A DNA stretch of 64,000 nt from Octopus vulgaris. Taxonomy: Eukaryota. How positions within the stretch are numbered: position 1 is the first letter of the stretch; each line of letters starts with the position of its first letter. Of the stretch, positions 1-64,000 are shown piece by piece. The DNA lies in assembly GCA_951406725.2 (NCBI GenBank), contig OX597828.1, positions 61,008,001 to 61,072,000 of the forward strand, given 5' to 3'. The notes beneath the pieces are model-generated. The model searched no databases. It saw only the letters and a list, made by a program, of their open reading frames with translations, and was not told the DNA's origin. A program made the translations under genes and the position numbers.

Positions 1-2066
1 ATTTTTCGAGCTTTAAATTGTATTTAATCTTTACTTATTTCACAATATCCGCGTTGGCGTCTTTGCCGCCATTTTGTAACCTATTTTTTTCTTTACTTCT
101 GTTGTTGCTGTCGTTGTTCTACATTTCACGTATTTCATTACTTCTGCTATGACAGGTCATCAGTAGCAAAGAAATGCAGTACACTTGTATGTCTGCTTTC
201 TTTGTTCTTCGTTGATGTCCCACCCTTTTTGTCAGTAATCTCTTCAGATTACGGTGTTGTTTTGCTCCAGCTCAGTTCTGTCCTGACTTTGTCGCAGACA
301 TTCCATCCGTGGCGATCCCATATTTTTGTACAATATGGGCTACAATGAGTGTAACTCAGCGGTTATTTCTCCGTTACTGACTGAAAATATTTCTTATATA
401 GACACCTGATTGTTACAGAGATGAATTACATCCATTTCTTTCTACCTCTTCCGCAAGTATTGGTTACGTGAGGGAATTAACTCTGTGTAGAAATGGATAG
501 CAGATTACGGACCCCTGTTATCCTTAGTACCCTTTCATATATGATCCATACATCTACTTGATGTTTTAGCTAGAAGCTCACTGCTCTCTCCGAGAAACTT
601 TGCCTTTCAAACCCTTACGTAATTTCTTTGACGAGTCAGAAGTGTCTCCTTTATGAATTACTGGTCTTTATCATAATACTACAATAGGGCTCCTATAAGC
701 ACTCTCTTTTTTTCCCCCCAGGATTACATAGGTCATTAAGATTTAAAATAGCCAAACTGAATCCACCAGTGAATTGTTCATCAACTTAATCTCTTGGGTT
801 TTGCTGTTGTTTAATCCCATAATCACAGAGACCTATAGCCATAAACATTTCAACTGTAACTATCTTGTCTTTCAAAGGTAACCAGGAAGACATTCTCTTT
901 TTAATTCAGTAAGTATGGTTTGAAGAAGATCAGGCAGTGATTTCTAGCAGTCGAGTAATTGCATTGAGACAACGTTGTTGGTTCGTCGAATTTCTTGGTT
1001 TGGTTTTCTTAATAGGTATGTGTGTTAATATGTGTATATATATCAGTACATGAATACGTGTTAATATATGTATGTATATATACTAATCATTTAGATTGCT
1101 TATATTTTTCTCATTGTGAAAATTTAATTGTCCAATTTTGTTTCACAAGGAAACAGTTCTGGATGCTTTTATATTTATTCATGGTGTCACACAGCATACA
1201 AAATAGTTGTCTCTAAGTTTACAAGCTGTGCGGACAATTTTGTATTGGACTCTAGAATATCCTATTGAGAATCTAATGAGAATCTAAATCGTGATAGCCC
1301 AGTTACTGATCAAAATTTCTCGTTAACATACAAATGTCACGACAAAATTATGCATATTAAAAACATATTGATAAATTCATATGCTTTAACAAGTCACTTA
1401 TTGTTAAAATTTGACCGATGTTTCTAATAGAAATACCACCTTCTATACATGACAATATTTTTATAAAGGATGTACAACTATTTGAGAAAAAGAGCATGTT
1501 AGTCGGCTATATATTTAATTCGTCATATTACTTTTTTCAGACTTTTTTTCAGACTTAAACACAACATTGAGACAGCAGCATTTACAAAAAAGCGCAAGTT
1601 GCAGTAGTCTTAAAAACAGAAAGAATAAAAAAAGATAAAATATATAAGCATGTATTTCTCTACCGGAAATTAATATCAATACAATACATCTAAGAGTGAG
1701 ATCGTTATTCTTAAACAGAGCATCTTGGGTAAAAACCGAACCACTAAGATATTATTTTTAGGATTCTACAGGAGTCTTTGGCGGCGGGTGGGTGGGTGAA
1801 GAAGTAGGACTAGCATTTTCGTTCGGATACGTTTAAAAGCGCTGGTATTGAATGCAAAAAGACAACAAAAACCCAAAACAAAAGAAAATAAAAAATAACG
1901 ACAAACAAAAAACACAAACAAACAGACTTACATTGAGTCGAGAAAAGCTGAAAACACCTGACGATACTGTTTAGAACGAGGGGCTAACACACGAAAATTT
2001 CCTAAATCATAAAATTCATGAAATACCTTAAACACTTGAGAACTTATATATGCCTAGAGGAAGACA

Positions 2067-2545
2067 TACGAAATTGGGCTCAAAGGTTCATAAGCTGATT
2101 ATGAAGGAGTGATGATAAACTCTGAAATCTTGCATGCATTAATTTCAACTCGTCTTATCAATAACTAAATTGTTTGTTTCCAGGCAAACTCACGTCTAAC
2201 TGTTCAAAGGAGACTTCAAAAGTAACTACTAGCAACTTTTGTTGAAAAACGACAAAATTTGGCATCGTGGCCTGATTATATACCGGCAGAAAAAGGGTTT
2301 AGTCTCCAATGACATTCATGCTGACATGGTTGTTACATTGGGGGTTGACGCTCCAGCTTTATCAATAGTGCAAAAGTGGGCAACTGAATTTAGGAAGGGA
2401 AGGGAGAGCTTTGAAGATGATCCGAAGTCTGGACGTCATGCAACTGTCACCACCGAGGAAAACATTGAACGTGCTCATAACATTGTGATGGATGACATGC
2501 GATTGACTATAAATCAAACAGCCAATAATATTAGCAGTCCACGAA
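2067..2545 (+). mobile_element. Mariner (Tc1/mariner) DNA transposon, 5' fragment
   Basis: ORF 2239-2550 reads IHADMVVTLGVDAPALSIVQKWATEFRKGRESFEDDPKSGRHAT, a Mos1-type N-terminal HTH region with the EDxPRSGRP motif. A degenerate TIR-like start TACG lies at about 2067. The catalytic domain is absent. Confidence 0.85.
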
Positions 2546-2762
2546 GCTAATGACACACATCAATTGGATTTCGAATGTAAATTTTGGAGGTGTGATAGAT
2601 GCTACACGAAATAATAGAGTGTAGAGTGAAGGGGGTGACACCGAGGCATGTGCTGCACTTGTCTTTGAGCCTCAAGTGGGTGCGAAACAAAGAAGCCAGC
2701 CAGTCCATTAGAGTTTTGGTTAGCTTCAGAAGACATGTAACAAACGTTTGACATTTTGCAGT

Positions 2763-3150
2763 ATACATATGGTGGTGGCACTCCGTCGGTTACGACGACG
2801 AGGGTTCCAGTTGACTCGATCAATGGAACAGCCGGCTCGTGAAATTAACGTGCAAGTGGCTGAGCTCTCCACAAACACGTGTACCCTTAAAGTAGTTCTC
2901 GGGGAGATTCAGCGTGACACAGAGTGTGACAAGGCTGGCTCTTTGAAATACAGGTACAACAGAAACAGGAAAAAAGAGTGAGAGAAAGTTGTGGAGAAAG
3001 AGTACAGCAGTACTACCACTCCCTGCCGGAGCCCCGTGGAGCTTTAGGTGTTTTCGCTCAATAAACACTCACAGCGCCCAGTCTTGGAATGGAAACCGCG
3101 ATCCTAAGACCACGAGTCCGCTGCCCTAACCACTGGGACATTGTGCCTCT
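2763..3150 (-). mobile_element. tRNA-derived SINE (family 1)
   Basis: The minus strand begins GAGGCACAATGTCCCAGTGGTTAGGGCAGCGGACTCG, with A-box and degenerate B-box. A close second copy is at 4270-4622. Confidence 0.8.
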
Positions 3151-3199
3151 ACAGTTATACAAATATAAACGAGAGATCTGACAGGTGTTTAACATAATA

Positions 3200-3306
3200 A
3201 TCTTTTCTACTGTAGGCATGAGGCCTGAATTTGAACTCAGAACGTACGGATGGACGAAATGCCATTAAGCATTTAGCCAGGCGTGCCAACGATTCGGCCA
3301 GCTCGC
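3200..3306 (-). mobile_element. tRNA-derived SINE head (family 2), partial
   Basis: The minus strand reads GCGAGCTGGCCGAATCGTTGGCACGCC...GTTCTGAGTTCAAATTC (B-box). Related pieces lie at about 35040-35205 and 52850-52990. Confidence 0.7.
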
Positions 3307-3363
<57 letters not shown>

Positions 3364-3367
<4 letters not shown>

Positions 3368-3552
3368 AACACCAGGACTTACAAACACATATAACATACA
3401 GAAAATAGCACTACTAGGCACTGCACACATCCTACGCAGAACACTTTCTATACAATAACCATCAGAGCATCACAACAAATCACAGCACATACCCAAGGCA
3501 CACAGAGCTGCGCTCGGTAGTGAAGTGAAAGCACGCTATAAAAATAAAACTA

Positions 3553-3555
<3 letters not shown>
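3364..3555 (+). mobile_element. Dong/R4-clade non-LTR retrotransposon, 3' end, inserted in (TAA)n
   Basis: C-terminal peptide NIQKIALLGTAHILRRTL* is typical of R4/Dong ORF ends. It has a short 3'UTR with AATAAA and (TAA)n tracts on both sides. Confidence 0.75.
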
Positions 3556-3593
<38 letters not shown>

Positions 3594-3594
3594 T

Positions 3595-3870
3595 TGATTT
3601 CTTTTATTTGCAACCTTAGCGAAGGATGAGGGGAACAATACAAAGACAGACATAAAGTGCGGGGGTTTACATATGATGGGAAAAAAATAAACACGGGATA
3701 CATTAAAAGAAGGGAAGTGTACATAGTATACGGCACTAGAAGAAGAAAAAGAAAGAAAAAAGTGATAGTGACAGGGTCCTCCGGAACAAACTTGTCAGTT
3801 TGTCTTCGTTGACGCCTAGGGTCTCCCCGAGGACGTCGACGCACTTCCCGGCTATTAATTCTGTGTGTAT
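3595..3870 (-). mobile_element. Tx1-like LINE fragment (ORF2 piece fused to 3'UTR)
   Basis: 3780-3850 matches the Tx1 relic at 27540-27610 (GACGCCTAGGGTCTCCCCGAG). 3620-3700 resembles the 3'UTR at 26700-26760. Confidence 0.65.
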
Positions 3871-4269
3871 AGTAAAAGTGAAACATTCACCGATCCTATT
3901 GCTTAACTTGCAGAAGACAGTGAGAGCCTGACGACAATGTTCGTCACCGAGCGTCAGGTTTTAGCCGACACCTAGTGCACCTAGCGATAGAAGGTCGTCT
4001 TTCTGGCAGTTGCTGTGAAGATCTTAGCCGGGATGGTAACTTGTGCTTACTCTCATACACCTTCACAAGTTGTTTCACTTCTGTAACTCCTGTCTCTATC
4101 ACTTAATGAGAGCTTAAAGAAATGCATTGATTTACAGCCATCGTAGCACAAGATTATCTGGCCATGAGGTTAACTCCATAACTTTCTCTGTATTCTTCGT
4201 TATTCGTGTTCTTATTATTGTTATTGTTGCTCTTGCTGCTGCTGTTGCCATTGTTATTTTTGCTGTTGT

Positions 4270-4622
4270 TGTTGAGCGAAGCGGTCTTCGTCTCACAGCT
4301 CGCAAGATGGGAGAAGTCCGAAACGCGGTCCTATGCTATTCGTAAGACCCGCAGAAGAGAAAGCAGGTCAACCCCCGACATGGATGAATGTGCATTTAGG
4401 TTCAGCGGTTGCGTAGGATGTCGGGGATAAGAAACAGGAAGAAATAGTGAGAGAAAGTTGGAGCGAAAGAGTACAACAGGGGTCGCCACCAACTCTGCCG
4501 GATCCTCGTGGAGCTTTAGGTGTTTTTGCTCAATAAACACACACAACGCCCGGTCTGAGAATCGAAACCGCGATCCTCCGACCGCGAGTCCGCTGCCCTA
4601 ACCATTGGGCCATTGCGCCTCC
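4270..4622 (-). mobile_element. tRNA-derived SINE (family 1)
   Basis: The minus strand reads GGAGGCGCAATGGCCCAATGGTTAGGGCAGCGGACTCGCGG...GGTTTCGATTC and is homologous to 2763-3150. Confidence 0.8.
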
Positions 4623-5256
4623 ACTTGCTATTGCTGCTACTGATTCTGCTGCTGTTATTATTTTTACTGCTACCTTCATTTGCTGGTATGCGAGCTGGAC
4701 TTTGAGCTAAAATCATAATAGTTTTCCCCATCTCTTCGCAAGCATTGCTGTTGTTTATATTGTTTTCGTTAAATGTTGTTATTACTGCTGCTGCTGCCGT
4801 CGAGCCTCCACTCTCTAATGAAGATGGTTGCGGTGTGAGGGCTTCTTGCTTCCTACTCATTCAGACAGTTTGTTAACGCCAAATCAATTAACTTTCCTTA
4901 CGCTTTGAGAAATCGCGAGCATTTCGTCTCTCCATAAATAGTGGTAAAAGAATCAAACAAATTACTTGTACTTAATCAAAAGAAGTCAATATATTTGACG
5001 ATTAACATCAGTAGAACCCGTTGAAACAATTTCTTATATTGGCGTAAGGGCTAAAATTTTTAGTGAAAAGCGAACCGTTTTATGGACCTCACTAACTTGA
5101 GTGGAACAGATGAAAGGATTTGGACTGAGTGTAAAAATCCTAAACAAATACAGCAAAGCATTTTCTCCATTGTTCTAACAATTTTGTCAATCTACAATAT
5201 CAAGTTTGCCGTCCTCTCACCCTACAAAACAACGGCAGTAGTAGTAGTAGTAGTAG

Positions 5257-5288
<32 letters not shown>

Positions 5289-7489
5289 AGATTATTGGAA
5301 GAGTAAAGGGAAAGCGTTGATTCTACTATTCCCCCCACCAAAAAAAAAGTACAGGAATCGATATCCTACAACCTTCTTGCCTCACCAGTCACCCTCTGCC
5401 ATTCAGGTGACTCAATATTTTCACCAAAATCACACAAGTATATTATTGTTTCATATATCGTCGAAACCTTGTTTATTACTTTCTTTATAGTTATTTCTTC
5501 CTCCTATTTTCACCAAGTCGATGAATCACCAATGGGATGCTAGCTATTGCTCATCTCCTCTCAGTACCTTCTTATGTTTTTACTGACAAATTAATTTTAA
5601 CGCCTGTATTTGGCCTTGATTTATTGCCATTGATTTCACCATGGATATTTTTGTTCTGCTTATGTGATTGTCGTTAGACTTTACTGGGGCAGCATCTGGT
5701 TTTGTGTAAATGCAAACAATTTAGTTAGATGTCGATAACACACAAACAGATATGGTGTTTGTATATTTTTAGATATACTTTATTGATTGGTAATTTGATA
5801 ACTGTATTTCTTTTTGAAGCTTTCTGGCTGCCTGTTTCTCATTGACGAATACATAAGCAAATTCAGGAAAGTAGACCACAAATAATTGCTTGAAGCCAAA
5901 AAGATTAATATCTCCACTGCCACCTTTATCAACATTAGCAACAAAACTCCACCTAAATACGACCATCACCACAACTACGAGCTGACTATGAAGCCTTCAC
6001 GTGGTCACTCGACCTGCTTAGAAATAGCTGCCAAATCTCCTTCAAACCATACTCTACTATCTTTAAAAAGATAGTCATCCTAGTTGGATCTTTTCGATTT
6101 GGCTGCCAAATCTCTTCAATTTTTATTCGAATTGCTTTTATATTCGATGTAATGATGTTGTTTTATTTGCTAATCAATGCCATGAAATTAATTTTCGCCA
6201 TAAACCAATAAATAAAGAGTTATTAGCTTTTAAAGTTTGCAAACGTTGGATAATTTTAGCTAATCACAAGCCACAAATACATTCATGCCTGTTTCCAAGT
6301 CAAACGAGAACTCTTTTGTCTGTGAGATAGCACGCGTTGACAAATATATTCTACGCGAAAGCATGTGCGTCGACGCTGTGTTCTGTTGCTTGTGGCCATC
6401 TGCTGCTTGTACCCTGGTTGAGAGATGTGTAAGAAATAACAAGCCAAATAGGCCTTAAATCACGCACCCACCATTCTTTTTCGCATACACGGGACTACAA
6501 AATAAGTTTCTTTTTTTTTTTTTTGTGTAACATTCTCAATAAACGATTAAAGGCAAAGTTTGGATAGTGAACCACCTACGGTAGGCTCTCGAAAATGACC
6601 TGCAGCTGTCAACAGACTTAAATAGTGTATGATTGTTTAATTTCCCGACAAAATGAATGCACATATTCTCGCTAAGTAGAAAGTGTATGCTCAGGAAAGT
6701 GCCTCTATGAGCTGAAAGATAAAATAGAACTCTTCTTTGGTTGATATCATAGACCACATAAATGATTTAAGTTTGAAATTACAAGGGTTCATTTAGCTAT
6801 CTTTTCCCCGATATCAGGAGCTTTATTCAATACTACAATTGTTCGCATGTCAACTGTAAAACAAAACAAACTACATGCAAATTTTGCAACACTGATGAGC
6901 ACTTCAATTTTAGTGGTTTGTTTCAGAAGTTTAAAGATTTACAAATTCATGAGGTACAAATATAAGAAACTTATTGCGATTTGATGCTAGATGAGCATTT
7001 TAATGTTGGAACTAGCCTTCTGATCTAGATAAAAAGTAAATTGTTTCATTAAATTTAACACATTGTGGTATTTTCTGTTTCGGCACTTAAAACAGTATAA
7101 CTATCAGGTTGATAAATGTATTGTGACATTTTGATGCATGTTGTTTAATGTGGTCGTACTTGAACTTGTACATTTTCAAAATATGCAATTTATCAAGATT
7201 TTATATGCTTTCAATCGTCCTTGTTAAGGTTAAGTCAATATAGTAGCTTAAACTACTAGAAATAACAGTTAAATTACTATCAAATTACATCCGATGCTTA
7301 GAAAGGATGCCCCTTGAATGCAGAAAGACAGAGTGACCCCCGATGGGTCATCTTTTGTCATAAGTTTCCTTCTTTAGAATTGACAGCAGGCTAAGCAATA
7401 ACAGCTACGACAATAACTATATTTCAATATTCGACTCTTCAGAGTAACTTGAGTGGTATTTCATTGATTATTTTCGCAGCTTACCTGAT

Positions 7490-8600
7490 TTCATAGAGGT
7501 TCCCTCTTTGGTATCAATAAAGTTCTGGAATTGATTGAATCAACAGTGCCCATTCACTTTTTATTCGGAGATAAGGAAGGAAATCTTGAAAATGAGAATG
7601 ATCAGCCGAATGCAACAAGTGAAGTGGCTACGGATTAGAGATAATTTGTGCAGTGAGCCCGTTATATTACAACGAAATGCCAGAAACTTTAGAGCTACCA
7701 AATGAAGAAAAGCTGAAGATAATGTTGGAGGGAAGACCCCCAAAATGTTACAAATATGGTGAAAGAGGGCACTTGAGAAAGAAATGCCCTAGAGTAGCAG
7801 TGGAAATTGTAGAGAAATTGTAGTGGAAATTGTATTCTGGAGTATTCTGGAGAATATAATTGTGGAGAAACAGCAATAACAGACGGGAATTTTGTGAGGT
7901 GAAAGCAAGAAAAAGGGAGAGGAGGAAGTCACCATTGATAGTGGAACTGAAGAAGTACAAAGCAATGGAAGAGGTAACCCGACCTATGACGAGAAACGGA
8001 GAAGATTTACCAGTAGGATCACCAGTAAAGGACTTGCAAGTACAGAAACATTCAGACCCACAGACACTTAAACACATAGACATGCAAAAGCACAGAAGTA
8101 TAGACGAACAGAAAAAAGATAACTCAGAGTTACGGAAACCTAAAGACATAGACACACAGGCGAAACACGCAGAATTACAGTCAAACGAACACACAGACAC
8201 ACAAATACACAAACACACAGACACACAGATACAATCACAGGAAAGCCAAGAATTACAGAAACAAAAAAACAGAAACATGCAAGATATAAACAGAAGTAAG
8301 GTTTAAAGTGAAATATAGGACACCCAAAAGTTAAAAGAATTCCAAAATTGAAAGACATTATGAAAGAGTGAATCCACTGGGGCCGGAGGTGGATGTTGAA
8401 CCTCGCGCCTCGGTGGTGGATTATGTGGACGAATAGGAGAAGATGAAGTGGGAAGTCGTGATTTATTTTAAAGACTGTGAAATATTTCTTTATTACCCAC
8501 AAGGGGATAAGCATAGATGGGACAATGAACACATGAAAGAATGGAATAGTGAAATTATACAATGAAGATGGAACGTCCAATCCCGCCCCGCTCCGGGGTG
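7490..8600 (+). pseudogene. Decayed Tx1-like ORF1 relic
   Basis: GRPPKCYKYGERGHLRKKCP at about 7731-7790 is a degenerate CX2CX4HX4C knuckle with the same GR.P.C context as the intact ORF1. A Q/T/H/K-rich low-complexity tail follows. Boundaries are approximate. Confidence 0.65.
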
Positions 8601-8609
8601 GTTACGTTA

Positions 8610-9450
8610 TTTCAATTATTTCAACAGTTCTTTTCAAAATTATCTCAACAGGTCTTTTCAAAATAAAACTCTACTTACCATTTTATATAGTTCTTAATTT
8701 CCTCATAGTTCACCACTGGAGCGCTGGATTCGAAATTCACCTCGGGCCCCAGTGGGTTTATATCTGATGGGAAAGCCTCTTTTAACTTTCTGTACTTATC
8801 TTTTTCCATCAAAATCCATCTCGTCTTCTTATCGTAATCCTCCGAGAGGTCCACTTTAACAATGTCTTTTATTTTAGTTATTTTCCTTTTTATTTTTTGT
8901 GTCGACCGATGTTATCAAATATATTCTGTTCCTGTGTACCTCTTGCGTCTCTATGTCTGTGTGTTTATTTGTCTGCGGGTCTGTATGTTTGTGTGACTGT
9001 AAGTCTGCATGTTGTGTCTGTGCTTTCAGGTTCTGCGCTTTTAGGTTTCTGCAACTATATGTTATCTTCTACGCTTCCGTGTGTATGTATGTCTGTGAAT
9101 CTGTCTGCTTGTGCGATTGTGAGTCTGTATGTTTTTTTGGTGATGTTCTGCTTTTATCCTCTTTCCTCGGTAACCCCACTTGGTCCTAGATTTATATTTC
9201 GTTCCTTGTTCAACTTTCGGCGATGAGCCCCTCCTTTCTCAAAATCGGCTCTCTGTTCTTCTTCCTGTGTCTCTTTCCTCTCCTCTATCACACCTTCTTG
9301 CGCTTCCATTTCTATATTTTCCATTATTTCTGGGTACCTTCTTCTAATGTGATCTCTTTTGCCACATTCATAGCACTTTGGAGGTCTCACCACTGGAGTG
9401 CTGGGTTCGAAATTCACATCGGGCACCAGTGGGTTTATATCTGAAGAGCA
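8610..9450 (-). pseudogene. Second decayed ORF1 relic of the same family, inverted
   Basis: VRPPKCYECGKRDHIRRRYP. It shares nucleotide blocks with 7490-8600 (GATAAC...GAAACCTAAA; CCACTGGGGCC.GAGGTG). Confidence 0.65.
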
Positions 9451-9749
9451 AGATAGGGCTGTCGAGAAGTGTGTTTGAGGGAAGATGGAAAGCTGTGCTA
9501 AGAAAGGTGGGTGCAAGGGATCCGGCTTAAACGGCTTTGGAAAAAAGGAAGAAATAAAAGTAAGGAGTAGCCACTGGTCCTTTGAGGCAGCAGGGCATAT
9601 CCCTTACTGATATAGAAAAAGATTATATCATCATCAATATTTTTAAATAATAGGTATCATTCAAACACATCACAACATTTTTTGTATGCATTGTCCTGTG
9701 CTGCCCCTTCTGTGTATTGATCATTATGGTCTAAAAAATTTATGCTACT

Positions 9750-9790
9750 CCAGACTGATGATGAGTAATGATTCTGAAACTAGTCTCTGG
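9750..9790 (+). ncRNA. Minimal type-I hammerhead ribozyme motif (canonical core)
   Basis: CCAGA-CUGAUGA-uGAGU aaug AUUCu-GAAAC-UA-GUC-UCUGG. Stem I is a perfect 5 bp, stem III is the palindrome ACUAGU, and the stem II closing pair is mismatched (U.U). Confidence 0.75.
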
Positions 9791-10142
9791 TGCTGGCTTT
9801 GCTGAGTAGAGGCGCTTATCTCCCCCTTTGAAAACATAAGGACATAGAAAATGTGTCATGGTCAGCTGGAAACGCTGTTTCCTGGGGCTAAATACCAGTA
9901 GCATTCTTCCCTTTCATGGGACTGTCACATTAAATTGCCAACATGCCATCATTTGATTCGGCACTAGTCTTTATTCAGTACGACGATCGTTTTGACTCAT
10001 CTTGCAACTGCACATCATGGATAGGATTTTGTGCATCTAATAGTGTTGCATCAAACTGTGCAGTTTGTGTCTCATCAGGTACATGCATAAAAAAGGTGAA
10101 TGCCCCGATAGATACACTGAGATGTCCTAGGTATGTTGTTCG

Positions 10143-10188
10143 AGCCTGTTGTATCTTGATTATATATATAATCAAGATACAACAGGCT
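10143..10188. repeat. Perfect 46-bp palindrome centred on (TA)5
   Basis: AGCCTGTTGTATCTTGAT-TATATATATA-ATCAAGATACAACAGGCT. Confidence 0.95.
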
Positions 10189-10234
<46 letters not shown>

Positions 10235-10397
10235 GTTATCGCCATACTAATATGGCATTCTTATAAAAATAAGAAAAAAGCTGTCCGCTTATTAGCTCCA
10301 TGAGGCCATCACCTTAAGTTAGCTATTTGATACACAAACTGTATCCATATAACCTTCGAACAAGGGAGGTCAGTCGCTCCACACTACTTGACCGGCA

Positions 10398-10439
10398 GCT
10401 ACAGACGCGTTTCGGGGTATTGCCCCTTTTCAATGCAGC
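10398..10439 (-). ncRNA. Minimal hammerhead ribozyme A (U3-A8 core), inverted copy
   Basis: Exact reverse complement of 16365-16406. Confidence 0.85.
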
Positions 10440-10487
10440 GTAGCCAGCCAGTAGGTGTCGCTTCCGACAATCTCTGTTCGATGGTTT

Positions 10488-10533
10488 TATTTACCTAGTT
10501 TCGGTGGAATACATCCACTTGTTTTCAATAATA
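10488..10533 (-). ncRNA. Hammerhead-like motif B, inverted copy
   Basis: Reverse complement of 10896-10941. Confidence 0.55.
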
Positions 10534-10895
10534 GAAATATTAAAATAACTAAGTCTCTCTAAAAGAGAACAGCGGCAGCGTTCTCGGAAAATAATAGTTA
10601 TCGCCATACTAATATGGCATTCTTATAAAAATAAGAAAAAAGCTGTCCGCTTATTAGCGCGTCTGTAGCTGCCGGTCAAGTAGTGTGGAGCGACTGACCT
10701 CCCTTGTTCGAAGGTTATATGGATACAGTTTGTGTATCAAATAGCTAACTTAAGGCGATGGCCTCATGGAGCTAATAAGCGGACAGCTTTTTTCTTATTT
10801 TTATAAGAATGCCATATTAGTATGGCGATAACTATTATTTTCCGAGAACGCTGCCGCTGTTCTCTTTTAGAGAGACTTAGTTATTTTAATATTTC

Positions 10896-10941
10896 TATTA
10901 TTGAAAACAAGTGGATGTATTCCACCGAAACTAGGTAAATA
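10896..10941 (+). ncRNA. Hammerhead-like motif B (U3-A8 core, atypical insertions)
   Basis: UAUUa-UUGAAAA-caa-GUGGA uguau UCCAC-c-GAAAC-UAG-GUA-AAUA. Core and stem II are clear. Stem I is weak and there are extra nucleotides around stem II. Confidence 0.55.
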
Positions 10942-10963
10942 AAACCATCGAACAGAGATTGTC

Positions 10964-10980
10964 GGAAGCGACACCTACTG
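10964..10980 (+). repeat. Target-site duplication, left copy (17 bp)
   Basis: GGAAGCGACACCTACTG is identical at 16339-16355. A single empty-site copy is at 10449-10465 on the minus strand. Confidence 0.95.
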
Positions 10981-11197
10981 ATTTTTCCTTGGATTACGTC
11001 GGATTATTTTACGCTGTAAGCTGTTATGTTAGTTCGTTCTGTTCTGGATTTACACGTACAATTTTTGGAGTATTAACTTGTGAAACAAAGTAATTTTCGC
11101 CCTTCGGGGTAGAAAATTTCTTTTTATATATGAACTTTAATTCAGTGTGGATTTAATTTTTATCTTGTCTCTTGTGACAAGTCACTTGCATTTTATT

Positions 11198-12679
11198 ATG
11201 GATCTTGACTTAACGTCAAATTCTGATTTTCCCGAGATGGGAGAAGTTATAAAGCAAAAGGATACAAAGGAGAAACAAATTTTTTCGGAAGCCGTTGGAG
11301 GCAATGTTATAGAACTGGAAGTAACAATGGAGGATCTCTTCAAGTTCAGAAAGTTCATACAAAGGAATGGAGAAGAAACGAGAATAATACCGCCCCCTGA
11401 CACCTTACAAGCAATCCGTGAGAAGACGGTAATTTATAAGGTATATAATATTAAGGAAACAAAGATTGCAGATGTAAGAAATGAATTGGTAGAACGGTGC
11501 ATGGCACCAATTTGGAACAAGGTTCGCTATGTTGGCCGAGGAGTGAGAAGCGCTACTATTGAAGCGCATTTCGAGTCGGCTAGCATAGCGAAGGAAATTT
11601 CAACTCAAACGTTGAAGAGTGCAGACATCCTGTTGCTGCCCACGTACTTAGGGCGCAGAACAGCTAAGATAACAATAGAGGATATACCAACAGGTTACGA
11701 TGTAATGTGGGCAGCAACAGCGGTCGTATTCGACGTAGAAGAGAAATTAAACATTTTAAACATGAGGATGAAAGAGGCAAAATTTTGGAAAGGTCAGCAG
11801 CTTGAAATGATCGTTCAAGCTGACAATGCAACGCTGGAGAGTTTGCCAGACAGGGTCTTCGTGGGGGATGGACACACTGCGCGGGTATCGGTTGAGGGAC
11901 GTAGGCCCAGATGTTTCAAATGTGGGCAGAAGGGTCACGTCCGCTCAGAGTGCAAAAAGAAAAAACCCGTTAATGCCCCCATTCAAACCGCTGTGGAGAA
12001 CAAAGCAGACATCACAGCAACAACTAAAGAGAATACCCGGAAAAAGCAAAATGAAAGTCAAAAGGAGGAAAAGAAAATGAATGGAAAACAAAGCGAAAAC
12101 GAAAACGAGGTGGAAAATATTTTATCAAATGGAAAAGAACTGGAAGTAATGGAATATACGACTGTAACCAACAAAAGGAAGAAATCCAATACCCCGGACT
12201 CCCCACCCCAAACAAAAAGAAAAACAAACGCAGAAGAACAACACAAAAAAATTATCCAATCCCACCCCGCTGGCACTACTTTTGTAGGCCAGCATTTCAT
12301 TAAACCCCAGCCCCCAACTTTAAAAGGATTCAAAAAAACCGATAGGTGCATTGCTTATAACACAAAAAACGAGAGAGTAGTTTGGTACATAAAGGCGAAA
12401 CCAAACATAAAATGTTTCAAATCATCGGAAAAAAACCCGGATTGGAGGTATGCGAAGGTTGGAGAGGAGGAATGGAAGGAGAGACTCTTCCAACTACACG
12501 TGAGGGACAACCTGATTAAAGATGTCACACAAGAGGTGATAGCTGGAAAATTGAATATTAGCCCGGCAGCCACTCCATCCCAGAGCCCGGTGGCAACGCC
12601 GGTTAAATGCCCAGCAACAACGGAGAGTGTGGGGGAGGCAGGCAGACAAAAGCTGCCATGCTCCCTCTCACAACCGTAA
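11198..12679 (+). CDS. ORF1p, gag-like nucleic-acid-binding protein with CCHC zinc knuckle (493 aa from first ATG)
   Basis: VSVEGRRPRCFKCGQKGHVRSEC (CX2CX4HX4C), preceded by probable RRM-like folds and followed by a K/E-rich linker. The track start at 11147 is GTG; the first ATG is 11198. Confidence 0.9.
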   Translation: MDLDLTSNSDFPEMGEVIKQKDTKEKQIFSEAVGGNVIELEVTMEDLFKFRKFIQRNGEETRIIPPPDTLQAIREKTVIYKVYNIKETKIADVRNELVERCMAPIWNKVRYVGRGVRSATIEAHFESASIAKEISTQTLKSADILLLPTYLGRRTAKITIEDIPTGYDVMWAATAVVFDVEEKLNILNMRMKEAKFWKGQQLEMIVQADNATLESLPDRVFVGDGHTARVSVEGRRPRCFKCGQKGHVRSECKKKKPVNAPIQTAVENKADITATTKENTRKKQNESQKEEKKMNGKQSENENEVENILSNGKELEVMEYTTVTNKRKKSNTPDSPPQTKRKTNAEEQHKKIIQSHPAGTTFVGQHFIKPQPPTLKGFKKTDRCIAYNTKNERVVWYIKAKPNIKCFKSSEKNPDWRYAKVGEEEWKERLFQLHVRDNLIKDVTQEVIAGKLNISPAATPSQSPVATPVKCPATTESVGEAGRQKLPCSLSQP

Positions 12680-12703
12680 GTAACAAACTTTCTTCATTCA
12701 TCG

Positions 12704-15700
12704 ATGATTAAGTTGGGCTGTATAAATGTGCGTGGAATGGGGTCGAAATGGAAACAGGCTTGCTTGCTGGACGACCTCAGGACACACAGAATAGATGTAG
12801 CCATTGTCACCGAGTCCAAGATGAGAGGAACCCAAGCGTTCTCGCATCTTCTCAATGGTTACGAGAAATTTATTTCTCCTAGCCGAGGAGGAAGTGCAGG
12901 CGTGGCAGTCCTTATCAGGAAGAACTTGGACTTACAGGTAAGTACTGTCTTTATGGACCCAGAAGGTAGGCTGGTTGTCCTCGATGTAACTCACGTAAGT
13001 AAGCAGTCCTTCAGGTTGGTAGCTGTTTATGCTCCTAATGAGGGTAGGCAGACTGGTTTTTATCGGAACTTGGAGCACTTTCTAGTGACGTCTAAAACGG
13101 TAGTATTGGTAGGGGATTTCAACACTATCATCGATGCGCGGATAGATAGTGTGGGCTCGTCTGATAGAAGGGGGAATCCTTGCCTTAAGGGTCTACTGAC
13201 GAGCTTTAATCTAGTAGATCGGTTTCGAATGGATGAGCCGAGCATTCCACAGTGGACGTGGAGTAACAATGACGGCTCACGCAGATCGTATATAGATAGG
13301 GTATTTGTTAAAGAACGAGATAGGAATAGCATTAGCTGTCCACAATTTTGTATTGTGCCTTACACGGATCACAAATTAGTGACGTGTGAGGTACATGTAG
13401 ATAAATGCCATAGACAGGGACCCGGATACTGGAAAATGAACAAGTCTATTTTGGCTTGTGAAGCTTTCCGTAACCGGATTATGGAATTAGTCCAGAGGGC
13501 ATTATGTGGAACCATCATTAATAATAGATGGTGGATCGCCCTCAAAAGAGCCATCCGTTTGGAGTCCATTAGATTTAGCAACCAGCTAAGTTTAGATAGG
13601 ACTAGAATAGAGGGCGATTTAGTTAAGAACTTAGACGAGGCAATGGGATCTGGCTGTGCATCTAGAGTGTTAGCAGAGAGAACGATCTTGTACCGTCACC
13701 TCAATGCCAAGCATGAAGGATGTAGAGTCAGAGCTAAGCTACGTGCAGTGAAACGAGAAGGTATTAATGTTGCCGGATGGGCACGTCGTGTGGAGAGTCA
13801 GAAGGGCAAAAAGTCCTCTATTAAGTCTTTAACTGACGAACAGGGACGCAAAATCTATGGACAGGAGGAGATACAGAAGGTCTTTCAACAGCATTTCGCT
13901 CGGTTGTTTGGGGAGGGCGATCCACTCGAGCGAGGGGAGGACTTACAGAACTTCCTAGCTGGTGGGCCTCGGCTCTCGCCAAGCAGAGCGGAACGCTGTG
14001 AAGGACCGATTACTCCCGCGGAGGTAAGAGGGGTTTTGGCTGAATGCGCCCGGGAAAAGTCGCCGGGACTGGATGGTCTGCCCTATGAGTTTTATTGTTG
14101 TATGCCGGACTTGTTCGGGGACATACTGGCAAGCGTCTACGCAAACTGGCAACAGAATGGGAGGATTCCCAGTTCTGTGAGCCGGGGAGTTGTGACGCTG
14201 ATCCAGAAAGACCCGAGCAAGGGGGATAATATTAGTAATTATAGGCCCATAACTCTACTTAATGTAGAGTTAAAGATTTTGGCCAAGGTGTTAGCAGAAA
14301 GGTTGAAGGTCGTCATGGAAAAACTTGTCGGAAAGGCACAGACATGTGCAATCCCAGGCAGGTCGATCGAAGATAATCTTCACCTTCTACGCTACACTAT
14401 AGACAGGGTTGGGCAATTAGCCGGCAAAGGAGGGGCATTGGTCCATTTAGACCAAAGTAAAGCATTTGATAGGGTAGATCATCAGTACCTGGCGACGGTT
14501 CTCGAAGCGGCTGGGCTAGGTCCTGACTTTCGCGGGTGGATATCAGCTATGTACAGCGGTATCAAGTCCACAGTCCAGATAAACGGTTACTTAACGGAAC
14601 CGTTTTCGATTAAGCGTTCAGTTCGTCAAGGATGTCCCTTGTCCCCTCTCCTGTACGTTTTGGCTCTTGAGCCATTGCTGCGGAAGTTGGAGACGGTGAG
14701 ATGCAATCCTAATGAAATCGGATGCGGTAAGTCTGTTTCTGCGTATGCGGATGACGTCACCTTCATCGTGTCCAACGAAGCACAACTAACTCGTGTAGAA
14801 GGTGCTCTCCGAAGATACGAAGCGGTGGCTGGGGCAAAAGTTAACAAGGACAAGTCCACTGGTTTGCGCCTCGGCACCTGGAGGAACAAGCCGATATCGT
14901 CCAGTGTTGTTGGACACTGGACAGATGGTCCTGTTAAATTGCTTGGAGTTTGGTTTGGTTCAGACTCCCAGACGGAGAAAAATTGGAGCGAGGTAGTGAC
15001 CAAGGTAGAAGCCATAGTTCGGGAGTGGTCCGGAAGGCATCTTTCCTTGAAAGGGAGGGCGGAGGTGGTACAGGTGTTTATAGCATCTGTAATCACCTAT
15101 CGCCTGACTGTCGTGCCTTGCCCCGATTTGTGGCTAAGCAAGTTGGATCGACTCCTTTTCCGCTTTTTGTGGAAGGGAGGAAAGCCACTTGTAAGGCGCT
15201 CCGTGTGTTGCCAGGAACCACTAAAGGGTGGGCTGGGGATGCCTTGGTTAATGATGCGCAGGCATGCGCTGAGACTGAGACATCTCTGGTTTCACCTGGA
15301 AGGTGATAAGGTGTGGAGTCCGCTGGCAGATAATTTCTTCCCGCAACCGGACTCTATGGAGAGATTTAAACCCGGTTTCATTAAAAGACGGAACCTGACT
15401 TTATGGCAGAAAGAGTGCCGACAGGCACTCTGGCTGATCCACAAGATAGGCAAAGCCGGCTGCGGGAATACCACCTCGACATTTTATAGAAGGATGGTAG
15501 AGGCAAAAAATGACGACGTCCTAAGAGGGTCTCTGGGGTTCGATGAGGATCAACTATCCGACCTGTTTAAGAAGACTTTCAAGCCGGGGTATTTGGACAA
15601 TTACCAAAAATCCCTGACTTGGCAGTGCTATAGGAATGCTCTACCTGTTCGCGATAAGTTATATAGGCATGGAATGTCAGTGCCACCGACATGTCCAAGA

Positions 15701-16102
15701 TGTGGGTTGGACGATGAAACCGTCCAGCACGCTTTTGTACATTGTCAGGAGCTGTCAGGCTTAATAAGTTACGTAGAACACGTGTTGTCGCATCTGGGAC
15801 GAGTACAGCTATCGGCTGGTTCTATAATAAAGATGATACCGCCAGCTGGACTCTCAAAGGAAGGTGAGGCTTGTTTTCACTGTACGGTGGCAGTACTGAA
15901 AGAGTGTGTGTGGAGAACTAGATTGGAAGGTTTGGTGTCAGGAACCTTTGTCTCTGGATATGGTATGTTAAAATACTTCAGATACCATCTAAAGAGCAAG
16001 ATGGATTTAGAGAAGAGGAACCTGACACAGAAAAAGTATGTGAATCGATGGAAGGATGTGATAAAAAAGGTGGGTGTGAGTAACCCTGCTTGGTCATCAT
16101 GA
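12704..16102 (+). CDS. ORF2p: apurinic-like endonuclease, reverse transcriptase and C-terminal CCHC (1132 aa)
   Basis: EN motifs INVRG, VTESK, VYAPN, GDFN, YIDRVF, TDH. RT motifs KSPGLDG, YRPITLLN, DQSKAFDRV, RQGCPLSP, YADD. C-terminal CPRC-x8-H-x4-C. Confidence 0.97.
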   Translation: MIKLGCINVRGMGSKWKQACLLDDLRTHRIDVAIVTESKMRGTQAFSHLLNGYEKFISPSRGGSAGVAVLIRKNLDLQVSTVFMDPEGRLVVLDVTHVSKQSFRLVAVYAPNEGRQTGFYRNLEHFLVTSKTVVLVGDFNTIIDARIDSVGSSDRRGNPCLKGLLTSFNLVDRFRMDEPSIPQWTWSNNDGSRRSYIDRVFVKERDRNSISCPQFCIVPYTDHKLVTCEVHVDKCHRQGPGYWKMNKSILACEAFRNRIMELVQRALCGTIINNRWWIALKRAIRLESIRFSNQLSLDRTRIEGDLVKNLDEAMGSGCASRVLAERTILYRHLNAKHEGCRVRAKLRAVKREGINVAGWARRVESQKGKKSSIKSLTDEQGRKIYGQEEIQKVFQQHFARLFGEGDPLERGEDLQNFLAGGPRLSPSRAERCEGPITPAEVRGVLAECAREKSPGLDGLPYEFYCCMPDLFGDILASVYANWQQNGRIPSSVSRGVVTLIQKDPSKGDNISNYRPITLLNVELKILAKVLAERLKVVMEKLVGKAQTCAIPGRSIEDNLHLLRYTIDRVGQLAGKGGALVHLDQSKAFDRVDHQYLATVLEAAGLGPDFRGWISAMYSGIKSTVQINGYLTEPFSIKRSVRQGCPLSPLLYVLALEPLLRKLETVRCNPNEIGCGKSVSAYADDVTFIVSNEAQLTRVEGALRRYEAVAGAKVNKDKSTGLRLGTWRNKPISSSVVGHWTDGPVKLLGVWFGSDSQTEKNWSEVVTKVEAIVREWSGRHLSLKGRAEVVQVFIASVITYRLTVVPCPDLWLSKLDRLLFRFLWKGGKPLVRRSVCCQEPLKGGLGMPWLMMRRHALRLRHLWFHLEGDKVWSPLADNFFPQPDSMERFKPGFIKRRNLTLWQKECRQALWLIHKIGKAGCGNTTSTFYRRMVEAKNDDVLRGSLGFDEDQLSDLFKKTFKPGYLDNYQKSLTWQCYRNALPVRDKLYRHGMSVPPTCPRCGLDDETVQHAFVHCQELSGLISYVEHVLSHLGRVQLSAGSIIKMIPPAGLSKEGEACFHCTVAVLKECVWRTRLEGLVSGTFVSGYGMLKYFRYHLKSKMDLEKRNLTQKKYVNRWKDVIKKVGVSNPAWSS

Positions 16103-16338
16103 AGGGAGAAAATAGTCTCTGGGCTCTTAGGCTGTCGGGTAAGAATCCTGACTGTGATATATCTAGCTGGCCAAAATCATTTTTAATTTTAAAAAAAAAG
16201 GAGAAAAGTAAAGTCTAGTATCATAATCAATAATCAACATATGTAAATATCAAACGAACAACGTAAACTTTTTGTAATTATGTTTTGTATTGTAATGTAC
16301 TATCTCTGTAAGATTTTTATAATCATAATAAAGATTTA

Positions 16339-16628
16339 GGAAGCGACACCTACTGGCTGGCTACGCTGCATTGAAAAGGGGCAATACCCCGAAACGCGTC
16401 TGTAGCTGCCGGTCAAGTAGTGTGGAGCGACTGACCTCCCTTGTTCGAAGGTTATATGGATACAGTTTGTGTATCAAATAGCTAACTTAAGGCGATGGCC
16501 TCATGGAGCTAATAAGCGGACAGCTTTTATCTTATTTTTATAAGAATGCCATATTAGTATGGCGATAACTATTATTTTCCGAGAACGCTGCCGCTGTTCT
16601 CTTTTAGAGAGACTTAGTTATTTTAATA

Positions 16629-16634
<6 letters not shown>
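16339..16634 (+). mobile_element. 362-bp hammerhead repeat, continuation after the LINE (right TSD 16339-16355)
   Basis: Matches the inverted copy and 10658-10897, and ends in (AT)n at 16635. Confidence 0.9.
16365..16406 (+). ncRNA. Minimal type-I hammerhead ribozyme A (U3-A8 core)
   Basis: GCUGCA-UUGAAAA-GGGG caaua CCCC-GAAAC-GC-GUC/UGUAGC. It has a 6-bp stem I, 4-bp stem II and palindromic stem III ACGCGU. The predicted cut is after 16400. Confidence 0.85.
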
Positions 16635-16659
<25 letters not shown>

Positions 16660-17278
16660 CGACTCTATTATTCTTTCTATTCTTTCATTCTTTCCTTCTT
16701 TCTGTCAGCCCCTTCACATTTACTTCGTTCATTTCACTCTGTCCCTTTCGTTTTTTTCGCCCTTCCTTAATTCTTCTATCCTTCTGCCTCTACCTCTCTT
16801 TCTTCTCTCCTCACGTGACTGGTGTTCAGCCAAGCCTGAGCTTTCTTTCTTGGTCCGACTAACATCCGTGCAACATCTATATTCCTCCCTGTGCCTGTCA
16901 AGTCTTATGTCTCTGCCATACGCCTTTACTTCCACACACGCCAGCTTAATTTAATTCGTCCTTAGTCGAAAGGCATCTGTTGTTAATGTCCTGTTATTTG
17001 TATTTGCGTACGATTTGTCCGTTTTTCTGTCCTTGTTTTCGTATACATTCGCTGCTTTCTTCCAAGGAATCTAATGCTCTTAGTTTAGTTTTTCATTGGG
17101 GCTGGCCAGATTGGAGCAATCTCGAGTATAACCAGCCAAAATTGTAAAGATAATCTGGAACTCGACTGAGGAAACAAAACTCCGAATGACCCGTCCTTGT
17201 TTTCTTTGTATCGTCCGTTTGGATGTTTTGTTGTCCCTTTTTTGTATCACTTGTCTGGATGTTTTGCGTTCTTGTCCC

Positions 17279-17735
17279 ATTTTTGTTCGCAAGAGCAACT
17301 GCCTTCCGAAGCCTAATGTTGTCATGAATTACTCGAAATGAGGTGTAGATGGACGGCCGAAAACTAATGAAGGGTCGTTCTTTATATTACTTGCCTTGTT
17401 TTCCATTTGTTTCGCATACCCAAGTTTGTTTTCGTATTTCATGTTGTTTACGTTTTGTGACTTCCTGTACCCCCACCCCCTCCCATATATATATGTGTGT
17501 GTGTGTGGGTGTATGGGTGGGTGTGGGTGTGGGTACAGGACGTCACAAAACGTAAACAACATGAAATCCGAAAACAAACTTGGGTATGCGAACAACGAGA
17601 GAAACAAATGTAAAACAAGACAAGTAATATAAAGAACGACCCTTCATTAGCTGTCGGCCGTCCATCTACTCCTCATTTCGAGCAATTAACGACAATATTA
17701 GGCTTCGGAAGGCAGTTGCTCTTGCGAATCAAAAT
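17279..17735. repeat. Tail-to-tail inverted pair of about 200-bp repeat ends around an (AT)/(GT) microsatellite
   Basis: Arms at about 17279-17484 and 17507-17735 are diverged reverse complements. The same terminus TCCTGTACCC plus microsatellite recurs at about 53100. Confidence 0.85.
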
Positions 17736-17995
17736 AAAATTTGGGATTTGTGGAGGGTCAAAGTTGGTAACAAAACAGGACAGTGGAGACATACAACAAA
17801 CCAAATGAAAACAAACATGGAGGGCCGTTAGGCCAGACGAAGTAAGGTAGTGAACGCTGGGGGGATATTGTCTTTGACAAAAGAAAAGATAGAAGAGGAG
17901 ACAGATAAGAATGCGTCTGGTCTGTAAGACAGACTGAAAGAAAAGAAAGATTATCCCGTGAGGAAAAGAAAGATGGACGGTGGTCATGTGTGAGC

Positions 17996-18031
<36 letters not shown>

Positions 18032-19352
18032 AAGGAGGAAGAGGGAGTGATAGAGAGAGGGATAGAAAACGGTGAAGGGGAGAAAAAAGAATTTGAGAAA
18101 GGATGAGAGAGAAAAAAACGGAAGGGGAAGAAGTGGAGAAAAAGAATTAGAGAAAGAGTAGAGTCGCATCAAAATTATTAAGATAAACGTACTTGGAAAT
18201 GGATACGTGACGATATCAATTTTATCCTTTTTTTCCTTTCTAGTCAACACCGTGCATTCATGACTCTTTCCCTTCCTTCTACAGTATTAACTAACAACCA
18301 GCGAGCGAACTTGTCACTGTCACTACAATTATCGTATTTTCTGGTGTATAAGCCACAATTTGTTTTGTTTTACCTTCATGTTTTGATAATGTTATATTTT
18401 TTTTATCTAATAAAGACTTTTATATTGACGAAATGTGTTTCTTGTTGATTATAGTAAGATAAAGTCATGATAATAACAATACATCTTGTAGTTGCAGAAT
18501 AAGGCATTTTGAAACAACATACACGTCAACAACAAAAAAGCTAGCTGCGGACTTGTTGCTCTATGGTACTGATTCTTCGAACAGATTGGTGGCGTTTAGT
18601 AGAGATGAACCGGAAGTTGTTCCTCTTCGATTACTATCGCAAACAGCAGTAGCGGTCTCCAACCGAATACACGTCGTTGATTGGTTGAAATTACCCAAAT
18701 ACGACAATTTTAACACGAAATAACTTCTAAAATACGAAATTTTGTCAAAAACATCCATAGTAAACCGAGTTCTACGTCAAGAATTCTACCAGTATTCAAA
18801 GTTTCAAATTGTTTAGTTAAATAAAAACTAATTAAAAATCTGTGATTGAGATGGAATAGATACAAATCTTTTATATGTGGAGTAACAGATAAATCAGCAA
18901 ATTTGACGACATTTCACGAAACTCTTTTGGCAAAACTGCCTGAGTAATATACCGAGTTTGGTAAAAAATATTCAACATAATCAGTAATTTTCGGACTAAG
19001 GTACTACGTTAGGTAAATAATGCATAAGTTGCTAGCAGGCGATTGAATCTCTCTCTTTCCTTCCTTCCCATCTCTCTCACACACGCACACAGGTGTTTTT
19101 AAAACATCTAAGAGCAACAAAAAATCAGCTGGACTTTGGATCACTAGAGAATAGAGTTAAATATTTATTTTGAAAAGATGACAGGGATTTAGAAGTTGTT
19201 CCAGCTAGCTTGACGAAACTTCGAAGTCACAATCATTATTTTAAAATAAATGTATTTTTAGCATACGTATACACACATACACGCACATGCACGCACAAAC
19301 GTGTTTATTTTACTCTCGACTGTAATATGTAACAAATGCATATATATATATA

Positions 19353-19423
<71 letters not shown>

Positions 19424-20929
19424 TTTAGTGTAAGTATGTTGAAAAACGAGTTATTCAAGGAAGATCAAACAAATGTAGAAAAGATAAAGAAGAAATAAAG
19501 TGGTAGAACAAGTTTTAAATAGTAGTTTTAGTTACATAATATCATTGAGTGTAGAACAAACACGTTGGTTTGTGTGTGTGCATGCGCGCGCGTATGTGTG
19601 TGTGTGTGTATATATATATATATTATGTATGATTATAATATATGTATGTATGTATGTCGGTATATATATACACACACACAAACACGCACATATATATACT
19701 AATGCATATATTCATAGATACACATGCACACATTCTCACACATCCACATATACATACATACGCTCATAGACACACTCACACACATACACATGCCATGAAC
19801 TCGTTGTACCAATGAAAAACAGCTTGGTGATATTTGAATTTCAAATTCTTTGCTTTCATCCTCGTGTAGGAAACAAAACAAGTAGCGGTTAAACATATGA
19901 TAAAACGTGAGGTGAGCAGCAGCTGTACCGAAAACAACAACAACAACAACAACCGTCACAATGACGACGACAATAGCAAGAGCAACGAAAACGAACCGAC
20001 GGGGCTGCCACTACGCTGTCATATCATCCTCAAATCGCACCCAACGTCTTAAAATGGAGAAGGCACATTAAGTAATGTAGTTCTATATAACCCAAATAAT
20101 ACAGAATGATTACAAATGGAGCATTTCTGACGATGGATCTGCGCAATCAATTCTAAGAAACACGATCCAACGACGGAAAGAACCACAATGTAGTCGATCA
20201 AACTGCAAGAACTAGCTGGCAACACTTCCTTAAATCACACCCTACCATTTTAAAACAGAAGAAACATGTTGAATGATGCCCTAGACGTACTATGTCTAAA
20301 CAAAGATGGTTTGCCACGGCCAAAACGCCCTTGATCAGGAATCTGCTCGTCCAGGACTGAATTGAAGCTAAACACAAATAAATCAGAAAGGAAAATCAAA
20401 ATTATCTTGAGTAGAGAAAAACAAATATATTTGAGATTATGGAGAGTGAGGTCAAATGGTTGAGATTATAGGAAGAGAGAGGCTAGTGCGGCTTATGCTT
20501 TTCTTAATAATATTTAAAGTCGAAGATAAATTTTGAAATCATTTTCCTTAGATTTAGAATCTTACCTTACTTAAATCATTCAGTTTCACCTTCACGCTAC
20601 ATTCTCTACATGGCCTTGCTTTTTGCTTTTTGAGCCAAAAAATTAACTTAACTTAACTTCTCAATATAAATCACACTAAACTCAGATCGATCAGACAACT
20701 TTCCGACGAAACCAGGAAAAAAAAGTATTGATGTTGATGCATTCAACCATGTCAGTGCTGGTAAATCTATGACAAGCGAATCAGCACAAACATACCGCAG
20801 ATTTTTAGGTAACATGCGATTGACTTTAAAAAAAACAACATTCTTCCTGCAATATCATACTATACAAACTTATCTACAAGTTTTATAAGCATAACCTATA
20901 AAATAGAGATTCCTCTTGTTCTGCTGCCG

Positions 20930-22330
20930 GTTGCGGTCTAAGAAGTCTAGTATGGAAAGGTAAAACTCGTAGGGCAGATCCCCGAAATTGAACGGTTTTC
21001 GTTACCTCGCGTCCTAGAGCACGCACCTTAGTCCTGGTAATGCAGCTTTCTTCCTTAGCATTGAAGAATTGGTCGAAGGACAATTTAACCGCGAACATGT
21101 CAGTTGCGATGACTTTCCCAAGCGTCACTTTTAAGTGTCTAACTAGATTTATCTCCCTTTAAAAAAATTCTCTATCACTACGATCTTACTTAAGCTATTC
21201 GATTCTACTGTAATCGCTCTTTTTAGGGCGAACCGCCATCTGTTGTTGACGACTGCCCGCATTAACGTCTGCTGAACTAATCCACTAATCCAGTCTCTGT
21301 AATCTTGGCACTCGAGAGCAACGTGTTCAGCTTTCCGTAACCGAGTTCCCGCCTATAATGCTTATTTAGGTCGATCTTACAGATCCATAACTTATGGCCT
21401 GTGTAGCCGACGATTTTAAAATGGGACATGTCTAAGTGACTCGAAGTGTCGAGGGGAATTTCTCTGGGGGTCATTCAGTTTTTATTTTGCTGTGTTATTT
21501 GTAAGCTTCCAGCTGCTGGTGTTGTTGGTGGTGTGGCGGCTCTTGAGGGTAGTGTTTTATTTGTTTTAGTTGTTGCTAGTTCCACTCTTTGTATTGTGTC
21601 TGCTGTTTTTGTTTCCACTGATGCTGCTACAACTTTTTTGCAGTTTGTTGCTATCATTATATGCTGTCATTGGTACTGCTAATGTTGCTGTTATGATGAT
21701 AGAGTCGGTAGAAGTGAGGGCCCTTCTCTCTTCTCCTTTTCTGTGGATAGAAAAACGAGATGGTTTGTGTCACCACGGAAGTGACTCATCAACCTTGTGT
21801 CCTCAACTGACACGTATAGTTTTGTGCTATTTGGCAGACTGGTTAGGTCTGGGATGGATTCCGTGGTTTGCTGATCCATTTACATTAATAACTACATTCT
21901 GCAAAATATTAGTTTTGACCTCAATGTCGACGAAGAAAACCGTCACTAACTGGATGTTTACTTCTGGGGCACGCTGACTTTCATTATTTGTACCATTCTA
22001 CTGGCAAGGTAGATTGGTATGAGGATCAGTTCATCACTCATTAGGGTTGTTGTGGAGTATTTCCTGGCCTCATCCTCTCTAAAGAATCTCATACCTACTG
22101 TATGGTACATTTAGTCTGAGTCATTTACTTTTGTGTCGCCTGGTCTATTTTACTACTTTTTGTTGAGTAGATTTTGTATACCACAATTTTGAGAGTTGTT
22201 TCTTACCATATGAATTCTGGTATGTTGAGCTTAACAATTTATTCATATCATGTATGTTTTGGCATTTTAAGATTCTTATATTTGGCGAACAACGCCTGCG
22301 AACTCATCAACGCTAGACTTGCGTGCGAGG
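20930..22330 (-). pseudogene. Decayed Tx1-like element (ORF1 remnant plus ORF2 EN/linker piece)
   Basis: GYTGHKLWICKIDL and NNRWRFALKRAIT align with PYTDHKLVTCEVHV and NNRWWIALKRAIR of the intact ORF2. SIPDLTSLPNSTKLYVSVE is ORF1-like. Confidence 0.75.
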
Positions 22331-22678
22331 TGTCATGTCTACGTTTTTTTGAGTTGATGTTAATGGTGATGGTGGCGGCAGAGGTGAAATGTGCAGGTGT
22401 GCTGAGGTGACATTTCAAGTTTTTGCTTTTCTATCTACGTTCTCATTCTTGCTGTGGGTTTGGTTGTATTCATCTTTGTTCATGTTGTTTTCATTTTCCT
22501 TGTTGTTGTTTTCTTGTTATTGCTGCTGCTGCTGTCGCAGCTGTTATGATCAGTTAGCAATGGTGGTTGTAATCGCATTCCTTGGACAGTTTGACGAAAA
22601 ATTCCACACCATATTTGTTTATTTAAAAAATCGGTAAATGCTATAAAACTACAGAAAATCCCATTTGAAGAATGATGA

Positions 22679-25600
22679 CTATACTTGCTCACCGTGAAGG
22701 AAATGTTGGAGATGTCGCTGCCTCAACACATGTCTGCGTACAATTAACCACGACATACTCAGTCCCCCACTCAGCGGATGCTGACAGCAGATAGACCTTT
22801 TGACAAACGGAACACGTCCCCTCCACAGAAATAGGAAGAGCAAGTGCTCCATTTTGATCAGCGACGAAGCAGGGATAGGGTCAGGCAGCAGTAGATGACG
22901 GAAGCTATGAAAATCCTTGGCCAAAATCTTTTAATATGCGTTTATCAGAGTTATGGGCCTAAAATTATCTATATGAATCCCCTTGTTCGAGTTCTTTATC
23001 AGCTGCACCACTACACCATAGCTTACAGCACTGTGAATTCCCCTGTTCTGTTGCCAGGTGCGGTAGACATTCGCTAAGTGATCACTGAATAAGCCTGGCA
23101 TATGAAGGTAAAGCTCGAATGATAGACTATCCAGCCTCTTGGGTATCTACTCATCGTGTCAAGTATTTCTTCCGTATTCCTGGCCGATAGGTGCGGCATA
23201 CCGTCGAAGTAGGAGGTGAAATTCCCTCTCATCACTGACCCAAAGCATTCTCCGTACAGTTCAGCAAAGTGCCGCAAAAACATTCCACACACATCTGCTT
23301 GGTTTCGAGTAGCAAGAGCCCATCCTGGCCTGTCAAAGATCGAATGTTGGCTTTTTTCCACGTTGCACCTCTGCCACCTGGGTCCATCGAACGAACGGTT
23401 TTTATTACATCGTGTCTTAGGACACGCACCCTAGCTCTAACAACACATTTGTGCTTGGCATTGAAGAATTTGTCAAGGGACCATATCGCCGCCAGTACGC
23501 CAGTCACTATGTCTTTTCTAATCGTCTCTTCAAGATTCCTAACTAGGTTTCCCTCTATCCTAAATTTCTCTAACGTTATCGCTTTAACTAAGCTCAAACG
23601 TCTCTACTCTAATATACCATCGGTTGCTGGCGATTGAAACCAACAACTTCCGATGGACTAATTTGTTAAACCGGTCTTTGTATACTTTATGCGCCTAGAA
23701 GGAAGCGTTCACATTCCAGTGTCCGGGGTTCTACCTATAGATCCTATCTAGGTCAACCGTACAGGTCACAAATTTGTCGACTTTGAATTGTGGACAATTT
23801 ATGCTACTTCTGTCTACAGCCCTATAAAATACTCTACCTAGATACGATCTGGAAGACCCGATGCTGGTTGCCTATGTTCTCATTGGCGTATTCGAAAAAT
23901 CCAGTCGGGACCTGACAGCCAATTGGAAGCGATTGAGCAGGTTTGTGAGACTTTTACACTCCTTCACTCCTATCGTCTAACCCCATCCTATCCAGGCCTT
24001 TTCTAAACAACATTGCCACCCTACTCCCATTTCAGGTCGAGCTAGAGATGCGTAGATCTCAAAGTTGTTAAAAGTGGGGACTAGTGAGCGCATGTTCGAA
24101 TATTTGGACTCTCTGGCGGCTATCACGTCCAACCTGAGTGACCTGAAGTCATTGAACAAGTGATTTTGCTTCTGGGACCTCCCTAGGCCACGAACATTTA
24201 TGCAACCTACTCTAATAATTGCCATGTTGGCCGGAAAGATTTGAGAAAAAGAAAAAAAAGCGGGGTTACTAATCCTCCCTGTGTTGTTGGTGGCCGGGTG
24301 GCCCGACCTTCGGCTGTAGTTGGGTTTCTTCTGGGAACGCCTTTAAAAGTCCGTTGGTGGCTTTTACATTAGAGGAAACCTATTTAATGTTTTTATATAT
24401 TGTTAACGGCACGCGCACTAGCAATAGCTTTTCTGACATTTTAAGCATACTGGTGTCATATATTGTACTTCGTCTCTCAATTTCTTTATTTCGAGCTCTG
24501 AGGGCCATCAAATCTTTGTTGGCTCTTCTCATGTGCAAGAAATTTGGAGCCTGTGTGGTTGACTGTTCTTTTGTATGCTTTCCTTTTCGGGTGAGGTAGG
24601 GTTGCGATCGTGTTGGTTATACTGGTGATAGCCGTGTTGGTTGTGTTCATAGCTGTGAAATGGATGAGGTTGGTGCTATTGTCGACGCGACTGTGCCTGC
24701 TGTGAGAGCGATTTCTGCATCATCCAATGAGTGTGCCGGTGCGAGGCCGGTTCTTTTTTCCTCCTTTCTTATATTTTAGGTTTATAGGGTTCTTCTTCAT
24801 TTTCACTTCGAGATGTGAAGAAACTAGAGTCTGTATGTCCGTCTCAGATATAGGCCGGTGTGTGTTTGTGTTTATGTGGGTGTCTATGTGTGAGTGTGTG
24901 TTCGACAGAAGAGGAAATGGAGAGTTGGGTTGAGGAATGCCCTGGGTGGTCCTCTCTGATGATATTTTTGTCGATGGTGGTGGTGACAGTGGTGGTGTGG
25001 TGCTGGTGGGGCTATTGTTATTATTACAGCTACTGCTGCTACCGCTGCTGGTGCTGCAAGTCTTGTCACCGCTGGAGACGCCGATACTGCCACTCTCATT
25101 TTCGGCATCGTGAATCTTTTCTTGTGGTGGTGTGATTTTTCTTGCAGTAGCCACTGTTGCAGTTGTTGCTGCATTTTTCTTGCTTTATTGTGGATATTGT
25201 TGTAGTTTTGCCTATTAAGCCAGCAGCAGGGCCCTTCTTTCTCCCCTTTTGTTTTTGTTGTGTGGGCAGAAAACTCGTGGATGATCCGCCATTCCACAGA
25301 CATGGCACTTCGGTTGTCTGCCCGCCACACTCAGTCTAAACTCTATTCCATTCGGCAGGGATATCAGGTCTGGGATCCTCTCCAGTTGGTCTGGCTTTAC
25401 ATATAGAAGCACTTCCAGAGTGATCCCAGTCCAGTTCGTTTTGATCTCTTGGTCTCCAGGAGAGTTTCACTCTCGACCAGTCCCACACAAGCGAGAATCC
25501 ACCACAAATCTAGTTCTGGTGGTACCCCTTGTATGGTAATTTTCACCACTCTTCTTTAAAAATATGTAGGGGAAAGTATGAAGTGTTGGAATGCCACGGC

Positions 25601-25750
25601 CTCAGTCTTGAATAAGACTTCGACCCCGCCGAACTGCTTACAGAGAAAGTTTTGAGGGATTACTTTTCTTTCACCGTTTTTCATGCATGCTTCCACCCCT
25701 CATCGTGATCGATGTTGGTTACCAAAAACCAGTTTTTTACATTACTTCGG
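22679..25750 (-). pseudogene. Decayed Tx1 element: ORF1, ORF2 EN and post-RT piece (RT core deleted)
   Basis: RLSVAGRQPKCHVCGMADHPRVFC knuckle; ORF2 start at 24225 IRVGCINVRGLG; FLWRGRVPFVKRSICCQHPLSGGL. Many frameshifts. Confidence 0.9.
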
Positions 25751-25759
25751 TGTTTAGAA

Positions 25760-26640
25760 AATTTGTTCAATTTGGAAACAAGATCAAAAGTATCCCGAAT
25801 GTAGGAACATGATCTTTTAGCTACTGGGAGTAAAAAGCCAGCCAGTCAACCATTCTGAAATTTTAGCAGTGCAACATTCATACCCACTGCAAATTGAGTG
25901 TAAAGGAGGAAATTTTTCGAAATTTTTACGTATTTTTGGAAGACCATAAAATACAGGTGTTCTTTCTGAACGTAATAGCTTAGATTTCGTGTCATTTATG
26001 AAATTCTTTTTCTCCATTTCCAAAATTATTTTATCAAGTTCCTCTCTGAGGTTTGGATCTACAGGTAGTTCTTCATAAGAAGTTTTGTCTCTTAAAACTT
26101 CTTCCCAAGCTGAAACGTACTCGTCTTTCTCTATGATTACAATAGCGCCTTCTTTATCCGCCATTTTGATATCAATAGAATCATTGTTAACTGTTGGCAA
26201 CGGAGTGCGCTACGCAGGGAATCCATAAGGTTATTCCAGCTCTTTTTCTTACAGGTGTTAAGACTTTCTCAAATTCCTGTCTGAAAAGATTCGATAAATT
26301 CCAACAGTGCTTGTGAACGTCCCTCCCGAACTTTATCCGGATTCCAATTTGGATTCTTTAAAATCCAATTATGCCAGATCCGATCATCATCATCATTTCT
26401 TTCAACAAACATGTGGATTTTTGACCGCCCGTTACCAATTCTTTCGAAAAAAGAAAAAATGCTTGAGGCTTGTGACGGCGGACAAACTGATATATTCCTT
26501 GTGTTAATTTATTTTTGTCAAAATTGTTAGTGTTTGGGTAAAAACTTAAGTCCAAGTTCTAAGAAACAGATATCATCTGGCGAAAGTTTTAACTTTGATA
26601 AATTTATTACCGTCTTATTTTCTTACATGGTTGATTTTCT
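25760..26640 (-). pseudogene. Penelope-like element, N-terminal RT region relic
   Basis: VINLSKLKLS...LELGLKF, ADKEGAIVII, FYGLPKIRK and SYIRDT are PLE RT N-terminal motifs. Confidence 0.85.
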
Positions 26641-26679
26641 TGGTCCAGCATTTTCCCCAGCGTTACTTGCATCATATAT

Positions 26680-28770
26680 TTTACTCTCATTTTGGGGGGC
26701 TTATGAGAGGGACAATACAAAACAGAATGATATGTGGGGGTTTACATATAATGAAATGATAAAATAAATGAATAATAATAAAAGAAGAGATTAAGTATAC
26801 ACAACATATAGTGAAAAGGAAGGGAAATATACAGAGAATACAAAGTTTTACCAAAAAAGGTGGGTGGGAATGATAGAAATATAGACCTCTTGATGCAAGA
26901 TGACCTCTAGGGATAATCGAGGAACCCCACTGTCCAAGCTCTCCCTAAACACTAAGAGCAAGTGCCCTCTCCAATTCCCTTTCTCTGACTCACAGGTCTA
27001 CACTTAGACAGGTACCATTTACTCTTGCCATTTTGGCAACTTTCACCTACCTTTCAGTAAAATCACCGTAGGACAGCACCTCCCTCTCCATCCTCACTTT
27101 CCTTTCCTTTTCAAGTAAAACTTGAAGAAGTCAATGAGACCTCTACCAAAGGGGAATGTATCTGTCCTCATGCCTTTCAGCCTCGTTCACCAGGCAACCT
27201 CTTTCGCCACAGCTACCAGGCAGGGAAAACTGACTTGCTTGACCGATTAAAGGAGGGCGGCGAGGCAATCATCACCAGGAACTCGGCCGATAGACGGATC
27301 CGTCCCACTCGGGACAGACAGTGATCGACATAATCCCCACAAATCAGCTGAATGAGTGCGTGCAGAACGGTTTCGTTAATCTGCGCGTGCATCGGACAAG
27401 CCCGTCTGACAGTACGCCCGTGCCTGTAGAGTTTATTTTGTACCAGTAGAGTTTATTTCGTACCAGTAGCGCCCCTCGGTAGCACTACCAGGCCAAAGAC
27501 ATATGGAAATTATCCATTATAGTTCCCAACCGAAAACTTCTCCGGAACAGGCTGGCAAGTTAGTCTTTGTCGACGCCTAGGGTCTCCCCGAGAACGTCGT
27601 CACACTTCCTCGCCACTAATCCTCTAAATTGCTAAAGAGGAACTTTCTCCAATGCCATTTCCCGACTGGTAGAGGGCTGAAAGCGCCTGACGACATTCTA
27701 GGTGCCAGACGTCCAGTCTCGGTCTTTTCTTCACTCAGGGCTGCAGCTGCATCAAAGAGACGAGCTGCAGAAAGCTGTCTCACGAACGGAGCCCACACAC
27801 GCTCACTATCCAGAAACCGTTGCAGGTGGCGCAACCTAAGAGCGTGTCTGCGCATTAGAAGCCAAGGCATACCCAATCCGTCAGTCAGAGGGTGCTGGCA
27901 ACAGACTAACCACCTGATCATTGGGACGTCTCATTTCCTCAAGAAATTAGATAGGAGACGCTCCAACTTGGTCAAGCAATAACCTGGACAAGGCACGACA
28001 GTCAGACGATAAATGATAACGAAGGCGATGTAGGCATTCGTCACCTTTGCCCGACCTTTCAGGGGCAGCTTCCTCTCAGGCCATTTCTGAGTAAGACTGA
28101 CCACCCTATTTATCACCTCGTCCCAGTTCTTATCCACCTGGAGGTCGGGACTAAACCAGACCCCGAGCGGTTTAGCTGGTCCGTCGGTCCAGTGTCCGAC
28201 GACGCAGTCTGATGGCATCGACCTGGCTCTCCAGGAGCCCAGCTAAAAACCCATCGATTTGTCGGCGTTGATTTTGGCCCCTGCAACCGACTCATATTCC
28301 CCTAGAATGGAGCCGACCGTCTCTATTTCGGAGACGTCCGACACCATGACGGTGACGTCTTCTGCGTACGCCAACATTGCCCTTCCGTATGCCCCCTTAA
28401 CTGTTCCAACTTAACTATTCCGCAGCAGTGGCTCGAGAACCAATACATACAGAAGAGGTGACATTGGGCAGCCCTGATGAACTGAGCGTGCGCTGCTAAA
28501 CGGTTTCGATAGGTGACTGTTTACTTTGACCACTGAACAGGTGCAGCAATCCAGCCTACGAAAACGGATCCGAAACTGCCTCCTTCGAGGACGGCTTCCA
28601 AGTAGCGATGGAGGGACTCTATCAAATGCTTTGGATTGATCCAAATTGATAAGAGCATCCACGAAGTAAGCTTTGGTCTCAGCTCTCTCTATGATGTATA
28701 ACATAATGTGGAGGTTGTTAGGGATAGACCTATTCGAGATTGCGTACGTTTGGGCTTCCCCGACTAGGCT
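26680..28770 (-). pseudogene. 5'-truncated decayed Tx1 element (RT to 3'UTR)
   Basis: LDQSKAFDRV, SVHQGCPMSPLLYVLVLEPLLR, VVGHWTDGP and LGMPWLLMRRHALRLRHL closely parallel the intact ORF2. Confidence 0.92.
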
Positions 28771-29320
28771 AACTACTAAAAAGCAGAGGCACAGTCCATA
28801 GATCGTCCCCAGTCAAGGGCAGTGTGGATAATGGTGAGAGGATACCAACGTAGGATGAAGTGGAGTGCCATGAATTGAGGCTGAGTTTCAAAATCACTGC
28901 AGAGCCTGCGTAGATGGAGGAATTGGGAGAGTAGGAGATGGAGAGCTTGGTGTGGATATAATGGAAGGAGGAGAAGTTAAGATAGGAGTGTGAGTCTCTC
29001 ACAACATCCATCTACTATAAACAGTAGTAGATGGAGGTAGTGAGAGCAGAGTGGTGTATGCTGAGAGAAATGTCGAGAAATTCGACGGAAGAGTTAGAGA
29101 TAATGCAGGTGAATTCGAGGGTAGGATAGAAGGATTGGACAAAGGAGACGAAAGAGTTCAGAGGTTCGCAGAAGAGTGAGGTCGCACCGTTACAGTTATC
29201 GATATAACGACCGTATAGCTCGGGAGTGGGACCAGTAAATTGTGAGAATATTTGGGCCTCAGCACAGCCAACGAACAGGTTCGCATAATTGGGGTTCATT
29301 CTTGTTCCCATGGCCACTTC
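28771..29320 (-). pseudogene. Penelope-like element RT core and thumb relic
   Basis: AMGTRMNPNYANLFVG, RYIDN (from RYIDD), EFLDI and DSHSYLNFSSFH..HTKLSI are PLE RT motifs. Confidence 0.9.
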
Positions 29321-29346
29321 CGTATGTACATAAATACATACACACG

Positions 29347-29479
<133 letters not shown>

Positions 29480-29484
29480 ATATA

Positions 29485-29900
29485 GGAGTGGCTGTGTGGT
29501 AAGTAGCTTGCTTACCAACCACATGGTTCTAGGTTCAGTCCCACTGCGTGGCACCTTGGGCAAGTGTCTTATACTATAGCCTCGGGCCGACCAATGCCTT
29601 GTGAGTGAAGTTGGTAGTGGGAAACTGAAAGAAGCCTGTCGTATATATGTATGTATATGTGTATGTGTGTGTATATATTTGTGTGTCTGTATTTGTCCCC
29701 CCCCCAACATTGCTTGACAACCGATGCTGGTGTGTGTACGTCCCCGTAACTTAGCGGATCGGCAAAAGAGACCGATAGAATAAGTACTAGGCTTACAAAG
29801 AATATGTCCTGGGGTCGATTTGCTCGACTAAAGGCAGTGCTCCAGCATGGCCGCAGTCAAATGACTGAAACAAGTAAAAGAGTAAAAGAGAGTAAAGAGT
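29485..29900 (+). mobile_element. tRNA-derived SINE (family 3) with internal microsatellite
   Basis: GGAGTGGCTGTGTGGTAAG...GGTTCAGTCCC (A/B boxes), CCTTGGGCAAGTG core-like block and (AAAGAGT)n tail. Other copies at about 38223-38910, 55829-56097 and 61228-61640. Confidence 0.85.
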
Positions 29901-30013
29901 ATATATATATATATATAAAGTTAATCCAAACAAGAAAACAAAAAGACAACAACGCGAGGATGTGGAACAAATAAAGTATTATTGGGCGCTCAGGAAAGAA
30001 GGGAAGAAGGAGG

Positions 30014-30048
30014 GTATGACGTTTCGAGCGGAGCTCTTCGTCGGAAGC
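30014..30048 (-). ncRNA. Degenerate minimal hammerhead motif in a pLTR-like fragment (29920-30120)
   Basis: The minus strand reads CCGACGA-A-GAGC ucc GCUC-GAAAC-GUC. U4 is mutated to C and stem I is lost. It lies between (AT)n tracts on the same strand as the nearby Penelope RT relic. Confidence 0.6.
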
Positions 30049-30170
30049 ATAGGAGAAAGAAAGATCCGGAGGTGGGAGGACAGAGGGAAAAAAAATTGCA
30101 AGTGGTCTTCACGAGGTCACATATATATATATGTGTGTGTGTGTGTACGTATCTATCTATTATATATCTA

Positions 30171-30219
<49 letters not shown>

Positions 30220-30359
30220 TATACATTATATATATATATATTTATATATATATTTATATACCACACACATACACACACACACATACATACACACACACGT
30301 ACATACACACACATGCGCACACACACGCGCGCGCGCACACACACACACACAAATGTAAA

Positions 30360-31330
30360 TAAACATAAGTTGTACTTATCTATCTATCTATCGAAGTTCT
30401 CGCTCTCTCTCAGATTCTCTCTCTCTCCGTAAAAAACTATCTATATTTGGCTGTGTTAATAAGCTTGAGAGCGAAAGAGACTAAGAGGAAGCGATTTTAT
30501 GGCACGAGCAAGTGTCTTATACTTTGAAATCGGGCCGACCAATGTGTGTTTGAGTGAAGTTGGTAGTGGGAAACTGAAAGAAGCCTGTCGTATATATGTA
30601 TGTATATGTGTATGTGTGTGTATATATTTGTGCTGTCTGTATTTGTCCCCCCAACATTGCTGTGACAACCGAGACTGGTGTGAGACGTCCCCGTAACTTG
30701 CGGATCGGCAAAAAGAGAGAGAATAACTGATTTTTTACTAGGTGTATGTGTATATGTATGTATGCATGTATCGTGTATATGTATGCTATGCATGTATCTA
30801 TGAAATGTGTGTAAAAGAGTAAAATGTGTGTATGTATATATATATATAAAGTTAATGGCAAACAAGATTCATCGTAATGTTTTACAACGGAGGATGTGGA
30901 ACAAATAAAGTATGTATTGGGCTGCATGTATGTGTGTGTGTATGTATCAATGTATGTGTGTATGTATGTATGGTCGAGCGGAGCTCTTACGTCGGAAGTA
31001 TAGGAGATATGTATGATCCGGAGGTGTATGTGTGTGTGTGTATGTATCTTGTGTGTGTCTTCACGTGTGTCACATATGTATATATGTATGTGTGTGTGTA
31101 CGTATCTATCTGTATGTGTGTGTGTATGTATGTATATATGTACTCGGTGTATGTGTATATGTATGTCTGTCTCTTCGCATACACTAACAGAAGCACTTCA
31201 CTTATATATATATTTATATACCACACACATACACACACACACAGGCCGACATACACACACACCTACATACACACACATGCGCACACACACGCGCGCTCAT
31301 TACTTACACACACACAAATATAAAGTTTTT
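30360..31330 (+). repeat. Garbled tandem duplicate of about 29360-30350
   Basis: The same blocks appear in the same order (SINE, GGATGTGGAACAAATAAAGT, CGAGCGGAGCTCTT, CA tract), interrupted by microsatellite-like patches. Confidence 0.85.
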
Positions 31331-31585
31331 ACGGAAATCATAATCTGTTGTACTTATATGCCTATATATTAAATAAATAATCATTAAAAGAAAATCAATT
31401 GATAATAACTTGAAAAATTGAAGAGGAGATAACTGCTGTGACAACGTATGATAACGTCTGTGTTGCTAACGTATGTTATTCGCTTCACAGACATTTCACT
31501 GGGCTCAATGAGAGCGTGAGTTGGCGTTGTGTTGCCTTCACCGTCTGCTTTATATAGTGATCTGAATTACACCATTCTCGCCAAC

Positions 31586-31655
31586 ATGACCGAATGTACA
31601 CAGGAATACTTGGAGGAGAAGTTCAGACAGTTTAGGGAGCCAAACTCGGAGGAGG
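31586..31655 (+). CDS. Candidate first coding exon of an unidentified host gene (MTECTQEYLEEKFRQFREPNSEE, phase-1 donor)
   Basis: Branch-like CTAAC at about 31466, acceptor TTCGCTTCACAG ending 31490, start context GCCAACATG and donor G/GTGAGT at 31656. No downstream exon could be linked with confidence. Confidence 0.4.
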
Positions 31656-32025
31656 GTGAGTAGAAAAACATGTTTTCATATATTTCTATTCATATATCTT
31701 CCATCTTACTCTCTTATTGAGTTCACCTACTTCTCACTCAGCCTATAAAGGAACCCCTATTAAGCGACTTCATTTGCTAGAAATAGCAGGCGAATAGCCT
31801 TAAGATTATACCTTCTGGTCCTACAAAACATGGACACATTGAATTATGTCGAGTGATGCGATATTCCTTAAAAATGACCTGAGTCAGACCCTACTTGTGA
31901 CAAGACACCAATCTATTTCAGATGTGTGTATTTGTGTGTGTGTGTGAGTGTGTGTGTGTTTGTGTATCTATTAATGTATGTATCTATATATGTATACACA
32001 TACACACAGAGATATAAACGTGTGT

Positions 32026-32096
<71 letters not shown>

Positions 32097-32405
32097 ATGT
32101 ATATACACTCACGTGTGTACAGTATACATATATACATACGTGTGTATAGTATATATATATATACATGTTTATGTGGTATATATACATATACCACATAAAC
32201 ATGTGTGTATGCGGATTTTTAGGATTTTAGCTCTCCTTTATCAAAGCCGTTCCATAATTTTAAGTTCTCTAAAAATACGTTTTCCACTAAATCCTTTGTT
32301 TCAGGATGTGATATTTCATTTGAGTGAGATTTGGTGGCTAGGTCTAGTGACTACATAAAACTTACCTTCTTGGTACGCACACACGCACATACACACACAT
32401 ACACA

Positions 32406-32469
<64 letters not shown>

Positions 32470-32751
32470 GAAACACACTCACGCACGTATATATATATAA
32501 TCAGACTCGTGTGTATATGTATAATCAGACATAATATATACATATGTATATATTCATTTATATATACATACATATGTTAGTGTATACATACATACATACA
32601 TACATACATACATGTCATATATATACAGATACAAACACAAATTATATATGTACATACATACTCACATATACACGCATACATATATGCATACAATCTTACA
32701 TACACATATTTATATGTATATATATATTTATATGTATCTCTCTATCTCCCC

Positions 32752-32797
<46 letters not shown>

Positions 32798-32806
32798 GCA
32801 GACACA

Positions 32807-32888
<82 letters not shown>

Positions 32889-33197
32889 CACACACATATA
32901 TGTATGTGTATATGTGTTATAATTTGCGTGTGACACACTAGATGGCCTGATACTAATATATTATTAATACCACTGTAACGTATTGTAGAACAGCTTGGCT
33001 AAATTTTTCAGTTGTTACCCCACCACCCTTCCATAGAATATGTAAATAAAACATTTGTCCCAGTTTTCTCGTGACATTTAGAAATGTATCTCACTTGTAT
33101 GTGTAGGTGAATTGCAGCTCAAGTAGGATGGTCGAATATAATATAAGGGAAAATTTAATATAATATAATATATATGTATATACATATATATATATAT

Positions 33198-33236
<39 letters not shown>

Positions 33237-33614
33237 ATACATATGTATATTTATATGTTTTTGTGTGCTTCTTTATATGAGCATGCTTCAAAATTATCAA
33301 GTTTAGGGTTCAAGCGGAATGTGTGTTATTTAAAACTTCCGCCATTGTTTCGGGTCAGTGAAAGCATTGAGCATGAAATTTGCTGAATGCAATCCGACTG
33401 TTGATGGAGGAAGTGCTACTGCTTTTATGCGGTAAACTTTTGTTGTTGCCGTATCAACAGCACTACGTCACCCGACCTTGGGTGCTTTTAGCAGACCCTA
33501 CTCTATTCTAAGTATTTGACGAAATTCTTCGATTTGAGTCAATATTCTTTCTTACCATAATCTCGGAGACTAAAAGCTATGATTGTTGCTCTCCCTTCTC
33601 TCATTAAGCCAATA

Positions 33615-34030
<416 letters not shown>

Positions 34031-34410
34031 GTTTGTAGAAGATGAATATTTCAGTTGTCAGTACTTTACATCCGAAAACGAAATCGTGCTGACAGTGATT
34101 TACAAGACTTGGATGGGAAACGTGTTTATATCAAAAATTCAAAATATAAACAAATAATAAAATGATAAAAAATATAATAAGAATAACAAGATATAAAGTG
34201 TAAATGAAGTAAGTTATAAGAACATGAAAACCGTGTATACATGTATTCGAGGGAAAATAAATAGAGTTCAGTGATACGAGATATCATGAAGGTAAAAGTC
34301 AGTTAAAAACCATGAAAAGTAAAAAAAGATTTTATTACTCCTTAGCTCATAAACGAGCACAAAAAACAGTTGTAATATTCGCGGAATATTGGCTCAATTA
34401 AAAATCTTCT

Positions 34411-34460
<50 letters not shown>

Positions 34461-34769
34461 GCGTGTGTGTATGTGTGTGTGTGTGAGTATGTATGTATGT
34501 GTGCGATTGTGCATGTGTGTGTTTGTGTGTGAGTGTGTTTGTTCGTGTATCTGTATGTGCTTAGATGAATATTTAAACGCATGTATATATGTATACGAAG
34601 TGTTTACATTTAAAAATCATACGTATATGTTTATGCGGGTTAGTGTTCGTGTGTAAGTGGGGGTGGGTGGGAGGCTGTAAGTTTACGACAGAAAATCCTT
34701 CAGAGAAAACGAGTTTTAAACAAGTTATTAGTTTAACGGTCAATGAGAGATTACAAAAGTGGAAATAGC

Positions 34770-34804
34770 TTTGATGTTTCGAGGTTTAAGCACGTCTTCA
34801 GAAA
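34770..34804 (-). ncRNA. Degenerate minimal hammerhead motif
   Basis: The minus strand reads UUU-CUGAAGA-cgugcuuaaaccuc-GAAAC-AUC-AAA. Stem II is decayed. Confidence 0.4.
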
Positions 34805-36049
34805 AATATTTAGAAGAAGGAAGAAACAGTTCTAAAGTTCTAAAAATGGGTAAGGTGTATGTATATATTTATGTATGTGCGAGTAGTGGACATACGAATG
34901 AAAGAGGCACTCAACACATTTGGTGGAAGTTAAATATATTATTATTTAAAACAATTTGATTCGGTCTCGTGCTCCTTACTTTTTCAAGTTGCATGGGTCC
35001 AATGAGGCTGTTTCCAACAACAACAAAATCAATAGTTTCAAATTTTCGCACAAAGCCAGCATGTTCGTGAGGGGGAGCAAAGTCGAATACAGTGACTCAG
35101 TGTTCAACTGGTACTTATTTTATCAACCTCGAAAGGATGAAAGACAAAGTTGAACCTGGGAGAATTTGAACTTAGAACGTAAAGACGAGTGAAATGCCGC
35201 AAAGCATATATATACACACACTAAAGTAACGATACATACAAGAATTAGAGCTTACATATTTTCATAGTAATAATAATAAGAATAAAAAAAAATCTATACT
35301 ATAATGAATAAAGCTGCTCATTAATTAGGTATGTAACAATTACCAAAAACAATAATAAAAGTTTAACCGTCTGTAAATATTTTTATAAATTCATATCCTA
35401 AGAAATTTTCTATAATTTCGATTTCTTAAGTTTATTGAATTTTTTCATTGCATTCACTGCGTCCAATTCTTCATAAATTTAAATATTCATTCCATTCAGT
35501 GCGAAATAGATTTTAATGTTTAATAATGAACAGTATTAATTCATTGCAGGCGACTTTTTCCTTTTTTTATTTGCAACAGTCTCTCATTCTCGCTCGCCTC
35601 TATCTTCGTTAATGATAATTTAATAATAGCTATATAACTTTGATATGAGGCACAATTTCAGGAATATCATTAGTTTCCGGAGTTTATTAAATGAATATTT
35701 TTGATAAAATGAAAATTCGTTAATATACCGGTATAATTTTGTTTTTCAATGAAGAAATGATTTTGTTGGTATGGCTGTTTGGAACGCTATAAGCCTTTCA
35801 ATAATAACTATGTGATCGCTGTTATTTCTAGTACGCTAAACAATATAGTTTTTAACGAGCTTTAACTTATACGATTTTTTCATTTCATGTTTATTTTCAT
35901 TTAATGTTTGTAATTTTCTCTTCCCCACCTCTCTTTCTCTCTCACACACAAACACTCACACAATCTCTCTAATTTAAATACACGCATTCCAGGTTTGATT
36001 TCTTTATTGCACAAATATTACATTTGAATTTTGCAATTCTGAAAAAGAA

Positions 36050-36784
36050 AATTTAGTAGCAAAGGCACAACGGCAGAGAGAAAGAAGGGCAAGTGAATCA
36101 GATGAAACCAGGGCAAAGCGACTGAAACAGATGTCTGAATATGCACGGAGACGTAGACATGACTCTGTTTCCGCTATACATGAGCGACTGGTTAGCGTAT
36201 CTCGAGAGGAGAATATTACACTGAGAGGAGAATATTACTTGTGCCAGATCACAAATTGTTGATGCAACAAATTGTTGATATTTTCTTTGGGATCACATGG
36301 CAGTAGTGGAGTTGACAACCAATCTAAGATTTCTTACAGAAGGTCATTCTGATGAAAGAGAGTTTGCTAAATACCTTCTTCATGTAGGAAAAGGCAATAT
36401 TTCTGTTGAACAAAGCCTTGGTGAATTCAAAATCAAACTCCCCTATGACCTTTGCCTTGAAAGTTGTGCTCTTGAAGGATCAACTCTGCGAATCCCAAGA
36501 ATACCACATGTATCTCAAGAAATGGAATTTCCATTCACATCTACACGCAATTTCCTGTCAAGCCAGCTTTTGGCTGTGTGTGGTTGCTCGTATAGTGGCA
36601 AGGCACAGGGACAGGGACTTTTGAACACATTGGAATATATTTTCCGACACAATTCTTCTCACATGATTAGCTGTATGTTGCATTATCTAAAGTTCGAAGG
36701 AATACTAATGTAAAAACATTGGCTGAGAGAAATGGAGACAGTATGATTACTGACAATTTTGTTTACAAGGAGGTGCTGCTCTGA
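36050..36784 (+). mobile_element. Helitron RepHel relic, internally deleted (PIF1 helicase C-terminus)
   Basis: LTTNLR, FAKYLLHVGKG and RIPRIP, then frameshifted QFPVKPAF, KAQGQ, FSH..LYVALSKV and TDNFVYKEVL*. Confidence 0.88.
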
Positions 36785-36991
36785 AACAAAATATGCGTTT
36801 TTGCAAGTTTCAGTACATAGAATTAACTCATAAATTATATGTAAAGTAATATATTTGTGAGGAATTAAATTGTTTTGGTATATTTCAATACATGCTGGAT
36901 GAATGATATCGTTATATTAGATCATTTTAAATTTGGGTATATTTGAAAAAGTAAGGAAACATCATCCCTATGTGTTCTCACATCACCAAAC

Positions 36992-37022
<31 letters not shown>

Positions 37023-37328
37023 CGTCCGTCCGGCCATCCTTCCATCCATCCACCCATCCACACTTGGTCTTTCTGTGGTCTTTCTGTTAGTAATAATAAT
37101 AGACTTTCCCGTCGAAGACGATGCATGAGCGTTCAACTTTTTTCGAACGATCTGCACAAAGGATTTGTTTATAGGGATCAAATGTATGTGTTATACATAA
37201 GCTCAGTCTCTCCATCAAATCAACGTTATCTGAACAGGTGCACGATTTACCACGCGTCAGGTGTCGAAGTGATCGCATCGCAACATGAGATCGTGAGCGC
37301 AACACTCTAACCACTAAGCCATGCATCG

Positions 37329-37395
<67 letters not shown>

Positions 37396-37528
37396 TAAAG
37401 GATTGATGTTACTTCTTTAAATATTACCAAAATGAAGAAGATTGAGATGTTATTTTGAACTTATGGAAGACACACGAAATGTCGAAATATTGTTCATTCG
37501 ATAACAGTCGCAATCTTCTTATTGTTTC

Positions 37529-37590
<62 letters not shown>

Positions 37591-37839
37591 CAACGGTTTC
37601 AAATTTTGGCACAAGGCCCGTAATTTTTCGGGGAGGGGTTAAGTCGATTACACCAACCCTAGTGTTCAACTGTTACTAAATTTGGTGGTGGTGGTGGTAG
37701 GGGACTAGTCGATTACATCGACCCCAGTATTTCACTTGTATTTAACTTGGGGTCAACGTAATCGACTCATTCCCTCCCCAAAAATGGCTGACCTGTGGTA
37801 AAATTTGAAACCATTATTATTATTAAATTATTAAATATT

Positions 37840-37915
<76 letters not shown>

Positions 37916-37919
37916 ATGC

Positions 37920-37965
<46 letters not shown>

Positions 37966-37971
37966 ATGTAA

Positions 37972-38128
37972 CAAAAGAAAAACAGGACGCAAAGGATTTT
38001 GCGGTACATATGTTTCGGGCTTTATTGAACAACTTATTCTTATATCAATGCATTCTTATAGAATAAGTTGCTCAATAAAGCCCGAAACATATGTACCGCA
38101 AAATCCTTTACGTCCTGTTTTTCTTTTG
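37972..38128. repeat. Hairpin with 69-bp arms, each carrying the 3' half of a hammerhead
   Basis: Arms 37972-38040 and 38060-38128 with 2 mismatches. CCC-GAAAC-ATAT-GTA-CCGC is present on both strands. Confidence 0.9.
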
Positions 38129-38328
38129 ATACATATATCCTATCACCTATACAGGTGCTTACATTTATCAAGTATTCACCCTGAATTTATTGTACCTATA
38201 TATATATATATATATATATATATCAGTCCCACTGCGTGGCACCTTGGGCAAGTGTCTTCTACTGTAGCCTCGCGCCGACCAAATCCTTGTAAGTGGATTC
38301 GGTTAACGGAAACTGAAAGAAGCCCGTC

Positions 38329-38368
<40 letters not shown>

Positions 38369-38470
38369 GACGGGCTTCTTTCAGTTTCCGTTAACCGAAT
38401 CCACTTACAAGGATTTGGTCGGCGCGAGGCTACAGTAGAAGACACTTGCCCAAGGTGCCACGCAGTGGGA

Positions 38471-38520
<50 letters not shown>

Positions 38521-38589
38521 TACAATAAATTCAGGGTGAATACTTGATAAATGTAAGCACCTGTATAGGTGATAGGATATATGTATCAA
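38126..38589. repeat. About 460-bp fold-back palindrome centred on (AT)n within a SINE
   Basis: SINE arm 38223-38329 is mirrored exactly at 38368-38474, and the outer unique arm is mirrored at about 38519-38589. Only the (TA)n lengths differ. Confidence 0.95.
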
Positions 38590-38592
38590 GAG

Positions 38593-38646
<54 letters not shown>

Positions 38647-38944
38647 CTGTGTAAGTGTGTGTGTGTGTGTGTGTGTGTATGTCTGTGTGTGTGTGTGTGT
38701 GTGTGTGTCTGTGTTTGTCTCCCTAACATTACTCGACAACCGATGGTGGTGCGTTTACGTCCCCGTAAACTAGCGGTTCGGCAAAGGAGACCGATAGAAT
38801 AAGTACTAGGTTTACAAAGAATAAGCCCTGGGGTCGATTTGACCGACTAAAGGCGGTGCTCCAGCATGGCCGCAGTCAAAATGGCTGAAACAAGTAAAAG
38901 TGTAAAAGAATAAAAAATATATATATATATATATATATAAAGAG

Positions 38945-38976
<32 letters not shown>

Positions 38977-39923
38977 GGAGAGAGAAAGAGGAGAGAAAAA
39001 GTGTGTGTCTGTGTGTATTTATATGTCTGCGTTTGTGTCTGTAATGTTTACTTAATGTGTAGGAGTTATCTTTCAGGAGCACCCATGTTTTGGACGAATT
39101 CTATTGTTTAACTCACTGTACAGATATAACGATTTTCTTTCGTACATTCTCATTTTGAAAATGCGAAATTAGTTCATAACTGTCACGTGATGGATAAGTG
39201 ACAGGAAGATGTCGTCAGCATTGTTATCTCTTTTTAAAGTTAGCTGGTAGAACGTCTGACTGAAGTTTCGGTCTGTTACTAACGTTAATTCACCAAAAGT
39301 GACAACTTCATTTTCTAAAGCATATTACTATGCCTTTTATGAATTATTTTTAAAACAATTTTATTTTCTAAACAAATTGTAAGGTTGCATTTTTGTTAAA
39401 TTCATTCTACTCTCCTTTTTTTTTATTTCGATCTCTACCTAGACATGCACTATGCTGACATTTAATAAATTTTCTAATATAATTTAATAAATTTTGCACT
39501 GAAGAGAATATACTTTCATTTTACAATGTCAAGCGATAATTTAGAAATATCATCTCAACTCCTGTATATGTCAAGATAAAAACGAATAAGAAAATTAAGC
39601 AAAAAAATTCCTATTCGTGTATGAGTAAGCTTACAGTTATTTATTTATATATTTTTACTTTTACGCCTACCTGTTTTGAGCGGAGCGGCTATCCTAAAGT
39701 TTAGACGTTTTACGCTCACAAATATCTACCACACCTTCATTTGAATTTTGTATAAATCTGTTCGTAGTTACTAATTCTGACTCATGTCTTCCAGCTGGTA
39801 CTTTAGGAAGTGTGTGGTATCGATTCACAGGATAAGTATTTCTTTTTGTTGTTGCAAGCATAACAATAATAAACGTGATAAACATTGTACAGTTTGGTTA
39901 CGGTCGGCGAATATAAATATATT

Positions 39924-40556
39924 TGGCATACCTACACAAGTGTGCCCTGCCCGAATTTGTTTCCTCGTAACTTCCCCAGAAATGCATATGTTTTAATGAA
40001 ATTTTTTACAAATACATTTCAGATAGTGCAGATTACGATTATATAAGTTTTGAGGGTGGGAAGTTACGGAAATTCTCACGAATTGGTTTTCTTTCCTCAT
40101 AACTTTTTTTAATGAAATTTTCTACAAATACTTTCAGGTGGTGTAGATTATGATTATATCGGATTTGAAAATGAAAAAAACTAAAAAAACTACTGGCTTT
40201 GAAATTTGAAGTTTCTTTTTGTGATGTGTGTCAGTATGTATGTGTGGGAGCCCTCCAATTTTTTTTCCATATAAAATTTCGATATAACTAATCTGCATCG
40301 TCTTAAAAGTGTTTGTAGAAAATCTCATTAAAAATTGTCTCTGAAAGTGATCAGGAAACACATATGACTCGTATGAGTTTTCCGAAACTTCTCTCCATAT
40401 CCCCTGAAAATTTTCTTTTCATAAAAATTTCCGATAAAATCGGAATCTACACCATCTGAAGCGTAATTGTAGAAAATGTCATTAATAACTATTCCTTTTT
40501 CTAGAAGTTATGAGAACACAAAGTCGAGTGAGGGACACACTTGCATAGGTATGCCA
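39924..40556. mobile_element. MITE-like non-autonomous DNA transposon
   Basis: TGGCATACCTACACAAGTGTG / CACACTTGCATAGGTATGCCA ends and about 120-bp imperfect inverted arms. The block TTAATGAAATTTTCTACAAA...CAG.TGGTGTAGATT occurs twice in each orientation. Confidence 0.75.
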
Positions 40557-43500
40557 TATATTTTATCCCTGCTTTATTCGATAGTGAATTAAGCATAAAA
40601 ATTTGCCGACAAAGTCGCTATTCCAATAAAGATTAAAGTGGGAAGCTGCATATTGTGATCATTTTGAGGCGAAACCTTTTCAATAACAATAACCTACTGA
40701 TAACATTATCCACGATTACAATCAGCAGCATCCATTCTATTTAGAGAATAATTCCAATATGCCATCCAGATGATATACAATATTATAGATGTCTCTTAGT
40801 TTCTTGAATTAAAAAAAAATTAAAAGTAGTAAAGTTTGGAGTAATTTCAAGGACAACTATTTTCTCTTTCGATTATCCTATTTCTGATTTTTATATTGAG
40901 TAATGTATCTCTTATAAATAAACATTACATATTTTGAGGCTAAGAATTTAATTTTCTCTCTTTAAAACCCAGTACTAGATACATCATCTGGTATAATATT
41001 GTTCTGTCAGACGTTGCCAACAGTTGTTAGAATTATTTTAATTTTAGTGAAGCATGTTACTGTGAATCATGCAAATGTTTCGTATTTCTTGTCGACAAAA
41101 TGGCGAAAGATTATTCTGAAAAATGGCAGAGGAGATGTATGTGCTGCCAGACACATTCTACCTCGCAGCTCTTATTCTTGCATATAACAATTTCTGTTCC
41201 GATCAAACTGAGTAGGGATCAAGTTTGGGAGCCTAGGACACTGGACCTTTCCAGTTTTAGTTGGAACAGAAACCTGTTGAAAATCACTTGCAAATTCGTT
41301 AGCTTCCACCTGATTTCAGACAACTCCATGTTCTTTTATGTCTTAATTTAAATGTTGATTGACAGTACTCATGATCTTTTGAAAGTATCTCCGAAACTAG
41401 CGAACAGAAAAATTGAAGGACCAAGTGTCATAGCTGCAATAGGATTAGTGTGTTATGCTCAAATCTGGGACTGTATCTGTATTGCGACTAGAGGAATCAA
41501 TGCAAAGCCTATGATCCCTTTACTTGCAACACAGTGGTATTACTAAACAGAGCGACAGTTAGCCCATGTAAACATTTTCAAAAGTTTAGCACATAAATGC
41601 ATATGCACCTGTCTAGACCTGCTACTATATTTTGAACACTCATACATAAAGCAGAACTCACAGATCTACACATGTACTGACGTCAAATACATGCGCATAT
41701 ATGCATAAACATGCCCAACTGCCCTGTAGATACTGTTGAAGTTCCAATGAAGTAGTCCTGGATCTAGGTGAGAGACCGGCAACCTCTCTATGGTATCAAA
41801 TTTTGGTAACATATTGCACCTGAACGTCTCACAAGACTGAACATATTTACGCTTTTTAATAATTTTGAGCCTTCTGCTGATTGTGTATGTCATAATCTTG
41901 CAGCCGGTTTAGCTTACGCCCAAATCCGGTGCTGATTTCAAGTGATAATCTGACTATATTCTCCAATTTGATGAACAGTCATATATACGGCTACGTTTTT
42001 TTGATAGCAAATCATATAATCCAATTCTTAGTCAGAGATTCCATTAAAACTTAAGCATATTTAATCCGTGAAAGGGAGCTTTAAAGTGGGCGACAGGTCT
42101 GGTAGGGCTGGTTGAGTTCCCAGCAAGATTCAAAGATGAAAGTTCAATTTCCGGATGAACTTGCCCATTTAATTTCTCGTACTTGCTATTTCCATCTTGA
42201 AACAGATGAATCTACCAAAATCATTGCTCTTTCAGAACACAGTACTTGAATTTCTGCCCTTTGGTAAGTAACCAAGCACATCATTAAGGGATAGATGCTT
42301 TAAATATTTTTATCATCATTTTATGTGAGTGCATCGGGAAGGATATTCTGTTTCATAACAGTTTGCCATACTAACAACAAGAGCCTCTTGTCTTCTCTTT
42401 GTTACAAACTGCTTCTCGTATTCGGCTCCTCTTGACGACTACTTATTTAGAAGACCGTTGTGCTGCCTGGCAAAAGAAACAGACGAGAACATCAGAGTAA
42501 ACTTGTTCCTAACTAAGTGGTCCAAGACTGCATATAAACTTCTGTATCTGTATGAGCGAGTGTGTGTGTGTATATGTGTGTATGAGAGAAAGAGAGAGAG
42601 AGAGAAAGAGAGAGAGGGGGAGAGAGAGGCTGAGACAGTGTGCGTGTATGTCTGTGTGTGAGAGAGAGTGGCTGAAACTGTGTATATGTGTGTGTGTGCT
42701 TGTGTGTATGTGTGTGCGTGCGTGCATGCGTATGTGTGCTCCCGTGCGCATTTATTTGTTTCTGTATGTCAACATTTTGTGATTTTTCTATGGTGTGTCA
42801 ACACTGTCTAGTGCGTGGCAACATCGCGTTGCCTGCTGAGTAGAATAAGGGGATGTGGTGGTGTTACTAGTGGAAGTGGTAGCGGTGGTGATGATGTGTA
42901 TATATGTGCATTTGTGTTTGTTTATATCTGTGTATGTATGTCTGTGTATATATGCGGTATGTGTGTGTGTGCGTTTGAGTATGTGTGAGTGTACGTGTGC
43001 GCGCCCGCGTGCGTTTTTTCAATTTACGGTGTTCGCCAAACATATGTTGTCAGTAATTGTTTTTCAGTTCTATGGTTTCATGTATTTAATAGATGCACGT
43101 GCAATTAACTTTATGTAAGCTACACTGACAGCCGAGTTAATGAAGTCTCCTCTAAGCGTCACACCCTACTCTCTTTAAAACAAAAAGCCCATTGCATATT
43201 GTAGAACGAGATACAAAATGCTATGTGTTATTGGTTGAAGAGCTCGTTTCGTAATTATGTTCCGAGTTCGATCCTATTGCGAGGCATCTTAAGCAAGTGT
43301 CTTGGATCTACCTAAATTTCAAAGGGTCTGATTTGTATCGTGGTTGTCTTTAAGGCTAGCTTATTTTCTAATATGTCACTTTCTGGAAATGACTGTCAGT
43401 TCAAACACATCTCCGTTCATCCTTCTCTTTCGGAACAATAAGACGTACAGAGACTAGCACATATGTTCTGCTGATCTCTCATGCAATCTCCTTCTGGTTT

Positions 43501-44621
43501 ATGAAAGACGTTTAAACAAGAAAGTAAAACATTCTGAAAATGAGTTTATTACGGCATCATGAATATACTTTTAATTTGGTTCCTCTTAGTGTCATTCATT
43601 ACATCATCTTTATATTTACATACACTAATTACATCTCAGTCTTGCCAACGAAGTAGACTATACATTACTGAAAAGGTCTAATAAGATCGAGACGTGACTA
43701 TTGCTTTCAGCATTTAACTTTAAAGACAAAATCCATTCCTACCTGCTTTATTTTTATTTTCCCAAAATTTCAATGAATTGAATTTATTGGAATTTTTTCT
43801 CGTGCGAATTGCTTTTAGATTTTAAGCACCTCATATAAGACGTTTTTGTCTCTCAGTGTAGCGTGAATAATCTCAGTGACTCGTAAACTTATTCAAATCG
43901 TTATATTACATAAGTGACACGATAGCTTTTTTGAAATGTCTACTTCCCTATTAAACCCCTTTATCTTGTCACTAGCTGCTATAAAGGGTTAGTTATAATT
44001 TCGGCTCCTACCCAGTACCTGTAAACTTTTTCTACTGTGACTGGTAGCTGTCAACATTCTCGAATATAATTACACAATAAACACCGGTTCAGTTACTGAA
44101 GATCGTTGGGTGAGGTGAGATAATGTCTACGCCAGCTAAAGGAATGTGAACTGTTGTATGACAAACGATATAACACTTAACTTGTCTATTACAAAACCTT
44201 TGACTATCACCTACACTTCCGCCATTAATCTACTGTCGCCATAACAACCATGACAATGATTACCAAAAGCCACAACTACCACCAGTGTGTTTCCAAACGG
44301 TCAGTCGTCCTGCAAGAAATAGCAGCTAAATCTCGCTCATATAATACCGTACTGTCTTAAAAAAGAGCGCAACATTTAATCTAGTTCTCGATATTGCTAA
44401 GTAAGACGGGATGATCAAAGTTGAGATAGGTTTGCTAAACAACAACAACAACAGAAGTACTGCAGCTGCTGCTGTACGATATAAAATCATTACAAGAGAA
44501 ACGAATGAATAAATAGATGAATATGTTGCTGGTGGGTGTCGAAAAAATAGGGGTGACATCAATATTATGTATGTATGAATGTATGTATGCGTGTGTGTGT
44601 ATGTATGTAGGCCTGTATGTA

Positions 44622-44766
<145 letters not shown>

Positions 44767-45918
44767 TGCGTGTGTGTATGTGTGTGTGTGCCTTTTATCT
44801 TTTTCTTGATTCAACCACTAGACTACGGCCATGCTGGGGCATTGCCTTGAAAAATTAAAAAAAAAGCTTAGTACTTACTCTATCGGACACTTTTGCCGAA
44901 CCGCTAAGTTACATGTTGTGGGGAGGAGCACTAACACAGACGTGAAGACGCGCTCACACACACACACACACACACGTCTATATTTATGAAAAACTTTGAG
45001 AAGTTTCACATAAGTAAATTTTTGTTAAAAACGTCAGGAAAAGAGTGCTTTGAGAACTTTAACTTAACAAAGAGGTGAAAATGATTACATTTTAAACAAA
45101 AGATGCCACTATATTCTATTGTCTAGATCAAAGTGAGGAGCTGAGAAACCGGCTCAGATTAAATTAACTTTTCTGGAAGGCAGTTTTGAAAGTTCACGTG
45201 TTTTTCAAACTAAACTTTCATAGTAGTGACTGTTGATCTTCCTCCGACAGCTGTTGTAGTCCTAGATGCAACATCAGTAGCAGCAGCTGTAGTAGTGGTC
45301 CATTGTTTCTCATCGGCAATGTTTATATTAAGGTTTGATTTTTAAAGGTGAGTAGACGTATAATTGTGATGGCGATAGTGGTGGGAACAATTGTAGTAGT
45401 CGTAGTAGTAGCTGAGGTATTAAGTTGTAGTAGTAGCCGTATGTGCAACAATAGCAGGAGCGGTAACAGCAGTCCCAGCGGCCTGCAGTGTCAATAGCGC
45501 AAAGATTTAATCGATCAAATCCACCTCAGTACATATTTTAAAGCCTGTAACTCATTCTGTCGACTTCTAATAGCCGAATCACCAAGTAAACTAGTTATAC
45601 TAATAACTCAAACACAATTCTAATACTGTCTTTTAAAAAAAGAACCCCATCAGAGAAACGTAGACACCCAATGGTACCAACACAACAAGAGAAACTCAAA
45701 ATAATACAATTTTAAAATTTATCACAGTAAACATTAAGTTCACAGTTAATAAGTATACTATTCGACTTGTGAACTTTCGAAACTGTCATCATGAAAGATT
45801 AATTTAATTTCATTTTATTCAGTTCAATTGTCCCTTATTTATTTAGATTATCATATATTATTTTAACAACTGAAACCGATAGCAGCGTTTGATAAAAATA
45901 TACCTCTCTCTCTCTCTT

Positions 45919-45984
<66 letters not shown>

Positions 45985-46041
45985 TGTGAGAGTGTGTGCG
46001 TGTGTGCGTGCGTATGTGCGTGACAATTATTCGGTAGCCAT

Positions 46042-46098
46042 GATAAAACTCCGAGTTTCGGATGCCAGGAAATCTACGCCGCCATCTCTTCAGTTATC
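46042..46098 (-). ncRNA. Type-I hammerhead ribozyme motif (canonical core)
   Basis: The minus strand reads GAUAA-CUGAAGA-GAUG...CAUC-c-GAAAC-UCGGA-GUU/UUAUC with a perfect 5-bp stem I. It overlaps the left arm of a perfect 32-bp inverted repeat (46020-46051 / 46119-46150). Confidence 0.8.
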
Positions 46099-46222
46099 CA
46101 GCCATCGGAAAAGATTCCGAGTTTTATCATGGCTACCGAATAATTGTCACATATTTACATTTCAGATAAATTCCTCTATTTACATAATATCGAGGCCTCT
46201 TTCATTCTTTTGTGGTCTTACC

Positions 46223-46275
<53 letters not shown>

Positions 46276-46289
46276 TATATATAAACTAA

Positions 46290-47250
46290 ATTAGAGATAA
46301 AACCACTATTAGGCAACTTAAACAGTGATAGACATAAACCAATACATAAATAACAAAAAATATAAATATAATTAATATAATATATAATATATATATAAAA
46401 TATAAAATTTAAAATTTTAATTTTTAAAGTTTTATATTTTTAAAATTAAAAATTTTTAAAATTAAAATTTTGTTTTTTACTAACCAAAAGGTATAAAAAA
46501 GATAAATATAATATAATAAGTAAAAACATTACGTACGTTTCATGGCTATAATTAAATTCGAATTACAATTAAATTTAAATTCAATTGAAAATTCGAATTA
46601 AAATTATAGTTAATGATAATAGTTAAATAAATAAGCAAATAGAGTTAAACAATATTTTTAAATAAATAAATAAAATAAAATAATAATTTTTCTTATAAAA
46701 AAACCTATTATCTAAATTAGAAAACTTAAAACATTAGGATTATGTCATACAACCCATTTATTATGTTAAATATTTATTTTTGAGGTAAAAAATAGATAGA
46801 AATATGTATTTATCTATTAAGATATAATATGGCTTTAAAAAACATAATAAACTCACGAATATCGAAAACTCAGTTATAGTCCAATATCTAATTACCAAAT
46901 TATTTAACAAAATAATCACTATTCATATTTTTAGATTTAAGTTCACATCTAATAATTATAAAATATTTAAAAATAATAACTAAATTATTATCAACAAATA
47001 TAGTAATTAAAATCTAAAATTTACTCTATCAATAAATATATAGACATATAATGAAAAATAAATAAATTAATTAGTCCATTATTAATACATACATAAATTA
47101 ATTAGTCCATTATTACTTACATAAATATTAAATATTAATATAATATATTTATGAAATACATTAAAAAATTAAGGATTAAAAATCAAATTGTAAAGGTATA
47201 ACCTATCTTAAAAGAACCGTATAACTATTTTACGATCTATATATCTCGTT
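46290..47250 (-). pseudogene. Extremely AT-rich decayed Penelope-like relic with hammerhead remnant
   Basis: Minus-strand peptide traces LIDRVK, VDNNLV and LDVNLNL resemble the PLE RT FLDV.L motif. GAAAC-GUAC-GUA follows a long hairpin at about 46526-46615, with the CUGANGA lost. Confidence 0.5.
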
Positions 47251-47659
47251 GGCTAAGTAATATCTTTGAATTCATACAGCTTGCAGTATCTGACATTTAG
47301 ACTCATTTTGAAAGAGTATTATCGATACGAATTATAACATTGTGGTGGGAAAAGTAATCAGTAAAGAAAGAGAAAAAAAGTTACCATAAATTGTTCAAAA
47401 GTAACCCCCATGTCAAAAATGTAACGAGGCTTTCCTCCAACATATGTATATATTATTTTGGTTGCAAATATATAAGTGTGTGTATATATATGATTTTGCT
47501 GACGTATAAATTTATATCTTAGATTTTGCAGTTATTATTATATTAAGGTTTAAATATATGTCATTATATTACTCTAATTCATTGTACGGAGATCCGTTTC
47601 GATTCACTTTTTGTGTTATTCTGTTACTTATTTCATTCTTTCATACATATATAAATAAA

Positions 47660-47772
47660 TACATACATACATACATACATACATACATACATACATACAT
47701 ACACACACACATACATACACACACACATACATACATACATACATACATACATACATACATACATACATACAT

Positions 47773-47803
<31 letters not shown>

Positions 47804-47935
47804 TACATACATACATACATACATACATACATACATACATACATACATACATACATACATACATGCATACATACATACATACATACATGCATGCATGCAT
47901 GCATGCATACATACATACATACATACATACATACA

Positions 47936-47964
<29 letters not shown>
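47660..47964. repeat. (TACA)n microsatellite
   Basis: Direct read. The complementary (TGTA)n tract is at about 49363-49545. Confidence 0.95.
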
Positions 47965-47966
<2 letters not shown>

Positions 47967-47977
47967 GTGTGTATGCA

Positions 47978-49233
47978 CAGGATGCCAAGGGTAAATTGTC
48001 ACCATTTTATATTTGTAATTTCGCGCATGCACATTCTTTGTTTTTGATTTTGTCGACTGGACACCGTCTGTGAGAAAAAAAAAAAGCACAATGACACAAT
48101 TGACTGCCAGAAATTTGGAAACGACATGCTGTACTGCTTGGCATTCATGCTGGAAGCTCCAATACGAACATTTCAGAGTGTTTGGGTGTCAATCTGAGGA
48201 GAGTGCAGAGGATTCGGAAAGAGTTGGATGAATCTAATGGTGATTACGAAGGTACTGCAGCTTGGAAAACTCACTCTGATTGTTCTGATAAGAAAAGAAC
48301 TCATGAATTTGTTGGTGAGAACCAGGCCATAGTTGGCAATGATCCGTCCAAGTCAATCAAGTCCATCGCAAGGGACATGGGAATGTCTGAGTTTCTTGTT
48401 AGGCTGGTAGTGTTTGAAGATATTTGGTATTCCTCATACAAGATGAGAAAGGAACAATTTTTATTACAAGCAATCAAGGACACAAGGAAAGACCGCGCTA
48501 CTAAGCTTTTGAACAAGCTCAAGCTTCCCCTCCAACCTGCTTTGATTTTTCTCAGACGAGAAAAATTTCTGCTAGGATCAGATGATGAACACACAGAGCA
48601 ACTGTTGGCTTCCAAAAACATGTACCGAGAGTGATAAAAACCAAACATCCACTTAACATCATGGTGTTTGGAGTGATCACTAGTAATGGCGACGTTACGC
48701 CTCCATTCATCTTCCCACATAGCCTCACACTCAACACGAAGGTCTACATCACGGGCCTGGAGGAGGTAGTGCTGCCCAGGGTCACGAGGGTGGCTGCTGG
48801 AAGACTTTATGTCTGACAACAGGACTCTGTACCATGCTACACAAGCAGGAGGACCCAGTCATGGTTGTCAGACAATTTCTGCGACCACATCACCCCTAAC
48901 ATCTGGCCACCTAAATCCCCAGACTGCAACCTCCCTGATTATTATGAGTGGGGCGAGAGACCAACAAAAGTCCTTGTAATACCAAAGATGAACTGAAGGC
49001 AAAGATTATGGTAGCATTCACCAACTTAAAAAAGGAGACCGCCAAGAAGAGTTGCTGGCGATTCCGACGTCGTCTGGAGACCGTAGTTGATGCCAGTGGC
49101 GATCTTATTGAATAAATTTACTCTCTAGTATTTCAAGATACTTTTATGTAATTTTGGTAAATAGATCTGTTAAAATGATATTGTGAGTGTTATTTTCATT
49201 GTTCGTAATTTAGACGTAATTCACCGCACCCTG
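47978..49233 (+). mobile_element. maT-type (DD37D) Tc1/mariner transposon, inactivated
   Basis: KHPLNIMVFGVIT, then QQD-37 aa-D ending WPPKSPDCNLPDY. Degenerate TIRs CAGG... / ...CCCTG-TA. Stops and frameshifts are present. Confidence 0.9.
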
Positions 49234-49617
49234 TATATTTAATACCCTGGTGTTGGATGTATAATTTAACAAAGCTGGGTGAAATAAGTATTTACACGAC
49301 GCAATACGATCAGATCCAAGGTTCATTCACTGGAATTTCAACATCAACAACAGGGTATTTTTGTATGTATGTATGTATGTATGTATGTATGTATGTATGT
49401 ATGTATGTATGTATGTATGTATGTATGTATGTATGTATGTATGCATGCATGCATGTATGTATGCATGTATGTATGTATGTATGTATTTATGTATGTATGT
49501 ATTTATGTATGTATGTATGTATGTATGTATGTTTATATGTATGTATGTGCAGATTTGTATGTTTTATGTATGCATTCTCATACATTTAGTTACATATCTA
49601 GACATGCTCATATATAT

Positions 49618-50460
49618 TTAAATGATAAACTTCTGGAAAGTTTTACAGAGTTTTACAGTTCCAGTGATGGATTGGATCTGTATTCTTCGAATTAGCTTTC
49701 TCCTTTCTGGTTTTGAGAAGCCTAATTTCTCAAGATTGGTATTTAGGCAGTGTGTTACATATCCCAGGGCCCCAATAATTACAGATATAAACCTGAACTT
49801 GTAATCTGGATGGAGTAACTGCAGATTTCTCAATAGTTCAGCATAAGTGTTCTCTTTTTCATTGATCTTCAGCTTTATGTTAACATCCGCTGGGCAGCTG
49901 ATTTCAACAACTGTGCACAGTTTCTCTTCTCTATCCCAAATCATTGATACAGGTCTGTTGTGCTTACATTTTATTGAGGTCTTCAATGGTTCATTCCACC
50001 AGTATTCCTTTATATTATGAGTGGCTATAGCTTCTACCATATTGTGTGTTCATATTTCTTTGTTCTCGAGATTATCCTTCCGACGGATTTCATTATAGAG
50101 TGTCCTAGCTACAACGTCATGTCTTATCGGTAGATAATACCGTGAATGACATTTTCGGACAACTGCTTATGATGTAGGGGATATCTTCCATGTTAACTCC
50201 ACAAAGTCTCCACAAAGTTGTCACATTTTACTGATTTTCCTGCATCGCTATCCCTTTTGTGCATCAGGTATTTGCTTGATATTTCCTGTTCCTGGACTGC
50301 AAACACATACCCTTGAAAGTGGGAGGTAGGAATCCGGTTATTGGTCCATGAAAGACTGCTTTGATGTTCAATGTTACTATCATCTCAGAGCTTTCTACTA
50401 ACATATCCGTGCATAGTCTTCTGCTCATATTGACTCATCCTTTCATCTGATGATACGTTG
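49618..50460 (-). pseudogene. Dong/R4-clade LINE fragment: CCHC plus restriction-like endonuclease
   Basis: RHDVVA, WWNEP, HNRP(D lost), VVEISCP, EKENTY and VIIGALG. Confidence 0.88.
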
Positions 50461-50489
50461 CGGTAGAGTCTTATGTGTGTGTGTGTGTG

Positions 50490-50556
<67 letters not shown>

Positions 50557-50781
50557 TAACCACATAAATATTCTATATCTTGTCTGGATACGAATGTGTA
50601 TTTAGTAGTTAAGCGTTCAAAAATGTGACGCCTAATTAGCAGAATAATCGAGATTATCGTGAGGGATTTTACTGCCGTGGAAGCAGTCGAAACAACACGG
50701 TCACAGATGCTCTCAATTCTCTTGTAAGATATCTTACAGAGACACACAGACACACCTCAGTATTGTATAAATATATGTTGC

Positions 50782-50841
<60 letters not shown>

Positions 50842-53350
50842 TACTGTTTACATTGCACTCTCGCTCTCCCTCTCCCTTACACACTTCTGACAAACACTTT
50901 CGAAATTTTCACATTCACAGAATCGTAGGGACTCTTCCTAGACATTAACTCATAGATTCTATTGTTTAACCTCATTTCATCTCTAATTTTTTCTATTGTC
51001 GGCATAAAACCTGAAATTTTAGTCTTGTCGATTACCTTCACCGCAGTGTTCAACTGGCCTGTCCCATAAGTCCTTTCATTCCAGAAAGGATGAAAAGCCT
51101 TAGCGGGCAGAGATATAATCAGAGACATGCCAGACATGATCATCCAGTGGTTATGTATATATATAAGATATGACATAATATGCCGTATCCTTTTTAAAGA
51201 AGTTAAGGTGAATTTTAGGGTGAATTGGTTGCTATCTCTAGTACGTCGAGAGAACACTTAGATACTCTCTAAATGGCCCACTGGAATGTCCCAGTTGCTG
51301 TTGTTGTGCCTATTTAACCCCGAGTCATTCCCGATAGAATAAGTACTAGGCTTACAAAGAAGTCCTCTTGTTCATTTCCTCGACTAAAGAAACAGGCGGT
51401 GCTCCAGCATGACCACAATCAAAAATGACTGAAACAAGTAAAAGAATAAAAGAATAGATTTAAGGGAGAAACAATTTTACTTTGTAAATACTATGGCTAC
51501 TGCAGATATAATTTCGTTCATTCTGGCGATATCGATATTTGTATATCACCCATGGTGTTCCGATTACAAAAACTATGACAAATACATTCATTGAATGCCA
51601 TAATATTTTATTTTTTAGTTCAACAGCTAAGCCGGTGTCATTTCTTAGATTTTCGAAACATTGTAGTTAATTGGTATAGCTATTTCGATAAAAGTACACG
51701 GTTATCATTTGTGTCATTTTTTAAATATTAATGTATTCATAGAATTTTCTAGATTAGTAACAGCGTTGTTCGACATAACTTTCAACCATTTCTATAATTT
51801 TCTACAATGCTACGATTAATTCCCTTTCACTAACATTCCCTTAATTTTCTACCGTTTCCCTCCTTTTCCAATATACTCTTATATTATCGTATTCTCCGAT
51901 GTCAGTTATTGTGACCTAATTTGCTTTGAATGACACTTTCTCACCTAATGTCGTAATTTACTGTGGTTGTTGCGACAGTGGGTGGTTCAGTTGCTACTGT
52001 TATTACTTTCGTCAATGTTAACGTCACTACTACAACCGACGTCGACGCTGCCACCACTACAAAATTACTAAACTCCACCTGACGCTCAAAATGCTGGATA
52101 ATAATGAATTGCACATTAAACAGGCCGCCATATCTATTTGGTGTGCAATTACATCATATCTAAAATCTGTAATTTTCCGAGTAGTGTAGCTCAAGTATAC
52201 GCTTCCTCAATCACACTCAACAGTTTCACTATATACAAACACTTTTTTCCAAGCTCCACAAAATATAAACACAGCTCTTGCACAGATGGCATCCCAGTCT
52301 CGTCTTCCTTTTCAACGTTTCAACTTTTGTAACCCCACGTCAATCACTTAAAACTATGGCTCCAAACAAATGACTAGAAAATATAATACCTACTTGAAAG
52401 TTATAACTAGAGTTATGAATTTGTGGATCATGTTAGTTGCACGGCAGACTCAAAGGTCTGTTTGATCAGGTTGGCCCGAGGAGTCTACATAGCAATACGC
52501 ATCTCTTTTCCTAGCATTATATACAACTAATAATGGCACAGAAGAACATAAACATTCCACACATACCGAAGAACAAAATGCTAAGAAATATCAATATCAC
52601 CTCAATAATATTTACATCAAGCGTGAGGCGAACGGCGCTCAGCGCTCTGAGTTCAAATCACGCAGGGATCTATTTTACCGTTCATCCTTCGTGAATCAAT
52701 GAAAATGTATCAATTCTTTTCTCTTTCCACCTCCCTCTCTCTCTACGAGTATCTCTCCCTCCACACACACTCTCTCTACTTTGGCTTATAGCTTTGCTCA
52801 AAAACTGTTCTGATAAAAAGCAACAGTAATAATTATTTCACATTTTTGCCACGAGGGGCACCTTGGGAGAGGTGAGCGAAGAGACGATTACATCGACCCC
52901 AGTGTTCAACTGGTACTTATTTTATCGACCCCGAAAGGATGAAAGATAAAGTTAACCTCGGCGGAATTTGAACTCAGAACGTAGCGGCGGGAATGTTTTT
53001 TATGTTTTTTTTTCGTTGTTCGAAAAAAGTTCGTTTTGTATGTTTTTGTTTTTTATGTTCCCGATTCTCATTCTGTCTACGTTTTTTTTTTTTGATGTCC
53101 TGTACCCATATATGCATGTATATATACATATATATGTAGGTATGTACATATATGTATGTATATATGCATATATTTATATTATATGATCGAACGACACGTA
53201 TCCTTTTCCAAGTAAGTATATATATATATATATCACCGTGATCACCGTGACCGACCAGGCTATCAGATGTTGCTACACATCGCTGGTCACAATGCGCTTC
53301 GCATTGTTTTAGCCTTCAAATGACGCCACCCCGCTGGCTAAACAAGCAGG

Positions 53351-53414
<64 letters not shown>

Positions 53415-53496
53415 ACAGGCTTTTTTTCAGTTTCCGTCTATCAAAACCACTCACAAAGATGAACCCGGAATCATGTAGTTGGTAAGCAAGTTACTT

Positions 53497-55499
53497 TATT
53501 TCCTTTCATTATATTTGCCATAAAGGCAGTACATAGAGTATAGTAGCTTTGCGGGCTGGACAAGGACATTAATGAAATGAATGATAACGAAACAAGGATG
53601 ATGAGAATGGGAGAAGACAAAAAGCGCCCGCCGACTTTTGCTTCTCAAAACATTGTTCTTTAAAAACAAACACAAATCGAGTTATTAAACTTCTTACAGT
53701 TTTTACAATTTTTTCAATTTTTGGACTTCATAGTCCATTTCAAATAATAACATAGCTCACAAAACTCAATTATTCTCCTCCCCGACCAGGCTGTACGCTA
53801 CCCTTAGGCACTGCTCCCGAAGGCACCCATCACCCTGAACGTACCGACATCCGATATGACCTTCGTAGTCACCTACGAAGGCCAATACTCGTCCTCTGTT
53901 CAGGGCATGGGCTCCTCTCTCCGGTCATCCAGCTTCTTTACGAAGCTCTGTACTGCCCCTCCATTCTGGAAGAAGATGACAAAATCATCTTTCCTCCTTC
54001 TGTTTCCTTTGTCGGTGACACACATCCTACCGACAAAGTTTCCGGGCGTGCCGACAGTTCACCATCAACCGCCGGCAATGTCCCGTTCTCCTTCTTTTTA
54101 CGCTTCTTCTTTTCCTTCATGACGGGAAGATGGAGTTCCTCCGTCTTGTCTGGAAGTCCTTCCATTCATCCCGCCGCCTCAGGATCCATTGGTGGGCAAC
54201 CATTGTTGGCCACCTCCTTTCTTTTTCGATGGGGTTGCCTCCCCCTAGACTTCCTCCCTCTCAACCTCCCCCTACAATGGGGGAGCAGGGGGCTCTTCTA
54301 TTAACTGTTCCAGAACCTTTATGTGGCCCAATTCCAGACACAGGTGACACTTGGGGATGGGGGCGTCCCTCAAGGATCACCAGGTACCTGGAACCGACCA
54401 TTGTTAGAAAATCTGGCAAAACCAGATCATCGGCTGATTGGGTCCATAGGGTCAAAATTGCTTTTGACCCCACCCAGTCGGCCACAGGGAGAATTCTGAC
54501 ATTCAAGAGTTTGGCAGTGCTACCACCCAGATCCCAACGGATAGTGTCTTCTATCCATTCGGGCTATATACCGGGTGGTAGCCCACACACCCAAGCTCTT
54601 GTCAGTCTCCTCCCTTCATAAGTGGGAAGAAACAAAATTTTCTCCTCTTGTAATGGTTTGCTCGCGAAATCCCGAGCCTCCGCAGGGGTGTCAAACAACA
54701 CACACACACTGTCGCGTATTTAACACCCCTTTGGATAAACTTGATCGTTGGCAGGTACTCCGCCAACTCTTTTTCAGTGTCTGTGAGAGCACAGTGATGG
54801 TGTCAAGAACCTTAGAATAGGTTAACACCATCGTTCTTTCAGAAAAATTTTGCAACCACTGTTTGTGGGCCACTATTTGCCACTCCAAAACAGTATTTTT
54901 TTGCCATATTGACAAAAATAAATAAAATGTAAAATGTTCAACACAAAAGTTCAAAAATTCAAATTAAAGTCAATGATAAGCACAAAAAAAGAATGGAAAT
55001 ACAGAGGAGAGAAACAGAACGAAGGAAGACAGTTCAAATGGCGACACAATTCTGCTACTCAGGTAATCCACAGTGTTCTGTCGCAGCACAAAATTTCGAT
55101 TTTGGTTTCTCACAATTAAGTGAGACACAAAAAACAGTAATTTTCCTGGCTGTCCCGGTACTCCTGGCCCAAAATGGTAATCCACGGGCACAAAAACAGT
55201 CAGAAATACCAGTCAAAAAATAGCAGTTAGAATAACACAATTTTCAGGAGGGATACGCCTCCCAAAACACACTTCTCACAACTAAGTGAGACTTTAAGCA
55301 CGACCACTGGCAGACAAATGCATGGAACCCAGTGGAGACCTCTTGTTCTAAAAAAAAAAATAATACGAGCAGCAGACCCCGACTAGGTCCCGCCAAAAAG
55401 CAGATGTCTTACCTAGTAGTCGTGCTTCACTATTTCACGACGCTGACACACACCGACGTGATTTCCACCGCGAAAACAACGCGTCCACTCTGTACTGAA
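53497..55499 (-). mobile_element. About 2-kb ORF1-only Tx1-like element inserted in a SINE head
   Basis: LPDFLTMVGSRYLVILEGRP parallels LPDRVFVGDGHTARVSVEGRRP of the intact ORF1. The element ends at AATAAA. A degenerate 15-bp TSD (53482-53496 / 55500-55514, 12/15) splits a family-3 SINE. Confidence 0.7.
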
Positions 55500-55991
55500 G
55501 TAAGAAAGCTGCTTACCACACAGCTACTCTTGCGCCTATTATGATATTTTTAAAAACTTTTCTATGGTAGATTCTCCATAGAAAAAGTTGTGGGTTTAGA
55601 GAAAATTAATTTATTTTACTATGAATAAATCGAAACTTGAAAATTTTTAATTGTAATGTTAATGTTAATTTTTTTAGCCGTGTTATTTATACACTTGATT
55701 TTACATTCGGATTTTTTAAACAGGTCTTCATGATTAACTCATATCTACTTTTTATCTCCCCATCACCCAAAAATAATAAAAAATGAAGTATCAAATATAA
55801 GAGACTTTTTTTAAAGTTAGGGTTGCAAGGCGTGGGTGTGTGGTAATAAGTTTGCTTCTTAATCTCATGGTTCCGGGTTCAGTTCCACCGTATGTCACCT
55901 TGGACAAATGTCTTCTACAATATCCTCGGACCGACTAAAACCTTGTGAGTGGATTTGGTTGACGGAAATTGAAAGAAGCTCGTCGTATATT

Positions 55992-56042
<51 letters not shown>

Positions 56043-56100
56043 CCACCGCTTAACAACAAGTGCTGGTGTGTTTACGTTCCCGAAACTTAGCGGTTCGAAA

Positions 56101-58415
56101 TAAGTTAAGTTAAGTTAAGTTAGTTCTTTGGCTCAAAAAGCAAGGCCATGTAGGGGGACATGAAGTTATGTACAGGGTGGTGTTCATGCAAAGAGTTCAG
56201 GCCATTTGTGGTCAAGGGAGACTTTGAACCGAGCGGTCGTCGGCATCTTCACTATCTCGTCCGGCAGCTTATTCCACGGATCCACAACCCGGACGGAGAA
56301 AGCCCCTCTCCTTCGATTGAGATGAAATCGTCGCAGATAGAGCTTTTCGAAGTGACCCCGCAGCCGACGTTCTGAAGCAGGAGTGAAGAACAGCTCTTTC
56401 GAGAGGTTACACTTTCTGCTTATGATGTTGTGAGCAAAAATGAGATCACCACGGCGTCGTCGTTTTTCTAGAGAATAAAGGTCGAGCGTCTTCAGCCTTT
56501 CTTCATAAGACAAATGCTTGAGACCAAGAACCATGCGGGTAGCCAGCTTCTGGACTCTTTCGAAACGATGTATGTCTTTGAGGAGATAAGGGGAAGAGGC
56601 TTGAATCCCGTACTCCAATATGGGGCTCACCAGCGTGACATAGAGCGGTAGGAATATGGCTGCTGTGAGCATTCTGAATCAAAAACAGAACTCCGCGTGC
56701 TTTGTTGGCAGCATGGACGCACTGGGCCGAAGGCGAAAAGGAAGAATCCACTAAGCTACCCAGGTCCTTTACCTGGTCGGTCCTCTCCAGCAGCAGACGA
56801 CCCGGCTCGAAATCAAGTTGAGTTGCAGGACAAGAGCCAACAGGCAGATGACAGCACTTTGACACGTTCAGACACAGGTCCCATTCGTTAGACCATCTCC
56901 AAACTTGGTGGAGGCATCGACGAAGATCCTCTGTATCACTGCGAGGAGCGACCAGTTTGACATCATCGGCAAATAGAAGGGTGTGTTGCATGAGTTCGTT
57001 GGGCAAGTCATTTATGAAGACTATGAACAATAAGGGCCCAAGCACTGAACCTTGAGGCACGCCACTGCTCGCACTGGAGACGTTGGACCGCGAGCCATTA
57101 ACTTGGACTTGGAAGGAGCGATCTGAGAGGAAGGCACCAACCCATCGTACAATATCCGGATGGAAACTATATGCTTGAAGCTTGACAAGTAATAGGCGGT
57201 GGTTTACCGAGTCAAAATATTTGGCAAAGTCCAATAAAACGATGTCAACAGCATCACCATCATCGAGGATACGCGTCACCAATTCTTCCATTACCAGTAA
57301 GTTGGTCAAGCATGATCTCTTCTTAAGGATGGTTTCGAACATCTTGCTGATTATTGAAGTATGGGAAACCGGTCGGTAGTTAAGCGGGTCTTCGCGGCTC
57401 CCTTTCTTGAAAATTGGGCAGATTATCGCTGTTCTCCAGTCCGCAGGTATAACACCCATCGCCAATGACATATTGAATAGAAGTGTTAAAGGCTCGCAGA
57501 TGAACGGAGCCAATGCTTTGATAACCTGTGGGTGTATGCCGTCAGGGCCGTGACCCTTGTTGACATCGAGGCCTTGAATAACGCGTTCGACTTCGTCCCG
57601 CGTGATGACCAATCTAAGCATTGGAGGTACCGATTTATCAAATGGAGGGGGTTCACGACCATCACCTTGTTTGAAAATAGTTGAAAAAGCCTCGGCAAAT
57701 AACTGACTCTGTTGATAAGGGTCCTCAATCGATACGCCTGTTGAGTCTGCCAACGTTGCGATTTGGTTGTTCAAGCGGGAATTCCGTTGGACATCGGCAA
57801 AGAAGGTTTTTGGATTGCGACTGGCGTTTGCCGTATTCATATCTGAAGCGTTCTTCCTTTTCAATTTTCACGGCTCGGTCTCGTTGAGTTTTGTACACCT
57901 CAAAAGCTGCAGTCGAATCTAGATTTTTGAATTCAGCCCAAGCAATATCTCTGAGTCGAAGTTCTCGTTTAACCTTCTTCGTCACCCAGGGCTTGTGTTT
58001 CTTCTTGGGAAGCCCAACGGGAACTGCTTGGTCAGTCAACCAGATTACATATGCTTTGAGGGACGACCATAGTTCGTCAATTGAGGACATCGTCATCAGG
58101 GATCGCCAGTCCAGAAGCCTCGATTAGAATTTCAAGATTGATTGCAGAGAAGACTCTACGTGGCAGCGAAGTAGTCGTGGGCGTAGAAAAAGTTGTGTGC
58201 ATGACGAACTTCAGGACCGCATGATCACTCTTGGCAAGAGGGGCGCACACAGATACGTCTGACACTGATCTTGGATAGCGGGAGAATACCAGATGCAGCA
58301 TAGATGGCTGCTGCCCAGACCGATGCCTTATCGGATATTCAACGTGTTGCGATAGAAAACAATCTTCAGCCACGTCAAGAAGGACCTGGCCGAACCGGGA
58401 AGATGATGTACAAAT
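56101..58415 (-). mobile_element. CR1-clade LINE, 5'-truncated and frameshifted, inserted in a SINE
   Basis: KSDH (EN end), GPDGIHP, NYRPVS, SGVPQGSVLGPLLF, FADD and RRRRGDLI...WNKLP, with an (AACTT)n 3' tail. SINE halves lie at 55829-56097 and 58430-58520. Confidence 0.93.
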
Positions 58416-58765
58416 CATCCGATATATATAAATAAATACTGGGATCGATTCGTCCGACTGAAATTTTTCCAAGGTGGTGTCCCAGTCTAATGACTGGGAC
58501 AAATAAAAGATAAAAGATAAAAAATAATGTGGAAGAGTAAAATATGCAGATAAAAACTCTGTTACATATGTCTGGCAATACTTTGGTAAAATTCAATGAT
58601 TCAGCATTATTAGCAAATATCACATCCGCAGCTGGACGTCTTCAACTGAATCAGTTTCTGAGTGTTACAATATTATGACCTCTGACCCGATCAAACTTAA
58701 CATAACTCCTAGCCTATATTTTAACCTTATTCAGAAATAGCCCTGTATATTTTATTGAGTCAGCA

Positions 58766-58933
58766 CACAAGTGTAGCTAGAGTATGTGCCACCCGGGGTG
58801 GCCCTTCCGTTTGCCGCTCCCAGACCCCACAAAAAACGCATATTGCCTTCAGCAGACCCAAAAGTGGTGTCCCTTTAAAAGTGTCACCCTGGGTGGACCG
58901 CCCCCTGCCGCCCCTCCCCCAGCTGCGCTTGTG
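58766..58933. mobile_element. Short GC-rich MITE-like element
   Basis: 13-bp imperfect TIR CACAAGTGTAGCT / AGCTGCGCTTGTG and an internal direct repeat GTG(C/T)CACCC(G/T)GGGTGG. Confidence 0.5.
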
Positions 58934-61227
58934 GGTCAACCTCATAATTTAACAGAACCTGTTGTTTCTAAACCTGGGGTCAATCTTGTAAAACCAATGT
59001 TATTATTGGATTTAGCGCTCCCAAATTACCATATATTCATTCCCAAAACAGATCAGTTATGTTGGCCAGTGGCATTATTACTGAAAAACTGAATTGTTTC
59101 TCAAACAGCCATTCAAAATTGATCCTAGCCGATGATTTGCTGGCATTTAAATTCATCGATATCTTTATTCCTATGGTTTTCATTGTTGTGTTTTATTAAA
59201 TGAAAGTTTCAATTAATCCAAATGTACAGTTAAATTTCTATACGTAACTGCAAAGAAAAAACTCATCTAATTAGAAAAAAAACGAAAAGTAAACGGATAG
59301 TTAAAAATTGGTCGCAGGCCACTGTATTTATAGGGTGCTGGAGGTTTTCAGGTCACATTTGGCAATTTAATGAACTAACTGTAATCTAACAAAGACAAAA
59401 CAAAGACCTTCACGGTTAGGGCCGGATACTCACCACCACCGATCACTTCAGGCTTTAGATAACCTCACTCTCGGCTAGATTAAGAATATATTCCACTCCA
59501 CCAATGACATGGAGAACCTAAGTCAGCTTCAGGTTGGAAAAATAAAGTTTCACAGGGTTCACAGTGGCCTCTCTATAAAACTTGGTACTGTTATGAGTCT
59601 CAACTACACAATGTTGATTTCGACTCGGTTGTTGGTTAAGGCGCACTCAGCAGGAGCTCTGAAGTTACCATACGGGGGGAGGGTCGTAGCAACGGCCACA
59701 AGTTTGCGGCTTTATCACAAAATACGGTATCGTCTATAGCCACTCTGCAACACTTTCTTGGGATATAACTTATGGTTGGCATCAGCAATAAACCTAATCC
59801 GATCGCTATACTCCACTTTAGCGACAGCTTCGTTATTTTGAGTGTGTGTGTAAAATATATTCATTGAATCGAACTCGGGGGAAGAAATTGCAAAATCTTC
59901 TATGACGACGAATAACTTATTATTAATTTACTTACAAACTTCTGCGTTCGATTTTTAGAATCGATTTTGCCATTGATCCCGTCGGAGATCTATACAGGAT
60001 ACAAGTGCTTTCTCAAAGTAACATTGCTTTATTCATGATCCTAAAATATTTTCATTCTTTATACAAACGTATCTTTGTTTACTGCAGCCAGAAATAGTCA
60101 TTTAATAAGATATGTCAAAGCCAGTTCACTTTACTCATAAATCTTGAAAAGGTATGGCAGACACAACTTTACACCGTTCTCCTCCATGTAACTGTAGCCA
60201 TGCGCTTCTAAGTACACAACAATTATTTCATAGACTGAATCTTTTATTATTAAAGAGTCATAGTGCGAGATGCATTGTTCATGACGTATTAAGACCCCTA
60301 TTGTCTTTGAAAAAAATCATGTAAAAAAGAAAAAGATCTTACTCAGGCTTTCTGCCAAATTAATCAAATATATGTTTATATATTTACTAGTTCCATTGAT
60401 TTAATTGTGTTCTTTAGTTATTTAGAGTTTTCAATTTTCTTTTGGTTGAGGCCAAAATGTAGAGTTCAACTACTTGACCTCATTAGTAGGCTCTAGTAAT
60501 TACTCGACAAGTTATGGTTAATTATTGCTGTTAATGTTGGTCTTGTGTTTGTAATTTTGTTTAGTTTTGTTATGTCTAATTATGTCCTAAATAAAAGCTG
60601 GCGCGCGAGTTAGCAGAAACGACAGTGCACTAGATTTAGTAAATGCTATTGTAGTACTTATTTAGTTCCGTCTTCCGTCTTTACTCACAGGTGCGCGTGT
60701 TTATATATATATATATATATATATAAAAACTAACATTTGTTTTTATAGGCGTCGAAATATGTATTGAACGATACAAACTAGATGATATTTTTTCGAACGC
60801 AGAGTTGCCATTAGAATGGCAAAAATACTGGGTAAATTACCCTTATAAAGCGGAAAAAATTGTTAACAAACGGCCATGGGACTCGAACCCATATCCGGTT
60901 ACGATTCATTTTGTCTTTCACCCTTCAAGGATCCATGAAATAAGTATTAGTAGCATATCGGGTTGATTCAATCGACTAAATCTCTTTCGTTTTAAGAATT
61001 AGCTTATTAACTTATAATGATAAGCCTATGCTTTCATCCCTTTGAAAATCATCAGTTTAGTACCAGTAACGTACAAATGTTAATTTTATTGACTGTATTA
61101 GTTCACTTCTGCTTAATCGAATGGAAATCATCATTGCTGTAAAATGCGAGCATGCGCTGAGTGGGCAAACGCTTAGCTTCTGGCCATGTTAAATACAAGG
61201 TATCAAGTATGTTAATTATCTTTTTCT

Positions 61228-61640
61228 TTTATGTTTTACTTGTTTCAGTCATGTGGCGACAGCCATGCTGGAGCACAATCTTGAAGAATTTTTAGTCGAA
61301 CGAATCGACCCCAGTACTTATTTTTTTTAAAGTCTAATACTTATTCTATCTTTGACTTATTACCAAACGGGAACGTAAACATCCCAACGCCGGTTGTCAA
61401 GCGGTGATGAGGGATAAATATAGACACAAAGATGCGCGCGCACGCGCGCGCACACACACACACACATGCACATACACAACGGGTTTCTTTCAGTTTCCGT
61501 CTACTAAATCCACTCACAGGGTTTTGGTCGGCCCAAGGCTATTGTAGAAAACATTTATCCAAGGTGCCACGCAGTGGGACTGAACGCAGAACCATGTGGT
61601 TGGGAAGCAAACTTCTTACCACACAGCCATGCCTGCGCCT
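61228..61640 (-). mobile_element. tRNA-derived SINE (family 3), full length
   Basis: Reverse-complement homologue of 29485-29900. Confidence 0.85.
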
Positions 61641-61789
61641 ATAAATGATGAATAAGTTTAATCGATTTCGAAACTCATTGGGTTCTCATTAAAGTTATCT
61701 ACATCACGTGATCAATCCCGAATTAAATTGTAGAATTTTAAAAAAGGTAAATACATGCATATATACACACAGTGCTACACACATGCGTG

Positions 61790-61835
<46 letters not shown>

Positions 61836-62489
61836 GATAGAAAATAGGAAGTAAAGAAAACAGGGAGCACACTATGAAAGAGAACTTGGCTATCAGGATA
61901 TCAAGTGAAGAATATAAATACACCGAGCAATGCGTACATACTGTAAACCCGAGTTTATTCATCATTGAACTAATTGCTGCATTATTCGTTGAATATAATA
62001 GCTTATATAAAACGTGTTGGGTTTTATCTTCGTTAGGTATCTCAAACAATGAATTAACTTTATTTATAGTCACATATTGGCGATCCGTTTGATTGTGATT
62101 GTTCTTTACACTATCTCTCTAACCTAATTATCTCAATAACTTAATAGTGTAAAATGATTTCTTTATTTCAATACGTATCCAAAAGTACGCCTTAAAAAGT
62201 AATGCTGTATTATTCTTGGGTTCTTTCAGCCAAATCATGTGTTAAAAGCATACAGGTCAGTTTCTATTCTAAAGTTAATTTGTTCCTTTCTTCAAATACG
62301 TCTTGGGGTTCTTGAAAGTGGCATAATAATACGCTTCTACATCTGATGAGTAATCGATTCGAATAAAATATGAAAAGCACAAAATTTATTCAACTCTTTG
62401 GTACCTATTGTATTCTACTACTACTGATTATATAACCTCACGTATATTAAAAAGAAGTAAAAAAACAGGGTCATTTTAATGTATCACAC

Positions 62490-62546
<57 letters not shown>

Positions 62547-63001
62547 TGTGTGTGTCGTCGGTAAAACTGGGTCAAAGTAAAATAATTTAGATTTGCTTTC
62601 GTACACTCACAGACGCACATAGACATATATGCACACATAACAGAGTATCGACATACACTATCATACACACATATACAGTAATACAAGTTTTCTTCGTCAT
62701 ACGGCCAAGGTGTTTTGCAAATGAAAACAAAGCACCCAAGTCTAACGATAGTATTGTAGATTTTATTTAAATAGTTACTAATAATTTACCAGCTGTTTCA
62801 TTTAGAGAAAACACAGCCGTATTCAAATCCAGCAGAAAGTATAAATATCTATCGAAATACGCACACGCATCCTTGCATACGGTGAATGTATTTATCATGT
62901 CTCCTATTTACTAATTGTCACCCATTTCAGTTTCCTCATTTAGAATTCTGCCTATGTATATAATATATATATGGTTAGCTGCCTCGCTGTACAATTTCTC
63001 C

Positions 63002-63039
<38 letters not shown>

Positions 63040-63210
63040 GTCGGTAAAACATAAATCTCAAAAAGAAGCAAACTAAGTTATAGAGCAGTATATTATATAG
63101 GCAAAATTAGATAAGGCCAGTTTATGGAATAATCCTGGGTTTCACATCCATAAAGCGCCGTCAGATCCCAAACAGATCCTGATCCGCTGTAAAGCGGCCT
63201 TATCTAACTT

Positions 63211-63318
<108 letters not shown>

Positions 63319-64000
63319 GTGTTCCATGTTGTGTATGTACTTTCTATTCTAACCTTGGGTTGATAAATGCTTTTGATTGCAAAGTAGAAGTGTGTGTGTA
63401 TATGTGTACATATATAGTTCTGTCTCTCTATATGCATATATGTATGTAAGTAGGTGTGTGTGCGTGTGTGTGCGCGTGTGCACGTGCTCATAGAAATGTG
63501 GAACGGTGTTGCGAACAGTATCTTTTTGCGCCAAGAAGCCGCATTGCCTCGCTGAAGTAGGTGTTGGGGGTTGAAATAATAATAATAATAATAATAATGA
63601 TAATAATAATAATGATTGATGTCTATATTCCCCCTTGGTTACGGTGAATGACTAATTAGAGTACAAACAAACAAATAACACAAAGGGCCATCATATTGAG
63701 CTTATGAACAAAAGAGTGAACGTAAAGGACTGGACTCATGCGCCTTTTGTTAACGATGTATTTTATCCTGTTTTTATATCATCACTGCAGCCCCCACTTC
63801 CACAGTGTCTGTAGTAAATAGGACGCATTAAATGACGATAGGTTAACGAGGTTGTAGGTAAATGTGAATGTAGAAGAAACAAGCTTGACATTTTTTTCGA
63901 TGGCAGGGTGGATAAAACAGACGGAATGGAAAGGGAAAGTAAGGCTTGCACTAAGGCTGTATCGAGACACAGCTGGCCATATTTGTCAAACTATCGATCG

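Follow-up and report, generated by a model that had tools for sequence, protein, structure and literature searches.

Organization of the LINE and its host repeat

The window analysed here is a 64,000-nucleotide stretch of Octopus vulgaris DNA (contig OX597828.1, positions 61,008,001 to 61,072,000), and it contains a LINE inserted in a repeat with a period of 362 bp (Table 1). A preliminary description of this DNA had reported a full-length two-ORF LINE with a perfect 17-bp target site duplication (TSD) in such a repeat, and the coordinates bear this out. The element has the layout of Tx1-type LINEs, with two ORFs, a zinc knuckle in ORF1, and endonuclease, reverse transcriptase (RT) and a C-terminal zinc region in ORF2; its placement comes from a quick tree. 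No named Tx1 reference (Tx1L or Keno) is among its matches, where the named ones are from Ciona (pol-like protein, 27%) and Chlorella (RT, 25%), and the protein clusters were unnamed. Relatives at about 30% identity show Keno-like insertion in U2. The terminal AATAAA is retained by most sister-family 3′ ends.

Table 1. Features at the insertion locus (window coordinates).
Feature	Coordinates	Strand	Remarks
(TA)n microsatellite	10188..10231		Left flank of host insertion
Inverted host arm	10229..10658	-	Unit 170-362 then 1-237; complete empty unit (putative promoter, target, hammerhead), leftward
Copy of hammerhead A in inverted arm	10398..10439	-	Mirror of 16365-16406 via the inverted repeat
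Empty target site	10449..10465	-	
Direct host arm upstream of LINE	10658..10963	+	Unit 57-362
Motif B	10901..10937	+	Hammerhead core letters without closing stem I; overlaps PSE candidate
PSE candidate	10906..10919	+	Core at -57 from insertion point, inside motif B; putative function
Target duplication, 5′ copy	10964..10980	+	Predicted first 17 nt of host transcript
LINE	10981..16338	+	Full-length, Tx1-type from its sequence; no poly(A) tail
ORF1	11198..12679	+	493 aa, open; zf-CCHC (zinc knuckle)
ORF2	12704..16102	+	1132 aa, open; apurinic-type endonuclease, reverse transcriptase, zf-RVT
AATAAA	16327..16332	+	6 nt upstream of LINE end
Target duplication, 3′ copy	16339..16355	+	Same 17-mer as 10964-10980
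Direct host arm downstream of LINE	16339..16638	+	Unit 1-300
Hammerhead A	16365..16406	+	Predicted ribozyme of type I with palindromic helix III and a U3-A8 core; cleavage expected after 16400
(TA)n microsatellite	16635..16659		Right flank

The host repeat occurs in the genome as tandem dimers to pentamers, with (TA)n at its ends in most loci examined. Its tandem units are non-coding, contain one type I hammerhead apiece and have a length within the 150–450 bp range of non-LTR retrozymes, and it shows the partial tandem and inverted arms of a Penelope-like layout; from this organization it looks like a Penelope-type non-LTR retrozyme. No autonomous Penelope partner was found among the ORFs of the fetched loci (10 run against Pfam). 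The empty target site noted in the preliminary description is real, but it lies on the minus strand, within an inverted arm that the description left unstated. Because the upstream direct arm begins at unit position 57, there is no complete hammerhead A upstream of the LINE on the plus strand of the window. A unit-to-unit join in contig set X1 was discarded as a sign of circular RNA, as the same join is also present in X16 and X18. Record 9 of X15 begins on the host side of the LINE 5′ joint, 30 letters in, one fewer than the bridging rule requires. These contigs, from four of 24 sequencing runs, give no RNA starts or ends and weigh neither way on expression.

Target specificity of the LINE family

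All 21 of the 3′ ends of the window's family (family 1), at 16 loci on 10 contigs of the source genome, adjoin the same 17-mer of the 362-bp repeat, compared with none in the control, and no family-1 copy was found away from this site in that genome; at least 1,099 copies of the target site are empty. The tabulation of LINE 3′ flanks that the preliminary description had proposed thus returns no unrelated flanks for family 1 in the source genome, and its suggestion that the LINE targets ribozyme repeats is strongly borne out by these 3′ ends together with the sister families in further hammerhead repeats. When 3′ ends of the lineage are read irrespective of flank, the 26 obtained divide into 21 at the target and five that begin with ATA, like the family that inserts in U1. 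An element has been defined as target-specific when a single repeat accounts for over 20% of its flanks (PMC4494074), and this threshold is exceeded both by family 1 (21/21) and in the family-3 search (15/30). Retrozyme targeting was not seen in the metagenome relatives scanned outside the source genome.

Sixteen of the 21 copies begin at LINE nucleotide 1 and have a 17-nt duplication, and the other five are 5′-truncated, with duplications of 17, 10, 0, 0 and 0 nt. The truncated copies with duplications of their own, and the LINE-TSD-LINE arrays on C2, show that family 1 has inserted repeatedly and independently at one site of a dispersed hammerhead repeat. One truncated copy with a 17-nt duplication (L035) is a young LINE within an older host variant, and a 70-nt truncated copy with its own duplication lies in the inverted arm of L038. 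An assembly artefact is ruled out by the many contigs and the graded divergence of 0.5–19 per kb, chance duplication is rejected as a source, and segmental duplication is rejected as the main source because each locus has its own host layout.

It could be argued that there were only a few insertions, after which the Penelope-type machinery responsible for mobilising the host multiplied the host-LINE-host composite. The window's two direct arms and one inverted arm do match the layout of a host gene moved in trans by Penelope (PMC3846280), and the predominance of full-length copies would fit; moreover, L037 and L038 have their host in common and carry related LINE haplotypes, and L032 is cut within the LINE and joined to an inverted host arm by a 7-nt overlap, like the joints of host inversions. 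Spread of a composite is not readily reconciled with the truncated copies and arrays described above, with LINE and host variants that fail to sort together in L035, L043 and L044, with the lack of off-site family-1 copies, or with sister families that each occupy a host of their own. We therefore consider it quite improbable as a general explanation; it may account for some of the loci, but not for the specificity.

Hammerhead-like motifs flanking the LINE

The predicted cuts of motif B (after 10937) and hammerhead A (after 16400) are separated from the two ends of the LINE by 43 and 62 nt, the same distances as previously noted. Hammerhead A has a 6-bp stem I and a 4-bp stem II (-11.8 kcal/mol for the two), with fold z values of -3.9 with flanks and -1.8 without them, and as a predicted ribozyme it is well supported by structure and by covariation, for which pairs were counted by script on nine rows, the automatic alignment of 13 having misplaced helix III. 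Motif B has no inner stem I pairs, and has an A-C at the base of stem II together with extra letters; in a hammerhead arrangement it yields +0.3 kcal/mol, with z values of -0.9 and -1.25. Rfam gives no hammerhead family match across the window, nor for the A or B region by itself, and no ribozyme family in 10780–11200; its matches in the window, all below gathering scores, were dismissed as miRNA-type models on microsatellites.

The preliminary description had suggested that a read-through transcript may be cleaved at both B and A, which would free a near unit-length LINE RNA, as in R2. In keeping with this, A and B share the same unusual core letters, the helix III arm of B self-pairs weakly (-4.6 kcal/mol, against -7.5 for A), B is conserved like A in young host-1 copies (69/81 identical versus 76/90), and 16 of the 21 LINE copies are complete, their 5′ joints being exact. 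Nonetheless, B lacks the closing pairs of stems I and II and does not fold; the matching region of hosts 2–5, read by eye, keeps a promoter-like word but not the catalytic core; the U1 family functions without any hammerhead; and single minimal hammerheads gave no cleavage in vitro (PMC4209133). In an R2-like system an element-borne ribozyme makes the RNA 5′ end, whereas motif B is host sequence. Motif B is probably not an active ribozyme, and release by two cuts seems very doubtful: its 5′ side finds no support, given the poor fold of B and the broken core in homologous hosts, and the 5′ end can be accounted for by the predicted transcription start. A cut on the 3′ side by the predicted hammerhead A is possible.

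A promoter-like element upstream of the insertion point

The element overlain by motif B is most likely an snRNA-type promoter (PSE), as judged from its resemblance to a promoter-like element 56–59 nt upstream of the U1, U2 and U5 genes of the source genome; in all but one of 37 snRNA genes, ATCA stands at -56 to -59. With a matrix built from the snRNA genes alone, position -57 of host 1 ranks first of 724 (10.0 versus 4.4; 0.0012 of window slots), although the matrix was anchored on a word picked after seeing the data and the host-1 match leans on one distinct U2 site; for eight other host flanks the same matrix gives 0–0.027. An unanchored test is weaker, with 3 to 96 of 500 shuffles reaching the score (nine for host 1), and that search misaligned seven U1 genes by 3–4 nt. 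Hosts 1 and 2 are 58% identical and the hosts are homologous, so they are not independent witnesses for the element. Because its position at -57 matches the spacing in snRNA genes, and because of the parallel with U1 insertions, we infer that the insertion point is the transcription start, about 57–60 nt behind the PSE-like element. Together with a displaced U1-family copy described below (L082), the element lends indirect support to the earlier suggestion that the LINE uses host read-through transcription.

Sister families, U1 insertions and the endonuclease

Other hammerhead repeats are entered by sister families, at the site equivalent to that of family 1; the 15 of 30 family-3 search loci noted above are in a second such repeat, with its core again at +33. 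The U1 family (family 2) is 95% identical to family 1 in ORF2 and inserts at nucleotide 1 of U1; in the quick tree, families 1 and 2 form a group (99) separate from all others. In L049 the 3′ flank is a whole U1, while L082, the sole off-target full-length copy, has exactly U1 1–17 at its 5′ end and a 3′ flank that is not U1. No U2 flank was present among the lineage 3′ ends read, as would be seen with Keno-type insertion inside U2. The flanks of off-target copies show a family-specific likeness, with little of it in 1/9 and 3/13.

Each family's endonuclease might instead read its own target, with a promoter internal to the LINE and the nearby host promoter incidental or only mildly helpful. 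The Tx1L endonuclease nicks its own target almost exclusively (PMC1950540), and according to PMC4494074 it is mainly the endonuclease that sets target choice; furthermore, residues 113–115 vary by family (EGR, GCG, GRG), and residues 28–29 and 41–43 separate families 1 and 2 from the rest. However, families 1 and 2 have unlike targets, and yet they are alike at residues 113–115 and have only three shared differences in the endonuclease (D23N, R26M and M84L), while hairpin loop 185–195 (mapped on the L1 endonuclease) is unchanged in 12 of 15 other copies over four target types, in a comparison that does not include the endonucleases of several family-3 and host-3 elements. All of the targets also lie at one distance from the PSE-like element. 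Specificity set by the endonuclease in this manner thus appears unlikely to us.

Metagenome relatives (80 of 84 kept) are mostly 22–35% identical, and no hammerhead was found in 332,438 bases of the metagenome scan. Rfam gave three snRNA matches among 20 of them, all seemingly at model position 1, and these were discounted: two are Keno-like insertions inside U2, and one is a partial U1 lying 1.4 kb from the ORF.

A proposed model for target choice

We think it likely that this target-specific lineage of Tx1-type LINEs lives as a parasite of snRNA-type transcription units, whose promoters it borrows. Insertion would duplicate host nucleotides +1 to +17 at the predicted start, so that the host promoter would transcribe an RNA of 17 host nucleotides, the whole LINE and further host sequence; the polymerase would be polymerase II, since T-runs start at LINE nucleotide 2. 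The RNA would acquire its 3′ end within host sequence, through polyadenylation shortly after the AATAAA of the LINE or through cleavage by hammerhead A at +62. Its host tail would base-pair with the nicked strand of the target, so that reverse transcription is primed precisely from the end of the LINE. Priming of this kind would account for the lack of poly(A) tails, for the exact junctions and for the family-specific character of off-target sites, and the read-through RNA probably helps to select the site. We note that the 17-nt duplication of the truncated L035 copy indicates that 17 nt could arise from stagger alone, and that the likeness among off-target flanks equally fits an endonuclease preference.

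As a tentative extension, which we would put forward as a possibility short of probable, the LINE may be self-programming and RNA-guided, exploiting ribozyme retroelements: the target would not be encoded in the endonuclease, the promoter would bring the element to snRNA-type starts, and the read-through tail, trimmed by the host hammerhead or by polyadenylation, would pick the site by pairing with nicked DNA, with the new unit then inherited as the target, leading to spread over several retrozyme families and U1. Target choice and switching by target-specific LINEs is an open question that bears on site-specific gene insertion. Families 1 and 2, whose target sequences have in common only their position behind a promoter-like element, offer a natural test of which component determines the site, be it protein, RNA or promoter.

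Comparison with known systems

R2 and R1Bm, which insert in 28S rDNA, rely on host transcription, as in the model proposed here. R2 carries its own ribozyme, whereas here the ribozyme belongs to the host, lies 3′ of the element and has only a hypothetical role. Downstream target sequence on the RNA aids exact priming (PMC4494074; for R1Bm, PMC7265360). Tx1L of Xenopus (target Tx1D) and the crocodilian Tx1-Mar, Tx1-9_AMi and Tx1-8_Crp are likewise two-ORF apurinic-endonuclease LINEs, each occupying a defined position within a mobile element of another kind (PMC4494074), but their targets are DNA transposons or LTR elements rather than a ribozyme-bearing non-autonomous retroelement, entered at its predicted transcription start and in several host families.

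Insertion in snRNA-type transcription units is shared with Keno, which targets U2 snRNA, and with other Tx1 families of snRNA genes; for such genes PMC4640811, from 2015, names only Keno, Utopia, Dada-U1 and Dada-U6. Keno-type elements lie inside the gene and are A-tailed, a pattern also present in metagenome relatives L222 and L218, whereas the lineage described here has +1 to +17 duplicated and is tailless, with U1 as the gene used by its snRNA branch.

The host resembles metazoan non-LTR retrozymes and Penelope pLTR derivatives, which have tandem units of about 360 bp, a type I hammerhead with palindromic helix III and the U3-A8 core variant, and inverted arms (PMC7229834, PMC4209133 and bioRxiv 10.64898/2026.07.22.740005); term look-ups in two of these papers gave neither LINE targeting nor an snRNA-type promoter. 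A LINE targeting hammerhead ribozyme repeats, as a variant of the target-specific Tx1 elements, was not found in the literature searched. These observations add hammerhead retrozymes as a target class, with a retrotransposon living in a non-autonomous retroelement, and also a LINE specific for the start of U1. We know of no LINE that targets newt satellite 2. That satellite is similar to the host, being a hammerhead satellite cited as having an snRNA-type polymerase II promoter (PMC2220036), and the putative PSE of the octopus repeat suggests that promoters of this type drive retrozymes well beyond newts.

Target specificity of the family 1 LINE

A search of the O. vulgaris genome with the 3′ end of the window's Tx1-type LINE (family 1) gave 41 matches, with 40 of 534 candidates scored. 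Among the 30 loci read, 20 adjoin the target, a 17-mer of the 362-bp hammerhead repeat (host 1) that is duplicated at insertion; nine belong to a sister family and one lacks the LINE 3′ end. The LINE-target junction pattern occurs 21 times in the genome (control, 0), and a flank-blind pattern, whose last letter rules out flanks with a C there, including the U1 flank, finds 26 LINE ends: 21 at the target and five starting with ATA. The same target thus recurs when flanks are tabulated, and the proposal in the preliminary description that the LINE targets a ribozyme repeat is borne out; the association is real and well replicated in this one genome. Empty target sites number at least 1,099 (control, 0), which puts the filled share at about 2%.

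The 21 insertions are spread over 16 loci and 10 contigs. Sixteen begin at LINE nucleotide 1 behind a 17-nt duplication, and five are 5′-truncated, with duplications of 17, 10, 0, 0, and 0 nt (a 4-nt match at locus L041 being counted as chance). Both frames are open in seven family 1 copies, and divergence among copies is 0.5–19 changes per kb. Independent insertion is evident: a young LINE lies with its own duplication inside an older host variant (L035), a 70-nt copy lies within an inverted host arm (L038), and contig C2 carries LINE-TSD-LINE arrays; some loci, for example L032, may have moved as LINE-host composites.

Organization of the insertion in the window

The window spans C15:61008001-61072000, and its LINE encodes a 493-aa ORF1 with a zinc knuckle and an 1132-aa ORF2 with endonuclease, RT, and zf-RVT domains. 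The frames are open and the flanking 17-mers identical, confirming the full-length two-ORF element with a 17-bp duplication described previously; its 3′ terminus has no poly(A) tail. It interrupts the direct host arm, and the whole host insertion is embedded in (TA)n. The empty site reported in the preliminary description exists and lies on the minus strand, opposite to the LINE, which that description did not mention.

Features of the window and their coordinates
Feature	Position	Strand	Remarks
LINE, family 1	10981-16338	+	Two open frames
AATAAA	16327-16332		Near LINE 3′ end
Inverted arm of 362-bp host unit	10229-10658	-	Contains empty site
Empty target site	10449-10465	-	Within inverted host arm
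Perfect palindromes	10143-10188; 38303-38394		Next to or centred on (TA)n
Old related LINE 3′ end remnant	9430-9900		72% to family 3, continuing into a host-2-like repeat; a second, decayed LINE-retrozyme joint ~350 bp from the main insertion
Canonical hammerhead	9748-9792		~13 nt past apparent end of remnant LINE
Related LINE pieces, decayed	20964-28767; 56506-57867	-	Up to 56% to ORF2, plus a separate 454-aa RT frame

The host repeat and hammerhead A

The host survey covered 30 loci at 26 distinct places, the window being one. Outer ends cluster at unit positions 233–240 and 296–300, adjoining (TA)n, and arms are both tandem and inverted. In this arrangement, and in having a type I hammerhead whose helix III is palindromic, the host agrees with the non-LTR retrozymes derived from Penelope elements (PMC7229834; bioRxiv 10.64898/2026.07.22.740005; PMC4209133). 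By analogy, we infer that the host was moved by a Penelope enzyme; no autonomous Penelope partner was found among the ORFs of the fetched loci (10 ORFs tested against Pfam). A short frame (L097:6892-7263) that follows a host-2 copy at a distance of about 100 bp has no Pfam hit but carries a Penelope-like RT motif.

Hammerhead A, a predicted ribozyme 3′ of the LINE, has six stem I and four stem II pairs (computed energy, −11.8 kcal/mol). Across nine hammerheads from several host families, pair type varies at every stem I position; these nine were chosen by a descriptor requiring stems I and II, and paired fractions are therefore circular. Not required by the descriptor were the 3-8 pair (C-G in six, U-A in two, U-G in one) and the helix III palindrome, present in seven of nine. 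A U3-A8 core has been reported, and minimal hammerheads of this kind usually require a partner copy (PMC4209133). Counted from the insertion point, the beginning of the core falls between +32 and +35 in host 1, at +33 in host 2, and between +25 and +31 in other hosts.

Sister families

Target use follows a lineage-wide pattern. In family 2, with ORF2 95.5% identical to that of family 1, the 3′ flank of L049 is a complete U1 gene from nucleotide 1, L082 and L145 start with U1 1–17, and eight of nine flanks share their first 3–17 letters with U1. The 3′ flank of L082 is not U1, and the simplest reading is therefore that its RNA was initiated at the U1 start. For family 3 (ORF2 identity 81–87%), 30 loci from 41 matches include 15 in a second hammerhead repeat (two likely one duplicated event), one in a third, and 14 elsewhere, where 10 of 13 read open with 3–5 letters of the family 3 target (three probably being one event). 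This second repeat, host 2, is represented by at least 115 sites; its sequence is 58% identical to that of host 1 and runs colinear with it. Further families end in still other hammerhead repeats (L191, L194, L195, L197, L200, L203).

Several minor observations concern these loci. The 3′ end of another LINE family adjoins the same start sites just before family 3 or later elements (L186:6330-6390, L197, L201, L096:5300-5360), the L186 piece being only about 31% like ORF1; several LINE lineages appear to compete for one site. The full-length L082 copy is flanked by two facing U2 genes (L082:101-294 and 6685-6878). Family-3-like ends lie within other LINEs at L113, L115, L116, L199, and L200, three at sequence resembling the ORF2 start. 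Host-2 sites on contigs C20 (10316920) and C25 (33562413, 33657664) are found between a pair of U1 genes and no more than 0.3 Mb from the U5 cluster, which may be chance. A distant metagenome relative (29%) has an A-tail and, in front of it, roughly 30 nt from the 5′ end of U1 (L216:76-105), making it a LINE inside U1.

A putative snRNA-type promoter element

Motif B, 5′ of the LINE, had been described as hammerhead-like, a reading poorly supported by its folding: the core letters are present, with no inner stem I pairs, a mismatch at the stem II base, and a computed energy of +0.3 kcal/mol for the hammerhead arrangement. Judged by its sequence, we read it instead as a putative snRNA-type promoter element, with the insertion point as +1. 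Upstream regions of 24 U1, 2 U2, and 11 U5 genes (L159 and partial L204 left out) carry ATCA at −56 to −59 in 36 of 37 cases, and with a matrix from snRNA genes host-1 position −57 ranks first of 724 positions (10.0 vs 4.4 for the next best), a score reached by a fraction of 0.0012 of window slots. For eight further host flanks the matrix match falls at −57 to −60, with fractions of 0–0.027. An unanchored search gives the same motif with weaker support (9 of 500 shuffles for host 1, 3–96 for others). A newt hammerhead satellite with an snRNA-type promoter is cited in PMC2220036. T-runs at LINE nucleotide 2 and within the host suggest polymerase II.

In hosts 2–5 (L188, L190, L191, L185, L203), at about −56 to −38 from the target, the promoter-like element forms one arm of a short palindrome that shows compensating changes and has an A-run after it. 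This palindrome may be a relic hammerhead stem; by eye, the U1, U2, and U5 elements have none. Upstream of the LINE at L043, several clustered changes remove the motif B stem and GAAA, and the 5′ half of the promoter-like word is largely retained.

Proposed mechanism and target choice

The host promoter would drive a LINE RNA beginning with 17 host nucleotides, its 3′ end made by hammerhead A, if active as predicted, or by polyadenylation. The read-through tail would pair with the nicked target strand, by analogy with R1Bm, for which such pairing is reported (PMC7265360; PMC4494074).

Tx1 targets described in PMC4494074, PMC4640811, and PMC8869645 are DNA transposons, LTR elements, U2, U5, 5S, satellites, and microsatellites. 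The literature searched yielded no LINE with hammerhead repeats or U1 nucleotide 1 as its target; the 'satellite' targets listed in Fig. 3 and the supplements of PMC4494074 might include one. The window's lineage comprises target-specific Tx1-type elements, probably with a target class not described before, and is well suited to testing how a change of target comes about. Among known elements, Mutsu is a 5S-targeting Tx1 element, Dewa is a Tx1 element in tRNA spacers, and R2 frees itself from its host transcript by an HDV-like ribozyme.

Three endonuclease changes, common to both family 2 copies, separate families 1 and 2. In L1 the endonuclease hairpin loop probes target DNA (PMC1950540); the equivalent loop, mapped onto the present LINEs, is the same in 12 of 15 copies. 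Endonuclease residues 113–115 differ by family, so that a protein model is still viable for families 3 onward.
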